A DNA stretch of 64,000 nucleotides, from NCBI GenBank assembly GCA_963807635.1, contig CAWEDJ010000071.1:1-64000 (forward strand). The letters are read 5' to 3'. Positions 1 to 64,000 of the stretch are shown here, in pieces (within the stretch, counting starts at the first letter, position 1; every line of letters starts with the position of its first letter). Both the position numbers and the translations under genes were made by a program. The DNA comes from an uncultured cyanobacterium. Lineage in GTDB: Bacteria; Cyanobacteriota; Cyanobacteriia; Cyanobacteriales; Microcystaceae. The notes under the pieces are model-generated. The model did not search any database and was not told the origin of the DNA. It worked only from the letters and a program-made list of their open reading frames with translations.

Positions 1-420
1 TACTTTCATCGCAAGTTATTCGGCAAACAAAGACGACAACTCAAAGAACAAGTTAGCCAACTTAAAATAAAGCTTCCTCCCAGTGAATTTGCGAAGCATC
101 CGACGGTTAAATTATTAGCGGCTGTCATGACAGGCATTAAGGAAAAAATCGTCCTCAATCCGTTTGCTCCCCAATTTACCCTCAAGGGTTCCCTGAGACA
201 TTATGGACGATTAAAAGGCATGGGACTCAGCGATCGCCATCGTCTATTTTTTCGAACATTTGAAGCAGAGGGGCGTAAGATTTTAATTATCCTCTGGCTA
301 GGATTTCCTCGTAAACAGGGTGATAAAAATGACTGCTACGAAGTTTTTTCACGGATGGTTTGTAACGGTGATTTTCCTGAAACCTTGGAACAATTACTCG
401 CAGAAACTGATTTTATCTAA
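1..420 (+). CDS. YhaV-family type II toxin (RelE-like RNase), 5' end outside window
   Basis: Frame is open from base 1 (YFHRKLFGKQRRQLKEQV...HPTVKLLAAV) into ORF 127..420; RLFFR and KNDCYEVFSRM motifs typical of YhaV. Confidence 0.75.
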   Translation, partial: YFHRKLFGKQRRQLKEQVSQLKIKLPPSEFAKHPTVKLLAAVMTGIKEKIVLNPFAPQFTLKGSLRHYGRLKGMGLSDRHRLFFRTFEAEGRKILIILWLGFPRKQGDKNDCYEVFSRMVCNGDFPETLEQLLAETDFI

Positions 421-453
421 TAGATTTATTCGGATATAAGGGTTTTAAAAAGA

Positions 454-867
454 TTAATTGAGCTTACCTTTTTTTGTATGTTTATGAACTTGAGGAAAGC
501 CCAAAGGTTTAATTTCTTGCTCTTTTCTGGCGATTTCTAATTGTTTTAACTCGGTATAATCCACCCAATGAATACAATCAACGGGACAGGTATCGATCGC
601 CTCCTGGAGAATGTCTTCAGAATGGCCGTCCTGATTATAAACCCGCGATCGCCCGTAATCAGGCTCAATATAAAAAGCATTCGGGGCCACATGGGCGCAG
701 TGCTTGCAACCAATACAGGTCGTTTCATCCACATAAACCCCTTTTTCCCGTAGGATTCCCCCTAATTCTGGCTCGAATCCCGACCTATCGGACAAATCAC
801 GCAAAAATCCCCCTAACTCTGGCTCTAAACCAGACCGATCAGGGGGAGAAGAAAAATCATTAGCCAT
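454..867 (-). CDS. Ferredoxin, single-cluster 4Fe-4S/3Fe-4S type (DnaJ-Fer-like Fd domain; Synechocystis Fed7-like)
   Basis: VYVDETTCIGCKHCAHVAP and AIDTCPVDCIHW motifs; N-terminal RSGxEPELGGxLR repeated twice; ATG at 867 overlaps the ycf35 stop. Confidence 0.85.
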   Translation of the reverse strand: MANDFSSPPDRSGLEPELGGFLRDLSDRSGFEPELGGILREKGVYVDETTCIGCKHCAHVAPNAFYIEPDYGRSRVYNQDGHSEDILQEAIDTCPVDCIHWVDYTELKQLEIARKEQEIKPLGFPQVHKHTKKGKLN

Positions 868-1252
868 TAGGCACTCCAACGTTGAACCACGAGACGAATG
901 GAACCATCTTGATTGTTAGTTTGTTCAGCAACCTGAAAACCCTGTTTGGTCGATTCCTGCAAAATCGTTTCTAGGGCATAACCCTTGGTCACTTGCTTGA
1001 GAAAACCATCGACAGTCAAAGGTTGTTGCCAGTATTGCAAGTCAGCGACCAATTCGTATTCCTGACCATTCCAGCTAAAACCAATATCATAGTTGTTGGC
1101 CTGTTCAACCACCACTTCTGCCGTTAAGGTTTGTCCTTGATAGCCTCTGACCGCACGGGGCCTTCCTTCCAATCAATCCCTAAATTGGTGAGGGAAGTTT
1201 TGAGAGCCGTCAAATCGCGAATTTTGGTTTTAATATTACTAAAGTGTGACAT
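867..1252 (-). CDS. ycf35: Ycf35 / DUF1257 protein (one-base frameshift near 1159, probable sequencing error)
   Basis: ATG at 1252 gives MSHFSNIKTKIRDLTALKTSLTNLGIDWKEGP; one extra C joins it to RAVRGYQGQ...YELVADLQYWQQ. Confidence 0.85.
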
Positions 1253-1308
1253 AAGCGTTTTAGGTGAATTTCAACGAAATTTAAGGATTAAAAACTATTT
1301 TTGGGGAT

Positions 1309-1524
1309 TTACCATTCACTCAAGGCCGAGGGATTATCTGCCTGAAGAGTTTGGGTTGCCTTTTGAGCGTAATAATCAGAAGTCGTTTCCTGGGAAAGAA
1401 CCTGACCCAGAGCGGCCTCGATCGCCGCCGTAACTTCCTCGCAAGAAGAGCCAACAATGCCCGTCACCATTTCCTTGACGCGGCCATCAGGGTAGATGAT
1501 AAATTCTAGGGTTTCCATATTCAT
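1309..1524 (-). CDS. DUF2997 family protein
   Basis: METLEFIIYPDGRVKEMVTGIVGSSCEEVTAAIE motif; usual first gene before ycf35. Confidence 0.8.
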   Translation of the reverse strand: MNMETLEFIIYPDGRVKEMVTGIVGSSCEEVTAAIEAALGQVLSQETTSDYYAQKATQTLQADNPSALSEW

Positions 1525-1741
1525 GGGTAATCCTCGGTTAACCGTCTATCTTGAATGGGACTCGAATTGTCAATGCTGATTTTGTGATAAATCTTTAGGC
1601 TATCTTAACCAGTCTGTGTAAGATTTTAGCAAAAATTAATATTAAAAACAGAATTTACTTTAATTTTTGTAAATTTTGTATACGATTATGGCCCAATCCT
1701 GTAGTGTCATCACAATCCCGTCGGCTGTAACCTCGATTTCC

Positions 1742-3217
1742 TTAGTCTTCGGTTAAATCACTTAATAAGCTAGGCCATTCCTTCTGATTGCTGACTTCCC
1801 TGCTTTCTTTGACCTCAAAGGTTTTATGACAGGCTTCTGGGGAATCCATAATCGCTAAACACAACTCGGCGATCGCGTTGCGACTGACTTGACCGCGAAT
1901 ATTATCCCCTTGCTCAAAAATCAGGGAGTTAATCTCTGTTTTTTCCGTTAAGGCACAGGGACGAATAATCGTATAAAGCAGACCACTTTGACGAATGGCA
2001 TCTTCTCCGCGTAATTTCCAAGTCAAAATGCCGCCTAATTGTTCATTCATTCGGACGGCTGGGGGTTCTTCTTCTAAAATCAAACCTGGACGACCTGGGC
2101 GTGTCACTCCCGCCGAACTGATATGGATAAATTGGGGCGTTTTCGGATTGCCGTAGGCTTTAATGGATTCAATTTCTAAAGCAAATAATCCAGGAGAGAA
2201 AGTTGGATTTAATTCTCCATCGTATTCAAATTTACTGTGCATTAATTGCAAGGAATAAACTTGATTGGGATTAAATTTGCCTTTTTCTGGAACACTTTTT
2301 GCGCGAAAAATAGGAATTAGTTGATCAAAGGAAACTCGGATCGTTTGGGGTCGATTATTAAAGGTATCAAAGGAATAACAATAACCCACGCCATCCCATT
2401 TATCTTCCCCCCGCATAATTAATTTATAGCGTTTACCATCCCCTTGAATTCTCAGTTCAATGCCTTCATAGTTAGATAAATCTAACGCCTGGGAAAAATT
2501 ACGAGTCCGAACAGAGGCAAAACCGCCGTCATTGGCAATAGAAACATTCCCTGAAAAGACCGCTCGATTTTGAGTTAATTGGATCTGGCTCGCACTCACA
2601 CCGCCCATTACCACGTCATCGACGGCTCCCCAGGTGGTTTTTAAATCCTCAGTCGGCTGGGTAAAGTCAAAAATCGTTTGTTCGGTCGGTTTTATATATT
2701 TCTTAACGACCGCAATTAAATTTTTAATCCCTTCATATTCCACGAATTCGGGAACATCAACCACTTCTGGCAGATAAAACTTAATGCCTTGATAGTATTT
2801 TTCTCTGGTGGGGGTATCACCTTCAACGGGTTGGACTTTTGTGCCTGAACAACAAATTACGGTGGTTACGTTCTCCATTAATTTGGGCGTTAGGGTTTCG
2901 GGAATCGTTAGATCCCCTTCAAAAATTTCTACTTTTTCGCTGAATAATTCTTTCGCTCTTTCTGGGTTTCTGGCTAATACTCGAACGGGGTAATTTTTCG
3001 CTAATAAATTATTAACAACTCGCTTTCCTACGCCTCCTGTTGCACCGACGACTAGAATCATATCCATAGTTTTTTGGGGTTCTGATAAATGGGTTTGGGG
3101 TTTCGGTTTCCCTGAAAAAATTCGTTGTAAACAGCCTAAAAAAGGGATGACTTCAAAATAGGTCAGGGTCTCAAAAAATCTTCCCCGATCCCAGGGTTGT
3201 CGCGATCGCTCTACCAT
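1742..3217 (-). CDS. NAD(P)H-binding Rossmann protein with inserted CIA30 domain (HCF173-like)
   Basis: GATGGVG motif; CIA30 motifs DDVVMGGVS, GGFASVRT, GDGKRYK; C-terminal YTIIRPCAL. Confidence 0.85.
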   Translation of the reverse strand: MVERSRQPWDRGRFFETLTYFEVIPFLGCLQRIFSGKPKPQTHLSEPQKTMDMILVVGATGGVGKRVVNNLLAKNYPVRVLARNPERAKELFSEKVEIFEGDLTIPETLTPKLMENVTTVICCSGTKVQPVEGDTPTREKYYQGIKFYLPEVVDVPEFVEYEGIKNLIAVVKKYIKPTEQTIFDFTQPTEDLKTTWGAVDDVVMGGVSASQIQLTQNRAVFSGNVSIANDGGFASVRTRNFSQALDLSNYEGIELRIQGDGKRYKLIMRGEDKWDGVGYCYSFDTFNNRPQTIRVSFDQLIPIFRAKSVPEKGKFNPNQVYSLQLMHSKFEYDGELNPTFSPGLFALEIESIKAYGNPKTPQFIHISSAGVTRPGRPGLILEEEPPAVRMNEQLGGILTWKLRGEDAIRQSGLLYTIIRPCALTEKTEINSLIFEQGDNIRGQVSRNAIAELCLAIMDSPEACHKTFEVKESREVSNQKEWPSLLSDLTED

Positions 3218-3350
3218 TTTATTTTTTGATTTGTGAATTATAAGCTTGTAGCCCAGTTTAACGAATGCTTCTAGGAAAAGACAAGGGCTGGAGTCGTATC
3301 TTTAAATTTGAAATTTGCGGAAAATGGATTAGGATCGAGAAGCTACTTTT

Positions 3351-3414
3351 GGGCGCAAGCCTTGCGCTCCTACGATCCTTAAAAAACTTATGTAGGGGCG
3401 AATTGCGTTCGCCC
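3351..3414. repeat. Pair of oppositely oriented GTAG-type REP-like palindromes
   Basis: 3373-3351 (minus) GTAGGAGCGCAAGGCTTGCGCCC and 3392-3414 (plus) GTAGGGGCGAATTGCGTTCGCCC; both are GTAG followed by a GC-rich hairpin. Confidence 0.65.
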
Positions 3415-3479
3415 ATGAACAATTCCCAGAAAACCTAATTCATACTAATTTAAAGGATATTAAGTGTAATATTTTCTGT

Positions 3480-6116
3480 TTAATAATCTCTAAGATGAGC
3501 CACTGTGAAATAAAAGTTACTGCCTTTTCCGACGGTACTTTCTACCCAAATTTTACCACCGTGTTGTTCAACGATCTCCTTGCTAATCGCTAACCCTAGA
3601 CCGACTCCTTCTTGTTCGCGAGCATCGGAGGAATCTATTTGTTTAAATCGCTCGAAAATGATTTCTAATTGCTGCTGGGGGATGCCTCGACCCCGATCGC
3701 GAACAGAAAATAATAAATATGGGGTTTGTTGTTCAACGGATAGATCAATCGTGGAAGAGGGGCGAAACTTAATGGCATTACCGAGGAGATTAATGAGGAC
3801 TTGTACCAGGCGATTGCTGTCAGCATGGAGGGCATAGGAAACAGGAGAAACATTGATTTTAATATCCGCCTGTTTTGCTAATTCTTGAACTTGGGCGATC
3901 GCATCGGTCATAATTTTTTGGGTATGGCAATCACTTTTTTTTATTTGAAATGTTCCTGATTGCAAGCGTTCTGCATCAAAAATATCATTCACCAGACGAA
4001 CAAGACGATCTACTCCATCGGTTGCCAGGGAAATGATCATTTCTCCGTCCTCGGAAGCAGGATCAATAATTTTTTCAGAAAGTAAACTTAATGAAGCCTG
4101 GATCGTGGTTAGCGGAGTTTTTAATTCATGGCTGACAATGGATAAAAATTCAGACTTGATTTTCTCTAAACGATGTTTTTCTGTAATATCTTCACCGAGA
4201 GAAATTACTCCGATAGATTGACCCTGTTTATCTTTGAGAACGGAATTGTGCCAAGAAATGATTCTCTCTTCGCCCGATTTAGTTAAAATAGGGTTGACGT
4301 GGTATTCATTGTTAATTTCTTCCAGAATTTCTTGAAAAACAGTTTCTAAAGACAATTGATGCTCAGAAGACACAAAATGGGTTATCCAATGTTTATTAAT
4401 GACTTCTTCGGGGGCAAATCCAGAGATTTTTAAGAAAAAAGGATTGATATATTGCACATTACCGTCTAGATCCAGTTCAATCACAATAATTTGAATTTTG
4501 TCTAGAACTGAACGCCAACGACGATTAAATTCTTTTCCTTCGGCTTCAGCCTGTTTGCGATCGCTGAATATCAAAACAAGAGCCAATAATTTCCAGAGGA
4601 TTTCCCTGTTCATCCCGTACCAAACGCAGTTGATCCCTTAACCAAACGTAATAACCTTTTTTATGCAAAAAGCGATATTCGTCGGTATGAGTGCCAACCT
4701 CAAAACGTGCCGATAACTTAGAAAATACGCGGGGGGAATCTTCGGGGTGAAGATGAGTGGCGAGAAGTTGTCTTGAGTCATAAACTCTTCGGCTTTATAG
4801 CCCACAATAGCCTCAATGTTTTCACTCATAAAAGTTGCTTCATAGGGTTCATAGGGCTTACAGCTATAAATTATGGCAGAGCTTGAAGCTAGGATAAATT
4901 GCAAACGTTCTTTTAGTCTGAGATTTTCTTGTTCGACTTGTTTGCGATCGCTGATATCTCGAATAATTAGTAAAACCTCTTGATCATTCAGGGCTGCAAT
5001 GCGGACTTCTTCGTATCGTTCTCCATCCCCAAAATTAACTCTTTGCTCATAGATCTGTACTTGACCACTTTCAATCGCTAAGTGGGCCAGTTCGAGTCGT
5101 TTTTCTATTAAGTGTTGGGGTAAAATATCGTAAATATTGAATTCAGAATAGGGGAGTCCTGCGGCTAGCTCTTGTTCATTATTTCCTCCTGACATGAGGA
5201 TAAATTCTCCTTGTCGATCCATCTGAATCAGGAGATCGGGAATAGTTTTGAGGATAATACTCTTAGTGTATTCACTCTGTTGGCGTTGCTCTATTTCAAA
5301 TTGCTGTTCACTAATATCATCGACAATACCGCACCAAGCAAAATCACCATTTTCTCGCGCTTCGATTTCGGCTTTCCCTTTTATCCATTTTAATTTGCCT
5401 GAAGGTGTAATAATGCGCCATTTATGATCAAAAAGACTGAGTTGAGACCGACTAATTTCTACTGCTTGCCAATAGCTGTCCAGATCATCGGGATGTATCT
5501 GTTGATGAATGCGATCGGCATTAGCAAGAATTTCTGCTTGAGTAATTTCATGAAGTTTTTCCGCCGCTTTACTAATATATTCAAAATGGATAGAACCATC
5601 AGAAGACAGAACGATGACAAAAATGACACTAGGGAGAATCTCGGCAATTTTTTGTAAGTGTTCGTAGGTTATTTGGGGAACCGTATGTTTTAATTGTTCC
5701 TCTAATTGGGTTAATTTTTCAGCAAGATTCCCTTCAGCGATCGCGCTTCTAACGTAGTGACAAAGGGTAGAGGGCGTAATATCGTCTTTAAGCAAATAGT
5801 CCCTGGCCCCTAGTTTCATCGCCTGTACTGCGATCCGTTCATGCCCCTGTCCATTCATCATGATCACGGGAATCTTTTTTCTTGACTGTGTTTTCTGGAT
5901 CGCTTCCAACAATTCCAAACCGCTACCATCGGGCAGATTAAGATCCACTAAGGCTAAATCAGGGGACTGCGATCGCCACAGTTCCAATCCCTCTTCCAGG
6001 GTTTCTGCTTCTAGGATCTGATAGTCATAATCCTTATTGGCCAAAAGATAACGACGATAAACGTCGCGATCGCTTTCCGAATCGTCCACTAATAAAACTT
6101 TATACCTGTCATTCAT
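3480..6116 (-). CDS. Hybrid sensor histidine kinase REC-PAS(x4)-HisKA-HATPase (two compensating frameshifts near 4762 and 4567)
   Basis: N-terminal receiver (LLVDDS, DLNLPD); PAS repeats; SHELKTPL H-box, NAIKF, DRGRG, GVGLGLAI. The alternative frame over 4760-4567 reads HLHPEDSPRV...EYRFLHKKGYYVWLRDQLRLVRDEQGNPLEIIGSCFD and bridges the two ORFs. Confidence 0.85.
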
Positions 6117-6232
6117 GCCGCACTATGCTCCAAGACAGCAAATCTATTTTAACGCTCTACTGGAACAAAAATTTCATAAATAATCAAGCATTAATTTTCA
6201 ATATCATTGGGATTCATAAGCGAAAAAATCTT

Positions 6233-6328
6233 TATAGCGATATTCATAAAAGTGAGGTATGGCCAAAGCTTGATTAACAAGGGGCTTAAGCCCCTTGCCT
6301 GTACCTCATAGGACTGCACACCGCTATA
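6233..6328. mobile_element. 96-bp MITE-like element, copy 1
   Basis: TATAGCG...CGCTATA ends, imperfect ~28-bp inverted repeats including TGAGGTA/TACCTCA, internal perfect palindrome CAAGGGGCTTAAGCCCCTTG; one mismatch to the copy at 50730-50825. Confidence 0.85.
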
Positions 6329-6390
6329 TCTCGCTTTATCTAACCCTTTAAGCTATCTTGAAAACGGTCAATATCAACAAACTATAAATC

Positions 6391-6747
6391 ATGACAATTG
6401 AAATTTATGGCATCCCCAATTGTGGAACCTGTAAAAAAGCCTTGCAATGGCTAGATAGTAATGGAATTGAGTACCAATTTATCAATACCAAAGAAAATCC
6501 TCCCAGTCGAGAATTAATCGAAGCCTGGGCAAAATTACTCACCACAAAAGCTATGCGAAATACCTCTGGACAGTCCTATCGCGCCCTGGGAGAGCAAAAA
6601 CAAGATTGGTCAGATTCCCAATGGATTGATGCCTTTGCGAAAGATGCCATGCTCCTCAAACGACCCTTGTTTGTCAAAGAGGGAACAGCCATTTTAGTGG
6701 GATTTTGTGCCAAAGAATCAGAATTGTGCCAAAAGTTTGGGGTTTAG
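6391..6747 (+). CDS. ArsC/Spx/MgsR family protein
   Basis: YGIPNCGTCKKA, NTSGQSYR and LLKRP motifs. Confidence 0.85.
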   Translation: MTIEIYGIPNCGTCKKALQWLDSNGIEYQFINTKENPPSRELIEAWAKLLTTKAMRNTSGQSYRALGEQKQDWSDSQWIDAFAKDAMLLKRPLFVKEGTAILVGFCAKESELCQKFGV

Positions 6748-6795
6748 AGAGGATAGAAATCTTCCATTAGAGATACATCAACTTCTCGCTAATTC

Positions 6796-6813
6796 TTTAC
6801 AATTGGTTACAAT
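6796..6813 (+). promoter_or_regulatory. HLR1 (RpaB-binding) direct repeat overlapping a candidate -10 element
   Basis: TTTACAAT-TG-GTTACAAT matches (G/T)TTACA(T/A)(T/A)-N2-(G/T)TTACA(T/A)(T/A), 43 bp before the vte4 ATG. Confidence 0.6.
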
Positions 6814-6856
6814 GTGGAAGTGTGTTAACTAAAGACGGAAAACGGTTCAAATCCCA

Positions 6857-7735
6857 ATGAGCAATGACTTGTACCAAGAAATTCAGCAATTCTATGATGC
6901 CTCTAGCGGCTTGTGGGAACAGATCTGGGGTGAACATATGCACCACGGATACTACGGGCGATCGGGAAATAATAAGGTTAATCGTCGTCAGGCGCAAATT
7001 GATCTGATTGAAGAATTATTGGCCTGGGCGGGTTACACCGAGAGCGATTCATCGACTAACCCCAAAACCATTATTGATGTCGGCTGTGGCATTGGCGGCA
7101 GTAGTCTCTATTTAGCCCAGAAATTTAATGCCAACGTGACAGGAATCACCCTTTCTCCTGTCCAGGCGAACCGAGCAACCGAAAGAGTTAAAAACGCAGG
7201 ATTCCAAGAACAAGTCCAGTTTCAGGTAGCGAACGCCATTGAGATGCCCTTTCCTGATAATCAATTTGATCTGGTTTGGTCATTGGAAAGTGGGGAACAT
7301 ATGCCTGATAAAACCCAATTTTTGGCGGAATGTTACCGAGTTTTGCGGCCAGGGGGTAAATTAATTCTCGCAACCTGGTGTCACCGTTCGACCGATTCTG
7401 TAGCAGGTGCTTTGACAAAGGATGAAAAACGGCATCTAGCGGAAATTTATCGGGTTTATTGTCTGCCCCACGTGATTTCTCTTCCCGATTATGAGGCGAT
7501 CGCAGTTAAGTGCGGTTTCAAGGATTTGCGGGCAGATGACTGGTCAAATTCGGTCGCACCGTTTTGGGATGTGGTCATTGATTCAGCGATCAAACCAGAG
7601 GCGATTTTAGGATTATTTCAATCGGGTTGGCGGACAATCGAAGCCGCTTTATCCCTTCGTTTAATGAGCAGAGGCTATAGTCGCGGATTAGTCAAATTTG
7701 GCGTTTTAACGGCTACAAAATCTAACATAGGTTGA
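6857..7735 (+). CDS. vte4: Gamma-tocopherol methyltransferase (slr0089-like)
   Basis: FYDASSGLWEQIWGEHMHHGYY, DVGCGIGGS, SLESGEHMPDK; adjacent to hppD. Confidence 0.85.
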   Translation: MSNDLYQEIQQFYDASSGLWEQIWGEHMHHGYYGRSGNNKVNRRQAQIDLIEELLAWAGYTESDSSTNPKTIIDVGCGIGGSSLYLAQKFNANVTGITLSPVQANRATERVKNAGFQEQVQFQVANAIEMPFPDNQFDLVWSLESGEHMPDKTQFLAECYRVLRPGGKLILATWCHRSTDSVAGALTKDEKRHLAEIYRVYCLPHVISLPDYEAIAVKCGFKDLRADDWSNSVAPFWDVVIDSAIKPEAILGLFQSGWRTIEAALSLRLMSRGYSRGLVKFGVLTATKSNIG

Positions 7736-7745
7736 ATTCTAGGTT

Positions 7746-8858
7746 ATGAAAATTGCTTATATTCATTTTTATGTTGAAGATATTCGGCGATCGCGAAATT
7801 GGTTTATCGAAACAATGGGATTTTCGTTTTTGGGACAAAGTATTAATGTCCATACGATAACGGCAATAGTAGGAATTAATGGTATTTTATTTCTACTTTC
7901 TGCCCCGCTCAAAGAAACCAGTCCCGTTGCGTCTTACCTGAAAAAACATCCGCCTGGGGTCGCTGATATCGCCTTTAAAATTCAGAATTTTGATGTATTT
8001 TCTGAAAAATTAGTCGATCTAAAAGTTGAAATTCTAGAAAATGATCTCATCTCTCTAGAAAATTTGAGGATGATCAAGATCAAAGGTTGGGGAAATTTGG
8101 AACACACCCTCATTGAATCTCAAGATAATAGTGATAATCCATTAGGATTTAGATTTAACAATAAAACTTTTTTATCAACCAATCACCCCTCTAATTTAAA
8201 ATCTCATATTACAGGTATCGATCACGTTGTTCTCAATGTGCCGCGATCGCACTTAAAATCAGCAGTCGCTTGGTATCAAAGGATTTTTAACTTCCAAGTC
8301 CAGCAATTATTCACCATTAAAACCCCCAATTCTGGCTTGTATAGTGAAGCCCTCATTGATCCGAGTCATCAGGTTCAATTTAATATTAATGAACCCACTT
8401 CCGCTAATTCCCAAATCCAAGAATTTTTAGACCTCAATCTTGGCTCAGGGATTCAACATATTGCCCTAAAGACAAATGATATTTTGCAAACTGTTCGACA
8501 AATGAAAAATCTGGGATTAACTTTTTTAGAGATTCCAGCGAGTTACTATCAAAAATTAGATCAAAAATATGGCATAAAAATTCAAGCATTTCTCGGAAAT
8601 GAATATTGGGAACAATTCAAAAAAGAAAAAATTTTATTAGATTTTCCTGCTAAAAGTCCCCAATCGCTATTAATGCAAATTTTTAGTCAACCTATTTTTG
8701 AAAAACCAACCTTCTTTTTTGAATTTATCCAACGTCGAGATAATGCCGATGGCTTTGGAGAAGGTAATTTTTTAGCTTTATTTGAAGCAATGGAAACTGA
8801 GCAACGGGAAAGAAACTTGGAAGACGGGGTTGATAGCGTTGGAAAAGCTAAACCTTAA
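7746..8858 (+). CDS. hppD: 4-hydroxyphenylpyruvate dioxygenase
   Basis: IDHVVLNV, NINEP, SQIQEFL, GIQHIAL, FFEFIQRR, GFGEGNFLALF motifs. Confidence 0.92.
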   Translation: MKIAYIHFYVEDIRRSRNWFIETMGFSFLGQSINVHTITAIVGINGILFLLSAPLKETSPVASYLKKHPPGVADIAFKIQNFDVFSEKLVDLKVEILENDLISLENLRMIKIKGWGNLEHTLIESQDNSDNPLGFRFNNKTFLSTNHPSNLKSHITGIDHVVLNVPRSHLKSAVAWYQRIFNFQVQQLFTIKTPNSGLYSEALIDPSHQVQFNINEPTSANSQIQEFLDLNLGSGIQHIALKTNDILQTVRQMKNLGLTFLEIPASYYQKLDQKYGIKIQAFLGNEYWEQFKKEKILLDFPAKSPQSLLMQIFSQPIFEKPTFFFEFIQRRDNADGFGEGNFLALFEAMETEQRERNLEDGVDSVGKAKP

Positions 8859-9848
8859 GGACTAAACGATATCGGGGTTTGCCATTGCGTAATTTCTCGA
8901 AAGCTTCATTCACCTGTTCTAGAGGATAAACCTCAATGATTGGCTCCAACCCATGTCGCACTGAGAAATTCAACATATCGCTAGTCGTGACTGGGCTACC
9001 GAGGGGACTGGCTGAAATCGATTTTTGTCCCAAAAGCAAGGGAAAAAGATTCGCAGATAAAGGATTGGGCGCAACACCCACAACGTGCAAGCGACCTTTG
9101 GGACGGAGGGCATTGATATAGGCATCCCAATTTAAATCCGCCGTCACCGTTGAGAGAATAAAATCCAAAGAATTGGCGACTGATGCTAGGGCTTCAGGGT
9201 CAACGGAATTGACGAAGTGAGTGGCTCCCATCGCCTTTGCCTCGGCTTCTTTTTCGGGACTATGGGAAAATGCGGTCACTTCACAGCCCCAAGCTTTCAG
9301 AAAACGAATAGCCATGTGTCCTAGCCCACCGATCCCAATGACCCCGACCTTTTCCGTTGGTTTAACCCCACAAACCAGAATGGGATTAAAAACCGTAATA
9401 CCACCACAGAATAGGGGCCAGCCGAAACAGGATTCATGTCATCTGGGATGGCGATCGCCCATTCATAATTAACACGAACCTTGTCAGCAAAGCCGCCGTG
9501 ACGACCAACGATAATTCCCTCTGCCTTGGGACACAAATTTTGATTGCCCGACATACACCATTCACAGGTCATGCAGGAGTGGGAAAACCAACCTGCTCCC
9601 ACCCGTTGTCCAATTTTGAGAGTTGTCACCCGATTTCCTAATGCCGCAACGGTTCCCACCACTTCATGACCAGGAACAAAGGGATATTGAGTCGTTCCCC
9701 AGTCGTTGTCTAGCATATGCAGATCGCTATGACAAATGCCGCAGTATTCCACTTGGATTTCGACTTCTTCTTCTCCCAGGATGCCTGGATCGTATTCAAA
9801 GGGTTCTAATTTTCCGCTTTTGTGGGTGGCGGCATAGGCTCGGATCAT
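8848..9848 (-). CDS. ahr: Zn-dependent NADPH aldehyde reductase / cinnamyl-alcohol-dehydrogenase family (frameshift near 9416)
   Basis: CGICHSD, GHE, structural Zn Cys cluster; adding one C restores AGPLFCGGITVF and joins ORFs 9321..9848 and 8848..9315. Confidence 0.85.
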
Positions 9849-9915
9849 GGGGATAACCTCAACGACAATCTTTACTAGATTTTAACCCCAGCAAGTTAAA
9901 TTTAACCTTGGATGA

Positions 9916-10821
9916 TTATTCTGCGATCGCAGTTGCCTGTAAATCCTGAACCAATTCGCTTAAATGTTGATCCGTCGCCTGATAAACTTCCCCACAAAAT
10001 TCACAGGTTGCTTCTGCTCCCCCATCTTTTTCAATCATGTCCAGCAATTCGGCTTCCCCTAACGTTCTGAGAGCCGATAAAACTCGATCAAAAGAGCAAC
10101 GACAATCAAAGCGCACCAACTGGACATCAGGGAAAATTTCTAAGCCCAAATCACCGAGCAAGGATTCAAAAATTTCAGGTAAAGTCTTACCTTCCCGTAG
10201 GAGGGGCGTAAAACCCTTTAATTCCGCAATACGAGCTTCTAGGGTTGAAATCAAGGCTTCATCCTGGGCAGCCTTGGGCATAATTTGCACCAGAATTCCC
10301 CCCGCCGCCGTTACACCATCGACACCCACAAAAACCCCAACAAGAAGCGCAGAGGGCGTTTGTTCCGAGGTGAATAAATAATGGGTAATATCTTCGCCAA
10401 TTTCGCCAGAAACTAATTCGACGGTGCTGGAATAGGGATAACCATGACCAATATCCCGCACCACATAAACAAATCCTTCACTGCCAACGGCTCCACCGAC
10501 ATCTAATTTACCCTGGGCATTGGGGGGTAATTCTACATCGGGATTGAAGACATAGCCGCGCACCGTTCCATCTAAGCCCGCATCGACCAGAAGTCCACCG
10601 AGGGGGCCATTGCCCTTGATGCGAATATTAACCCGTGAATTTTCTCGCTTCATGCTAGAAGCTAATAGCAAACCTGCCGACATGGTGCGACCGAGGGCTG
10701 CCGTTGCCACGTAGGATAATTTGTGCCGTTGCCGTGCCTCTTCGGTGAGACGGGTCGAAATAATGCCGACGGCCCGAACTCCTCCCTCAGCCGCGATCGC
10801 TCGAATCAGTTGGTCTGCCAT
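9916..10821 (-). CDS. hslO: Hsp33 redox-regulated chaperone
   Basis: SEQTPS, CRCS and CEFC zinc-centre motifs. Confidence 0.95.
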   Translation of the reverse strand: MADQLIRAIAAEGGVRAVGIISTRLTEEARQRHKLSYVATAALGRTMSAGLLLASSMKRENSRVNIRIKGNGPLGGLLVDAGLDGTVRGYVFNPDVELPPNAQGKLDVGGAVGSEGFVYVVRDIGHGYPYSSTVELVSGEIGEDITHYLFTSEQTPSALLVGVFVGVDGVTAAGGILVQIMPKAAQDEALISTLEARIAELKGFTPLLREGKTLPEIFESLLGDLGLEIFPDVQLVRFDCRCSFDRVLSALRTLGEAELLDMIEKDGGAEATCEFCGEVYQATDQHLSELVQDLQATAIAE

Positions 10822-10966
10822 GAGTGCCTTAACATTTTGTAACAGTATTTCTTTATTGTAAAACCGTTACGCTCAGGATGGGTGAGTCTTTGATTCTGCC
10901 AAGGTCTTTAAATCTGATTTCAACTGCGATCATCGTCACCCATGTCTTTCCCTGCATTAAAGTTCA

Positions 10967-11015
10967 ATCCCCCTATATTTCAGCATCCCTCTTATCAAAG
11001 GGAGTTGGGGGGATC
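10967..11015. repeat. Short dispersed palindromic repeat of the cyanobacterial CCCCCTT..AAGGGGGG..GGGGGATC type (degenerate)
   Basis: ATCCCCC...CCCTCTTATCAAAGGGAGTTGGGGGGATC nested hairpin between argG and hslO; single copy in the window. Confidence 0.4.
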
Positions 11016-11070
11016 AAAACATTAAGGTTTAGCCAGAGAAACAAACTGATCACGATCGCAGAAAAAAGGA

Positions 11071-12270
11071 TTAACCGCGTGTTTTTTGGGCCAAACTCTG
11101 GTGGGCAGTCCCCAGATATAGATAAATCCTTCGGCGGCTTTATGGTCAAAGCGATCGTCTGCACCGTAGGTTGCGAGATCGGGATCATAAATCGCATAAT
11201 CTGATTTACGACCTACGACGCGGGCATTACCTTTGAGGAATTTGACACGGACTAGCCCTGTGACTCGTTCCTGGGTTTTAAGAATAAACGCATCCAAAGC
11301 TTCTTTGAGAGGACTGTACCATAGGCCCTGATAAATGATGTGGCTGTAGGTTTCTTCAACCGATCGTTTGTAATGGGAAACGTCTTTGGTCAGGGTTAGA
11401 CTTTCGAGATCGCGATGGGCATCAATGAGGACGAGCAGGGCGGGAGCTTCATAGATTTCCCGTGATTTAATGCCAACAACCCGATTTTCGATCATATCCA
11501 GACGACCGACACCGTGATTTCCTGCAATTTCATTTAAACGGCTGATTAGGGCAACAGGGCCGAGAGTGACACCATTGAGACTGACGGGAATCCCCTTTTC
11601 AAAGAAAATATCTACATATTCAGCCTCATCGGGCGTATCCGCGATCGCCTTGGTCATGAGATAAACTTCTTCGGAAGCTTCCGTCATGGGATCTTCAGGG
11701 GCCTGCTTCAATACTGCGACCTAATAAGTTGCGATCGATACTGTAGGGGGACGATTTTTTCACAGGAGATTCAATGCCGAATTTTTCTCCGTAGGCGATC
11801 GTTTCTTCGCGACTCATGTTCCATTCCCTTGCAGGAGCCAAAACTTTAAGATTAGGATTGAGGGCCAAAATTCCTAAATCAAAACGGACTTGATCATTGC
11901 CCTTGGCGGTACAACCATGCGCTACAGCATCAGCCCCATATTTTTCAGCCGCTTCCACCAGCATTTTGGCAATCAGAGGACGGGCCAAGGCGGTAGAGAG
12001 AGGATAACGATTTTCATAGAGAGCATTGGCTTGAATCGAGCGAAAGGCATAATCCCTCGCAAATTCCTCTTGCCCATCAATCACCAAGGATTCTACGGCT
12101 CCACAACGGAGGGCTTTTTCTTGAATGGGGCCTAGTTCATCCCCCTGACCCAAATCTGCGGCTAGGGTGATAATTTCTTTGACCCCCCATTCTTCACGGA
12201 GGTAGGGGATACAAACGGAGGTATCAACCCCACCCGAATAAGCTAAGACAACTTTATTGGCGCGACCCAT
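11071..12270 (-). CDS. argG: Argininosuccinate synthase (frameshifts near 11700 and 11089, probable errors)
   Basis: [39 protein letters not shown]; corrected C-terminus LPTRVWAQKTRG then stop at 11071. Confidence 0.95.
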
Positions 12271-12390
12271 AAATAATTTAACCCTAGAATTATGACTAAC
12301 GGGCTATTGTATCAGGTATTTCTAGAATCAACTGTGAATTATGGACAGGAAACCTTGACCTTTCCACAATTTTGATCCAGCTCCCATCCC

Positions 12391-12427
12391 AAAAAAAAAA
12401 GGAAAACCTAAAATCTTCCTCTTTTCT
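12391..12427 (-). terminator. Possible intrinsic terminator after the peroxiredoxin gene
   Basis: AAAAAAGGAA...TTCCTCTTTT imperfect inverted repeat with a T-tract on the minus strand, about 20 bp past the stop. Confidence 0.35.
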
Positions 12428-12447
12428 CAAATTAGTTAATTTTTGCC

Positions 12448-13083
12448 CTATTTGTTGGGCTGGGGAGTCATACGGAGATAGGGTTTGATTTCCTTAACTC
12501 CTTTGGGGAATTTAACCCGCGCTTCTTCGGTAGGAATAGAAGGAACGACTACACAATCTTCTCCATCTTTCCAGTTGGCTGGGGTTGCAACTTGGTGATA
12601 ATCGGTGAGTTGTAGAGAATCAATGACCCGTAGGATTTCATCGAAATTCCGTCCTGTGCTGGCGGGATAGGTGAAGGTCAACCGCAATTTTTTATTGGGG
12701 TCAATGATAAAAACAGAACGAACAGTCAGATTGTTGAGGGAACTGGGGTGAATCATTCCATACAAGTCTGCAACTTTGCGATCGCCGTCTGCAAGAATCG
12801 GATAATTAACCGTTGTATTTTGGGTTTCGTTGATATCACCAATCCAACCCTTATGGGATTCCACATCATCCACACTCAGAGCGATTACTTTGACATTGCG
12901 CTTATCAAATTCTGGCTTGAGACTAGCAACCGTTCCCAATTCCGTCGTACAAACGGGTGTAAAGTCAGCAGGATGGGAAAAGAGGACAGCCCAACTGTCT
13001 CCGATCCACTCATGAAAAGAAATTGTTCCTTGACTAGATTCCTGGGTAAAGTCTGGAACCACGTCTCCTAATTGAAGAGCCAC
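12448..13083 (-). CDS. 1-Cys peroxiredoxin (Prx6 family)
   Basis: FSHPADFTPVCTTELG, TGRNFDEILRV, VATPANW; GTG start with AGGAGG Shine-Dalgarno. Confidence 0.95.
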   Translation of the reverse strand: MALQLGDVVPDFTQESSQGTISFHEWIGDSWAVLFSHPADFTPVCTTELGTVASLKPEFDKRNVKVIALSVDDVESHKGWIGDINETQNTTVNYPILADGDRKVADLYGMIHPSSLNNLTVRSVFIIDPNKKLRLTFTYPASTGRNFDEILRVIDSLQLTDYHQVATPANWKDGEDCVVVPSIPTEEARVKFPKGVKEIKPYLRMTPQPNK

Positions 13084-14071
13084 AATCGCTACCTCCTAAA
13101 AAAGTGCCTATCTATTTTAACGTGCCATGAAAACACCCCTCTCTACATCAAATTTATCAAATCTTTATGAAAGATAAGGGGGAGTAAGCCTGATTCAGTC
13201 ACCAAACAAGTATTTGATAGAGCTGAGCATTGAAAATCATCCTCGATTATTCTTTAAAAACCCCAGATTTTGAACGGGAGCTTTTTGGTTTTTACCAAAT
13301 AATTTTGGTAAACTTTACTATAAGTCAATAGTTTCCAAGTCAAATATCAATAAAAAATTCTAGCCTCAAAATAAAAAGTGAATTAATAAATCATCTTTTG
13401 TGAATTTTTATCTTAAATGAAGGGTTAAAAATATTTTTTATGACTTAACTCATTTTAATTTGACCTTACTAATTTAGTTTTAAATAATAAACTCTCAAAA
13501 TTCTAGACTCCAGTCTTCGGAGTATTGATGGAAATTTTTGTTAAATTCGTGATTTTCCCCATTTATCACTTAAGTATTTACGATAAGAACAAATGTACTA
13601 GTCTTCTTTGTGCGGAGCATTTAGTTCTTGTTAAAAATCGCTCAAATGATCTTTGAGAAAGGATTGCAATGACGTATAACATTATGAAAATTAAGTGTCG
13701 CTGAAGACGACGAGGATAGATGAAATGAGTGCTAATTTCTCCTTTAAAACTCATATAAATGAAACTAATAAGGTTTAAATAGTTTTAGTTGCTTAGTTGT
13801 AATAAATCGTTTAATTCCTTATTTAAAAGACTTTTTAGTATTTATTAAATAAATTTTATTGCCATTAATTCAGAATCTTTAACAGTTAATTCTCATACGG
13901 ATTACACATATTCAGTGAATATACTTAAATTTTTAAAAAAGATTTTTTATCCCTAAGTAATTAAACGGGAGCCAAAGCCGCGATCGTTTTCCAAAATGAA
14001 TTCACGCACACAAAGTTTCAGGAATTTTTATTTCTTGAAAAGTGCTTTTTATGAATCATTGGAAAATACTA

Positions 14072-17000
14072 ATGACTACTCAAATCGATCCTTTGACTGG
14101 TTCTAGTCTGTTTAAATCAATTGTTGCGCCATTAAATAGTAATGATTTATTGGATGCAATTCTTTACCGCTCAAACTCAATTGCTGATACTTCTATTGAG
14201 TCAATAACATCTGGTAAGAAACCAACAAATTCTAATAAATCTGTTGCATTAAAGAGTACAGATACTCAATCTCAAACCAATACTCAGTCTGTTTTATTGA
14301 GTAATGCCAATAATCTTTCGGTTAGTTCTCTTCAATCTGCGTCTTTAAATCCATCTCAAATAACGACTGCCAGTACGAAAAATCTTGCAACTATTACCAC
14401 CGCGAGTGCGGCTAGTCCTGCTTCCGCCGATGTTAGTAAAGTCCGTATAGAAGCAGAGACTATTACCAATCGTTCTGTTTACCGAGTAGAAAATATCAGT
14501 GCCGCTTCGGGGGCGAAAGCTCTGAGTTTAGACGATGGAGCGGGTAATGAAGTCGGTAAAGTCAGCTTTACGTTCACGGGGGTAGATGGTCTTTACGATG
14601 TGGTGATTGGCACTTTCGATGAAAATGATGGTCAAGCGAGTTTTAGTGTGACTAAAAATGGGAGTGCGATCGGTGCAATCACTCTAAATCAGAACTTGGG
14701 GAGTGATTCGCCTAATGCTCAAACGGCGGTGGCTCGAAAAGTTACCACTGTGCAAATTAAAAATGGAGATACCTTTGTTGTTAATGGTTTTGAGAATGCT
14801 AGTGAATTTGCACGCCTTGATTATATTGACTTCATCCCAGCCACAACGACTATTAATACTCCACCTGTTGCCAATAATGACTCAGCAACAACCAATCAGA
14901 ATCAAGTGGTTACTTTATTAGCCAGTAATTTATTAGCGAACGATACGGATGCCGATCAAGATATCCTAACCCTATCGTCAGTTAAAAATGCTGTTAATGG
15001 AAGCGTTGCTCTTAATGCGAGTGGAAATCCCGTCTTTACCCCGACGAATAATTTTAGTGGGAATGCCAGTTTTGATTATGTTGTGAGTGATGGGAAAGGG
15101 GGAACGGCTGTCGCAAAAGTCAATGTACTTGTCAATGCAATCACTCCCAGTAAGCTTCGTGTGGAAGCAGAGTCTATTAGCAATCTTTCTGTTTTTCGTC
15201 TGGAATCTGTTGCGGCAGCATCGGGGGGAACAGTCTTAAGCTTCAAAGGCGGGGTTTCTACCAGTGAAGTAGGAACAGCTACTTTTCAATTTACAGGCGT
15301 AGATGGTTACTACGATGTGGTTCTGGGTGCTTTTGATGAAAATGATGGTCAAGCTCGTTTTGAAATGACCAAAAATGGTTCTGCGATCGGGGCTGTCACC
15401 CTAAATCAACAATTGGGAAGTATGGATGCGATCGCCTCAACCTCTGTTGCCCGAAACATTAGTACCAAATTGCAAATTAAGAATGGAGATACTTTCAGCA
15501 TTAAAGGCTTTGAAAGTGCAGGGGAAAAAGCTCGTTTTGACTATATTGAGTTTATTCCAGCCACAACGACTGTCAATACTGCACCTGTTGCCAATGGGGA
15601 TTCGGCTACAACCAAACAAAATCAAGCGGTTACCCTACTTGCGACTAATCTTTTAGCCAATGATACCGATCCCGATGGAGATAAACTTACGTTATCATCG
15701 GTGAAAAGTGCTGTTAACGGGAGTGTAGTTCTTAATGCGAGTGGGAATGCTGTCTTTACGCCGATTGCTAATTTTAGTGGTAATAGCAGTTTTGACTATG
15801 TTATTAGCGATGGGAAAGGAGGCACTGCAACTGCAACTGTCAAAGTTCTGGTTACCAACTCAGCGATCGCCTTACCCAATTTAGTCACTAAGTTTGCTCC
15901 CAAAAGTAATCCTGCTTTATCAACAGGATCAGATATTTTTGCTCCGTCTTTTGTGGTTAATGATGCAGGGAATTCTTCTCGACCCGGATCGCAGAATGGA
16001 CAAGAACGGGAAAAGCTGGAGACACTATTGTCTTAACAGGCTGGCAACTGGATGCCACTACAAAATTCTTTGTCTATGGTCAAACCAATGGAAAAAATGG
16101 AGCGTTACTCGAAGCCAAAATTCAAAAACTAGATATTAAGAGTCAAGTAGCGGGCATAACTCTACCAACAGGCTTACCCCAAGGTTCAAGTTATTTAGTC
16201 TGGGCGCAAAATAGTTCGGGCTACAGTCAGCCAGTCATGATTAATCAAACAGAAGCTTGGTGGGTCAAAGAAACTTCCAGTCGAGGTCAAATTGCTTCTG
16301 TCTTTGGGCGTAATTTATCTCAAGATGGCGGTACTCAAAGCTCGCAAATTTATCTAGAGGATAGTACTGGAAAAGGATACTGGGCGCAAGTGGTTGGAGT
16401 TAATCCCTACAAGGTTGACTTTAAAGTTCCTGATGCCTTAGCTAACGGTGATTATCAGGTCTTTGTTCACAATGGCGATGGAGGGCAATACGGCTGGTCA
16501 AAACCATTAAGCATGACCATTAATAACGGCTTGAATTATACAGGTGCGGTCTTTAACGTTAAAAATTATGGTGCGAAAGGAGATGGTATCACCAACGATA
16601 CGGCCGCAATCAATGCCGCACGAGCTGCCGCCGATAAAACGCCTTGGTCAACCGTTTATTTACCGACTGGAAACTATGTGGTTAATCAAGCCTTGGATCC
16701 AGGTCGTGACCAAGTTCGCTGGTTAGGGGATGGTAAAGATTTGACCAACATTAAGGTTGCTAACGGATCTAGTCAGAAATATTTGTTCCTCAATGAAAGT
16801 ATTGCCGCCAAACAAATTACATTTCAAGATCTCACCTTAAATGCCAATGCCGCCAATGCGACCAGTATGCTCACAACGACTTACCTCAGAAATACTTCTG
16901 AACTTCAATATCTGAATGTCAAAATTAATGGAGAAAAAACATCCCCCGTTGATTGGAACGGAAGTTATTCTATCTCCATGAAAAATTCGGAAATCACTGG

Positions 17001-18063
17001 GCAGCAAAATCGTTTGGGAACATCTCAACAAGTATTTATTGATGGTACCAAGTTTTTTGGAACTGGCTATACCAATATGATATTGAAAGGTAATGGAACT
17101 CAAATGCTTGCTATTACCAATTCAATCGCTCAAAACTTAGATACTTCAGATCCCAATAATGGTAAATGGGTTAACGGACGTTTCTTTGTTGATCAGGCTT
17201 CTTCAGGCATTGCCCATAACCAGTATTTTGGTAATAATGAAACGATTGACCTAGCAGTTCCTAATGCATCTGGAGTTAATCAAAACGCTGGCGAACAAAT
17301 CTTATTTGAATCAGGACAAGGACTATCTACTTCTTTAGGAAGTGTAATTTCTTCAACCAGCAATACTGTTAGTGTGAATACTGTTTCTAGTAGTGTTAAT
17401 GATACTTACTATCTCTCTATCGTTGCTGGTAAAGGAATTGGTCAAAGTCGTCAAGTTCAATCTTTGAATCAATCTACTTACACAATTTATGATAGTTGGA
17501 ATGTACAACCTGATTCATCAAGCGTTATTGTAGCCAATAAAAATGTTAGTAATGCGGTTGTTTATGGCAATACCCTGGATGGTTTAAGCGATTATAATAC
17601 TCGCCGAACTGCTTCAGTTGGTGTAGAGACTTGGTTTGGAGCTACAGATTTAATTATTGATAACAATAAATTTAATCAACTAGGAGCAGGAGTCGTATTA
17701 ATGGCGGCAGGCTCATTAAGGACATTAACAGACAATAACCCTGTTAACTTTGCCCAAGTGAGTAATAATACGTTTACAAACACTGGGTCGGGAGTGAATT
17801 TAGCTACAGGGAATCAAGGGACTTCCATTTTAGGAAATTCTACCCATAATAATAATTTCAATAATGTTGGAACTGTTTTCACTATGTGGCGAGGGAATAA
17901 TGGGAGTGGCAATTTATTTCCAAGTGCAAATATGAATGTATTTGAAAACAATACATTGGGAAGCGGTGGAGTTTCTATCAATCAAGGAAATGGGAGTATT
18001 CAGAATACTATTTTCTTGAATAACACTTCTCTTGATGAGCCCCCTAGGCCCTGGTGTTGTTAG
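14072..18063 (+). CDS. Large extracellular-type protein (~1330 aa): Ser/Thr-rich N-terminus, 2x(CBM-like + cadherin-like Ig), Ig-like region, pectate-lyase-3/GH28-like beta-helix; frameshift near 15986
   Basis: RIEAE...LDYIDF jelly-roll units; NTPPVANND...LLANDTD...FDYVVSDGKGG cadherin-like units; FNVKNYGAKGDGITNDTAAINAA beta-helix start. An alternative frame from 15987 is open through to ORF 16237..18063. Start could be 14042, 14051 or 14072. Confidence 0.75.
14435..15855 (+). repeat. Intragenic tandem duplication, two ~714-bp units
   Basis: Units begin SKVRIEAE (14435) and SKLRVEAE (15149), with matching FDENDGQA, QIKNGDTF, ATTT and LNASGN segments. Confidence 0.85.
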
Positions 18064-18126
18064 CGGTAATTTCTCCTTTTAACCTGAGTTGAAAGACTCG
18101 AAAAAATAATCAATTTTCTTAAGAAG

Positions 18127-18158
18127 ACTACTCTGTCAAAAATAGCAGGGTAGTTTTT
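18127..18158. terminator. Hairpin terminator between convergent genes
   Basis: ACTACTCTG-N10-CAGGGTAGT followed by a T-run. Confidence 0.5.
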
Positions 18159-19213
18159 CATATTTTGTTAATGACTTGGCTTGATGGTTCCAGTATATCA
18201 ACAGATTTTATCTGAGAATTTCTCTCTAAAATATGTCGTTTTTTATGCCATTTCCAAGCATGACTAATCATCTCATGTAAAGAGGAATATTGAGGATTCC
18301 ACCCTAAAATTTGTCTTGCTTTTTCACTACCTCCTACTAATACGGCGGGATCTCCTGGACGGCGATCGCTGAGTTTGATCTGGATACTTTTACCAGTAAC
18401 TTCTTTGGCCGTCTCAATCACATCTTTGATGGAAAAACCTTGACCATTACCTAAATTAAAAACATTACTCTCATTTGCTGTGAGTAAATATTCTAACCCT
18501 AAAATATGAGCATCTGCCAAATCACTAACATGAATATAATCGCGAATACAGGTTCCGTCAGGTGTGGGATAATCAGTGCCAAAAATAGAAACCTCATCTC
18601 GTTGATCTAGAGCCGCCAGTAATACGAGGGGAATTAAATGAGTTTCGGGTTGGTGATCTTCACCTAATTGATTATTGGGATCAGCACCAGCCGCATTAAA
18701 ATAACGAAAAATTACAGATTTGAGTCCATAGGCTTGATCAAAATCTGTTAGGATCTTTTCGACCATTAATTTACTCATCCCATAGGGATTAATAGGAATT
18801 TGGGGATGAGATTCGGGAATGGGCAGTATTTTAGGAATGCCGTAGGTGGCGCAGGTAGAAGAAAACACAATTTTTGTGATTCCTGCTTTTAGCATTGTTT
18901 CTAAAAGCGTTAATGTCCCTACAACATTATTGCGGTAGTATTTATTAGGATTGGTTACGGATTCCCCAACATAGGCATAGGCAGCAAAGTGTATGACGGC
19001 TTCAATATTATGATTTTTAAAGACTTTTTCTAGGGTCGTCGCATCATTAATATCTCCAATGATTAACTTGACGTTAGGAATATCTTTGATAAGTTCTGGA
19101 TGCCCATAAACGAGATTATCCAAAACAATAACCTTATATCCTTTTTTTTGCAATGATAAAACTGTATGGGAGCCGATATAACCTGCACCACCAGTTACTA
19201 AAATAGTTGACAT
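18158..19213 (-). CDS. galE: UDP-glucose 4-epimerase
   Basis: GGAGYIGSH, HFAAYAYVGES, YGMSK, RYFNAAGAD, DGTCIRDYIHV. Confidence 0.93.
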   Translation of the reverse strand: MSTILVTGGAGYIGSHTVLSLQKKGYKVIVLDNLVYGHPELIKDIPNVKLIIGDINDATTLEKVFKNHNIEAVIHFAAYAYVGESVTNPNKYYRNNVVGTLTLLETMLKAGITKIVFSSTCATYGIPKILPIPESHPQIPINPYGMSKLMVEKILTDFDQAYGLKSVIFRYFNAAGADPNNQLGEDHQPETHLIPLVLLAALDQRDEVSIFGTDYPTPDGTCIRDYIHVSDLADAHILGLEYLLTANESNVFNLGNGQGFSIKDVIETAKEVTGKSIQIKLSDRRPGDPAVLVGGSEKARQILGWNPQYSSLHEMISHAWKWHKKRHILERNSQIKSVDILEPSSQVINKI

Positions 19214-19241
19214 AGAAATTAATATTTTTTATTTTAAGTTT

Positions 19242-20195
19242 TTATTTTAAGTACACTGATTTTGCCCAAGTCCACTCTTGAGTCAATCCATCTAACAAAG
19301 AAGTTTGTGGTTGATAATTAAGGATTTTCTGGGCTTTGGATATATCTGCTGCTGTGTGGCGTGCATCTCCCATTGATGCTTGAGTTTGCTTGACATAAAT
19401 ATCAGTCCCTACAATTTCTTCTATGGTACTAATAACCTTGGACAAGCTAACTCTACTACCACCGCCAATATTAAAAATTTTACCTACGGCATCAGGGACG
19501 TTGATAGCGGCTATATTAGCAGTAATTATGTCCTTGATAAACGTAAAGTCTCGCGTTTGTTGACCATCTCCATAGATAGTTATTGGTTGTGATTCAATGA
19601 TGCATTTAAAAAATTTATGAAACGCCATATCTGGACGTTGCCTAGGCCCATAAACGGTAAAGTAACGCAAAGCAACAAAAGGTACACCAAAATTTTTATA
19701 ATATAGACTACACAATCTTTCAGCCGCTAATTTTGTAATTCCGTAGGGAGAAATTGGCTGAGGAGAAATGCTCTCATTAGTTGGTAGTTGTTCAGCATCA
19801 CCGTAGATACTAGAGGTTGAAGCAAATACCAATCTTTTAATCTGCTTAGAATCTTTGATCGCTTCGAGTAAGATTTGAGTATTATTGATATTTTTTTCAA
19901 CATAAGTACAAAAATTTTTTCCCCAGCTTGCTCTTACCCCTGCCTGTGCAGCTTGATGATAAACAAATTCAACATCTTCTAGAAGTTTATGCCAGTCTAG
20001 TAGTTGAATATCTTCTTCAATTAATTGGAATTTAGGATAATTTTTGAGATGTGCAATGTTCTTATATTTTAACATAGGATCATAATAGTTATTGAATTCA
20101 TCAATGCCAATGACTTGATGTCCTTCTATTAGTAAAGCATCTACTAAATGAGACGCGATAAAACCAGCCGCTCCAGTAACGATAATCTTAGCCAT
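19242..20195 (-). CDS. NAD-dependent epimerase/dehydratase (UDP-glucuronate 4-epimerase-like)
   Basis: GAAGFIAS, AAQAGVR, YGITK, RYFTVYGPRQRPDMAF. Confidence 0.88.
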   Translation of the reverse strand: MAKIIVTGAAGFIASHLVDALLIEGHQVIGIDEFNNYYDPMLKYKNIAHLKNYPKFQLIEEDIQLLDWHKLLEDVEFVYHQAAQAGVRASWGKNFCTYVEKNINNTQILLEAIKDSKQIKRLVFASTSSIYGDAEQLPTNESISPQPISPYGITKLAAERLCSLYYKNFGVPFVALRYFTVYGPRQRPDMAFHKFFKCIIESQPITIYGDGQQTRDFTFIKDIITANIAAINVPDAVGKIFNIGGGSRVSLSKVISTIEEIVGTDIYVKQTQASMGDARHTAADISKAQKILNYQPQTSLLDGLTQEWTWAKSVYLK

Positions 20196-20320
20196 AAAAT
20201 TGATAGATTTAATAGATTTGTAAAAGATAAAGGGTTCAAAAAAGAAGTAAAATGTTCTATTTATTGGGACGAAACAATAGCTAGAGTTAGTTTTTTAAGT
20301 TTATTTAAACTTGATGTAAA

Positions 20321-21273
20321 TTATTGCATATCGATTTTTTTCAAGATTGCTTCAGCGATAAGCTCTTGTCCTATTTTATTTGGATGAATATGGTCGTAAT
20401 AAGGATTAATACCCTCTTTCATTGAGTGACGAAAATAAGGCTCCAGTGAGACAGGGGTAATACCTAAATTTTGACAAGTCTCATTAATAAGTTGGTTTCC
20501 TATTTTAGGATACCCAATTTCAATCTCTGATTTTTCATGATGTTGAAATACAAAAACATTCTTTGAGTGATTTTTGGCTAATTCAAGGAATTTACTCAAA
20601 TCATTGAGTCCTTTTTTTATTTCTTTTTCTTCTGGTAAAACTGCAAAAAATTGATTGGTGTCAGTCATAATTATGTGACTACTGATTTTAGAAAGATAAC
20701 GAGGTAAATATTTTTCTATTCCTTCAAAAAGAGCCAAAATTGGTTTTTGAGTCGGATGAGTATCTTTATTTAATGCTCCGAAAGTAGGATTGTCTGCATA
20801 ATCATGACTTGAAATCACTAGGACAACAATATCAGCATCAAAAAAACCATATTCTTGAGCATAAGCAAACCAATTGCCAGGCCCCCAACTACCAGCAGAA
20901 ATATTTCCAACAATTACATTTCTTCCTAAAATATTAGTAAGTTTATTCTTTAATATACTTGTTGCTAATTGCTCTTAATCTATTAGGTTTCCGCCATTTA
21001 CAACAGAGTCTCCAAAAACCATAATTCTTAACTCATTATCACTTTTCTTTTGAGAAAAAGGTTCTGATCGCATTCCATATTGATTCGTAATGAAGTGATT
21101 CCCAAACCTATATACATCCTGATTAGGCTTACACAAATACTCAATAGTTGGATGGATGATTGAAAGTGGCGGAGTACCTAGTCCAAGATAATATCGAGCA
21201 AAAATTTCTCCAAATGAGATTAAAAAAAAATCGTAAAAGTACCCCAAATTAAATATTTTGATAATAGTTGCAT
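20321..21273 (-). pseudogene. Membrane-anchored SGNH/GDSL esterase/acyltransferase-like gene, broken by a homopolymer frameshift (~21225) and an in-frame TAA (20975)
   Basis: FGDSVVNGG block I, NISAGSWGPGN, DHIHPN block V; the frame continues through the TAA into ORF 20321..20818. Confidence 0.7.
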
Positions 21274-21314
21274 AGTTTAATAGTACGTTATTTTTAAATA
21301 TTTATAGATCAAAT

Positions 21315-22508
21315 TTATTGCTTTTTTATCCCTTGAGCTTGATGTTTTTTAGTCAGTATATCTTTATAGGTTTCAATCATAATTTTACTGATGTTATCCC
21401 AAGTATAATTTTCAAAAATAAATTGACGGGCGCGATTGCCCATTTGTTTAGCTTCTTCTGAATTAGCTAAACACCAAAATAAAGCATCAGCAATTTGTGT
21501 TGCGTCAATATCAACAACTAAGGCGGCCTTCTCTATTCCTGCTTCAGGAAAATTACAACCTGTTGTAATAACGCAAGGTAAGCCTGATGCCATTCCTTCT
21601 AAAACAGACATACTAAAACCTTCTGAATAAGATGGAGCAACATAAAGATTTACGGCAGCTAGAGCGGCATACTTGAGAGTTCCTGTGAGCATTCCTGTAA
21701 AAGTGACGGCTTCTAAACAACTAACTTCAGCAAAATAATCTTTAACTATTGGGGAAAAATCGATATTATCTGGCCCCGCAAGAATAAGATGAGTGTTAGG
21801 AAATTCAGCGCGTATTTTTGAAAATGCGATCGCCAATAAGTCAAGTCCTTTTTTGGGATCAATGCGGCCTAGAAAAAGAATCAATGTTTTATCGCGAGTT
21901 TTAGGAAATTGTTGATAGAAAATTTCTGGATCGGGTAAAACGTTAAAATCTTTTTGAGAAACACCATTAGGAACAAGAGCAAGAGGAGAGTTTATACCGA
22001 TTTTCTGTATGCTATTAGCCTCTACTGAAGTTAAGACATGAATTGCGTTAGCACGCTGGAAAGCAGGTTTTTCAAAAAAATCAAAATAAGGTTTCTTTTT
22101 CCAAGATTTATAGGCTAACGCCCAAGGTTCTACCATTCCACGAGGAGTCATTATATAAGGAATTTGATGTAGTTGAGAAAGCCAATTTGCTAATAAAATG
22201 GAATAAGAAAAAATGGTATGGGTATGAACTAAATCATAATTAGAAATATTTTGAAATAACCATTGAGTTAAAGATCTACTAATTTTATAATCTAACAAAT
22301 TCCAATAAGAAAAATATTGAATACGGTAAAAACTTTTCTCAATCCAGGTTTCAACAGGAACATCTAAACGAGTAGAACCATTAGCCGTTGTTGAAATCAC
22401 ATCTAACTCTACTCCTTGTTGACCGAGAGCCTGAGCTAAGCTGACAACACTGTTAGAAGGGCCGCCATATACAGAACCAAGAAAGGGAATTACGAAAAGA
22501 ACTTTCAT
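21315..22508 (-). CDS. Glycosyltransferase family 4
   Basis: FLGRIDPKKG, PSYSEGFSMSVLEGMASG. Confidence 0.9.
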   Translation of the reverse strand: MKVLFVIPFLGSVYGGPSNSVVSLAQALGQQGVELDVISTTANGSTRLDVPVETWIEKSFYRIQYFSYWNLLDYKISRSLTQWLFQNISNYDLVHTHTIFSYSILLANWLSQLHQIPYIMTPRGMVEPWALAYKSWKKKPYFDFFEKPAFQRANAIHVLTSVEANSIQKIGINSPLALVPNGVSQKDFNVLPDPEIFYQQFPKTRDKTLILFLGRIDPKKGLDLLAIAFSKIRAEFPNTHLILAGPDNIDFSPIVKDYFAEVSCLEAVTFTGMLTGTLKYAALAAVNLYVAPSYSEGFSMSVLEGMASGLPCVITTGCNFPEAGIEKAALVVDIDATQIADALFWCLANSEEAKQMGNRARQFIFENYTWDNISKIMIETYKDILTKKHQAQGIKKQ

Positions 22509-22523
22509 GAATATTATAAAAAA

Positions 22524-23648
22524 TTAGGAATGGGTTAAACTATATTCCACTGCTTGCATTAGTCCTTGGGCGAAATAGTCAGGTGAATATTTCTGAATAT
22601 GCTGTAAAGATGCTTCACCCATTTGGGCTAAATCTATTTGCCCAGAACTCATCTTAAGCATTAATTGTGTTAAAGCCTGTTGATTTGTTGGATCAAAACC
22701 AAAACCATTAACTCCTTCTATTACTAAGTCTTCAAAACAGCCACAGCGATTGGACACAAGAACGGGCAAACCTGCGGCCATTGCCTCATTAACCACTAAA
22801 CCCCATTGCTCTTGAACACTGGCATGAATAAAACAATTTGCATGAGCAAAATAGGGAAGTAGCTCTTCTTGTTGTAAAAATCCAGGAAGATGAACAAATT
22901 CAGTTAAGCCAAGCTCATTAATTTGTTTCTCTATTTGAGGGCGCAATTCACCATCGCCACTGAGAACTAAATCCCATAATAGATTGCTACTTTCTTGACG
23001 ATACTGGGCATAAGCCGAGATTAATAAAGATAGATTTTTTTTAGAAATAAAACGGTTAATAGCTAAAAAATAAGATTTATTAATGGGACGAGGAAGATAA
23101 CGAATATTATCAGGATGAAAATTTTTATTTCCTACTACATTATAACCTAAAAAAATTGCATCAGAATTTAATCCTAGCTTAATTAAATATTCCTTATGGG
23201 ATTTTCCACCGACTAAAGCAGATTTGTAACGTTTAATGATTAAAGATTTCAATTGTTCCTTCCATGGACTTCGACACGCATCATCCTCCTTGCTAGGCGA
23301 AAGTAATATACTTTGCTTTTTATTCAACAAGCTCCAGAACAATGCATAAAGCATTGCGGGAAGAGAATATCCACAAATAATCAATATATCAGGATCAATT
23401 TTATTTAAGACTTTTGCAATATTTTTAAATACATTAAATAAACCAAAAAGAGATTGAGTTTCAATAGATTTATCAGAAAGAATGATTCTTTCATAAGAAG
23501 TACTTATATCAGTATTCCATAAATACGTTTTTGAAACTTTTCCTAACTCTATTAAGCTAAAAGAATGAGAAAAAATAATTTTATTAAATGCTAAATAACG
23601 AGCTACAATATAAGGGCCTGAAACAGAGGTAAAAGCGACAATTTTCAT
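22524..23648 (-). CDS. Glycosyltransferase family 4
   Basis: RFISKKN, EQWGLVVNEAMAAG; ATG at 23648 preferred over the overlapping 23681 start. Confidence 0.88.
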   Translation of the reverse strand: MKIVAFTSVSGPYIVARYLAFNKIIFSHSFSLIELGKVSKTYLWNTDISTSYERIILSDKSIETQSLFGLFNVFKNIAKVLNKIDPDILIICGYSLPAMLYALFWSLLNKKQSILLSPSKEDDACRSPWKEQLKSLIIKRYKSALVGGKSHKEYLIKLGLNSDAIFLGYNVVGNKNFHPDNIRYLPRPINKSYFLAINRFISKKNLSLLISAYAQYRQESSNLLWDLVLSGDGELRPQIEKQINELGLTEFVHLPGFLQQEELLPYFAHANCFIHASVQEQWGLVVNEAMAAGLPVLVSNRCGCFEDLVIEGVNGFGFDPTNQQALTQLMLKMSSGQIDLAQMGEASLQHIQKYSPDYFAQGLMQAVEYSLTHS

Positions 23649-23662
23649 CTGAAATATTGTAT

Positions 23663-24316
23663 TTATTGAATAATTGAACAAACCACTCCAATGCCTTCTG
23701 TAATCTGAGGATTAATCTTCAACAATAAATTTGTAGCAGAGGCTAAAATACTTGTACCACCGCCGTTATAAGCGAAACAATTATTTACTTGAAAACCATG
23801 ACGACAAAGAAGATTTTTAAGAGTATATAGTGAATAAAAAGACGTATGATCCTGATGAATTAACTCATGTTTAGCAACTGCACGTAGAAATCCTTTTAAA
23901 GAATAAGCATTAGGAACAGTAATAATTAGCTGAGTTTTTTCTGTAGCTATACGATGAAGACAATCTAATGCTTTACCTGGATTACTAAGATGTTCCAAAA
24001 TTTCTCCAGCAATTATAACATCAAATTTTTGATCAGGATAATCAGTATATACCTCTATATTACCATGTTTTATATTAGTTATATTGTGATTATCTTTGAG
24101 CCATTTAATCATGTCTATACTAAGATCTATACCTATAATTTCTTTACTAATTTGCATAAGCTTGAAATGCAAAAAAATATCAGATTCAATAGCATTTTTT
24201 GTAAAAGGTGCATCAGTAGCTCCTAAATGAAGGATGCTTTTATTTATACATAAACTGCAAATATATTCCTCTCTATTAACAAATTTAATGTTGGATAATG
24301 AACTAGACAACATCAT
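23663..24316 (-). CDS. Class I SAM-dependent methyltransferase
   Basis: ILHLGA, FDVIIAGEILEHL, IITVPN motifs. Confidence 0.8.
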   Translation of the reverse strand: MMLSSSLSNIKFVNREEYICSLCINKSILHLGATDAPFTKNAIESDIFLHFKLMQISKEIIGIDLSIDMIKWLKDNHNITNIKHGNIEVYTDYPDQKFDVIIAGEILEHLSNPGKALDCLHRIATEKTQLIITVPNAYSLKGFLRAVAKHELIHQDHTSFYSLYTLKNLLCRHGFQVNNCFAYNGGGTSILASATNLLLKINPQITEGIGVVCSIIQ

Positions 24317-24461
24317 TTTAAATTTCTCCTAGAATATTGGATAATGAAGGTGTTGAATGTAACTTTCAATTCGAGAAAAATAACAAGAACAAAGATTAGT
24401 AAATATAATTCTAATCTTAAGACTCATCGTATTATTTTATTAATTATGATCTGAGTTTTAT

Positions 24462-25751
24462 TTAATTTACAGATAGAGTTTTAACCTCTACCTTAGCGTA
24501 ATAAATAACCAAACTAATCACTCCTGCTTGAAAAACAGTTTCTTGTAAAAATCGTCCTATTCCATGAGTTAAACCTACCATTGCAGAGCTAATCAATCCC
24601 ATGTAAAGTAATGAACTCATAAGACTTTTGTGATAGCAAGCTGAGATCCAAAGATTTTTAAAAAAATAAGCTATTAAAGCAAAAGCTATGCACCCGAAAT
24701 ATCCAAATTCCATAAAAGAATCCGCTATACCAGTTTGTGTTGTTCCAGGGTGCCAAGAATAACCATATAGATCGTACAAAGTACTATTAGCTAAAGTTGG
24801 ATTATTAGGATTGCTTAGTAAATTAAATTGTAAAGATTGTTTGAAATTAAATCCTAATAGTTGTCCAGGAATTAATGTTTGAATAATTGCATCCCACCAT
24901 CCTGCTCCCAATCCATATAAATTAAGACGTACAGTTGCATCTATCAAGAATGCCGCATTTCTCAACTCTAAAATAGCCCCTTTTTGTTGAGTATTTAATT
25001 CTTTTTGGCTAGTAGATAATATTTCTTGCCACTGCCCACTAGATAAGGCATTCCAAAAACTACCGCGCATTTTACCAATAGTGGGTATAAGAATCATCAT
25101 CAAGAATATTGATCCAATAACTAGCCAACGTGGGGGCGTATAACGGCGTATAAGCCAAAAAGATATACCTACCATAATTACTAATACCATTGTTGTTTGT
25201 CTTCTCCCGACAAGAATTCTTTGAATAGGAATCCACGCAGTACATAAGGTAAAAATAATATTTTTAATGGAAGGTTTTTTTAGCATTTCTAAAAGAAAGA
25301 TTGAAAAAGAAACATAAATAGTTTTACCTAAAAAAGTATAGATGGTACCTACACCTGTCATAGCACCGCCTGATGTAATTTCAGTGTCACTATTTGCTCT
25401 TGCAAAATAGAATACATAACTAATCACCATTAAAACAATGGCTGCTCGAAATATTTTTTTTGTGTCAACATCAATTTGAAATTTAGTTAACCATTTTAGA
25501 TTAGGTTTTCCTTGATAGCCAACCCAGCAAGCCGCAGCGCAGAGAGATGACATTAACAACACTCTTTCTAAAGATTCTTGATCTAGTTTCCCTGGATTTT
25601 CTACTAAAGCAAATGCTTGGGGGACGAGGAAAGAAAGAAAAATTGCTCCCATAAAAAAAGGATATTGATAAATTCGCTCAATACGAATAAATCCCCAACA
25701 TAGCAAGCCTAAGCAAATTATAACTAATAGATTGCGATAAATTTCAGCCAT
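24462..25751 (-). CDS. Polytopic membrane protein, probable Wzy-type polysaccharide polymerase
   Basis: About 10 hydrophobic segments, GRR motif, large periplasmic loop, ADSFMEFGYFG; located inside the GT cluster. Confidence 0.55.
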   Translation of the reverse strand: MAEIYRNLLVIICLGLLCWGFIRIERIYQYPFFMGAIFLSFLVPQAFALVENPGKLDQESLERVLLMSSLCAAACWVGYQGKPNLKWLTKFQIDVDTKKIFRAAIVLMVISYVFYFARANSDTEITSGGAMTGVGTIYTFLGKTIYVSFSIFLLEMLKKPSIKNIIFTLCTAWIPIQRILVGRRQTTMVLVIMVGISFWLIRRYTPPRWLVIGSIFLMMILIPTIGKMRGSFWNALSSGQWQEILSTSQKELNTQQKGAILELRNAAFLIDATVRLNLYGLGAGWWDAIIQTLIPGQLLGFNFKQSLQFNLLSNPNNPTLANSTLYDLYGYSWHPGTTQTGIADSFMEFGYFGCIAFALIAYFFKNLWISACYHKSLMSSLLYMGLISSAMVGLTHGIGRFLQETVFQAGVISLVIYYAKVEVKTLSVN

Positions 25752-25774
25752 AGTAAATATGATTTTAATATTAC

Positions 25775-26980
25775 TTACAAAAAACTAAGGAGTTTACGTC
25801 GAAAATTGTTCCAAGGGAAACGTTTAGCGCAAGCTCTTGCATGGTCACGAATTTGATTATTATTTAATAGTTTTTCTCCTAAATATTCTATTTGATAAAT
25901 TAGGTTATCTATGTTTCCTACTTCTGTTAAAAAAATACCATCTTTTTCTTCGCCCAAGTCAGGTAAGCAAGTATTAGTAGTTCCCAAAACAGGACAACCA
26001 TAACTAAGAGATTCTAAAAAAACTTGACCAAACCCCTCTACTAAAGAAGGCATTATAAATAGATGACTGGTTTCATAGAGATTGCGTAATGTTTGCTTAT
26101 CTGTACCTCTAATTAATCTAACATTTGATGTTTTGCGGATGAGGAATTCTATTCTAGGATCTAAGTTTCTGCAAACTAAAATAAGTTGACTACCTTTAGG
26201 TAACTGCGATCGCGACCAGGCATAAAGTAAATGATGTAAACCTTTTCTCTGAATTCCAGAACCAACAAAGAGGGCCTGAAAAGGATCCGAATTTGGTTCT
26301 TTAAACGGTGGTAAAGGGGATTCAGCTCCGTAGGGAATAACGTGACACAAATTAGGTTCTACTCCAGCCGAAAGAAGAGTTTTTTTAGTAAAGCTACTGG
26401 CACATAAAATTTGATCCGCATATTTCCAACAATCTCGTATTCTCGTTTGAAGTTTCTCTGGCAAATCATTACTAGTTTGTTCTTTATAAAATTTTGCAAT
26501 AAGTGGAAAATCTTTAAAATCTTCTGCTAATAAAGAGGATTCAAATTCAATATGAGGATGATAAGCAAATAAAATTTTATGGGGATCATGACGATAACTG
26601 GTGAGAAAAGCTTCCCAAGCATACGGAGTATAAAGCAATAAATCACTTTTTGTTTTTTTTGCCTGTGATATAACTGCATGAGAAAAATGTTGATCCAAGC
26701 AAGCAAAAGTAGAAGATTTAGAGAAGCCTAAACAATGACGACTATATTCCAGCAAAGTAGTTTTCCATAGAGATTTTATCTTCTCTGGAGGAATTTGGGG
26801 TTCTAAACGAAATTTACATTTATCTTGCCAGTTGCGTCTCAAAATTGGAGCTATTTGTTGTAAAAACTTATTCGTATAAAAATCTGTAATAAATTGATCA
26901 AGTTTCCCTGATTCAGCAAGGGCTAATGGAATTTGATAATTATCTCTGCGACCTCGAAAAGCACAGATATATTCGTTCAT
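25775..26980 (-). CDS. Glycosyltransferase family 4
   Basis: FVGSGIQRKG, PSLVEGFGQVFLESLSYG. Confidence 0.88.
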   Translation of the reverse strand: MNEYICAFRGRRDNYQIPLALAESGKLDQFITDFYTNKFLQQIAPILRRNWQDKCKFRLEPQIPPEKIKSLWKTTLLEYSRHCLGFSKSSTFACLDQHFSHAVISQAKKTKSDLLLYTPYAWEAFLTSYRHDPHKILFAYHPHIEFESSLLAEDFKDFPLIAKFYKEQTSNDLPEKLQTRIRDCWKYADQILCASSFTKKTLLSAGVEPNLCHVIPYGAESPLPPFKEPNSDPFQALFVGSGIQRKGLHHLLYAWSRSQLPKGSQLILVCRNLDPRIEFLIRKTSNVRLIRGTDKQTLRNLYETSHLFIMPSLVEGFGQVFLESLSYGCPVLGTTNTCLPDLGEEKDGIFLTEVGNIDNLIYQIEYLGEKLLNNNQIRDHARACAKRFPWNNFRRKLLSFL

Positions 26981-26989
26981 AAATTAATA

Positions 26990-28186
26990 CTAAATAATTG
27001 ATTTTTTGTCATCTTCAATCCAAGAATTTATAAAACCCTCAATTGATTTATTTGCATAATCATTCGCGAAGTTTTTATGATTACTAAATATGATATTCTC
27101 TAAATTTTGTACTTGATTTACAAAATCTTGTTCTCCTTCAAACGAATAGATACTATCAAACTTTTCTGCCATTTTTTCTAGCCATCCATATTTAGATACT
27201 AGTGCTGGTGTCTTACAAGCTATTGCTCTTAGTAACATACTTGCTATACCAAAGTGAATATTACGATAAGGCAATAATACTAAATCAAAACAGCTAATAA
27301 TTTCGTGCATTTCTTGAAGAGAAAGAAAACGATTTATCGTTATAAGATTAGTACTTACGTTATGTATTTTTAATAAATCTTTTATTTGATTAGAAACGGT
27401 TCCTGCTAATACAAAAGTAATATCATCTCGCTTTATTTCCGAAGTAGTACGAATAATAATATCAGCACCTTTTCGATGATCAATCATGCCAGTCATTCCA
27501 ACGAGATAACCCTTTATTGGTAAGTGCCATTTAATTTTTAATTGTTCAGTCTCTGTATTTAAAGTAAAGTTTTCAACGGGATCAGGCATATACTGAATAT
27601 TATCAAATCCTGAATTTTGTAACTGTGCCGCAAAAAATTCATCGTTAATGAGTACTTTATCAAAGCTTAATAAACTAATATCAAATATTTTTTGTCCAAG
27701 AAAAGAAGTTTTTGTATAAAAAATTTTATACGACGCAAGAAATCCATAAATTTTGGTTTTATTTCCCAAAATCCATACTAGAGGCTTAAAAAATGTTCCT
27801 AAATATATTAAGCCATCAATAGAAGGAAGGATTACAATACTTGGGCGGAATCTAATAATAATAAATAAAAGAAATATAAATTTTTCTATAATATAAGGAA
27901 GAAAACTAATTTTTTTTATTAGACTGGGGGCATTTACAAAATTAAATTTTGGTATTAAATCTTTAAAAAAATAAATGTCTTTAATTTTTTCTTTGTCTAT
28001 ATTATTTTCAATAAAAAAGTGATTAAACTCATTTCCATAGGTTGCAATACTTACTTCTTTATTTTTTTGAGAAAAAGCTTGGGATAACAATCTTGTGAAA
28101 TTTCCACAGTGTCCATTCAAACGAGGTTCCAGTATAAATATTTTTTGAGCTATCTTCATGGGATAAATAAAAGTTAGAATTGTCAA
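26990..28186 (-). CDS. GT-B fold glycosyltransferase (GT4-like)
   Basis: GH near the N-terminus, MPDP, GMIDHRKG, LLPY...SMLLRAIA; start may be ATG 28159. Confidence 0.75.
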   Translation of the reverse strand: MTILTFIYPMKIAQKIFILEPRLNGHCGNFTRLLSQAFSQKNKEVSIATYGNEFNHFFIENNIDKEKIKDIYFFKDLIPKFNFVNAPSLIKKISFLPYIIEKFIFLLFIIIRFRPSIVILPSIDGLIYLGTFFKPLVWILGNKTKIYGFLASYKIFYTKTSFLGQKIFDISLLSFDKVLINDEFFAAQLQNSGFDNIQYMPDPVENFTLNTETEQLKIKWHLPIKGYLVGMTGMIDHRKGADIIIRTTSEIKRDDITFVLAGTVSNQIKDLLKIHNVSTNLITINRFLSLQEMHEIISCFDLVLLPYRNIHFGIASMLLRAIACKTPALVSKYGWLEKMAEKFDSIYSFEGEQDFVNQVQNLENIIFSNHKNFANDYANKSIEGFINSWIEDDKKSII

Positions 28187-29133
28187 TTTATGGAAAAATT
28201 ATTATTTTCGAGCTTTATTAATCCTGAAATTGTCATCGTATAGCCTTTTTTTCGTAAAATATTACATTTAGTCACTATAAATTTATTGAAATTATTGGTA
28301 AATAAGTAAGGAGAACTTAAGTAAGATCCTAACAGATATAACCAAGCTTTTATGAATAGTGCCATATAAATAAAAAGTGATTTATTATGCTTAATTTTCA
28401 TTGTCGCATCTGAAATACCTTGCCAATAGGCTCGTTGATAAAACCATTCTGCCTGTAATCGACTAGCTTGAATTTGGTGCTGAACCGAGATCTGAGGATC
28501 ATAAAAACAAACATATCCTTGATTTTGAATACGTTTTTGAACCATAATATCTCCATTGGATAAAAGATTTTTTCCCTGCCGATCTAACCCAACTTCAAAA
28601 CCTCCGATAGATTGTAAAATATTTTTATCAAAAGCAAAATTAACTCCATAAAGAAATTGCCCCTTAGATAAAATCGTAGAGATAGGAGAAATGTCGAGAA
28701 TTGCTAAGTAGCCGAGTAAATTATCAGATAACCATTCTGGACGATCGCTTTCCCATAATGGATCGATTTTTCCCCCTACACATCCAACATTAGGCGCGGA
28801 ATGTTGAAATACATTGACGATATTTTCTAGCCATTGGGGTGAGGCGATCGCATCATCATCTAAATAAGCAATATATTTTCCACGAGAATTTTCTAGCCCA
28901 GTATTACGAGCATAATTTAATCCTGTTTGTGGTTCATATACATAAAAAATATTTCCCAAAAATGCAAATTCCTGCGTTGCAATTTCTTTTGTTTTATCGA
29001 TTGAACCATTGTCAATTATAAGGATTTCAAATTTTTCACAAGATAAAGTTTGATTAACTAAGCTTTGTAAAGCACTTCTGAGATAGTAATCTCGATTTAA
29101 GGTACAGATAACGACAGATATTTGAGGATTCAT
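28183..29133 (-). CDS. Glycosyltransferase family 2
   Basis: ISVVICTLNR, IDNGS, YLDDD. Confidence 0.9.
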   Translation of the reverse strand: MNPQISVVICTLNRDYYLRSALQSLVNQTLSCEKFEILIIDNGSIDKTKEIATQEFAFLGNIFYVYEPQTGLNYARNTGLENSRGKYIAYLDDDAIASPQWLENIVNVFQHSAPNVGCVGGKIDPLWESDRPEWLSDNLLGYLAILDISPISTILSKGQFLYGVNFAFDKNILQSIGGFEVGLDRQGKNLLSNGDIMVQKRIQNQGYVCFYDPQISVQHQIQASRLQAEWFYQRAYWQGISDATMKIKHNKSLFIYMALFIKAWLYLLGSYLSSPYLFTNNFNKFIVTKCNILRKKGYTMTISGLIKLENNNFSIN

Positions 29134-29248
29134 ACTTTATCTTTTTGAGAATTTATTAATATGACAATTGAGATTTGTCTTACTTTATGCAAACTCTTTT
29201 TTACAATTAATAATCGACTTTATCCCCGATTATAGACTACGAGTTTTT

Positions 29249-30187
29249 TTATGAATATTCAAGAACTAACGAGTCAACTAAAAGGCGAAGCCCAGAGACA
29301 ACTGACCATTGCGGTTGAAAGTCTAAAAGCGAGACTATTCTTGATATATCAGCCTGGGAATCTTGAATATCTCCCTGTCGATTAGCGGTAAGGTGAATTT
29401 TTGAGTTTTGTTGACGACAACAATTTTTTAGAATGTCTACAAGCTCAAGTAAAGAAGTTCTTTGACTAGTCCCAACATTGCAACTAAGACAGAAACTTTG
29501 AGGCAGAGGAACTGTTAAAGCTTTAGTAAAAGCAATAGCAACATCTTTGACAAAAATGAAGTCTCTGGTCTGAGATCCATCTCCATAAATCGTTATAGGA
29601 GAACCGTTTTGGATAGCTTTACTGAAGATTGAAATGACACCAGAATAAGGAGAATTAGGGTCTTGACGAGGGCCAAATACGTTGAATAGTCGCAGAGCAA
29701 TAAAAGATATCCCCAACTTTTGAGCAAATAAATTTGCATATTGTTCGCTTACCAATTTTTGTAATCCATAGGGAGAAATAGGACTCGTTGCTTGCTCTTC
29801 GGAAATCGGTAAATGGGTTTTATTTCCATAAACGGCGGCGGAACTGGCAAAGACGAGTCTGGGAATATCTAAAGCTTGACAAAGTAGTAGCACTGCAAGT
29901 ACTGCAGAAAGGTTGTTGTGATGACACTCTAATGGTTCATCCCAGGATTGATTCACGGATGGAGTAGCAGCTAGGTGAGCAATTCCATCAATAGATTGAG
30001 AGAAATCTTCTGGTTGGCAATCTAATATATTTTTGTGTAAAAATTGCAGACGAGGATGCTCAGGTAAATTTTTTAAATTACCAGTAGAAAGGTCATCAAT
30101 TACAGTAACATTATGACCCTCAAACAAAAGTTGTTCTGTTAGATGAGAGCCAATGAAACCCGCACCACCAGTTACTATAATATGCAT
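29249..30187 (-). CDS. NAD-dependent epimerase/dehydratase
   Basis: GGAGFIGSH, YGLQK, FNVFGPRQDPNSPYSGVISIF. Confidence 0.9.
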   Translation of the reverse strand: MHIIVTGGAGFIGSHLTEQLLFEGHNVTVIDDLSTGNLKNLPEHPRLQFLHKNILDCQPEDFSQSIDGIAHLAATPSVNQSWDEPLECHHNNLSAVLAVLLLCQALDIPRLVFASSAAVYGNKTHLPISEEQATSPISPYGLQKLVSEQYANLFAQKLGISFIALRLFNVFGPRQDPNSPYSGVISIFSKAIQNGSPITIYGDGSQTRDFIFVKDVAIAFTKALTVPLPQSFCLSCNVGTSQRTSLLELVDILKNCCRQQNSKIHLTANRQGDIQDSQADISRIVSLLDFQPQWSVVSGLRLLVDSLVLEYS

Positions 30188-30275
30188 AAATTTAAAAAGA
30201 AGAAAATGCAAAGCCTGAAAAAAAATATATGCAAACATGATTAATTTTTATAGCAACAATTCACTACTATTATTC

Positions 30276-31241
30276 TTATTCATGTTCTATCACACTATTA
30301 TCTTTGGTGAAATTTAGCATTGAATCTACTAAACTAATAAATGTTTTTATATTTTTTCTGCATTTTTTAATGACTTCATAAAAAGTAGGATACCTATAGG
30401 GAAAAATAGCAATATTAAATGCTTGCCAAACTTTAATATCTTTAATTTTTTGTTTCTCTAAATACTTGTCTAACCAGTTCAAGAAAATTAAATATGTAGC
30501 ATTGGGTTGTGACTTACTGTAGAGTCCCAATGTTTCTGAAACATAACAAGTGCTATTCGGATGTTGGCGATACTTGTCCCAACAACCACTTTCAATAAAA
30601 ACAGGTGCATTGAGACAGCATTTGTAAAAGAAAGCTTGATCTTCATACATTCCTCGAAAAGATTCCTCGAACTCTCCAACCTTTTTAATTAGTTCACGTC
30701 GAATGAGTACACTACACGTACCAGGTGTTTCTGCTTTACGTTGTAAAAAAAGTCTGAGCAGTATTGGTGGCTGAACCAATACGTCCGTTTGAAAACCCAA
30801 TCTTCGCTGCCGATCGCGCTTTACATCTTCAGGATTTCCCGTCCAACTGTGCCACATTAAAGTAGAGCCATAGACCATACCAGCTTCGGGATGAGCTTCT
30901 AAAATTTCCACCTGTTTTTCTAATTTCTGTGGTAACCAGATGTCATCTGCATCTAGAAAAGCAATATACTCTCCTTTAGCGTGGTGAATACCCAGATTGC
31001 GCGCTGCACTCATACCGCGATTTTGGTGTCCTTCATGCTCTACGTAACGTACTTTTTCTGGATATTGTTGAGCATATTGCAACGCTATTTCGGTACTTTT
31101 GTCACTTGAACCATCGTCTGCTAGTAATAGTTCCCAATGGCCATAGGTTTGGGCAAAGACGCTTTCTATTGCCTCTATGAAAAACTTCTCGCCAGCATTA
31201 AAAAAAATGACGATACAGGAAACTAAAGGTTTATTATTCAT
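30276..31241 (-). CDS. Glycosyltransferase family 2
   Basis: DDGSSD, AARNLG, FLDADD, YEDQ. Confidence 0.9.
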   Translation of the reverse strand: MNNKPLVSCIVIFFNAGEKFFIEAIESVFAQTYGHWELLLADDGSSDKSTEIALQYAQQYPEKVRYVEHEGHQNRGMSAARNLGIHHAKGEYIAFLDADDIWLPQKLEKQVEILEAHPEAGMVYGSTLMWHSWTGNPEDVKRDRQRRLGFQTDVLVQPPILLRLFLQRKAETPGTCSVLIRRELIKKVGEFEESFRGMYEDQAFFYKCCLNAPVFIESGCWDKYRQHPNSTCYVSETLGLYSKSQPNATYLIFLNWLDKYLEKQKIKDIKVWQAFNIAIFPYRYPTFYEVIKKCRKNIKTFISLVDSMLNFTKDNSVIEHE

Positions 31242-31245
31242 TTTT

Positions 31246-32283
31246 TTAGTGATTAAACCACTCTAATAATCGATTTGCAAATTCTTTCCTATGCCAATTC
31301 TCGACAGCAAAGCGAGGTAATTGAAAAGGATCACTCTTTTGCCAGACAAATTCTTCAAAAGTCGAGCAAGCACAGTCAAATCCAGCAGAGCGAGTTAATT
31401 CAACGGTCTCTACGGTGCGATCGCCAAAGGGATAAGAGAAGCTCGTCACGGGACGATTGAGCATCTGTTCTAAATCTATTTTGCTTTGCTTTATTTCATC
31501 TCGTTGCAATGCAGTCGTTTGTGCTGAGAGAAAAGGATGAGTAACGGTATGACCTCCAATTTCCACTAATTCCCCTTCTGCTAAGGCGGATAACTCTTTA
31601 GGTAAAAGGGAACGATAAGTAGCGCGTGGTGTTGGTTCAGCCACAGCCCATTCAAGGATTTCGTCTAGTATCCTTTGGCGTTCCTTTTCTAACAAAGGTC
31701 GCAATATTTGCCAAATTGAATAATACAAAGACATTCGAGAACCTGATTTCGCTTCCCAGGCTTTACAAGTGCGATCGCGTTGATAATCTTGTTCAGTATA
31801 ATTTACTGCTTGATCCAAGTTCCATTGATAAACATTGCCATCAATATTGAGAGACAGTTTTTCTGGTAATTTTCTGGGTTGTAAAAGCAATCGCTCTAAT
31901 TCATCCCACCAAAACTCACGATTCTGTCCAATAGAACCAGTACTAATGAAAAAAGTCGCTGGAATCTTGTATTTTTCTAATAAAGGTTTAGCATTGTAAA
32001 GATTATCTGCATAACCGTCATCAAAGGTGACAACCACTGCTCGATCTGGAAGTTTATTCTCTCGCAGAGCTTCTACCAATTGCTGAAGGCTAAGGGGACG
32101 ATAGTATTTTTGTAAAACTTCTAGATGTTCGGCAAAATGTGATGGTGTCACACATAAAGACCAAGGATTTATCTCTACCTCAGCGACACGATGGTACATC
32201 AAAATCAATCCTTTGGAAGAAGCTAGTTTTTTCTGTAGCCGTGTTAATATTCGCTGTAATTTGTCTCTTCTAAAAATTTTCAT
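31246..32283 (-). CDS. Polysaccharide deacetylase (NodB/CE4)
   Basis: LMYHRV, TFDDGY, HTVTH, FSYPFG. Confidence 0.9.
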   Translation of the reverse strand: MKIFRRDKLQRILTRLQKKLASSKGLILMYHRVAEVEINPWSLCVTPSHFAEHLEVLQKYYRPLSLQQLVEALRENKLPDRAVVVTFDDGYADNLYNAKPLLEKYKIPATFFISTGSIGQNREFWWDELERLLLQPRKLPEKLSLNIDGNVYQWNLDQAVNYTEQDYQRDRTCKAWEAKSGSRMSLYYSIWQILRPLLEKERQRILDEILEWAVAEPTPRATYRSLLPKELSALAEGELVEIGGHTVTHPFLSAQTTALQRDEIKQSKIDLEQMLNRPVTSFSYPFGDRTVETVELTRSAGFDCACSTFEEFVWQKSDPFQLPRFAVENWHRKEFANRLLEWFNH

Positions 32284-33065
32284 TAACTAACCTTAGGTTT
32301 CACTGCTCTAACGGTTATCAAGACTTGATAGCTAGGATCACGATAATTCAACTCTTTTGAATTGAGTTCCTGGCTAGATAATCCCTGCAAAAAAGCTGTA
32401 GCTGTCAACACATTTCCATAGGTCTCTACTTGAATATTCTCCTTGGGAAATGCTTCTAAAAAAAGTCGTTGGGTAGAGGCTGTTGTAAAACCCCAATACC
32501 AACAAGATGAACCCCAACTTTTATCATCTTTTCCAGGATCTAATATTGGAGTAAGATTCGGAAGAGTTGCCAACAAAACTCCGCCAGGTTTTAAAATGCG
32601 ATAAATTGTTTTCACTGCGCTTCGCACATCATAGAGATATTGCAGTGTTTGAGTCAGGATAAAGCAGTCAAAGGTATCAGATGGAATTTGAGGAGCATTA
32701 GTGAGGTCTCCAACTATCGTGGCTTTTGGGTTGTCTTCTATCGCATGAAGCACATCGCTTTTAGTGACGCGATCGCCCCCATATTTATTGGTATAAGAGC
32801 TATCTCCAATTTCCAAGACACGCCCTTTAATCTCATCAGAATGACTGGCAAGAAAATTCTCAATATAGTAGCGATCAATTGGTTGTCCTCGTTCTATCCC
32901 CCAATTATTGCTAATCGGTTTTAATCGTCGCAGATCTCCCATGCGGACACGATCCAACGGAGGATCGAGTTTAAGTACTTGCCATTGAGTTTTAATCCAG
33001 TGGAAAACAGAAGATGGCAATGTTTGTTGTGCTATTAACTTTAATTGCTGGTTATTGATCATCAT
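32283..33065 (-). CDS. SAM-dependent methyltransferase (type 11-like)
   Basis: RGQPIDRYYIE, VLEIG, FDCFILTQTL, RILKPGG. Confidence 0.82.
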   Translation of the reverse strand: MMINNQQLKLIAQQTLPSSVFHWIKTQWQVLKLDPPLDRVRMGDLRRLKPISNNWGIERGQPIDRYYIENFLASHSDEIKGRVLEIGDSSYTNKYGGDRVTKSDVLHAIEDNPKATIVGDLTNAPQIPSDTFDCFILTQTLQYLYDVRSAVKTIYRILKPGGVLLATLPNLTPILDPGKDDKSWGSSCWYWGFTTASTQRLFLEAFPKENIQVETYGNVLTATAFLQGLSSQELNSKELNYRDPSYQVLITVRAVKPKVS

Positions 33066-33123
33066 TGCTTCTATTTGTTCTTGTAGGCGAAAAAATATAT
33101 TTAGCGAATTAATTGAGTTGCCT

Positions 33124-34277
33124 TCAGTCTATTTGGACAATTTGTTCAAACTTTTCATAAAAAGTTTGCCAAGCTTTTTCAAAAGAAAGATTGGTCTGAC
33201 AAAAATTTAGGCATCTATCACTATACTCTTTGCGGTTATTCATAAGTTCAGTTACAGCAGCAGGTATTTCAGATGGATTGTTAACCAATACACCTAATTG
33301 ATAATCTTTGACAAACGATAAGTAAAACATAGGGTCTTTTGAAGCGATAACAGGTGAACCACAAGCTAGACTGCGCAGTAACTTTCCCGATGAAAACCCC
33401 AGATATTCAATGGGTTTACCAAAATTGCGATACAGTGCAAAATTCCCTGCACAATATGAAACTAGAGAGTTAAGGTGTCCTTCTGACATTGGTTCATAGC
33501 TCCAAATAACTTTGCCTGGAACTTCAAGATGGGATAATTGTTGGCGGTATTTTTCTACTTTTTGGTGATAGGCACTATGTAATATTAAGACAGCTTTTTC
33601 GGCCAATAAGGCAGAGTAGATAAGAGTTCAGGAGTTTGTGCCCAATCGGCTATTGAACCTGCATATAAAAAAGGAATACAATCGCTTGAAAGTTCTAATC
33701 TTTCATGCCAATTTATTTCTTCAAGCGGATGATTAATAATTGCCATATTAGGCAACACAGCGTAGGGTTTGTTCGCAATATCTAATTCTTCGCACAAAGG
33801 CACAAAACGTTTTTCGTCAAGAACTACAACCATCGCCGCATTTTTGACTGCTTGTCGTTCAAGTCGTGTCCAACGACTGTAAGCAAATGCGCAAGGAAAC
33901 TCATCATTTAAGTAAATAAAGGGACATTGACTAGATTTCGCAATGATGTCTGCAATATAAGCACCAATTTGACCTAAACCAAAAACACAACAGTAATTTG
34001 TCTGCCATTGAAACTGCCATTGAAACTGCAAAGGTCGCCAGATCGGCTTTAGTCGGTTAAACCGTAATGGCTCCCTAAACTCTTTGATAGTGACTGTATC
34101 TGGCAATAAATTTTTATAATTGTCAGAAGGTTCTTCCCAAAGATAAAGATCTATCTGCCAGCCCATTTTTGCTAGGAATATAATCGAATTGAGTGCAAAT
34201 GGCATTGATTCTAAACGTCTTAAGTTTGGGTCTTGGGGATGATAAATAAAAGCAATTTTTTTTGGTTTCATATACAA
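33124..34277 (-). CDS. GT-B glycosyltransferase-like protein (frameshift near 33601)
   Basis: LYAGSI motif in the 5' ORF and SSGKLLRSLACGSPVI in the 3' ORF; one added base gives PYWPEKAVLILH. Confidence 0.7.
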
Positions 34278-34360
34278 AAAACTGGTCTGGTAATGTGAAT
34301 GTTACTTATCCTCGGTAAGGGGTTCCGCTTGTAATTTATATTGCACTGAAAGGCGAATTA

Positions 34361-35128
34361 CTAAGCTTCTCCCACAAAATACACTCCCCAAGTATTAAAA
34401 TTTGGTTGACGGCCTGTCATCCATTCACCACAATCAACAATCTTTAATCCAAATAAATTCATAAATAAATTTAATTCTTGTTGGAAGAGATAACGCATTT
34501 GATGGGTTTCTTGAAGTTCATGAACTGAACAACTATTCTTATCTTTAATAAAGACTTGATAATTAACATCAACTAAATTGTCATTGGGATATATTTCAGG
34601 CTCGGCAATTCGAGTGATTTGGACTTCTTCATTTTCTAGCCTTTTAATACGAACTGTGGGAGATTCACTTAATACGGCAGGGCCATACCAACAGTCGAAA
34701 ATAAATACTCCGCCAGGTTTGAGATGTTCTTTAACCGTTGCAAAGGCCGCTTGTAAATCTTCATTTGTTGTTTGATAACTAATTACATGAAACAAAGAAA
34801 GAATAACATCAAATTTTTGATTAAGCCTAACTTGGCGTATATCTCCTTGCCTAAAAGTAAGATTTGAAGCTAAATTAGTAGGAAGGTTCGATAAGCGATC
34901 GCGGGCTTGTTGTAACATTTCCTCACTTAAATCAATCCCATGAATGCTGTAGCCTTCTTTAGCGAGGAGCATTGCATGATTACCAGTCCCGCAGCCTAAC
35001 TCAAGAATTGATTGACCATTGGGTGCATGATTCTGAATAAGCCGATGAATAAATTTTGCTTCTCCAATATAATCTTTATCTCGATAGAGCAAATCATAAT
35101 ATCGGGAGTAGTTGCCAAAAACAGTCAT
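34361..35128 (-). CDS. Class I SAM-dependent methyltransferase (sugar N/O-methyltransferase-like)
   Basis: YYDLLYRDKDY, LELGCGTG, HLKPGG. Confidence 0.88.
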   Translation of the reverse strand: MTVFGNYSRYYDLLYRDKDYIGEAKFIHRLIQNHAPNGQSILELGCGTGNHAMLLAKEGYSIHGIDLSEEMLQQARDRLSNLPTNLASNLTFRQGDIRQVRLNQKFDVILSLFHVISYQTTNEDLQAAFATVKEHLKPGGVFIFDCWYGPAVLSESPTVRIKRLENEEVQITRIAEPEIYPNDNLVDVNYQVFIKDKNSCSVHELQETHQMRYLFQQELNLFMNLFGLKIVDCGEWMTGRQPNFNTWGVYFVGEA

Positions 35129-35379
35129 AATTCATCTCTCTAAAATATCTAAAATTAATTAAATCTGGACTTTTGTATTTTAAAAAATATTATGTATAAC
35201 CAATACGAACATAGTATAGAATTATAAAACACTGCTTTTTTTGCCTATTTAGAAGAGAAAGAATTCAAGGAATTATCTTATTTTTATTAGTGTACAAATT
35301 CAAAAAACGTCAAAACCCATAATTTCTGATTTTTCACAATAAATAAACTTAATTTTTCCATAAGTAACTTATATAAGTA

Positions 35380-36267
35380 TTAATTTTTTTGAAAAATTAA
35401 ATATTTTGTCCCATCTTTACTAAAAAAACTGCCAACAAATATAAACTCTCTTTTAGTAAAGAAATTTATCGCGTATATTTCACCAAAAAAACAGGGATAA
35501 TTGTAATCAGAATCTAGCCAATATTTGACCTTTTCATCATCTAAACAATCTTCTGTAAAAATATCAAAAACTACATATCCTAGTTCTTGGTGACTCGAAC
35601 TATTTCGAGAAGATATCTATAAATTATAAGAAATGGTAAGTAAACAAATACGCCATGAGCTGTAACTAAATCAATAGAAGAATCTGATGTATAACTTAGA
35701 GATTTTCCATCAGTAGGATGAGAAACTATTTTATATTTTTCAGTTAGCCATTTTGCCCAATCGTCATCAGGTTCATAACTTTCATAACGAGCTGGTTGAC
35801 ATAAATTGATAGTTTGCTCAACATATAGACCAGCTCCCGTTCCAATTTCACAGATATTTTGAATTGTTTGATTTAAAATGTCGAATTCTTTTAGTTGATT
35901 AATAACAATTTCCCTGTTATAGCCAATCTAAATGGGATGTGAACAGGCAAAAGATGAAATCTTTTAATTACCCAAAGCTCAATTAGCTTCTCTCCATGAC
36001 TTCTGTTAGAAATAAGGAATCAGTAAAAAGAGCTTCAAGTTTTCACAATTGGTTTAGGCTCGCTATATCATTGTGATTCCATATTTTATCCAAATAATCA
36101 GGAACAGAAAGATTACTTTGAGAAGCCGCATAAATCGTCTCCTTAGCAGATACATACCCTAACGCATTTCGATTATTAGCTACTTTGCTAATCTCTATCC
36201 CCAAAGATCTAGTTAAGCTTAGTACAGTTTTTTTAACAGATTTTTTCACTTTTTGTTGGAATTTCAT
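35380..36267 (-). pseudogene. SAM-dependent methyltransferase interrupted by a MITE (plus a one-base shift near 35586)
   Basis: Removing 35918-36067 except one TA restores ...WNHNDNREIVINQLKEFDILNQTIQNICEIGTGAGLY...SIDLVTAHGVFVYL; the 3' part ends YLIFQKN then stop at 35380. Confidence 0.88.
35918..36067. mobile_element. 146-bp MITE with TA target duplication (IS630/Tc1-mariner type)
   Basis: Ends TA-TAGCCAATCTAAATGGGATGTGAA and, on the reverse strand, TA-TAGCGAGCCTAAACCAATTGTGAA; excision restores the host frame exactly. Confidence 0.9.
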
Positions 36268-37383
36268 TTATCTAATTACCTCATATAAAGCCAGAGAAAC
36301 TTGTTGAATTTGCTCATCAGTTAAAGCCATTCCACTCGGAATATAAAAACCTCGACGAGCATTTTTTTCCGCAATAGGATAAGATTCTCCTAAAAATAAT
36401 CCCATTTTTTGAAAAACAGGTTGTTCGTGCATTCCCCAGAAAAAAGGACGAGTCCCAATTTTCAATTCTCCTAAACGACGCATGGCTTCTTTGGCATCAA
36501 AATTTACCTCATCTTTAAGGACAATTCCATAAACCCAATAAATATTATTAGCATAATCAGTTTTAGCTAAGGGTAATTGCAAACAAGATAAATCAGAAAG
36601 CAACTCCGTATATTGTTTACCTATATTTCGTTTCCGAACAACAAATTCATCCAGACGCTCTAATTGGGCAATCCCTAAAGCCGCTTGTAAATTAGTCATA
36701 CGGAAGTTCCAACCCAACTCATAATGGACAAAACGTTGCTGGGGTTGAAAACATAAATTGCGGAGAGATAAGCACCGCTCTGCTAACAGTTGATTATCTG
36801 TAACAATCATGCCACCTTCACCCGTTGTAATGTGTTTATTGGGGTAAAAACTAAAGGTGCTAATCGTGCCAAAACTACCACAGGGTTTATCGCAATAGGT
36901 TTGACCGTGCATTTCGGCGGCATCTTCAATAATCTGTAAACCATATTTTTCTGCTAAAGCCAAAATAGGGTTTATATCCACTGGTAAACCGTAAATATGC
37001 ACCACCATAATGGCTTTAGTACGAGGCGTTATTCTGTCCTCAATTTGGTTTATGTCCATATTCCAGGTCAGGCGATCGCAGTCCACCAGAACAGGAGTCG
37101 CCCCTGCCCGAACAACTGCCGTCGCACAGGAGATAATGGTGAAGGTAGGCATAATCACTTCATCTCCCTTGCCAATATCCAAAGCGGCAACAGCAACATC
37201 TAGGGCAACAGAGCCATTACAGACCGCAATGCCGTATTTACGACCAACACGAGCCGCCATTTGCTCTTCAAACTGTTTAACAAATGGCCCTTCCGAAGAA
37301 ATCCAACCCGTATCAATACACTGATTCAGATATTTCTTTTCGTTACCATTAAGCAACGGTTCATTAACAGGAATAGGTTTCAT
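36268..37383 (-). CDS. DegT/DnrJ/EryC1/StrS PLP aminotransferase (perosamine synthase-like)
   Basis: GWISSEG, IEDAAE, FSFYPNKHITTGEGGM, GWNFRMTNLQAA. Confidence 0.92.
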   Translation of the reverse strand: MKPIPVNEPLLNGNEKKYLNQCIDTGWISSEGPFVKQFEEQMAARVGRKYGIAVCNGSVALDVAVAALDIGKGDEVIMPTFTIISCATAVVRAGATPVLVDCDRLTWNMDINQIEDRITPRTKAIMVVHIYGLPVDINPILALAEKYGLQIIEDAAEMHGQTYCDKPCGSFGTISTFSFYPNKHITTGEGGMIVTDNQLLAERCLSLRNLCFQPQQRFVHYELGWNFRMTNLQAALGIAQLERLDEFVVRKRNIGKQYTELLSDLSCLQLPLAKTDYANNIYWVYGIVLKDEVNFDAKEAMRRLGELKIGTRPFFWGMHEQPVFQKMGLFLGESYPIAEKNARRGFYIPSGMALTDEQIQQVSLALYEVIR

Positions 37384-37386
37384 AAA

Positions 37387-37827
37387 TTAAGGATTTAAAG
37401 TCAAAATTTGAGCTTGTTTATCAGTAATACCTTGAAAACGAGTTTTGTCCTTTTCTCCGACATAGGGGCCCTGTTTAACTTCGATCATTTCGATCTCTTC
37501 AACGACTTCAAAACCGTGACCCCCAGTGACCAATAAAATGACATCTCCTGCTTCTAACAAACGACTTTCTAAATATTCTTGATGATTGTTGTAAAAATCG
37601 ACTCGTAATCGACCCTTTTTAATAAAAAGAACTTCCTGGGTATATTCAACTTCACGAGGTACGGGATTATGAACATGGGGCTGAATAATTTTTCCCGTAG
37701 GATGACGCATATAAGCTAATTGTTGGGAAAGATCATCGGGTGAAAAGAAATGAATTCCTGGTTTATTAAATTGATGGGAAACAATCAAAGCTAATAATTG
37801 ATGGTGATAAGTAATTTTTTCAATCAT
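37387..37827 (-). CDS. Cupin-fold protein, putative nucleotide-sugar isomerase
   Basis: PHVH...TQEVL and GGHGF...EVKQGPY cupin motifs; directly upstream of the aminotransferase. Confidence 0.65.
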   Translation of the reverse strand: MIEKITYHHQLLALIVSHQFNKPGIHFFSPDDLSQQLAYMRHPTGKIIQPHVHNPVPREVEYTQEVLFIKKGRLRVDFYNNHQEYLESRLLEAGDVILLVTGGHGFEVVEEIEMIEVKQGPYVGEKDKTRFQGITDKQAQILTLNP

Positions 37828-37850
37828 TTTTGTAATTCTTGGAATTTATT

Positions 37851-37945
37851 TATAGCGGTATTCAGTCGTATGAGGGGCAATAGAATTCTCGAAAAGCTTA
37901 CTGTACAAGACTGCAATACACCTCACTCATGCGATTACCGCTATA
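37851..37945. mobile_element. 95-bp diverged, inverted relative of the 96-bp MITE family
   Basis: TATAGCGGTATTCAGTCGTATGAGG...CCTCACTCATGCGATTACCGCTATA ends align with the reverse complement of 6233-6328; the interior differs. Confidence 0.75.
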
Positions 37946-38073
37946 AAAGTTTTTAATTGTTATATAGCAATAAAAAAGAGCTTAAAATTGCTCTTCAAAA
38001 TTACATATTTTGATATTTTTCACTGTTTTTTACTTTAGAATTTATGAAAAATTCAGAAAATCAAACCTGATTA

Positions 38074-39039
38074 CTACTCTAAAAGCCAATTATCTTTTAA
38101 TACTAGATCTTTCCATGACTGATTAATTATTAATCTATAATCATATTTAATCCTGTTTAAATAATAAAATATATATGCATATTTGATATGCCATTCAATT
38201 TTACCTTGGATTATATAAATAAAAGATTTTAATAATGATAGTACTATTTTAGATAAATATTTTATTGTATTTTTTAAAAGTGAGAAGTTTGAATAATGAT
38301 ATTTTCTAAAATCTGTATAACTATCACAATTCCCCTGATTTGCTAGTCGTTTATTCAGATAGGATTGCGTCATTCTTTGGGGCGGAATAAGATGATAGAT
38401 AATACTGGCTCCAGTATAACCAAATTTATATCCAAGTTCCTTAATTTTAATATTTAAGCCAGTTTCATTGTCACCAATCCACTCGCCTTCTATGATATCT
38501 GGGTTAAAGCCACCACTTTGCAAAAAAATATCTCTTAAAATTGCTTGATGACAACTGAAAATATTACAATCATTTTTAGAAATGATAAAATCTTCAGGTG
38601 GATCATTAAGGCTAAGTAAGCCATTAAAACATAACTTAATAATCCAATCTGGCGGTTTTATTTCCCATTTGGGTAAGACTTTTCCTGTTACGGAAGCAAC
38701 TTTTGGATCAAATTCAAATACTTTAATGATTTCCCTTAAAAGATTATTTTCTGCAATCATATCATCATCGGTGAAATAGAGTATTTCTCCATTAGCTATT
38801 TTTGCCGCAGAATTTCTCGCAAAATGAGATCCTTGACGAGACTCTTTAATATACTTAATTCTATTAGGATAATCTTTTATATAGCTATTAATTAACTCTT
38901 CAGTTGAATCTGTGGAGTTATTATTAGATACGATAATTTCATATAAATCTTTATCATAGGATTGATGTAAAAAACTATTAATTGTAAGTCCCAAGGTTTT
39001 TGCTCTGTTGTAAGTAGGTATTATGATAGAAATTTTCAT
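38074..39039 (-). CDS. Glycosyltransferase family 2
   Basis: ISIIIPTYNR, NNNSTD, FTDDD. Confidence 0.9.
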   Translation of the reverse strand: MKISIIIPTYNRAKTLGLTINSFLHQSYDKDLYEIIVSNNNSTDSTEELINSYIKDYPNRIKYIKESRQGSHFARNSAAKIANGEILYFTDDDMIAENNLLREIIKVFEFDPKVASVTGKVLPKWEIKPPDWIIKLCFNGLLSLNDPPEDFIISKNDCNIFSCHQAILRDIFLQSGGFNPDIIEGEWIGDNETGLNIKIKELGYKFGYTGASIIYHLIPPQRMTQSYLNKRLANQGNCDSYTDFRKYHYSNFSLLKNTIKYLSKIVLSLLKSFIYIIQGKIEWHIKYAYIFYYLNRIKYDYRLIINQSWKDLVLKDNWLLE

Positions 39040-39063
39040 TTTTTTTGATCAACTATAGTTTGA

Positions 39064-40191
39064 TTAATTCCCTAAACCAAAAGCAAATTTTATCCAATGC
39101 TTTGTTCTTTGACATCCCTCAGAAAAAGAAATTAATGGTTGATATCCTAATGATTTTTTAGCTTTGGTAATTGGTAATACGTATTGACATTGCTGTAAGC
39201 TAATAATTTCTTGATCTAAGTTGGACAATAAAGTATAAATATTATCTATTTTTTTCTCACCTAAATTTGGTGCAGAAACAATTTGTAAAAACCTATTTTC
39301 TATGGTATCTATTACCTTGGCTTCTACAAGCTTTTTAACAACACGAATAAATCGAGAATAAGCAAGTTTTTTAATTATTTCTTGCCGTTTCAGGATTCGG
39401 TCAAATTCTGGCAATAATTGCTTTTTTAGTGTAGGAACAGTTGTTATATCTACATTGATCGCGTCCGCTACAGCACTGTATAAATCTCGCCAGGTGACCC
39501 TTTCTCCGTCTGTAATAATAAAATCTTGATTGGCCGCTTCTATTGTCATTGCACCTTTCCACATGGCGGTTACTAAATTATCCACGTAAACAGTGTTACA
39601 AATCCCTGATCCTTCATCAACTAGATAGGCTTTTCTATTGAATAAGTCAGAGGCGATTTGAGTAGTAAACCACTGGGAGCGGGGGCCAAAAACAATGGAT
39701 GGACGCAAAGTAACTACTTCAACCGCGCCATCTTGACGAAGCCGACGCAGTAAGTGTTCTGACATAACTTTGCTGACGTTGTATTCAAAAGGTTGTTTAG
39801 CAATGAGTTCACTGTCATCGTGGGTTCCCTGTATGGGATTATGTCCATGTACCACTGCACTACTCAAATAAACCAATCTTCTTACGCCTGCTTGAGCAGA
39901 TGCCCGATACGCCGCTTCTGCACTTTTAAGAATTGTTTGGCGATCGCCGACAACACAATGAAACAATATTTCACAGCCTTGTAGTTGAGATGCCAAGTTG
40001 TCTGTCAAAGTTGCATCAGCAATTCGACAATTTAATGTATCTAAATCTAATGTGATCAATTTAGCCAAACTTGAAAGCGATCGGACAATAGGTCTTACAT
40101 TCGCTAACTGATTAAGGGTAAGCCATTCTACTAGACGAAAACCAACAAATCCATTAGCTCCTAAAACAGCAACCATTGGTATTTTAGCCAT
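39064..40191 (-). CDS. NAD-dependent epimerase/dehydratase (extended SDR)
   Basis: GANGFVG, YLSSAVV, YNVSK, LRPSIVFGP. Confidence 0.85.
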   Translation of the reverse strand: MAKIPMVAVLGANGFVGFRLVEWLTLNQLANVRPIVRSLSSLAKLITLDLDTLNCRIADATLTDNLASQLQGCEILFHCVVGDRQTILKSAEAAYRASAQAGVRRLVYLSSAVVHGHNPIQGTHDDSELIAKQPFEYNVSKVMSEHLLRRLRQDGAVEVVTLRPSIVFGPRSQWFTTQIASDLFNRKAYLVDEGSGICNTVYVDNLVTAMWKGAMTIEAANQDFIITDGERVTWRDLYSAVADAINVDITTVPTLKKQLLPEFDRILKRQEIIKKLAYSRFIRVVKKLVEAKVIDTIENRFLQIVSAPNLGEKKIDNIYTLLSNLDQEIISLQQCQYVLPITKAKKSLGYQPLISFSEGCQRTKHWIKFAFGLGN

Positions 40192-40251
40192 AAAAATTTC
40201 TTACACTTTTGATTGATTTTTTACGGGTTACAACTGCAACTCAATCACAGA

Positions 40252-41472
40252 TTATTTTGCCCAATCCATCGGCTCAATTGGCTCAAATGTTGTTGTTAAA
40301 TGAACAGTTGATCCTATATGAAATGCTTGATGAATGGCAATAACTAATTCATTATTATGTAATGCAAAATCAGCAGATAAACGATTAGGCCGTTGTTCAG
40401 TGATAGACGCTGCCATTTCTGCTACACCTCGACTTAAGTCCATCTGCATACCGCTATCTTCGTACCATTTTGATTTTGGAGGTTTTCGTACTAACGGATA
40501 AATCATCTTGGTTTGTTGTTTCATTAAAATTTTAGTCTGAATACGCTTCGCATAACTAAAGAATTTTTCTGCAAGAACAATGCTTTTTTTAAAAATATTA
40601 AATTCTGTTGAGTTAGTTAATGAAGATTTCTCTCTATATTCAACATATATAGGAGCATCATAAAACCAGCACTCTTCAGTTTCTAAAATGCCATGATCAC
40701 CAATAATTTTCAGCGAATGATTATGGGGGGCAACAATACTACAAGTAAGTCTTGCTACGACTCCAGACTTGAATTTGATACACGCTACTGAGAAATCGGG
40801 AGTATCAGGTGGTTCTAGTAACTCATCGCTAACTTTATTAGGAATTAAACAAGAAGCAAAGGCCGTAACTGATTCTGCTGGGCCAAAAAATGCAGTTAAC
40901 CAAGTAACGTAATAACCTGCATGTTCAAGGGTACAACCTATTTCAAATTCATCTTGATACGGCCAAGGAATACCCGATACGCTTAACCAGGTTTTATAAG
41001 AAGATTTATGTATCATTCCGTCGTCTATTTCAGCATAGACTAAACGCACTTTACCAACGGCATTTTCACGAACAGCTTTCCAGAGAGTCTGTGCTGTTTC
41101 ACCGAGAAGACTACAGGGAGCCGAAGTAATCTGTAAGCCTTGTTGATTGGCTAAGGCAACCAGATTTTTGCTCTCTGAAATCGTCATGGCTATTGGCTTT
41201 TCAGAATAAACGTGCTTACCTGCCTCTAAGCAAGCCTTAGAAACTTCATAATGGCTTCGAGGATTGGTTAGGTTTAAAACAATATCAACGTTACTATCCG
41301 TGAGTAGTTCATCCAGTGTTTCATAAAAAGGAATTGAGTGATATTGGGAAAATTTAACAGCGCGATCGCGAATTGTGTCCATCACTCCTACCAATTCCAA
41401 CTCAGGATGTTCAGGTAGTGTCTGAACATAGTAATCAGCAATATGACCACATCCAACAATAGCAATTTTCAT
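40252..41472 (-). CDS. Gfo/Idh/MocA family oxidoreductase
   Basis: IAIVGCG, H...GKHVYSEKP. Confidence 0.88.
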   Translation of the reverse strand: MKIAIVGCGHIADYYVQTLPEHPELELVGVMDTIRDRAVKFSQYHSIPFYETLDELLTDSNVDIVLNLTNPRSHYEVSKACLEAGKHVYSEKPIAMTISESKNLVALANQQGLQITSAPCSLLGETAQTLWKAVRENAVGKVRLVYAEIDDGMIHKSSYKTWLSVSGIPWPYQDEFEIGCTLEHAGYYVTWLTAFFGPAESVTAFASCLIPNKVSDELLEPPDTPDFSVACIKFKSGVVARLTCSIVAPHNHSLKIIGDHGILETEECWFYDAPIYVEYREKSSLTNSTEFNIFKKSIVLAEKFFSYAKRIQTKILMKQQTKMIYPLVRKPPKSKWYEDSGMQMDLSRGVAEMAASITEQRPNRLSADFALHNNELVIAIHQAFHIGSTVHLTTTFEPIEPMDWAK

Positions 41473-41610
41473 TAATGTTATCCTTTTTATCTGAAGATTT
41501 ATGCGAAGATTTTCAGGGTTGAAAAATTGTAGATTGCTCTCAAAACGATAGATTTATTAATTACTGCCTGAATACTTACTTTTTTGAAATAAAAATTATT
41601 GATTTTTTTG

Positions 41611-44327
41611 CTAGGTTTTAGACAAAATTTTATCTATTTCAGTCTTGATTTTTTCAGCTAACACTTGAATATTAGGAGTTTCTAACATGGTATAGTGATC
41701 ACCAGGCACTTGATGAATATCCAAATCCATATCTCTTAAATTTAGCCACGCCCTCTCAGGTGCTTCATAGGTATAGTATATATTAGGGACTTTATCAATT
41801 TCTAACTCTCCATTTTTGAATTTTACCCATCTCTCATCAGATGGATTAAGGATCAATGACGAAGAAAATTCTATAAAAGAGTTAGCCTTATAAAAAGTTA
41901 CCTTGCCTGGGTAAGATTTAGGAGTATAATACTCCAATATATGTGTACCGTAGCCATTATCAATATGTGCAAAATAGCCATCAGAAAAGGAAAAGTGATT
42001 AGAAGAATGTAATTTTGTTGATACTTGAGACTTGATTTTTTTCAAAATTTTAGTAGGTCTCAATTTTGAAGTTTTATAGAGTCTTTTAATTATTGACTTG
42101 TTCTTTACCCAAATATCAAGAAGTAAAAAATTCAATATGTTATAGACTCTTTGATGGATGGGAAACGCTATTTTGTTTTTTTCTAGATACGTATCACTTA
42201 AAGCGAGTAAGCCTACCTGTTGACCTTGCTCAGTTAGTTGTTGAGCTATCTCATAGGCAATCACACCACCAAAAGAATGACCGACTAAAAAGTAAGGCCC
42301 CTCTGGCTGAAGCGATCGCATTTCCTCAATATAGTGAGTAGCCAAATTCTCCAGCTTAGGTAAAGATAATTCAGTATCTACAGGGCCTCCTATCCCATAA
42401 CGTAATCCATAAAAAGGTTGCTCTAGTCCTAGACAATTGGACAATTCTTTATAGACAAGAAAATGTATTCCAAATAAAGGAGGACGAGAACCCTGGGGTT
42501 GAATCGGAACCAGGGAATACCAGGAAGGTAACTCCACCTGAGAGGATACAACTTTAGCCAACTTCTTGATAGTGGGGGCTAAAAAGATAGTTGAGAGGGG
42601 AAAACTTTTATTAAAAGCTTTTTCCATTTGAGACAAAACCTGAGTGGCTAAAAGCGAATAGCCTCCTAATGCAAAAAAATTATCATCAATGCCAATTGGT
42701 TCGACCTGCAAGACTTCAGACCAGATTTTAACCAATTTTTCTTCTAAAGGTGTTACTGGCTCTTTGTACTCAGATTTTGCTTCCGTTGCAGGATCGATAG
42801 GAGTTAATCCTAATTTTTCAGCTAATCCTATACGTTGCAACTTTCCCGTTGGGCCTGTCGGTATTTTGTCAAGAAATAAAACAACACGGGGTACTTTAAA
42901 ATCAGCGAGTCGTTTTGTCGCAAACTCCTTAATTTCTTGTTCTGTTGTAGATGCTCCTTCCTTAAGAATCACCGCAACAGCCACATCTTCGCCTAACAGA
43001 GTGTGGGAGGCGGCAAACGTAACAACCTGTTTAATGGCGGGATGATCTAGTAATACTTCATCCACTTCACGGGGAGAAATTTTTTCACCACCACGATTAA
43101 TAATTTCCTTAATACGCCCTTTGAGAAAGAGATAATTGTCCCCATCTAAATAACCCAGATCACCCGTTCTAAACCAACCGTTAGTAAAAGCCGTTTGATT
43201 CGCTAGAGGATTATTTTCATAGCCTTGGGTAACATTCGCTCCTTGAATCGCGACTTCACCCACTTCACCCGAAGGAAGTATATTCCCAACGTCATCCAGA
43301 ATAGTGACTTTTGGGCCAGCCGCTAGTCCGACCGAACCAGGTTTGCGTTGTCCTGGGGGTAAAGGATTGCTGGCCATTTGGTGAGCCGCTTCAGTCATTC
43401 CATAGGCTTCAATAACAGGAGCATTAAAAACCTGTTCTAGTTCATCCATAACTTGGGGAGGCAAGGAGGCAGAAGAAGAACGGATAAACCGTAGTGACTG
43501 AATGTTAGACATTTTAGCGGGATTCGTTTTAGCCTTTTCCAAAATCATCTGGTGCATGGTCGGAACGGCACTGTACCAGGTCGGTTGAAATTCTTCTAAA
43601 TAATCTAAGAATTTAGGCGCATCAAAACCTGCGGTACAGACAACACTAGCACTAACATTTAAGGATGATAAAAGAACTGCCACTAATCCATGTATATGGA
43701 ATAATGGCATCACATTCAAACAGCGATCGCTTTGACTTAAAGCTAAAGTCTGACTAATTGTTTGGGCGGAGGTCAACAAATTTGTGTGGGTTAGAGGCAC
43801 TATTTTGGGACGCGAAGTTGTTCCTGAAGTATGCAGAACGAGAGCAACATCATCAGTCTGAGCAAAGCCTTTATTCGCTGTGTACTGAGGTTCACCTCCA
43901 GTCAGCGCAAATATTCCTGCTTCGGCGGTTAAAACAGGCGTGAGTTCGATGATGGAATATTTCGTTCTTTAGCAATCGTTCTAGCGGCCTCAGCAAAATC
44001 TTTTTGTACGATTAACGCTTTTGCATTTAGATCCGATAGATAAAAATCAAATTCCCCAGCGAGGTAAGCAGGATTCAGAGGCGCACAGGTAGCACAAGAT
44101 GCGACGGCTAAAAAGGCGACTGCTGTTTCTGGCCCATTGGGTAAAACAAGAGCAACTCTGTCTGTTCGACCGATGCCGATCGCATTCAGTTTGGCTACCA
44201 CTTGCTCAACCTGTGACAACAAGCTTTTATAGGTCAAGGGTTGACGACCAGGAGCATGGATGGCGATCGCATCAGGAATATTCTTAGTTTGAATAGATAG
44301 CCAATGATAGATATCAAAATTACTCAT
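41611..44327 (-). CDS. Single-module NRPS-like A-T-TE protein (~905 aa) with oxalate-CoA-ligase-like adenylation domain; frameshift near 43954
   Basis: One added C joins the ORFs and gives DDVALVLHTSGTTSRPKIVPLTH; also PLFHIHGL, LRFIRSSSASL, EAYGMTEAAHQMASNPLPP, GPTGKLQR; carrier NFFALGGYSL; TE GHSFGG and GDH. Confidence 0.85.
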
Positions 44328-44381
44328 TTTACTGATTGCTTAAAATTGCTTAGATGCTAGTTTTTGGCTCAAAGTTATCGC

Positions 44382-45236
44382 TTATTTGGAGTGAACATAG
44401 GAAGCGTCATAGCGACTGGCCAAATTCATAATGAGATGCTCATTACATTCTGCTAGTCCTACTTGTTTCTTCTCTAGCCAGCCATCATTGTCTTTTAAAA
44501 AGGCGATTTCCTGTTCAATGGCCGCCTGAGCCGCAAACAAACAAGGAGTACTGTAATTGACCAGTCGCACTCCTGCTTCTTGTAATTGTTGGAGATTACA
44601 AGCAGGAGATTTCCCCCCTGCAATTTGATTAAATACTAGTGGGATGTGTATTTCTTCTTTAAGAACCCTGATCGTTTCCAGATCCTTAATTCCATCTGCC
44701 AAAATAGCATCAGCTCCTGCATTCACAAATGCTTTTGCTCTTCTGACAACTTCTTCAAGTTCCCCCGCATCTGTACGGGCAACAACAAATATATCTTTGC
44801 GAGTTGCTAATACTTTCTCTAGTTTCCTTAAATAATCATCCAAGTCCAAGAGTTGTTTCCCATCAAGATGGCCACATCGTCTGGGACGTTTTTGATCTTC
44901 CATAATCACACCCGCTACTCCCATTGTTTCTAATAAAGTCACAACATGGGATGCCACTTCTATATCGACATATCCATCATCGATATCAACTAATAGATAA
45001 TGATTGGGTAATATCGTTCTGACTCGGTGGACAAAACCTAGTATATCTGACCAACTGATAAAGCCAATATCTGGTAAACCATAATGACTAGCGGCAAAAC
45101 CAAATCCACTGATAAAAATTCCCTCGAAATACTTAGCCGCTATAGAGGCTGAAAAGACATCATATACACCGATAAAAGGAAATATATCGTCCTGTTTGAT
45201 TTTTTCACGAAAGAGGTTTGTTAAATTTTCTGACAT
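44382..45236 (-). CDS. Isocitrate lyase/PEP mutase superfamily C-C lyase (oxaloacetate hydrolase / methylisocitrate lyase-like)
   Basis: SGFG, GLPDIG, DIDDGY, EDQKRPRRCGH, VARTD motifs. Confidence 0.85.
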   Translation of the reverse strand: MSENLTNLFREKIKQDDIFPFIGVYDVFSASIAAKYFEGIFISGFGFAASHYGLPDIGFISWSDILGFVHRVRTILPNHYLLVDIDDGYVDIEVASHVVTLLETMGVAGVIMEDQKRPRRCGHLDGKQLLDLDDYLRKLEKVLATRKDIFVVARTDAGELEEVVRRAKAFVNAGADAILADGIKDLETIRVLKEEIHIPLVFNQIAGGKSPACNLQQLQEAGVRLVNYSTPCLFAAQAAIEQEIAFLKDNDGWLEKKQVGLAECNEHLIMNLASRYDASYVHSK

Positions 45237-45579
45237 GGTAATTTTTCTTTTTTGTTGAATGTTTTGAATAACAATTTTATAGAGGCTTAAAGCCTCCCAG
45301 AATTGGGGTTTGAGGAGGCAACCTTCTGTCTAATGAAAATTACTAATAGATTTTTCTCTAGACAATTTTTTTAGACTTAACCTTTGCAATGTAAAATTAA
45401 GTCTATGGGTTGTATATTGAAATTTTTACCAGCGAAAAACAAAAAATTGTGATGTTCGTAATGTTTGTTTTGTAATTGAATTTACCTTTTTCTGGGTCAT
45501 ATAAAAATCAATAATTCGTATTTAGATAACATTAATTATCGATTAGTATTTTTTTCTGAATCTAGGCTTTAGAGGAAAT

Positions 45580-46842
45580 TTACGTTGGTGTTTTCCATCG
45601 ATGTGGTATAAAAACACTACCAAATGAATCTAATACAGGACGATTTCGTATTTGTTTTCCTTCAACCTGAAAGGATGCCGCGTACTCCACATAATCAACG
45701 ACTTTTCCTTCTTCACTACTCCAAAGTCCCGCATTAATCCTATAACGACCAGGTAGAAGTAACAGTTCGTCAATTTCACAAATAAACTTGCTTTCCTTTG
45801 TTGAAATGATCATATCTTCTCGACTATATGCAGAAGAATCAAATAGAGTAACTGGCTGACTATGTTGATTATAGATTGAAAAAAAGCAGACTAATCCTGG
45901 ATATATCTTGGTAGCATAAAAAACGAAAATAGCAGAAGAACCTACTATTAATGTATCAGATAAATCACTTTCCGCACCATTGAATTTCATGTCAATGAGT
46001 CGTGATTCACCACTCCCATTACGATCTGCTCGTTCTGAAAGATTTTGAGATGATGCTTTTTCTAAACTTCTAATGTAACTTTCTACTACTTTATTAGCCG
46101 TGTCATTAGCTAAAATAGTTCCTTTTCCAAGGAGAATACCATGAGTGCAAAGTGATTGTAATATTCCCAAGTTATGACTAACAAATAATATTGTTCTTCC
46201 CTCTTTACCAACCTCTTCCATTTTTCCTAAGCACTTCTTCTGAAACTGAGCATCTCCAACGGCTAAAACTTCATCCACAATCAAAATTTCAGGTTCCAAA
46301 TGGACTGCCACAGCAAATGCCAACCGCACATACATACCCGAAGAATAATGCTTCACTGGTGTATCTAAAAATTTCTCTACCTCAGCAAAATCGACAATTT
46401 CATCAAATTTTCTCGTTATTTCTGCTTTGCTCATTCCTAAAATTGCACCGTTAAGATAGGTATTTTCTCTTCCTGTCAACTCAGGATGAAAACCCGTACC
46501 TACTTCTAATAAACTAGCGACTCTTCCCTTAATTGAGATTCGGCCAGATGTTGGCTCAGTAATTCGACTTAAAATTTTCAATAGTGTTGATTTACCTGCA
46601 CCATTACGTCCGATAATACCAACGCGATCGCCTTGTTTGATTTCAAAAGAGATATCTTTCAACGCCCAGAAATCTTCTTTTTGTGAGTTTTGTACCTTGA
46701 ATTTTTGATTGTGTATATTTTTTAAGAAAGATATGCTTTTATTCGTTATAACATCTCTTAAAGCAGTATATCTTTCTTGCTTTTGATGTTTAATAATATA
46801 CCTTTTACTTAAATTTTCAACTTGAATAATGGTATCAGACAT
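45580..46842 (-). CDS. wzt: Polysaccharide ABC transporter ATP-binding subunit with C-terminal Wzt_C domain
   Basis: GRNGAGKST, YSSGMYVRLAF, IVDEVLAVGD; C-terminal LLPGRY beta domain. Confidence 0.92.
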   Translation of the reverse strand: MSDTIIQVENLSKRYIIKHQKQERYTALRDVITNKSISFLKNIHNQKFKVQNSQKEDFWALKDISFEIKQGDRVGIIGRNGAGKSTLLKILSRITEPTSGRISIKGRVASLLEVGTGFHPELTGRENTYLNGAILGMSKAEITRKFDEIVDFAEVEKFLDTPVKHYSSGMYVRLAFAVAVHLEPEILIVDEVLAVGDAQFQKKCLGKMEEVGKEGRTILFVSHNLGILQSLCTHGILLGKGTILANDTANKVVESYIRSLEKASSQNLSERADRNGSGESRLIDMKFNGAESDLSDTLIVGSSAIFVFYATKIYPGLVCFFSIYNQHSQPVTLFDSSAYSREDMIISTKESKFICEIDELLLLPGRYRINAGLWSSEEGKVVDYVEYAASFQVEGKQIRNRPVLDSFGSVFIPHRWKTPT

Positions 46843-46928
46843 AATTAATTTGTTAAAATATTATTTAGATATTAGATTAAAATGGTTTTTAATATTAGTA
46901 CTACTGAGTTACTTAGCACAATTTCAGA

Positions 46929-47870
46929 CTATATACCCAACAATTCGGCATAACACCAATTGGCATAAACTTGGACACCCCGCTCTAAAGATACAAAATC
47001 AGTTATTCCTAGATTTCCTAATTTTGTAACATCAGCTTGCCAATTAAGAGGCATTCCCACAGGAACGATTCCATCAAATTCAACACTTCCTTTGTAATCT
47101 AAGGATTTAAACACCATATTCGTTAGTTCTGAAACAGTGATTTCTCTTCCACTTGCAATATTATATGCCTCTCCTTGCATGGGAGCAGAAGTTGCCACTA
47201 CCATTAAAGCCTTGGCAATATCAAGTGCATGAATAAAATCACGACTTTCTCGACCCGATCCCTGTAAATTAACGATAAATTGATAAATTGCTTGTCGGCA
47301 AATATCCCAAAGCACTTGACGGCGTAAACCTGGACCATAAGCGGAAAAAATTCGTACACTTGCAGTTTGTAAGTCATAAATCTTGCTAAATTCTAAACAT
47401 AGTTGTTCGCTTTGCAATTTATGAAAGCCATAAGGAGAGATGGGGTTACAGCCTTGAGTTTCTCCAATGGGTAATGACTCAGGATTTCCATAAACGGCTG
47501 CAGTAGAAAGAAAAATAAATCGACAACTAGGAACGTTAATTCGTAACGCATTTAAAACTTCAAACGTTAAAGCTGCGTTAGATTGGAAGTCAATATCGGG
47601 ATCAATTACCGACAATCCAACAGAAGCGCGCCCTGCACAATGAATACAAACATTAGGAGAATATTCCTTTAATAAATTATTAAAAGACGGATCTGGTAAT
47701 CTGACACGATGATAGGTAGTTAAGTTGTGAAGAGGAGCATTTTCAGGAGGCGAATCACCAATACCAATTACAGACCAACCTTGCTCTGAGAAATGTCGAG
47801 CAATATAACGGCCAATAAATCCTGCTACCCCAGTAACTAAAACCGATTGTAAGTTAGTATTCATTTCCAT
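46929..47870 (-). CDS. NAD-dependent epimerase/dehydratase
   Basis: GVAGFIG, YGFHK, RIFSAYGPG, RDFIH. Confidence 0.88.
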   Translation of the reverse strand: MEMNTNLQSVLVTGVAGFIGRYIARHFSEQGWSVIGIGDSPPENAPLHNLTTYHRVRLPDPSFNNLLKEYSPNVCIHCAGRASVGLSVIDPDIDFQSNAALTFEVLNALRINVPSCRFIFLSTAAVYGNPESLPIGETQGCNPISPYGFHKLQSEQLCLEFSKIYDLQTASVRIFSAYGPGLRRQVLWDICRQAIYQFIVNLQGSGRESRDFIHALDIAKALMVVATSAPMQGEAYNIASGREITVSELTNMVFKSLDYKGSVEFDGIVPVGMPLNWQADVTKLGNLGITDFVSLERGVQVYANWCYAELLGI

Positions 47871-47953
47871 TATGTTGTAAGAATAATTTTACACCAAAAA
47901 ATAAATAAATTTTTGAAAATAATTTTATGTTTTTAAAACTTTAGCTTAAAAAT

Positions 47954-49201
47954 TTAGATTTCTAAAATAGCTTTTTTCCACCAACCTTTTCGAGTTTTAT
48001 TAAAATTAAAAGCATCTTCTAAAATTTGCTTATTTAATTTTTCTAAGACTTCTTTTTTAGATAAAGCGTCACAAATATAAGCGGCTGCTTCATGGGGTTT
48101 ATTCATCTCTAAAATTGGTAAACCAGATAAATAGGGCAAAGCATTTAAGCAAGGCTGTGTTGCAAAGAATGGTAGTCCATAGGAAACACATTCAACTACT
48201 TTCATTTTGACAGAAAAATCATTATCAATAGGGCAGATAAACATATCGGAAGTCTGAAACAAATTTTCAAGCTGCTCTTGAGGAATAAAACCAGGAATAT
48301 GGACGTTATTTTTAATAGTCCAATCTTTTGGCATATCATTATAATTTGTACCAGTAATGACAATTTTTATTTGATTATTTAATCTTAATAATCTGGGAGA
48401 TAATTCACTAAGTAACCATTTTACGGCTAAAAAATTAAAATAATAATTAATATTGCCTGCAAAGAAAACTGTTTGTGAATTCGTATAATGCCAACCGACA
48501 ATTTTAGGTGGTATAACTTGTGAGTTAACCAATACTTTCTTATTAGATAGCAAATAGTTAGGAATATCTGCTTCGGACATAAATATACATTTATTAGCGA
48601 ATTGACAGACTTTTTTTTCAAAGTTTTTTATTCTTAAAAAACTAATCAGGATATGAAATTTAGATTCATGGTAATAATGTGGAGCAAGGGCTTTATAAAA
48701 TTCAGCTTCTTTATCAGTTGCAAGATAAACTTTTTTTTGTTTAAGATCAAGAAAATTTTTAAACCATAAAATACTATATAATTGTTCAACAATAACAACT
48801 CCAATGGAGAGTTGATCGCAAAGATCAGTTAAATATTTAGAAACGTTTTTCACTTGATCCTGATTATTACAAAGTGTTTTGCTTGCCTGCCAAAGGCTAA
48901 AGTGCAAAAAAAAAGATCGTATTTTAAGGTTTATACGTTGTAATAATAAGGATAATTTAGTCGGAAAAATTTGCGGTTTTGTTGAAGGAGATGGTGGCGT
49001 AGCAAAGTAATATTTTACTTGCAGTTTATCTAATTGAATACTAGCTCTCAATTGATTTTTTTCTTCACAAATAATGGCAACATAAAAATTGATATTTTCT
49101 ATTTTTGACAATTGAAAAATATCATTTAAAATTGCCATTGCACCACCATCATTATTATACAAAGGATAACTTGTGAAATAAAGAATATTTTGCTTTTCCA
49201 T
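47954..49201 (-). CDS. GT4-like glycosyltransferase, paralog A
   Basis: DGGA N-terminal motif, FAGNINY, KMKVVECVSYGLP. Confidence 0.8.
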   Translation of the reverse strand: MEKQNILYFTSYPLYNNDGGAMAILNDIFQLSKIENINFYVAIICEEKNQLRASIQLDKLQVKYYFATPPSPSTKPQIFPTKLSLLLQRINLKIRSFFLHFSLWQASKTLCNNQDQVKNVSKYLTDLCDQLSIGVVIVEQLYSILWFKNFLDLKQKKVYLATDKEAEFYKALAPHYYHESKFHILISFLRIKNFEKKVCQFANKCIFMSEADIPNYLLSNKKVLVNSQVIPPKIVGWHYTNSQTVFFAGNINYYFNFLAVKWLLSELSPRLLRLNNQIKIVITGTNYNDMPKDWTIKNNVHIPGFIPQEQLENLFQTSDMFICPIDNDFSVKMKVVECVSYGLPFFATQPCLNALPYLSGLPILEMNKPHEAAAYICDALSKKEVLEKLNKQILEDAFNFNKTRKGWWKKAILEI

Positions 49202-49393
49202 ATCTTCTCTCTAGAGCTATTTTGATATTAATACCTTTTAATACGTTGATATTTATATTTCATTAGAGGAATATGAAGAATATCTTAAGTATTAGTAATT
49301 TCTTCTCTTTTGTTTGATACTCCCGTATAAATATTTTTAGGTAAGATAACCCAAGTTTGTTAGTTTGTAGATCAATATTTATTGATTTAATAT

Positions 49394-50614
49394 TTAAGCA
49401 TCTAAAATAGATTTTTCCCACCAATCTTTTTGAGTTTTATTAAAATTAAAAGCATCCTCTAAAATTTGCTTATTTAATTTTTCTAAGACTTCTTTTTTAG
49501 ATAAAGTGTCACAAATATAAGCGGCTGCTTCATCGGGTTTATTCATCTCTAAAATTGGTAAACCAGATAAATAGGGCAAAGCATTTAAGCAAGGCTGTGT
49601 TGCAAAGAATGGTAGTCCATAGGAAACACATTCAACTAATTTCATTTTTACGGAAAAATCATTATCAATAGGACAGATAAACATATCGGAAGTCTGAAAC
49701 AAATTTTCAAGCTGTTCTTGAGGAATAAAACCAGGAATATGGACGTTATTTTCAATAGTCCAATCTTTTGGCATATCATCATAATTTGTACCAGTAATGA
49801 CAATTTTTATTTGATTATTTAATCTTAATAATCTGGGAGATAATTCACTGAGTAACCATTTTACGGCTAAAAAATTGGGATGATAATCAATATTGCCTGC
49901 AAAGAAAACTGTCTGTGAATTTGTATAATACCAGCCAACCAGTTTAGGTGGAAGTATTGGGGAATTAATTAATACTTTTTCATTAGCTAGTAAATAATTA
50001 GGAATATCTGCTTTGGACATAAATATACATCTATCAGCTAATTCACAGACTCTTTTTTCAAAATTTCTTAGTCTTAAAGATTTAATAAAATTAAAAAACT
50101 TGGAAAATTTAGAACTATCATATTTCGTAAGATACTTGAATAGTTCTGCTTCTTTATCAAATGCAAGATAGATTTTTTTCTGTTTAAAACCAAGAAAATT
50201 TTCAAACCATAAAATACTATATAATTGTTCAACAATAATAACCTGAATCAAATATTTCTCGCAAAAATCAGTTAAATAGTTAGAAATACTTTTGACTTGA
50301 TTATGATTGTAAAATCGTATTTCCATTTCATACCAAAAACCAAAATATGATTGTATTTTATAAAATATTTTTTTTAAGAAGTTCTTTGTTTTTTTTGTTG
50401 GTATTGTTGGCGAAAAAAAGTGATATTTTATACCGAGTTTATCCAATTTTGCACTGATTTTCGATTTACTATTTTCTTGACAGCAAATAATAACATAAAG
50501 ATTAATTTCTTCTATGTGAGATATCCTAAAAATATTGTTTAAAATCTCCATGCTACCACCATCATTAAGGTCTAATGGATAGCTTGTGAAATAAAGAATA
50601 TTACGCTTTTTCAT
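49394..50614 (-). CDS. GT4-like glycosyltransferase, paralog B
   Basis: Same motifs; 3' half nearly identical to paralog A at an offset of 1440 bp. Confidence 0.8.
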   Translation of the reverse strand: MKKRNILYFTSYPLDLNDGGSMEILNNIFRISHIEEINLYVIICCQENSKSKISAKLDKLGIKYHFFSPTIPTKKTKNFLKKIFYKIQSYFGFWYEMEIRFYNHNQVKSISNYLTDFCEKYLIQVIIVEQLYSILWFENFLGFKQKKIYLAFDKEAELFKYLTKYDSSKFSKFFNFIKSLRLRNFEKRVCELADRCIFMSKADIPNYLLANEKVLINSPILPPKLVGWYYTNSQTVFFAGNIDYHPNFLAVKWLLSELSPRLLRLNNQIKIVITGTNYDDMPKDWTIENNVHIPGFIPQEQLENLFQTSDMFICPIDNDFSVKMKLVECVSYGLPFFATQPCLNALPYLSGLPILEMNKPDEAAAYICDTLSKKEVLEKLNKQILEDAFNFNKTQKDWWEKSILDA

Positions 50615-50729
50615 GTCTATTTTATTAAAATTAATTTTCAGTTTTTTCTAAATAGAGAAACAATAAGAAAGAAAAATTCAGATCTAAATTTTTTAGGATA
50701 TAACTTCAAAATAAAGCCCAAAAATCACT

Positions 50730-50825
50730 TATAGCGATATTCATAAAAGTGAGGTATAGCCAAAGCTTGATTAACAAGGGGCTTAAGCCCCTTGCCTGTA
50801 CCTCATAGGACTGCACACCGCTATA
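50730..50825. mobile_element. 96-bp MITE-like element, copy 2
   Basis: 95/96 identical to 6233-6328, same orientation. Confidence 0.85.
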
Positions 50826-50894
50826 TCTTTTTGAAATCAAAAGATATAGTATGGTTCGTCATTTTAATGTTTTATTTGGGAAAAATTGAATAAA

Positions 50895-51723
50895 CTAAAT
50901 CACATCTGCAAAGGTTCGTTCGGTTTTACGGAAATACCAAATTCCCGTAATCATAAAAAAGGCAACTATAAATAAAGATAAAAGAAAGCCAGGTAAATAG
51001 ATATTATATTGTGTTCCTAAAATTGCCCATCGAAACCCATCGATTACCCCAACCATCGGATTTAAGGAGTACAGCAAACGCCACTTTTGAGGAACGATAT
51101 TACTACTGAAACCGACGGGAGAAATATAGAGTCCAAACTGAACAATAAAGGGAACAATATAACGAAAATCACGATATTTTACATTCAGTGAAGCCAACCA
51201 TAAACCTGCTCCCATTGAAGCGGCAAAGGCGAATCGCGATAAAAAAGGGTAAAGTCAGAATACGCCAACTGGGAACAAAGTTGTACCAAGCCATTAAGCC
51301 CAATAAAATCATGCCTGAGACGAGAAAATCTACGAAACTCACGACGACGGCACTGGTGGGAATAATTAATCGAGGAAAATAAATTTTAGAAATCAGGTTG
51401 GAATTGGTAATTAAACTATTACTACATTCAGTCAATGAATTAGAAAAAAATTGCCAAGGTAACATGGCTGAAAATACCAAAATGGGGTAGGGAACGCCCT
51501 GGGAAGGTAGTTTGGCGATACTTCCAAACACCACAGTAAAAACAATCATTGTCAGAAGAGGACGAATTAATGCCCAAGCAATGCCAATGAAGGTTTGTTT
51601 ATAACGGACTAAAATATCACGCCAAGCGAGAAAATAGAAAAGCTCTCGATATTTCCAAATATCTTGCCAATACTGTTTTTCAGTTCGTTCAGCTTCGATA
51701 ATAATAGTCGATTTAGCAGTCAT
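50895..51723 (-). CDS. wzm: Polysaccharide ABC transporter permease (frameshift near 51232)
   Basis: RDILVRYKQT, LISKIYFPR, NVKYRDFRY, LNPMVGVIDGFR, ERTFADVI. Confidence 0.92.
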
Positions 51724-51782
51724 GTTAAAAGAGTCTAAATAATTTAATTCGTAAGGTTTTGGACAATTGGTTGTCTGGAATT

Positions 51783-54021
51783 TTAATCTACATTGTTGAC
51801 AATAATTCCTGCTATTTGGCTTTGATTTGTTCTCAGGTTTTCTAGGGTATCCAGGATGATCGCCCGCTCGGCACGTTTTAAATCAACAACAAATGCGACT
51901 TCATCCACTTTGGGAATAATGCTTTGGGCATCGGCTAATTCGGAAATTGCGGAAGTATCTATCAAAATATAATCATACACTTGTCGCCATTGTTCTAGCA
52001 TGAGATTCATTTTGGGAGAAACTAACCACAAAAAGGAGCTAGTGATTTCGGGGCCTGCCGTCAGGACATCGGGATAACCTTGATGAACGGGGGGAGTTTC
52101 TGCCATTGTGAGAACCGAAGCCTTGGTTAAAACCGAACCCGATAGAGCATTGGAGTTAGGTCTTGCACCATTAGTCGAATTTTCCGGAGAAAAATCGAAA
52201 TTATCCCCAGTATAGAGAGATTCCTCTCTTTCTTGGGGGGCCGTTGATTGAACTAAGCTTTGCCAAGTTAAATCGGTCGCGATCGCGGTGCTGAGACCTT
52301 GGGAGTTGGGCAGGGAAAAAACTTGATGAATTTTAGGATCTGCAAGATTAGCATCCACAATCAAGACTCGTTTTCCTAGTTCAGCTAATACCCGTCCCAA
52401 GTTACAAGTCATGGTTGTTGTGCCTTCTCCCGTTGTGGCCGCCTGCAATCGCGATAGCCTGACCAATCCGATGAGAAGTTTGCAGAGAGAGAGAGAGAGC
52501 TAAAGAACGAATCGCCTCAGTAAAAGCATTAGATTTATTTACTAGACCTGACTGGGAATTTTTGAAAACAGAAACCTGCCCTTGGGCTTTAGGAATTAAT
52601 CCCAAGATAGGCAAAGGAATCATTTGTTTGAGTTCCTGAAGATTTCTAAAACGTTGCTCAATTTTGTCTAGCCAAACAGCCATCGCTGCACCAGAGATAA
52701 TCCCCGCCAACAAAGCCAATATTAGGCCGCGATTGCGATTTTTATCCACAGGCATAGAAGATAACATCGGTGGTTCAATTACCTTCCAAGATGACGTTTC
52801 CTGAGCTTCCATGATGCGGAGTTCCTGGAGTTTTTTCTTAAAGGCATCAACAGTTTGCATATTGTCGGCTTCACGACGCTGGAGAGTTTTATAGGTCTGT
52901 TGTAATTTAAGTAGGCGATCAAGGTCTAAATTAGCCAATTTTTCCTGCTGACGCAGTTGGGGTAACTGTTTTTCCTGAGTTGACAAGCTAATCTGAAGTT
53001 GAGATAATTGACTTCCTAATGCTTGTAAAATTTCTCCATTTTCAATGTTTTTGGAGGCTATGAGAGAATTCTGTGTCCCAATCACCTGCTGACTAGACTT
53101 GCTTAATAACTGATTGAGTTCATCAATTTGTTCTTTCAATAACTTCAAGCGGGGATGGTCGGGCGTATAAAGAGCCTTTTCCGATTGGTATTGAATATTT
53201 AGAATTTGTAATTGCTTGACAATAGACTGATAGGTACTATCTTGGCTTAAAACAGCATCAGCCAATAGGGTTTTAGCATTTTGTTGGAGAGACCTGATTT
53301 GACTTTGTAAAGCTTGGTATTGTTGTTGGGTTTGATAAAGAGTTAATTCAGCCTCTGCAATCTTGACTCGAAGATTTTCTTTTTGAGAATAGGCTAAATT
53401 GATTCCCGCTTCCCCGTCGCCCAGATTGTTACGAATCCGAAAATTAGTCAATTCACGGGACGATTTTTCTAACTCCGCTTGGGCTTGGGGTAATTTTTTC
53501 TCAATAAACCGAACCGCATTGGTAACTGGCGATCGCTGGGTATCCCGTCCATACTCCAAATAGGTAGCGACTAAGGCATCTAAAACAGCCTTCGCTTGGA
53601 GAGGATTCTCATCTTCATAGGAGATAGAAAGAACCGTCGTATCTTCGGGTTGGATCAGCCGTAAATTTTTAGCCAGTAATTCCAAAGAAATTCTTCGATA
53701 GCGAGCATCCAATTTGTTGATCGCCTTACTGAGTAGAGATTGACTTCTGAGGACTTCAATCTCCGTAGGCAAATTAGCCACTTTATCCTTAGAGGAAGTC
53801 GAACCCGATTCTTCCGATTGAACAACTGGCACTGAGACCTTATTCCCCACTAAAATCAAGGATTGGGTTTGGTATAACGGTTTACGGAGAACGAGATATC
53901 CTACTCCCCCCAGAACCACTAGGGCGGTAATACTTGCAGGTAGCCAATGTCGCCTAACCGCAGTCCACCAACTAGTATTAGAGGAGGCGAAATCCGAAAC
54001 CATCATCTTCATATTTTCCAT
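51783..54021 (-). CDS. wzc: GumC/Wzc-type polysaccharide co-polymerase with degenerate kinase domain (frameshift near 52440)
   Basis: Two TM helices around a coiled-coil periplasmic region, TEIEVLRS, PILGLIP, EAIRSL, then a BY-kinase-like domain. Confidence 0.85.
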
Positions 54022-54068
54022 AAAGCATCAAATGAAATTACTGATCTGCTATCTTGACCCGAAAAATT

Positions 54069-55349
54069 TTACGGAAGAGTTACAATTTGAACCTGGGCTT
54101 GGGATTGCGGGAATTCCTCACCAATATTTAAAGCCGTTGCATACTGCTGGGCAATGATATCTAGGGTACATTGGGAAATTAAATAGTTTCGTCCCGCTTC
54201 ACCCATACTTTTTGCCAACTCAGGATTAAAAGAAATCTGTAAAATAAAGTCGGCTAAACCCTGACTATTTTTATTCTTAAAAGTCACTCCACACTGAGTT
54301 TTTTCGACTAATTCATTTAAGTAACATTGCTGGTCACAAATCACTGCGATCGGTCTACCCGTTGCCAACAAACTATAAAATTTACTAGGTGCAACAATCC
54401 CCCCCATTCCCTCCTCTATACTCACCAATGTTAAGTCACAAGCAGTTAGAGAATAGGGTAAAATGTCTTTATCCTGATAGGGTAAAAATAAACAATTATC
54501 CAACCCATAGGTTTGAACAAAATTTCCTGAAGACCGATATTTTGGCCCACCACCAATAAAAACAAATTGAACAGGATATCCCTGCAACAAACGCGCGGCA
54601 TTGAGAATCGTCTGAATATCATGACAGCGACCCATATTGCCAGAATAAAGAATCGTAAATTTTTCAGTTAGATGATATTTTTGGGCAAACCAATTATCTT
54701 TCTTAGCAATGGGGACTATCCAGTTTGGATCAGACCAATTTGATATCACAGAAATCTTATGACCGAGCTTAGGCTGTTTTTTTAAGATTTGCTGTTTCAT
54801 AGAAGTGCTTAGAACAATAACTTTTTTAGCCTTTTGCCAGGTCAGCTCATTCAAACGATTCCACAGTTTAATGATCCAGTTTTCTGAAGATAAAACCCCT
54901 AACTTTTCTGCAACGTCGGGATATAAATCATAAATCAAACAAACATAATTAGAACCTTTCGCAAGATGAAGCAAATATCCAATAAAAGGTAAAAATGGTG
55001 GTGCTGTTGTCAAGAGTAGAATATCGTCTTTTTTAAGATTTCTAAGAAGATGAAGAATTGCACGAACTGTAAATAGAAATCCATGAAAAGCTTTTCCTCG
55101 AATGTTATGAATAGATACCTGAGTTGCTCTAGTACGACGAATAACAACATTATTATGGATTTCTAGGGGTAAGGCACTGACATCGTTAAAAGCGTAGGCA
55201 GGAAGTCCCGTAAAAACCTTAATTGGAGTGCCGTTATCTCCCAAATGGGAAACTAATTCATTAATTAGCTGTCCAGTGGGAGCGAAATCAGGCGGAAAAA
55301 ATTGATTAACAACAAATAATTTTTTACCCTTGCGGAGGAGTTTTTTCAT
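54069..55349 (-). CDS. Glycosyltransferase family 4 (WcaI/WbuB-like)
   Basis: NQFFPPD, YDLYPD, YSGNMGRCH, PSKFYSLLATG. Confidence 0.9.
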   Translation of the reverse strand: MKKLLRKGKKLFVVNQFFPPDFAPTGQLINELVSHLGDNGTPIKVFTGLPAYAFNDVSALPLEIHNNVVIRRTRATQVSIHNIRGKAFHGFLFTVRAILHLLRNLKKDDILLLTTAPPFLPFIGYLLHLAKGSNYVCLIYDLYPDVAEKLGVLSSENWIIKLWNRLNELTWQKAKKVIVLSTSMKQQILKKQPKLGHKISVISNWSDPNWIVPIAKKDNWFAQKYHLTEKFTILYSGNMGRCHDIQTILNAARLLQGYPVQFVFIGGGPKYRSSGNFVQTYGLDNCLFLPYQDKDILPYSLTACDLTLVSIEEGMGGIVAPSKFYSLLATGRPIAVICDQQCYLNELVEKTQCGVTFKNKNSQGLADFILQISFNPELAKSMGEAGRNYLISQCTLDIIAQQYATALNIGEEFPQSQAQVQIVTLP

Positions 55350-56643
55350 ATTATTTAACTCTCATCAATCCAAATATTGATCAAAATATTGATGTATCAA
55401 GCTTTTTTTCCATCCACCCACTCGCCATTAGGATCAAAAACTTAAGATAGGCACTTTATTGTTTACTTAAAGTAGATTAACAACAGAATCTACTATGTTT
55501 CATAAAATAAATAATTTTGACAATAAATCTCCTCTCTCTGAGAATCTTGGAGTGCACTCAATCGGTGTCTTCTCTTAGGATTCTTGGCAAGCAAAAGCTA
55601 GCCACACAGGTGGTTTGATTTTTCTAAAAATAAATAGAAACCCAACTCAGATTTAGGAGAAATATTAGTTGGAGCGATTTATTTTAAATAAGTCGGTATC
55701 AAAAAAATAGATCGTCAAAAATAAGAAATAAGATATGCTCTATTTACTTTTTGACCTTAAAAACCTTGCAAAAACCTGTCAGCAAAAGAAACATTGCTAA
55801 ACGATGGGAATTAGTTTAAATAAGAATCTACAACTCTACTGATATCGATCAGTACTAGCAGAACTCTTGATATTCAAGGGGAGATGAACAAAATAAGGCT
55901 TCATCCCATAGGTCAAGTTTGGTAAAACTGATGATTTTAAAAAAGTAGGAAAAAGAATTTTCTTAAAAAAATGACAGAACAAAGAATCAATTCAATTGCT
56001 TTCACCAATGAGCTGGAGAATAGTTAAAACGATAGAATGCTTTCCCAATAAATCAGGTAGATCAATAAGCTGAAGTCTTTTTACCGATCGCCTAAGCGAA
56101 TAATTTTTTGTTGATTATGACTTCATACAAGAGTTATCGCCTAAAGAGTAGCTTCTTTCATCAAGTATAAAAAAAGAGCAACGAAAAGGCTGAACCCTAG
56201 TTGAAATCTATCTTCGACAAAAGAGAAGATCATTCTAAAGACAAAACTATTCTGAGAAGGTCAATGGAGGGAATATTCTTTTATTGACTGAGATAATGAA
56301 ATTTTATGATTGATTTTCATAGAGGTATAAAAAAATGGATGTTAAAAAGGATTGGTTTTAAAAGGTGAAAAAAAGGTTTTAATAAAAAGCAACAGTAAAT
56401 TCATTAGTCTGTTTTTTCTGTGCTTCCTGAATGATATACGCAAAATCACGGAGGTGCAAGTTTTTTTTGTATTTTCTTTGCGTGGACTGTTTGGCTTCGG
56501 GCTTAAAGCCTTGCTAGCAAAGACTTTTTGTGCTTCTTGTCTTAGGAATTTTGACAGAAGGTTTGCGTAAGTTCACTCTTCAGCGATGAATTAAGTATAT
56601 CTTGGACTAAATCCACATACTGTGATCCAGATCTTTATTTTTG

Positions 56644-56659
56644 TGTGATCTGAATCACA
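56644..56659. promoter_or_regulatory. CRP (SyCRP1-type) binding site
   Basis: TGTGA-TCTGAA-TCACA perfect consensus; partial second site TGTGATCCAGATCTTT at 56621-56636. Confidence 0.7.
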
Positions 56660-56697
56660 GCACGAATTCTTTCCAGTTTTAAAAGTCTGATGGTCAG

Positions 56698-56799
56698 TAA
56701 GCTATTAATTGTCTAAAACGCATACAGACAAAGGGATTAAGCCTCTTGTTAGAAGATTTTCAGCAGAATCATGATGCAATCTAAATTCGTGACAGCTTA
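56698..56799. mobile_element. Degenerate ~102-bp MITE-like element with TAAGCT...AGCTTA ends
   Basis: Imperfect inverted ends TAAGCTATTAATTGTCTAAAACGCAT / TAAGCTGTCACGAATTTAGATTGCAT; internal CAAAGGGATTAAGCCTCTTG (17/20 to the 96-bp MITE palindrome). Confidence 0.5.
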
Positions 56800-56818
56800 T
56801 TTAGACAAAATCAAGGGT

Positions 56819-56858
56819 AAATGTCCATTCAAGTTGTTTTTTAAGCCTGAACGGGCAT
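56819..56858 (-). terminator. Hairpin just downstream of the HpsJ-family gene
   Basis: AATGTCCATTCA-N16-TGAACGGGCATT inverted repeat. Confidence 0.4.
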
Positions 56859-56875
56859 TCTTCCTAAATCCCTGA

Positions 56876-57552
56876 TTATTTGGCTTTGATTGCTCTCCAA
56901 ATATAAAAAAGCAACACGGCGGAAAGAAGAGACCCTAGATTCCACTTGACGGATTTTTTGAGTAACTCTAATCGAACATCCCGAAGAGACTGAGCTTGCT
57001 CCTTAAGCTTGACTTCTCCATCGGTCATCACAGTGGTTAGTCGATTTTTGAGGGTTTTGACCTGTTCGGGGTTCTCTAGCTTAGGGATGGGACCGTTATT
57101 GCCGAGGTCACGGGAGAGAATTTGTTGTAGTTCAGATTGGGTCTTGGTCGTTTTTAAGTTAGTCTGGGCTTTTTTGACCTGGGCGATTTGGATATCTAGC
57201 TGGAGGAGTTGTTGATGATTGAGGGTGAGTAATCGGTTGGTATTGATGATGCCAATGGGGATCATCAGTAGATAGATCAGTCCGAGGATAAGGGCTAACC
57301 AAGTAATCAGAGATAATAAAAATTGTTCTAAACGTTTGCGTCCAAAATTTGGCCCAGGTAAATCATGGCATAGGCTAAAAATAGAACAGGAACTTTTTCG
57401 ACTAAGGCTCCAAAAGTCTGAAATTCCCAATTGGGATTGGTCAAGCGGAGTGGGATCAGGGTATCGATAAAATCAAAGAGGAAAAAGGCGAGAAAAACGT
57501 AACCAATGACTCGTATAAGAGCTAAAGTCCATAGAGTAGAGGTATTGGTCAT
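56876..57552 (-). CDS. HpsJ-family membrane protein, cyanoexosortase-associated (frameshift near 57351)
   Basis: IPLRLTNPNWEFQTFGALVEKVPV and LLKKSVKWNLGSL motifs; one added G joins the ORFs (MIYLGPNFGRK). Confidence 0.8.
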
Positions 57553-57764
57553 AATAGGGTGGTTATGAACGTTACTTTCGTGAAAATTCATTGTTTTGTT
57601 GGTTTAAATTAAGGTAAGTTATTGCGATATTAAAAACAGTCATTGAGCTGATCGCTGACATGATGAATGACTCCATAATAATAAGGAGTAGGGTGAAAGG
57701 AAAAGATTTCTAAAAGGCGATCGCTAAGAAGTAAATGAGGACAATAGGAACACAATATGTCGGT

Positions 57765-58427
57765 TTAATCGGAGGACGGATAATGGGAAACCCACCACTT
57801 AAACCAAGATTGCCCCGCGTTTTGGAGTATTTTTTGAGAGTTGTGATTTTCTGACGGTGTGGATAGGGTTAAATGCGACCAGAGACAGCGTTGATCCAGT
57901 AGATTGGATTTTCCCCAGAGCCACCCCAAGAAACCGTTTAAAGTTTTTCCTGTAACTAATTTCGTCCGTAGGAATTGATCCGCCGTCACCGTACTCGACC
58001 CCTGGGGATTGATGCAGGCACTCAAATAGGAACGATTCTGATGATTTCCTAAGGCGATCGCGCCCATCCCCTCTTGATGAGTTATCTGAGAAATAGAAGT
58101 ATCTCCAATATATTTACGCAAGAGATTAGGAATGTCCGCTTCTGCCGTATTCAAATAACGCATTTGAATATTTAGCGTCAAACCATCGGGCGAGAGGTAT
58201 TGATAGGAGCGGCTGGCAATAGGGGTTAACTCATTGGAGCTAGGGAACTCTAAGGTATGACTCCTAACTTGTTTCCAGCCTGATAGAGGAACTTTTTCAG
58301 GAAAAGAAAAAGGCGCGACGGTCGGACGGGAAAGTAAGGGAGTTTTGATGCCCCAAAGAGAGCTGACTATTGTTCCACCCAGGGCGATCGCTAAAACAGA
58401 GGGACGATAGAAATTCCAATGTTTCAT
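57765..58427 (-). CDS. Cyanoexosortase A system-associated protein
   Basis: FPEKVPLSGW, YLSACINPQGSSTVT, DQRCLWSHL; overlaps the crtA stop. Confidence 0.85.
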   Translation of the reverse strand: MKHWNFYRPSVLAIALGGTIVSSLWGIKTPLLSRPTVAPFSFPEKVPLSGWKQVRSHTLEFPSSNELTPIASRSYQYLSPDGLTLNIQMRYLNTAEADIPNLLRKYIGDTSISQITHQEGMGAIALGNHQNRSYLSACINPQGSSTVTADQFLRTKLVTGKTLNGFLGWLWGKSNLLDQRCLWSHLTLSTPSENHNSQKILQNAGQSWFKWWVSHYPSSD

Positions 58428-59315
58428 TCTGTTTCCTCTTGCTCAGATCCTAAAGGATTAGGTGACTGGATGAGAAAATAAATCACAGTACAAAGGAGAG
58501 ACATAGACATCATTGAAAACAAAAGAGAGCCTTCTCCAGAGTGCCAATACTCAAAACCAACTCGATTATGGTAGGCAACAATTACCGCTAAAAGTGCGAC
58601 TCGGATACTATTCATGATAAAACCGATCAAAATTGCCGTAACGGGTAAAATGAACTTGGTTTTCCAATTACTCGGAAACATGAGAAAAAATAATAGGCTT
58701 AAACTCAACAAATCGAGCATAGAAGCTAGTCCTGAACATCCAGGATAAACCTCAACTCCATTAGAAGAACCTGCAAAATAGAGATTAACGCCCTCTCGAA
58801 CGGTTTCAAAACCCGAATACCAAAGCAAATAGCCCGCCAATTTAGCCGTTAGAGGGGAGGGATCGAGGTTGCCTAACAAGGACGTTAGAGGAGTAACTGC
58901 GCATAAAAATAAATAAAATCAAAAATTCGCGTTTGTATTGCCCTAAACCCTGAAACCCAGAAGCCAAAAGGGTCAAGGAAAAAAAAGCTATCAGGGGAAA
59001 GAGATATAAACTAGAGCTACTCTGGGTAATTAAAAAAACACTTTTGATTAATAACGGGAGCAAAAGTGCGATCGCAAAGCAACTAGAAAAGATGCTACTC
59101 TTCAGTTGCAAGGTCTCTCGTTTATCCCAAATCAAAGCGGCGACCGCCGACCAAAAGACCACACTAAGCCCAAAAAAACTTAAAGCCCCTACTCGCCAAA
59201 TCATACTGAGATGAACCAAGCAAAGGCTAATTCCCAAGGAAGCCAACAACATTTTTGTTGTATCGACAAGTCGAGGCCTATTTGCCCATTTTTTGAAAAA
59301 TTGGTCAATATCCAT
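58424..59315 (-). CDS. crtA: Cyanoexosortase A (frameshift near 58905)
   Basis: Multi-TM protein with exosortase triad: VYPGCSG (Cys), NSIRVALL (Arg), FEYWHSGEGS (His); LLASGFQGLGQY. Confidence 0.88.
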
Positions 59316-59751
59316 TATTTAAAAAAAGAAATTTTCTAAAAGATCATTAAACAACAAGCTTTTTTGTGACTAAAAAGCAGAAAATTTAGGCTGTTCGTAA
59401 TCTAAACTTCAGAATTGATCGATGCCCCAAAAAGAGCTTCAAAATCAAGATTGACAGTTAAAATGACGAAACAAACCAAGCAGACATAACAGGTAAGTCG
59501 AGGTAAATCGGACTTTGTCAGTTGGCACGTGGTATTGATTGGATGTTAATAATTTGTTTTTGTTCTTAAAGTTGTTAAATGAGAATTTAAAAAAATTTTA
59601 GTATTATAAACGTTCCCTTAATGCGAATTATATCAGTAATAATGCGCATTGCCAAGGGTGAAAGGAAAAAAGCAAGTGTTATCACTGATGCTTCTATTGC
59701 TATCACCCCTGAACAGAGGTCGCGATCGCGCCCCATTCTTAGATCGAACAC

Positions 59752-60177
59752 TTATTCATAAAACCGTTGAAAAGCCTGTCCATTAGTCCGTCGGCTCATA
59801 CGAAGCGTAAATTCACTAACCGATGGATTGGGCTTATCGGGGTGGGGAGTCTTGGTACTACGTTTCCAATCATGCTGGGATGCTAATTTTGCTTCCACCA
59901 CTTGATCCTCTGTTTTTTTCAACTTCATCCACATTTTCCCGTGATCATTACAGAAAAATTCCTCTAACCAAGCTCGGCGGTCAACGACAGCACTGAATTG
60001 GGCTTGTCCTGTGACCAAACTTGCTTTTTTGTGACTCAGATTCATTTCTTGTTGAATTTCACTGGTTTCAGTATAAAAAACGTAATGTTTTTCGCCGTCC
60101 ATGCGCCATAAACGCCGTTCACAATACGGACATTGCACTTTCAGAGTTTGTTTTCTGCGACTTCTTTTGTTTGGCAT
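59752..60177 (-). CDS. Hypothetical basic protein with putative Zn site
   Basis: CPYC and WLEEFFCNDHG; NPSVSEFTLRMSR tail; intact 141-aa ORF co-oriented after the acetyltransferase. Confidence 0.65.
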   Translation of the reverse strand: MPNKRSRRKQTLKVQCPYCERRLWRMDGEKHYVFYTETSEIQQEMNLSHKKASLVTGQAQFSAVVDRRAWLEEFFCNDHGKMWMKLKKTEDQVVEAKLASQHDWKRSTKTPHPDKPNPSVSEFTLRMSRRTNGQAFQRFYE

Positions 60178-60243
60178 AGCAAATGAGAAATGTGAATAAA
60201 GAGTATGAAGTGAAATTGAGGGACTAAAATTGATGGTTACATT

Positions 60244-60829
60244 TTAGGGTACTGGGAGACGTATTGGCTCAGATTGATGGGACAAATCAGAAACGAGGTT
60301 ACGTTGCTTGACGGGCTGGGCGGGATTTCCTGAATAAATTGTCATGGGTTTGAGAGACCGAGAGGCCACCGATCCCAACCCTAAAATTGCCCCTCGTCCG
60401 ACCGTGACCCCTGTGCCGACCACAGAACGAGCCGCAATCCAACTTCCTTCCTCTATACAAATTTCTCCTGTGAGTAATTTAAAATTGCGATCGTGCCAAT
60501 CGTGATTGCCTGTACAGAGGTAAACATCCTGGAAACACAAACATGATCTTTAATGATGACGGGGGCAATGTTATCAATCCAGACATTTTCCCCAATCCAA
60601 ACGTGATCTCCCACTTTTAATCGCCAGGGAAATTTAACCTTAACACCAGGCTCTGATCACTACTCCTGTACCAATTTGGTCCAAAAGCTCGTAATAAAAA
60701 AACTTTGAAAGCCTTAATGGGGACAAGATGAGTCCGAAACAAAAAGTCACCTAAAAAAAACCAAAAAAGTTGTTTAAGAGTCGATGCACCAGGACTATAA
60801 CCGCTAGGTTTGTAATTATTGAGGTACAT
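60244..60829 (-). CDS. wcaF: WcaF-family polysaccharide acetyltransferase, hexapeptide repeat (several frameshifts)
   Basis: Pieces across frames: LLRAFG, IGTGVVI, VKVKFPWRLKVGDHVWIGENVWIDN, VYLCTGNHDW, GNPA. Confidence 0.8.
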
Positions 60830-61211
60830 GATAATTAATTTAAAAAAAATTTCAAAAAAGTATTTAAAAGTGTTTAATAATTTTTCTCTTATTTACTGAC
60901 AAACTTTACTTTCAAAGCTCTCAATATACATTGTTATCCCAAATTCTACTGTGATACTCGTAAGTTCAATCAGAATAATCAGAATACGGTAAATATAGAA
61001 AAAACTTGTGAATATTCTGTGAGTAAAATTCGATTACTAAAACGTTAAATATTACCCGCCGTTTAAAGTTGATCTTCCGTTAAGTAGGCGATCGCGGAAT
61101 CTTTGCCCATAATTGTCCAGAAAACAATAAAGGAGACAAAACTACGATCAAATAGTCTTAATCTCCCTAAAAAAAGCAATTATTATTATTTTTGATTAAT
61201 ATGTCAGAAAA

Positions 61212-61483
61212 TCAGCCTTCAGAAAAAATCATTTTTTTTAACATAGAAGTTTCCATAACGTCATCAAAAATGGTTAGATTCTTGGGTTTACAGCGTTTAA
61301 CTTGCACCTGAATCCCCTGGGCTCCTTCTCCTAATAAATCTTCCAGATAACCCTCTTTTGCACTCTCAGCCTCAGATTTAGCCAAAAAAGGGCCAAGTAA
61401 GTACATCGCGGAACCGTTGTTCCAATCTCCACCCAAAAGGCTAAACCGAGTAAATCTAGTAGCTGTAAAAATTTTTCTTTCAT
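61212..61483 (-). CDS. DUF1816 family protein (frameshift near 61395)
   Basis: LGLAFWVEIGTTVPRCTY plus GPFL...GYLEDL...VKRCKPKNLTI. Confidence 0.8.
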
Positions 61484-61584
61484 GTTTGTATTCCCAATGA
61501 TGTTAGTCGAGTTGTTATTGTAACCTGAGTTCCGAAACATTTCGTAAAACTCCCAGCTAACGTCTTTAGTTATACTTCCGAATC

Positions 61585-62703
61585 CTAAATAGGGAAAGTC
61601 TTTGATGATACAGATATTGCGGTTGTCATATTTAATTTTTGGGAGCCTCGCTGACGATAGACTTCATAGAGCGTAATTCCCGCCGCAACGGACGCATTCA
61701 AACTAGGGGTTTTGCCCGCTAGGGGAATCTCCATCAACTGATCGCAATGACGTTGGGTTAAAAGACTCAGACCGTCTCCTTCCGAACCAATCACCAGGCA
61801 AACAGGCCCCCGTAAATCTAAATCATGAATAGATTTGCCCTGTCCTGCGGCAGTTCCGTAGATCCAAAAGCCCTCAGTTTTTAGGGTTTCTAGGCATCGA
61901 CTCAGATTGACGACCCGTGCGACCGAAAAATGCTCCAAGGCACCCGCCGCCACTTTCATGACCGCAGAGGTAATGCCAACTGCGCGACGTTGGGGAATGA
62001 CTAGACCTTGCGCCCCAAAAGCTTCGGCTGTGCGGATAATCGCGCCCAAATTATGAGGATCGGTGATGCTATCTAAAACGATAATCACAGGATCGGTTCG
62101 TTGGGCTTTGGCCTGTTGAATTAAGTCTTCTAATTCTTTGTAGGTATAGGGGGCAACCTGGGCGACGACTCCCTGGTGATTCGCTCCCTGGGTCAGTTGG
62201 TTTAAGCGTAAATTTTCAACTTCATCAATAATCGCGCCATTGGCTTTGGCTTCTACTAGTAGGGAATGGAAACGGGGATCGTAGTGTAATTTGGCCGTAA
62301 TTCAAATGCGATTCAGTTGGCGATTACTTTTCATGGCGGCAATCACGGGATGACGACCGTAGATCAGATCGTTATCTTCTTCGCTTTCCGATTCTTCCCT
62401 AGTATTTCCCTCCGAGGCGATCGCGTTAAGAGACGGTACAAACTTTCGTGTTTTTTCCTCCCGACCAGCCCTATCGATATCGGGGATCACTTTTTTATCA
62501 GCTCTGGGAATTCTCGGTGTAATCTGCTCCGATGGGGAGTCACTGCGATCGGCCCGATTAATTCTCGGTTTATCCGTATTAAATTGGGGTTTATTCTCGC
62601 GGTTAAATCTAGGTTTTGGCGATCGGCTTGAGCTGGGTTGGTCGCCATCTTTACGGAACGGTTTGCGGCCAGCCTTCTGCCCTCTACGGGGTTTGTCTAT
62701 CAT
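61585..62703 (-). CDS. rlmB: 23S rRNA Gm2251 methyltransferase RlmB (in-frame TGA at 62302 where Trp is expected; probable error)
   Basis: [42 protein letters not shown]; the frame is continuous across the TGA. Confidence 0.9.
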
Positions 62704-62888
62704 GGAAATTTTAGTATTAGGATGAATTAGGAATTAGCAATAATTTATTCAGAAAAACACGCTTGTCGTATTTCCCTTCCGTTCAATATTTATCTCTTTT
62801 AGAGGGAATTCAGGGGAGATTTTTAAAACACGATAAGCTTAAACAACATAGGCACAAAAAATCAACAATCAATTAAATATATTCAGCC

Positions 62889-63370
62889 TTAAACAATAAT
62901 ATTCAGATATTCTAACAACTCTTGTAAGCGGGTAGGATCGTTGATATAAAGATAACCTAACAATGTTTCCAAACTCGTTGCCTTTTGATACACTTTCGGA
63001 GACAACCGACGAGGACACCCCGACGCTGCATTTCTTCCACGCCGTAAAATATCTTTTTCTGTTTCCGTTAAATAAGGCTCTAAAAGCTTGAGAGACTCGG
63101 CCTGACTTTCGGCTCGAACGGTGGAAACCACTTGATCATGATAATCTGAGACTCGCTTGGGCGGAAAGAGAAAATGAGTGCGGACATAAAGTTCATAAAC
63201 AGCATCTCCCAAATAGGCTAACGAACTGGGAGACAATTGCCCAGATGACCTGGTTTCTTTTGCTCATGGGTTTTCATCTCCGCTAGATTTGCTTCAAAAA
63301 TAAGCTCTGAAGCATCCCCTTGTCCCTCTGACAAATCCGAAGCCTTGTTTTCAATTACAACATTCGTCAT
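62889..63370 (-). CDS. mrnC: Mini-ribonuclease III (frameshift near 63240)
   Basis: LAYLGDAVYELYVR, RRGRNA, YQKATSLETLLGYL; upstream ATG at 63370 overlaps the STAS stop. Confidence 0.88.
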
Positions 63371-63750
63371 CACTTTTTAGATGGCTTGGATGGCAAGGCC
63401 GCGATCGCATCATTGAGGGTGGCGTGCAGAGGCAAAAATTTCTCTAATCGAACTAACTTAACGGTTTGAGTAACGCGAGAATTAGTAACAATATGAAGAT
63501 TTCCCTCTTGATTTTTAGCTTGTTTAGCTAATTGTACCAATGCGCCCAAGCCAGAACTGTCTAGAAAATCAATGCTAGAAAGATCGAGAATCACGTTAAC
63601 AGGGCCTTTGCCCATCGCATCTCCCAGAACTTTGCGGAAAGTCGGCTCTGAAAAGGCATCTAATAAACCTGTTAGCCGAAAAATCTGATAGGTATCCTGT
63701 ACATCGAGAGTTCCCCGCAAACTCACGGTCAGGTTTAGTGCTTCAGGAAT
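63370..63750 (-). CDS. STAS-domain anti-sigma-factor antagonist (start GTG 63726 or ATT 63750)
   Basis: LTGLLDAFS, LDLSSIDFLDSSGLGALV. Confidence 0.9.
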   Translation of the reverse strand: MPEALNLTVSLRGTLDVQDTYQIFRLTGLLDAFSEPTFRKVLGDAMGKGPVNVILDLSSIDFLDSSGLGALVQLAKQAKNQEGNLHIVTNSRVTQTVKLVRLEKFLPLHATLNDAIAALPSKPSKK

Positions 63751-64000
63751 AACTTCCCCCTTAATAACTGAGTATTAATAAATTAGGTCAATAGGTCATT
63801 GTATATCATTCTGTCGGTCATGGGTTAATCAATTTTCCTTGGAACCAGTCTTTCCTCCAGGCAGACCCATCCTAGATCTGAATTTTTCCAAATTTTTCCA
63901 AAATAGTTTTTCAGGATAGTTTGTCGAGTTAGAAGGCGATCGCAAAAAAAATACAAGCAAAACAAACGTCTGCTTGTATTTATGCCATGAAACTTAACAG

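Follow-up and report, generated by a model that had tools for sequence, protein, structure and literature searches.

Gene organization of the locus

The window, which refers here to the whole 64,000-nucleotide stretch of cyanobacterial DNA that was analysed, contains a glycan locus of about 40 kb. Between 18 and 55 kb, Pfam searches identified GT1, GT2 and GT4 genes, SDR epimerases, methyltransferases and a DegT aminotransferase. A cassette of two genes, one for a lyase and one for an adenylation-carrier-thioesterase (A-T-TE) protein, is co-oriented within a run of about 30 glycan genes on the same strand and adjoins the gene for Wzt. The principal features are as follows.

36268-37383, minus strand: DegT/DnrJ/EryC1-family sugar aminotransferase (Pfam PF01041, 6.2e-111)
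40252-41472, minus strand: GFO/IDH/MocA oxidoreductase, directly downstream of the cassette (Pfam PF01408, 2.2e-26)
41611-44327, minus strand: whole A-T-TE gene, reconstructed length about 905 aa
41611-42528, minus strand: type-I thioesterase domain (Pfam PF00975, 1.2e-22)
42529-42786, minus strand: carrier (PP-binding) domain (Pfam PF00550, 7.9e-14)
42787-44327, minus strand: adenylation domain of the oxalate-CoA-ligase (AAE3/Pcs60) type, in two frames across a break
41614-43968, minus strand: open frame of the remainder of the A-T-TE gene, 785 aa, with the stop codon at 41611-41613
43929-44327, minus strand: N-terminal ORF of the A-T-TE gene, 132 aa
43954-43955, minus strand: frameshift site within the A-T-TE gene (a CC run that lacks one base)
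44382-45236, minus strand: ICL/PEP-mutase-superfamily lyase gene, 284 aa
45580-46842, minus strand: Wzt, an ABC-transporter ATPase with a C-terminal glycan-binding domain, directly upstream of the cassette
about 51.0-51.7 kb: Wzm-like ABC-2 permease with internal stops

The gaps around and within the cassette are short (343, 54 and 138 nt). The 54 nt that separate the end of the lyase ORF from the beginning of the A-T-TE gene agree with the first-pass annotation, which had described two adjoining co-oriented genes 54 bp apart. That annotation had also placed the pair in the middle of a glycosyltransferase/Wzm-Wzt cluster; the flanking glycosyltransferase genes and Wzt bear this out, but from its position at about 51.0-51.7 kb the Wzm-like gene is not adjacent to Wzt. 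The assignment of Wzt is based on Pfam ABC_tran (1.9e-24) and Wzt_C (2.4e-09), and on NCBIfam models of galactan and teichoic-acid export ATPases.

Two other genes of the locus may be considered in terms of an amino sugar. The DegT aminotransferase, which scored 327 bits against the NCBIfam LegC-family model (cut-off 420), is a candidate source of a free sugar amine. The GFO oxidoreductase matched the NCBIfam UDP-GlcNAc 3-dehydrogenase weakly (54 bits, under the cut-off) and is a candidate sugar 3-dehydrogenase feeding the transaminase. Despite the presence of the aminotransferase, no hexapeptide or GNAT N-acyltransferase was found in the glycan locus. The GC content is 0.41 at 42-44 kb compared to 0.32-0.37 in the neighbouring glycan genes.

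The interrupted reading frame

In the sequence as given, a -1 frameshift interrupts the A-T-TE gene after codon 124, and nine codons further on the frame is closed by a stop. This upstream frame has KERNIP at the break, while the second frame reads IIELTPVLTAEAGIF. Since the family consensus at this point is GIPIIELSP, one base is missing from the CC at 43954-43955, which is where the frameshift had been reported. At least six other genes in the 64-kb window are also split:

8848-9848: Zn-ADH
11022-12270: argG (argininosuccinate synthase)
33124-34277: GT
51021-51723: Wzm-like gene
51783-54021: Wzc-like gene
58424-59315: exosortase

With this many split genes, argG among them, an assembly indel is the most likely cause of the break, and a dead gene is less likely.

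A lyase with a Cys gating loop

The lyase (Pfam PF13714, PEP_mutase, 2.2e-39) has the gating loop EDQKRPRRCGH, which contains the Cys-loop sequence (RRCGH, or K/R-x-C-G-H) of oxaloacetate acetylhydrolase (OAH). Its placement in the Cys-loop lyase branch rather than among the PEP mutases, as first suggested, was confirmed. PEP mutase and CPEP mutase were rejected as identities, with the CGH loop present instead and scores far below cut-off (TIGR02320, 81 against 320; TIGR02319, 125 against 420). While prpB is the best NCBIfam model for the protein, it is also below cut-off, and a PrpB methylisocitrate lyase was rejected on TIGR02317 (169.6 bits against 354.4) and NF008455 (144.5 against 353). 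A comparison with the PDB gave 130 bits for 4iqd, a lyase annotated as CPEP mutase, followed by petal death protein (PDP, 111), dimethylmalate lyase (DMML, 110), methylisocitrate lyase (MICL, 108) and OAH (3lye, 103). With OAH at 103 bits and the others at 108-130, a specific relationship to OAH was also rejected.

Ser229 of the lyase aligns with Ser257 of PDP, where DMML, MICL and 4iqd have Pro. OAH activity is marked by an active-site Ser, Ser281 in fungal numbering (PMC8224569, PMC3256194). This marker Ser is presumably equivalent to PDP Ser257 and DMML Pro240. Ser229 was retained in 24 of 24 sampled members of the subfamily, and the cyanobacterial paralogues of about 35% identity have Pro or Ala. 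Compared with these paralogues, the subfamily has the signature DIDDGY, EDQKRPRRCGH, LADG, NQIAGGKSP and NYSTPCLF, the last of which contains Ser229, and two otherwise conserved Glu are replaced in the lyase (LADG and NQIAGG). Judged by these motifs, the lyase forms a separate subfamily of the ICL/PEP-mutase superfamily. It is proposed to be an oxaloacetate hydrolase that supplies oxalate. The CGH loop described earlier is present, and a Ser occupies the position presumably linked to OAH activity; the protein is no closer to OAH than to other lyases.

An oxalate-CoA-ligase-type adenylation domain fused to a carrier and a thioesterase

Pfam identified AMP-binding, AMP-binding_C, PP-binding and Thioesterase domains in the A-T-TE gene and no Condensation domain, in agreement with the stand-alone architecture described at first. 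All of the motifs quoted in the first-pass annotation were present (EDQKRPRRCGH, HTSGTTSRPK, LFHIHG, RFIRSSSAS and EAAHQMASNPLP). The adenylation domain had been assigned to the oxalate-CoA ligases, and this is upheld by its scores against solved members of the family, namely yeast Pcs60 (8aff, 372 bits), AtAAE3 (5ie0, 367) and Lathyrus OCS (6qjz, 365). These are about twice the 189 bits obtained with 4CL, the best-matching ligase of other specificity.

The pocket is also kept. Residues of the AtAAE3 oxalate pocket are given in PMC8905533. Two of them, S289 and H319, are specific to the oxalate-CoA-ligase family. Equivalents of S289, H319 and K500 are found in RFIRSSSAS, EAAHQM and TGKLQR, and are conserved in 26, 25 and 26, respectively, of 26 A-T-TE proteins. 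Of the eight pocket residues, five match AtAAE3 and the others are substituted (V to I, C to S, A to G). Among NCBIfam models, "FadD7 family fatty acid-CoA ligase" gives the domain its best name, with 376 bits against a cut-off of 650. We know of no enzyme assay on a bacterial protein of this clade. A free-standing CoA ligase of about 515 aa was ruled out, as the protein is about 905 aa with PP-binding and Thioesterase domains fused. From this fusion it follows that the first half-reaction would resemble that of the family, but that the protein is no CoA ligase by architecture.

Free-standing bacterial homologues are 60-68% identical to the adenylation domain. A PanE/ApbA reductase gene lies directly downstream of them in 14 of 25 loci by Pfam and in 57 of 80 by tblastn; a tblastn search found no PanE-like reductase in any of the carrier-fused loci examined. 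In M. extorquens, PanE2 acts as the reductase of oxalyl-CoA (PMC8411744).

The pantetheine Ser of the carrier domain lies in the sequence GGYSLL (codon 42655-42657) and is invariant in 26 of 26 family members; an Sfp-type PPTase is encoded elsewhere in the genome. The thioesterase has the intact triad of a type-I enzyme, composed of Ser565 (GHSFGG), Asp592 and His758. The AlphaFold model of the thioesterase has a mean pLDDT of 66.9 with a long lid modelled at low confidence, and its best Foldseek matches are NRPS/PKS thioesterase domains, including that of Pks13 (TMq 0.57, E 2e-13). The domain is proposed to be an off-loading acyltransferase, and its fold likeness to thioesterase domains is uninformative on the acceptor. 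Across 26 relatives the nucleophile varies (Ser in 14, Cys in 7, Gly in 4 and Arg in 1) and the His is missing in some.

Distribution of the gene pair

Among 400 genomes of the same order, 11 have an orthologue of the lyase, as do 7 of 301 genomes of another family. With the lyase as the sole query, 19 loci were retrieved, and in 15 of them an AAE3-type adenylation domain was directly beside it; pairs were also found in Verrucomicrobiota, Acidobacteriota and one alphaproteobacterium. These counts support a pairing that exceeds chance, with the two genes travelling together across phyla. Linkage to NRPS genes was seen in 15 of the 19 loci. The remaining observation from this set concerns three loci (L178-L180) in which the lyase and an A-T-TE gene lie among non-glycan genes (TetR, HlyD, FtsX and ABC genes, an O-methyltransferase and release-factor fragments). 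From the other direction, the lyase was absent from 9 of 12 A-T-TE loci checked.

Several loci contain sugar genes. In a Verrucomicrobial sugar locus (L018), two lyase copies flank an A-T protein fused to a hexapeptide acyltransferase, with a G1P cytidylyltransferase, a UDP-sugar dehydrogenase and PIG-L as neighbours. A ligase and lyase lie beside a Wzx-type flippase in L066. Relatives of the A-T-TE gene are found beside DegT and a sulfotransferase in L013 and L166, and beside GT2, with or without hexapeptide and SDR genes, in L162 and L163. In the genome under study, the A-T-TE protein is the sole NRPS-like protein. The cassette was not found in five genomes of the same genus, among which the glycan locus is not syntenic. 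As to whether the pair recurs in polysaccharide loci, it does recur across phyla, but mostly linked to NRPS genes, and no case of the lyase and A-T-TE genes inside a large glycan locus was found beyond this window.

Proposed pathway and alternative explanations

From these results, the cassette is a real, uncharacterised system in which two neighbouring genes probably produce oxalate and load it onto a carrier protein, and which may let the cell attach oxalate, a small metal-binding acid, to a surface sugar chain. The half of the proposal in which oxalate is made and activated is well supported by the sequence comparisons and the gene neighbourhoods. The proposal as a whole, with an acceptor in the glycan of the surrounding locus, is put forward tentatively as one that falls somewhat short of probable.

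In the first step, the lyase would, on balance, split oxaloacetate into oxalate and acetate. The adenylation domain, whose family assignment and pocket are evident from the alignments, would then probably adenylate oxalate and thioesterify the pantetheine arm of its own carrier rather than CoA. The thioesterase would take the oxalyl group onto Ser565 and hand it to a nucleophile other than water, since hydrolysis would amount to a futile cycle. Transfer to a glycan is suggested here by genomic position. By that position, the best candidate for the acceptor is an amino sugar, or a hydroxyl, of the Wzm/Wzt-locus glycan, an assignment made with some reserve. Transfer to one or the other would leave a free carboxylate on the resulting oxalamide or oxalyl ester. 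No oxalylated bacterial glycan was found in literature searches.

The acceptor might instead be unrelated to the product of the locus. The two genes would then be a self-contained unit. They might acylate an amine or alcohol in solution to make a small N- or O-oxalyl compound, for instance a metallophore, or they might modify a common envelope component, and their position would be incidental because glycan loci are hot spots of gene gain. The raised GC content at 42-44 kb (0.41 against 0.32-0.37), the absence of the cassette from the five same-genus genomes and the lack of synteny of the locus are all consistent with this. So are L178-L180, which have no glycan genes nearby and one of which adjoins an HlyD/FtsX/ABC exporter and an O-methyltransferase, and the majority of lyase/A-T pairs, which prime NRPS lines that would yield N-acyl dipeptides. 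Against it are the co-orientation and the 343-, 54- and 138-nt gaps within a same-strand run of about 30 glycan genes, the recurrence of sugar-gene neighbours at L013, L018, L066, L162, L163 and L166, and the lack of another N-acyltransferase in the locus for the aminotransferase product. Overall, an unrelated acceptor is considered rather unlikely. The substrate could also differ, if a lyase of the methylisocitrate, dimethylmalate or isocitrate type supplied pyruvate or glyoxylate and the adenylation domain loaded a near-isosteric 2-oxo acid or another small acid. The lyase is about equidistant from all characterised lyases with prpB as its best NCBIfam model, the adenylation domain is named for FadD7 (376 bits), and three of its eight pocket positions depart from AtAAE3. 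However, prpB and FadD7 fall well under their cut-offs (170 against 354 and 376 against 650 bits), the two residues that contact the distal carboxylate of oxalate, a Ser and a His, are retained, and the marker Ser is invariant in the lyase subfamily where paralogues have Pro or Ala. In addition, 57 of 80 loci with free-standing relatives have a PanE partner gene that resembles oxalyl-CoA reductase, and abundant pyruvate would presumably require no dedicated lyase, which together make a different acid improbable.

Two further alternatives concern whether the cassette is active and in which direction oxalate is moved. If the A-T-TE gene were truly broken, either as a pseudogene or in a phase-variation off-state, the cassette would be idle in this strain. 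The frameshift after codon 124 with its stop nine codons on would have this effect, and a precedent is wbeL of V. cholerae O1, a ligase-like gene on which the O-antigen N-acyl group depends and which a homopolymer indel switches off (PMC3441752). The run in question is merely CC with no long tract, all conserved motifs and the thioesterase triad are intact in the two halves, and the similar splitting of at least six other genes in the 64 kb, argininosuccinate synthase included, points to assembly indels; a broken gene is thus very unlikely. Disposal of oxalate, in which the protein, like free-standing oxalyl-CoA synthetases, would activate it to be catabolised or detoxified, is the most improbable of these explanations. 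The homology of the adenylation domain to catabolic oxalyl-CoA synthetases is in its favor, as is the formation of oxalate by cyanobacteria during photorespiratory glyoxylate breakdown. Yet the adjoining gene putatively makes oxalate, carrier-fused forms never occur with the PanE-like reductase of the free-standing ligases, no decarboxylase or formyl-CoA transferase was found within the window, and loading oxalate only to hydrolyse it would waste ATP.

To our knowledge, oxalate in bacteria is a waste product or growth substrate and not a building block, and its use in a surface glycan has yet to be described. If the proposed oxalate cassette is correct, a protein-bound oxalyl thioester would act as an acyl donor in biosynthesis and have a supply enzyme of its own, and one starter module would serve both the peptide assembly lines of many cyanobacteria and the surface glycan in the window. 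The oxalamide or oxalyl ester would give the cell surface a strong Ca/Fe-chelating negative charge, which in cyanobacteria would matter for mineralisation of the sheath, for the capture of metals and for recognition by phages or grazers. The proposal also provides a testable function for two large families that are now annotated merely as "AMP-binding protein" and "isocitrate lyase/PEP mutase family protein". In a far more speculative extension, the oxalyl group would cap a non-reducing terminal amino sugar and be read by the C-terminal domain of the adjacent Wzt, setting chain length and licensing export; more broadly, a portable "oxalyl-S-carrier" module would serve NRPS, Dlt-like and glycan pathways. 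A parallel is found in the methyl, phosphomethyl and Kdo caps that end other ABC-dependent O-antigens.

Comparison with known systems

The lyase has its superfamily and the Cys gating loop in common with fungal OAH and with petal death protein, a plant protein that shows OAH activity; its Ser229 aligns with PDP Ser257, presumably the OAH marker position. Both are distant (103-111 bits), and the lyase of the window, with its putative activity, falls in a subfamily of its own (DIDDGY, RPRRCGH, LADG, NQIAGG). The thioesterase has the same fold as that of Pks13 from Mycobacterium tuberculosis at about 18-20% identity. The Pks13 thioesterase acylates trehalose on a sugar hydroxyl and does not use water as the acceptor; it differs in having a very long lipid substrate, and the fold match is common to many hydrolytic and cyclising thioesterases.

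The logic of the cassette is that of DltABCD and AlmEFG, in which a small acid is adenylated, loaded on a carrier and moved to an envelope polymer. These systems have a separate small carrier and a membrane acyltransferase, in contrast to the fused carrier and soluble thioesterase found here. A search of the genome, which is 93.7% complete, gave no MBOAT (PF03062) match at E <= 0.01. With a fused carrier and no MBOAT found, the cassette is not a Dlt-type system by its parts.

The tetronate pathway of V. cholerae O1 (wbeK-O) includes an ACP-like protein. Likened by description, it resembles the cassette in having a ligase-like enzyme within an O-antigen locus and an unusual acyl group; it differs in its C4 hydroxy acid, its separate proteins and the lack of a thioesterase. 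The O-antigen locus is ABC-transporter-dependent. The ligase-like enzyme is needed for the N-acyl group of perosamine, an amino sugar (PMC3441752).

Oxalate assimilation in M. extorquens by oxalyl-CoA synthetase and PanE2 is related through the adenylation domain, which is 60-68% identical to the PanE/ApbA-linked free-standing ligases. That route is CoA-dependent and catabolic, whereas the window protein has carrier and thioesterase domains, a lyase partner and no PanE. AAE3, OCS and Pcs60 belong to the same adenylation-domain family, are about 55-60% identical by eye in alignments, and have the same oxalate-binding Ser, His and Lys. Oxalyl-CoA made by AAE3 is not only degraded: in the beta-ODAP route it N-acylates an amine through the BAHD enzyme BOS to yield an oxalamide (PMC9061259, PMC11310188). 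Relative to that route, the cassette would use a fused carrier thiol in place of CoA and a fused thioesterase in place of a BAHD transferase, and it is bacterial, with a dedicated, putatively oxalate-forming gene adjacent.

Organization of the cassette

The lyase and the adenylation (A)-carrier (T)-thioesterase (TE) protein, A-T-TE, lie in a region where every gene is encoded on the minus strand.

Features of the cassette and of the transporter genes in the window
About 51.0-51.7 kb, minus strand: Wzm-like ABC-2 permease, with internal stops
45580-46842, minus strand: Wzt (ABC_tran and Wzt_C by Pfam), upstream of the cassette
44382-45236, minus strand: lyase of the ICL/PEP-mutase family, 284 aa
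41611-44327, minus strand: A-T-TE gene, starting 54 nt downstream of the lyase (sequence position)
43929-44327, minus strand: upstream frame of A-T-TE, 132 aa (ORF reading)
41614-43968, minus strand: open frame of A-T-TE, 785 aa, with its stop at 41611 (ORF reading)

Pfam identified AMP-binding, AMP-binding_C, PP-binding and Thioesterase domains in A-T-TE and no Condensation domain. The motifs on which the first-pass annotation had relied were all located in the sequence. Downstream of the cassette are genes for a GFO/IDH/MocA oxidoreductase, an SDR, a GT2 glycosyltransferase, a WbuC-like cupin and a DegT aminotransferase. The cassette belongs to a same-strand run from 18 to 55 kb that contains GT1, GT2 and GT4 genes, epimerases, methyltransferases, a polysaccharide deacetylase and a Wzz/BY-kinase-like pair (Pfam, NCBIfam).

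Four methyltransferase genes or fragments are present in the locus (23663-24316, 32283-33065, 34361-35128 and 35383-35927). Methyltransferases together with a C-terminal glycan-binding domain in Wzt form a pattern typical of O-polysaccharides that are exported in a terminal-cap-dependent manner. A 429-aa membrane protein (24462-25751) resembles those of the polymerase or ligase type. Just beyond the glycan locus, the plus strand (14042-18063) encodes two proteins, one of 664 aa with cadherin-like/Big_9 repeats and one of 608 aa with a pectate-lyase fold.

The upstream frame of A-T-TE ends in ...KERNIP followed by a stop, and the second frame reads on as ...IIELTPVLTAEAGIF. Since the consensus of 26 relatives at the break is GIPIIELSP, one base is missing in the CC at 43954-43955; the comparison of both frames with this consensus confirms the frameshift position proposed at first pass. 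At least six other genes in the window are split, including the Wzm-like gene and those below.

Other split genes in the window (same-strand pieces, ORF scan)
8848-9315 / 9321-9848: Zn-dehydrogenase
11022-11711 / 11695-12270: argG (argininosuccinate synthase)
33124-33606 / 33585-34277: glycosyltransferase
51783-52466 / 52402-54021: Wzz/ATPase pair (Wzc-like)
58424-58879 / 58842-59315: exosortase

The junctions fall at short C/G runs, that of argG in runs of both C and G, and the genome is a draft of 107 contigs. The number of split genes points to a systematic indel problem in the assembly, and for this reason we think that the A-T-TE break is an assembly error rather than the sign of a dead gene. 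Phase variation, a possibility raised by wbeL, is unlikely given that the run is only CC and that many other genes are split.

Predicted oxalate specificity of the adenylation domain

In a search of all solved structures, the top three matches of the A domain were oxalate-CoA ligases: yeast Pcs60 (PDB: 8aff, 372 bits), Arabidopsis AAE3 (PDB: 5ie0, 367 bits) and Lathyrus OCS (PDB: 6qjz, 365 bits). The best ligase of a different specificity, a 4-coumarate-CoA ligase, scored 189 bits. The oxalate pocket of AtAAE3 has been described as comprising Val215-His216, Cys288-Ser289, Ala313-Met314, His319 and Lys500 (PMC8905533). The aligned residues in the window are Ile-His, Ser-Ser, Gly-Met, His and Lys; by this alignment, three contact residues are kept and three lining residues are conservatively changed. 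Among 26 aligned A-T-TE proteins, the pocket Ser and Lys are present in all and the His in 25.

Of the 80 loci retrieved by A-domain patterns, the majority encode free-standing ligases, and a gene for a PanE/ApbA-family reductase begins within a few bases of the ligase end. This reductase was identified by Pfam in 14 of 25 loci (nearest ORFs, 68 ORFs scanned) and by tblastn, with one such protein as query, in 57 of the 80 loci; the same tblastn search found a PanE-type partner in none of the carrier-fused loci. PanE2 of Methylobacterium extorquens is a characterised oxalyl-CoA reductase (PMC8411744). The pairing of free-standing homologues with PanE gives independent support for oxalate handling by the bacterial clade. 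The top NCBIfam model for the A domain, "FadD7 family fatty acid-CoA ligase", would instead imply a fatty acid substrate; its score of 376 bits is below the cut-off of 650, and oxalate is favored by the solved relatives, by the pocket residues and by the pairing with PanE.

By appearance, the free-standing AAE3-type ligase and PanE/ApbA reductase (57 of the 80 loci, numbered within L023-L091) constitute a widespread oxalyl-CoA synthetase/reductase pair. A malate synthase gene is also found upstream of the pair in L025.

Assignment of the lyase

The lyase scored 130 bits against 4iqd, a lyase annotated as CPEP mutase, 111 bits against the petal death protein (PDP, 1zlp), 110 bits against 2,3-dimethylmalate lyase (DMML, 3fa3), 95-108 bits against several methylisocitrate lyase structures and 103 bits against oxaloacetate acetylhydrolase (OAH, 3lye). 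Several structures of PEP mutase, phosphonopyruvate hydrolase and PA4872 decarboxylase scored 58-65 bits. All NCBIfam equivalog scores were far under their cut-offs (prpB 170 vs 354, PEP mutase 81 vs 320). These structure and model scores place the protein in the Cys-loop lyase branch, outside every characterised family. A phosphonate (PEP mutase) reading is ruled out by the loop and by the model scores.

Ser229 of the lyase (NYSTPCLF) aligns with PDP Ser257, a position occupied by Pro in DMML, methylisocitrate lyase and 4iqd. We take Ser257 of PDP and Pro240 of DMML to be equivalent to the OAH marker Ser281. Two papers name this conserved active-site Ser as a marker of OAH activity (PMC8224569, PMC3256194, citing Joosten 2008 and Han 2007). 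The marker Ser is invariant in 24 sampled members of the lyase subfamily, the copies from Verrucomicrobiota and an alphaproteobacterium included, and these share the motifs DIDDGY, RPRRCGH and NQI(A/H)GGKSP. In 15 sampled paralogues of the type common in cyanobacteria (~35% identical), the motifs are DxDTGYG, PKKCGH and NxIEGGKTP, and the marker position is Pro or Ala. Most subfamily members have lost two Glu residues that are conserved elsewhere (LADG, NQIAGG).

Recurrence and genomic context of the pair

Whole-genome searches with the lyase as the only query covered 400 other genomes of the same order, of which 11 have an orthologue (62-69% identical); a degenerate copy was found in addition. 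Orthologues were present in 7 of 301 genomes of another family and in none of the 400 genomes of a phylum-wide sample. A second group of matches in same-order genomes was 34-37% identical. Nineteen lyase loci were examined with up to 20 kb of surrounding sequence each. In 15, the gene directly next to the lyase encodes an A domain of the AAE3 type that shares 55-77% identity with that of the window; for comparison, just 59 of the 401 genomes examined from this order have an AAE3-type gene at all. The A domain is 11 kb from the lyase in L132 and was not found within at most 20 kb in L128, L131 and L176, the lyase of L131 being 333 nt from a contig end. Among the 80 A-domain loci, lyase orthologues (51-59% identical) adjoin the A domain in four: L018 (Terrimicrobiaceae, two copies), L029 (Acidobacteriota), L032 (Verrucomicrobia, a fragment) and L066 (Defluviicoccus). 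Related genomes do not count as independent cases, but the pair occurs in four phyla. As for the surface-glycan setting proposed in the first-pass annotation, the pair does recur, but the window is the only example found of a lyase and A-T-TE within a large glycan locus.

Ordinary NRPS modules are present in 15 of the 19 lyase-retrieved loci. The order in L122 and L125 is A(AAE3-type)-T, lyase, C-(formyltransferase-like)-A-T and C-A-T-TE. This conserved orphan cyanobacterial NRPS cluster (L122:1001-12371, L125:7636-19846, also L121, L123-L127, L129, L130, L175, L177 and L181) probably produces an N-oxalyl dipeptide. A periplasmic binding protein is encoded near it in L125.

The TE domains closest to that of the window (35-40% identity) are those of L178-L180. 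In these three loci the lyase and A-T-TE stand alone. The pair in L178 has an O-methyltransferase and TetR, HlyD, FtsX and ABC genes as neighbors. In L179 (6051-12101) and L180, two release-factor gene fragments flank the pair (PCRF/RF-1 domains at either end), an arrangement that looks like insertion within or next to a duplicated prf gene. L018 has the order G1P cytidylyltransferase, FAD oxidoreductase, PIG-L, UDP-sugar dehydrogenase, lyase, A-T-acyltransferase fusion, lyase; in this Terrimicrobiaceae MAG (4882-9344), near-identical lyases flank an 824-aa fusion of A-T with a hexapeptide-repeat acyltransferase. In L066 the ligase and lyase are accompanied by an RmlC-like gene and a Wzx-type flippase, and the unannotated 478-aa protein of this locus had no PDB match.

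Proteins of roughly 900 aa with the A-T-TE layout account for 109 of the best 120 relatives. A lyase is present in 3 of 12 A-T-TE loci checked. The lyase-less A-T-TE genes of L013 and L166 have a sulfotransferase, DegT and a common protein without known function as neighbors, and those of L162 and L163 lie beside GT2, with or without two hexapeptide proteins and an SDR. The loci L012, L022, L164 and L165 had no informative neighbors. The cassette of L166 (8747-14525) and L013 (416-6213) is common to a cyanobacterium and Candidatus Thiosymbion (DegT 63% and the extra protein 41% identical). This DegT is only 28% identical to that of the window, and the comparison yielded no partner subfamily common to both.

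A TE-only metagenome scan returned 80 loci, 76 with ordinary NRPS/PKS TEs and four with an AAE3-type A domain; two of these four are larger multidomain ORFs and none has the lyase. In five same-genus genomes the cassette was not found, and the synteny test placed the GFO and Wzt homologues on different contigs.

Thioesterase, proposed acceptor and proposed mechanism

The TE triad is Ser565 (GHSFGG), Asp592 and His758. Of 26 relatives, 14 have Ser as the nucleophile and seven have Cys, with Gly in four others and Arg in the last; the His is kept in 21. From these sequences, the domain may be used differently in some family members. The TE of L013, L162 and L163 has a Cys nucleophile and has lost the catalytic His. 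An AlphaFold model based on an 11-sequence alignment had a confident core and a poor long lid (mean pLDDT = 66.9). Foldseek grouped this model with NRPS, PKS and FAS TEs (7crn, 4zxh, the Pks13 TE with TMq 0.57, and the FASN TE), which confirms the predicted TE fold and nothing beyond it.

Loading of oxalate followed by hydrolysis would be futile, and transfer to a nucleophile other than water is inferred on this basis. An amino-sugar acceptor is favored by the operon-like arrangement of the genes, by the GFO-type oxidoreductase and DegT aminotransferase in the locus, and by the A-T-acyltransferase fusion of L018; the stand-alone lyase and A-T-TE cassettes of L178-L180 argue against it. Three further observations favor the amino sugar: no hexapeptide or GNAT N-acyltransferase was found anywhere in the glycan locus, where the 1.1-kb gap at 35.1-36.3 kb contains methyltransferase fragments alone; the genome encodes no NRPS-like protein other than A-T-TE; and it encodes an Sfp-type PPTase. 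A search of the genome for a Dlt-type MBOAT found none.

In the proposed mechanism, the lyase would, on balance, convert oxaloacetate to oxalate and acetate. The A-T portion would quite probably form oxalyl-AMP and then oxalyl-S-carrier, the step held with the most confidence. The TE would then form oxalyl-O-Ser565 and pass the group to an acceptor other than water, a step considered about as plausible as that of the lyase. That the acceptor would be a sugar of the glycan made by the surrounding locus is a tentative proposal, and the whole chain from oxalate supply through glycan acceptor, as stated, is given somewhat less than an even chance. The cassette is a real system that has yet to be characterised. 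Computation gives good support to its "make and load oxalate" logic. A glycan destination, proposed for the window specifically, is reasonable but unproven.

Comparison with known systems

The A domain of A-T-TE is predicted to share its first half-reaction with AAE3 and Pcs60. No bacterial oxalylated glycan or oxalate-primed carrier system was found among the papers listed by full-text searches, from which subscription journals are largely missing; in the largest set of matches, those listed dealt mostly with ODAP or N-oxalylglycine. Carrier-mediated acylation of the envelope is known from the Dlt and AlmEFG systems, and the TE of Pks13 transfers to a sugar. In plants, oxalyl esters on wall polysaccharides are derived from ascorbate, by another route (PMC6099474). 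In the plant β-ODAP route, activated oxalate is converted to an oxalamide (PMC9061259, PMC11310188). In Vibrio cholerae O1, the O-antigen amino sugar carries a tetronate N-acyl group that depends on a ligase (PMC3441752).
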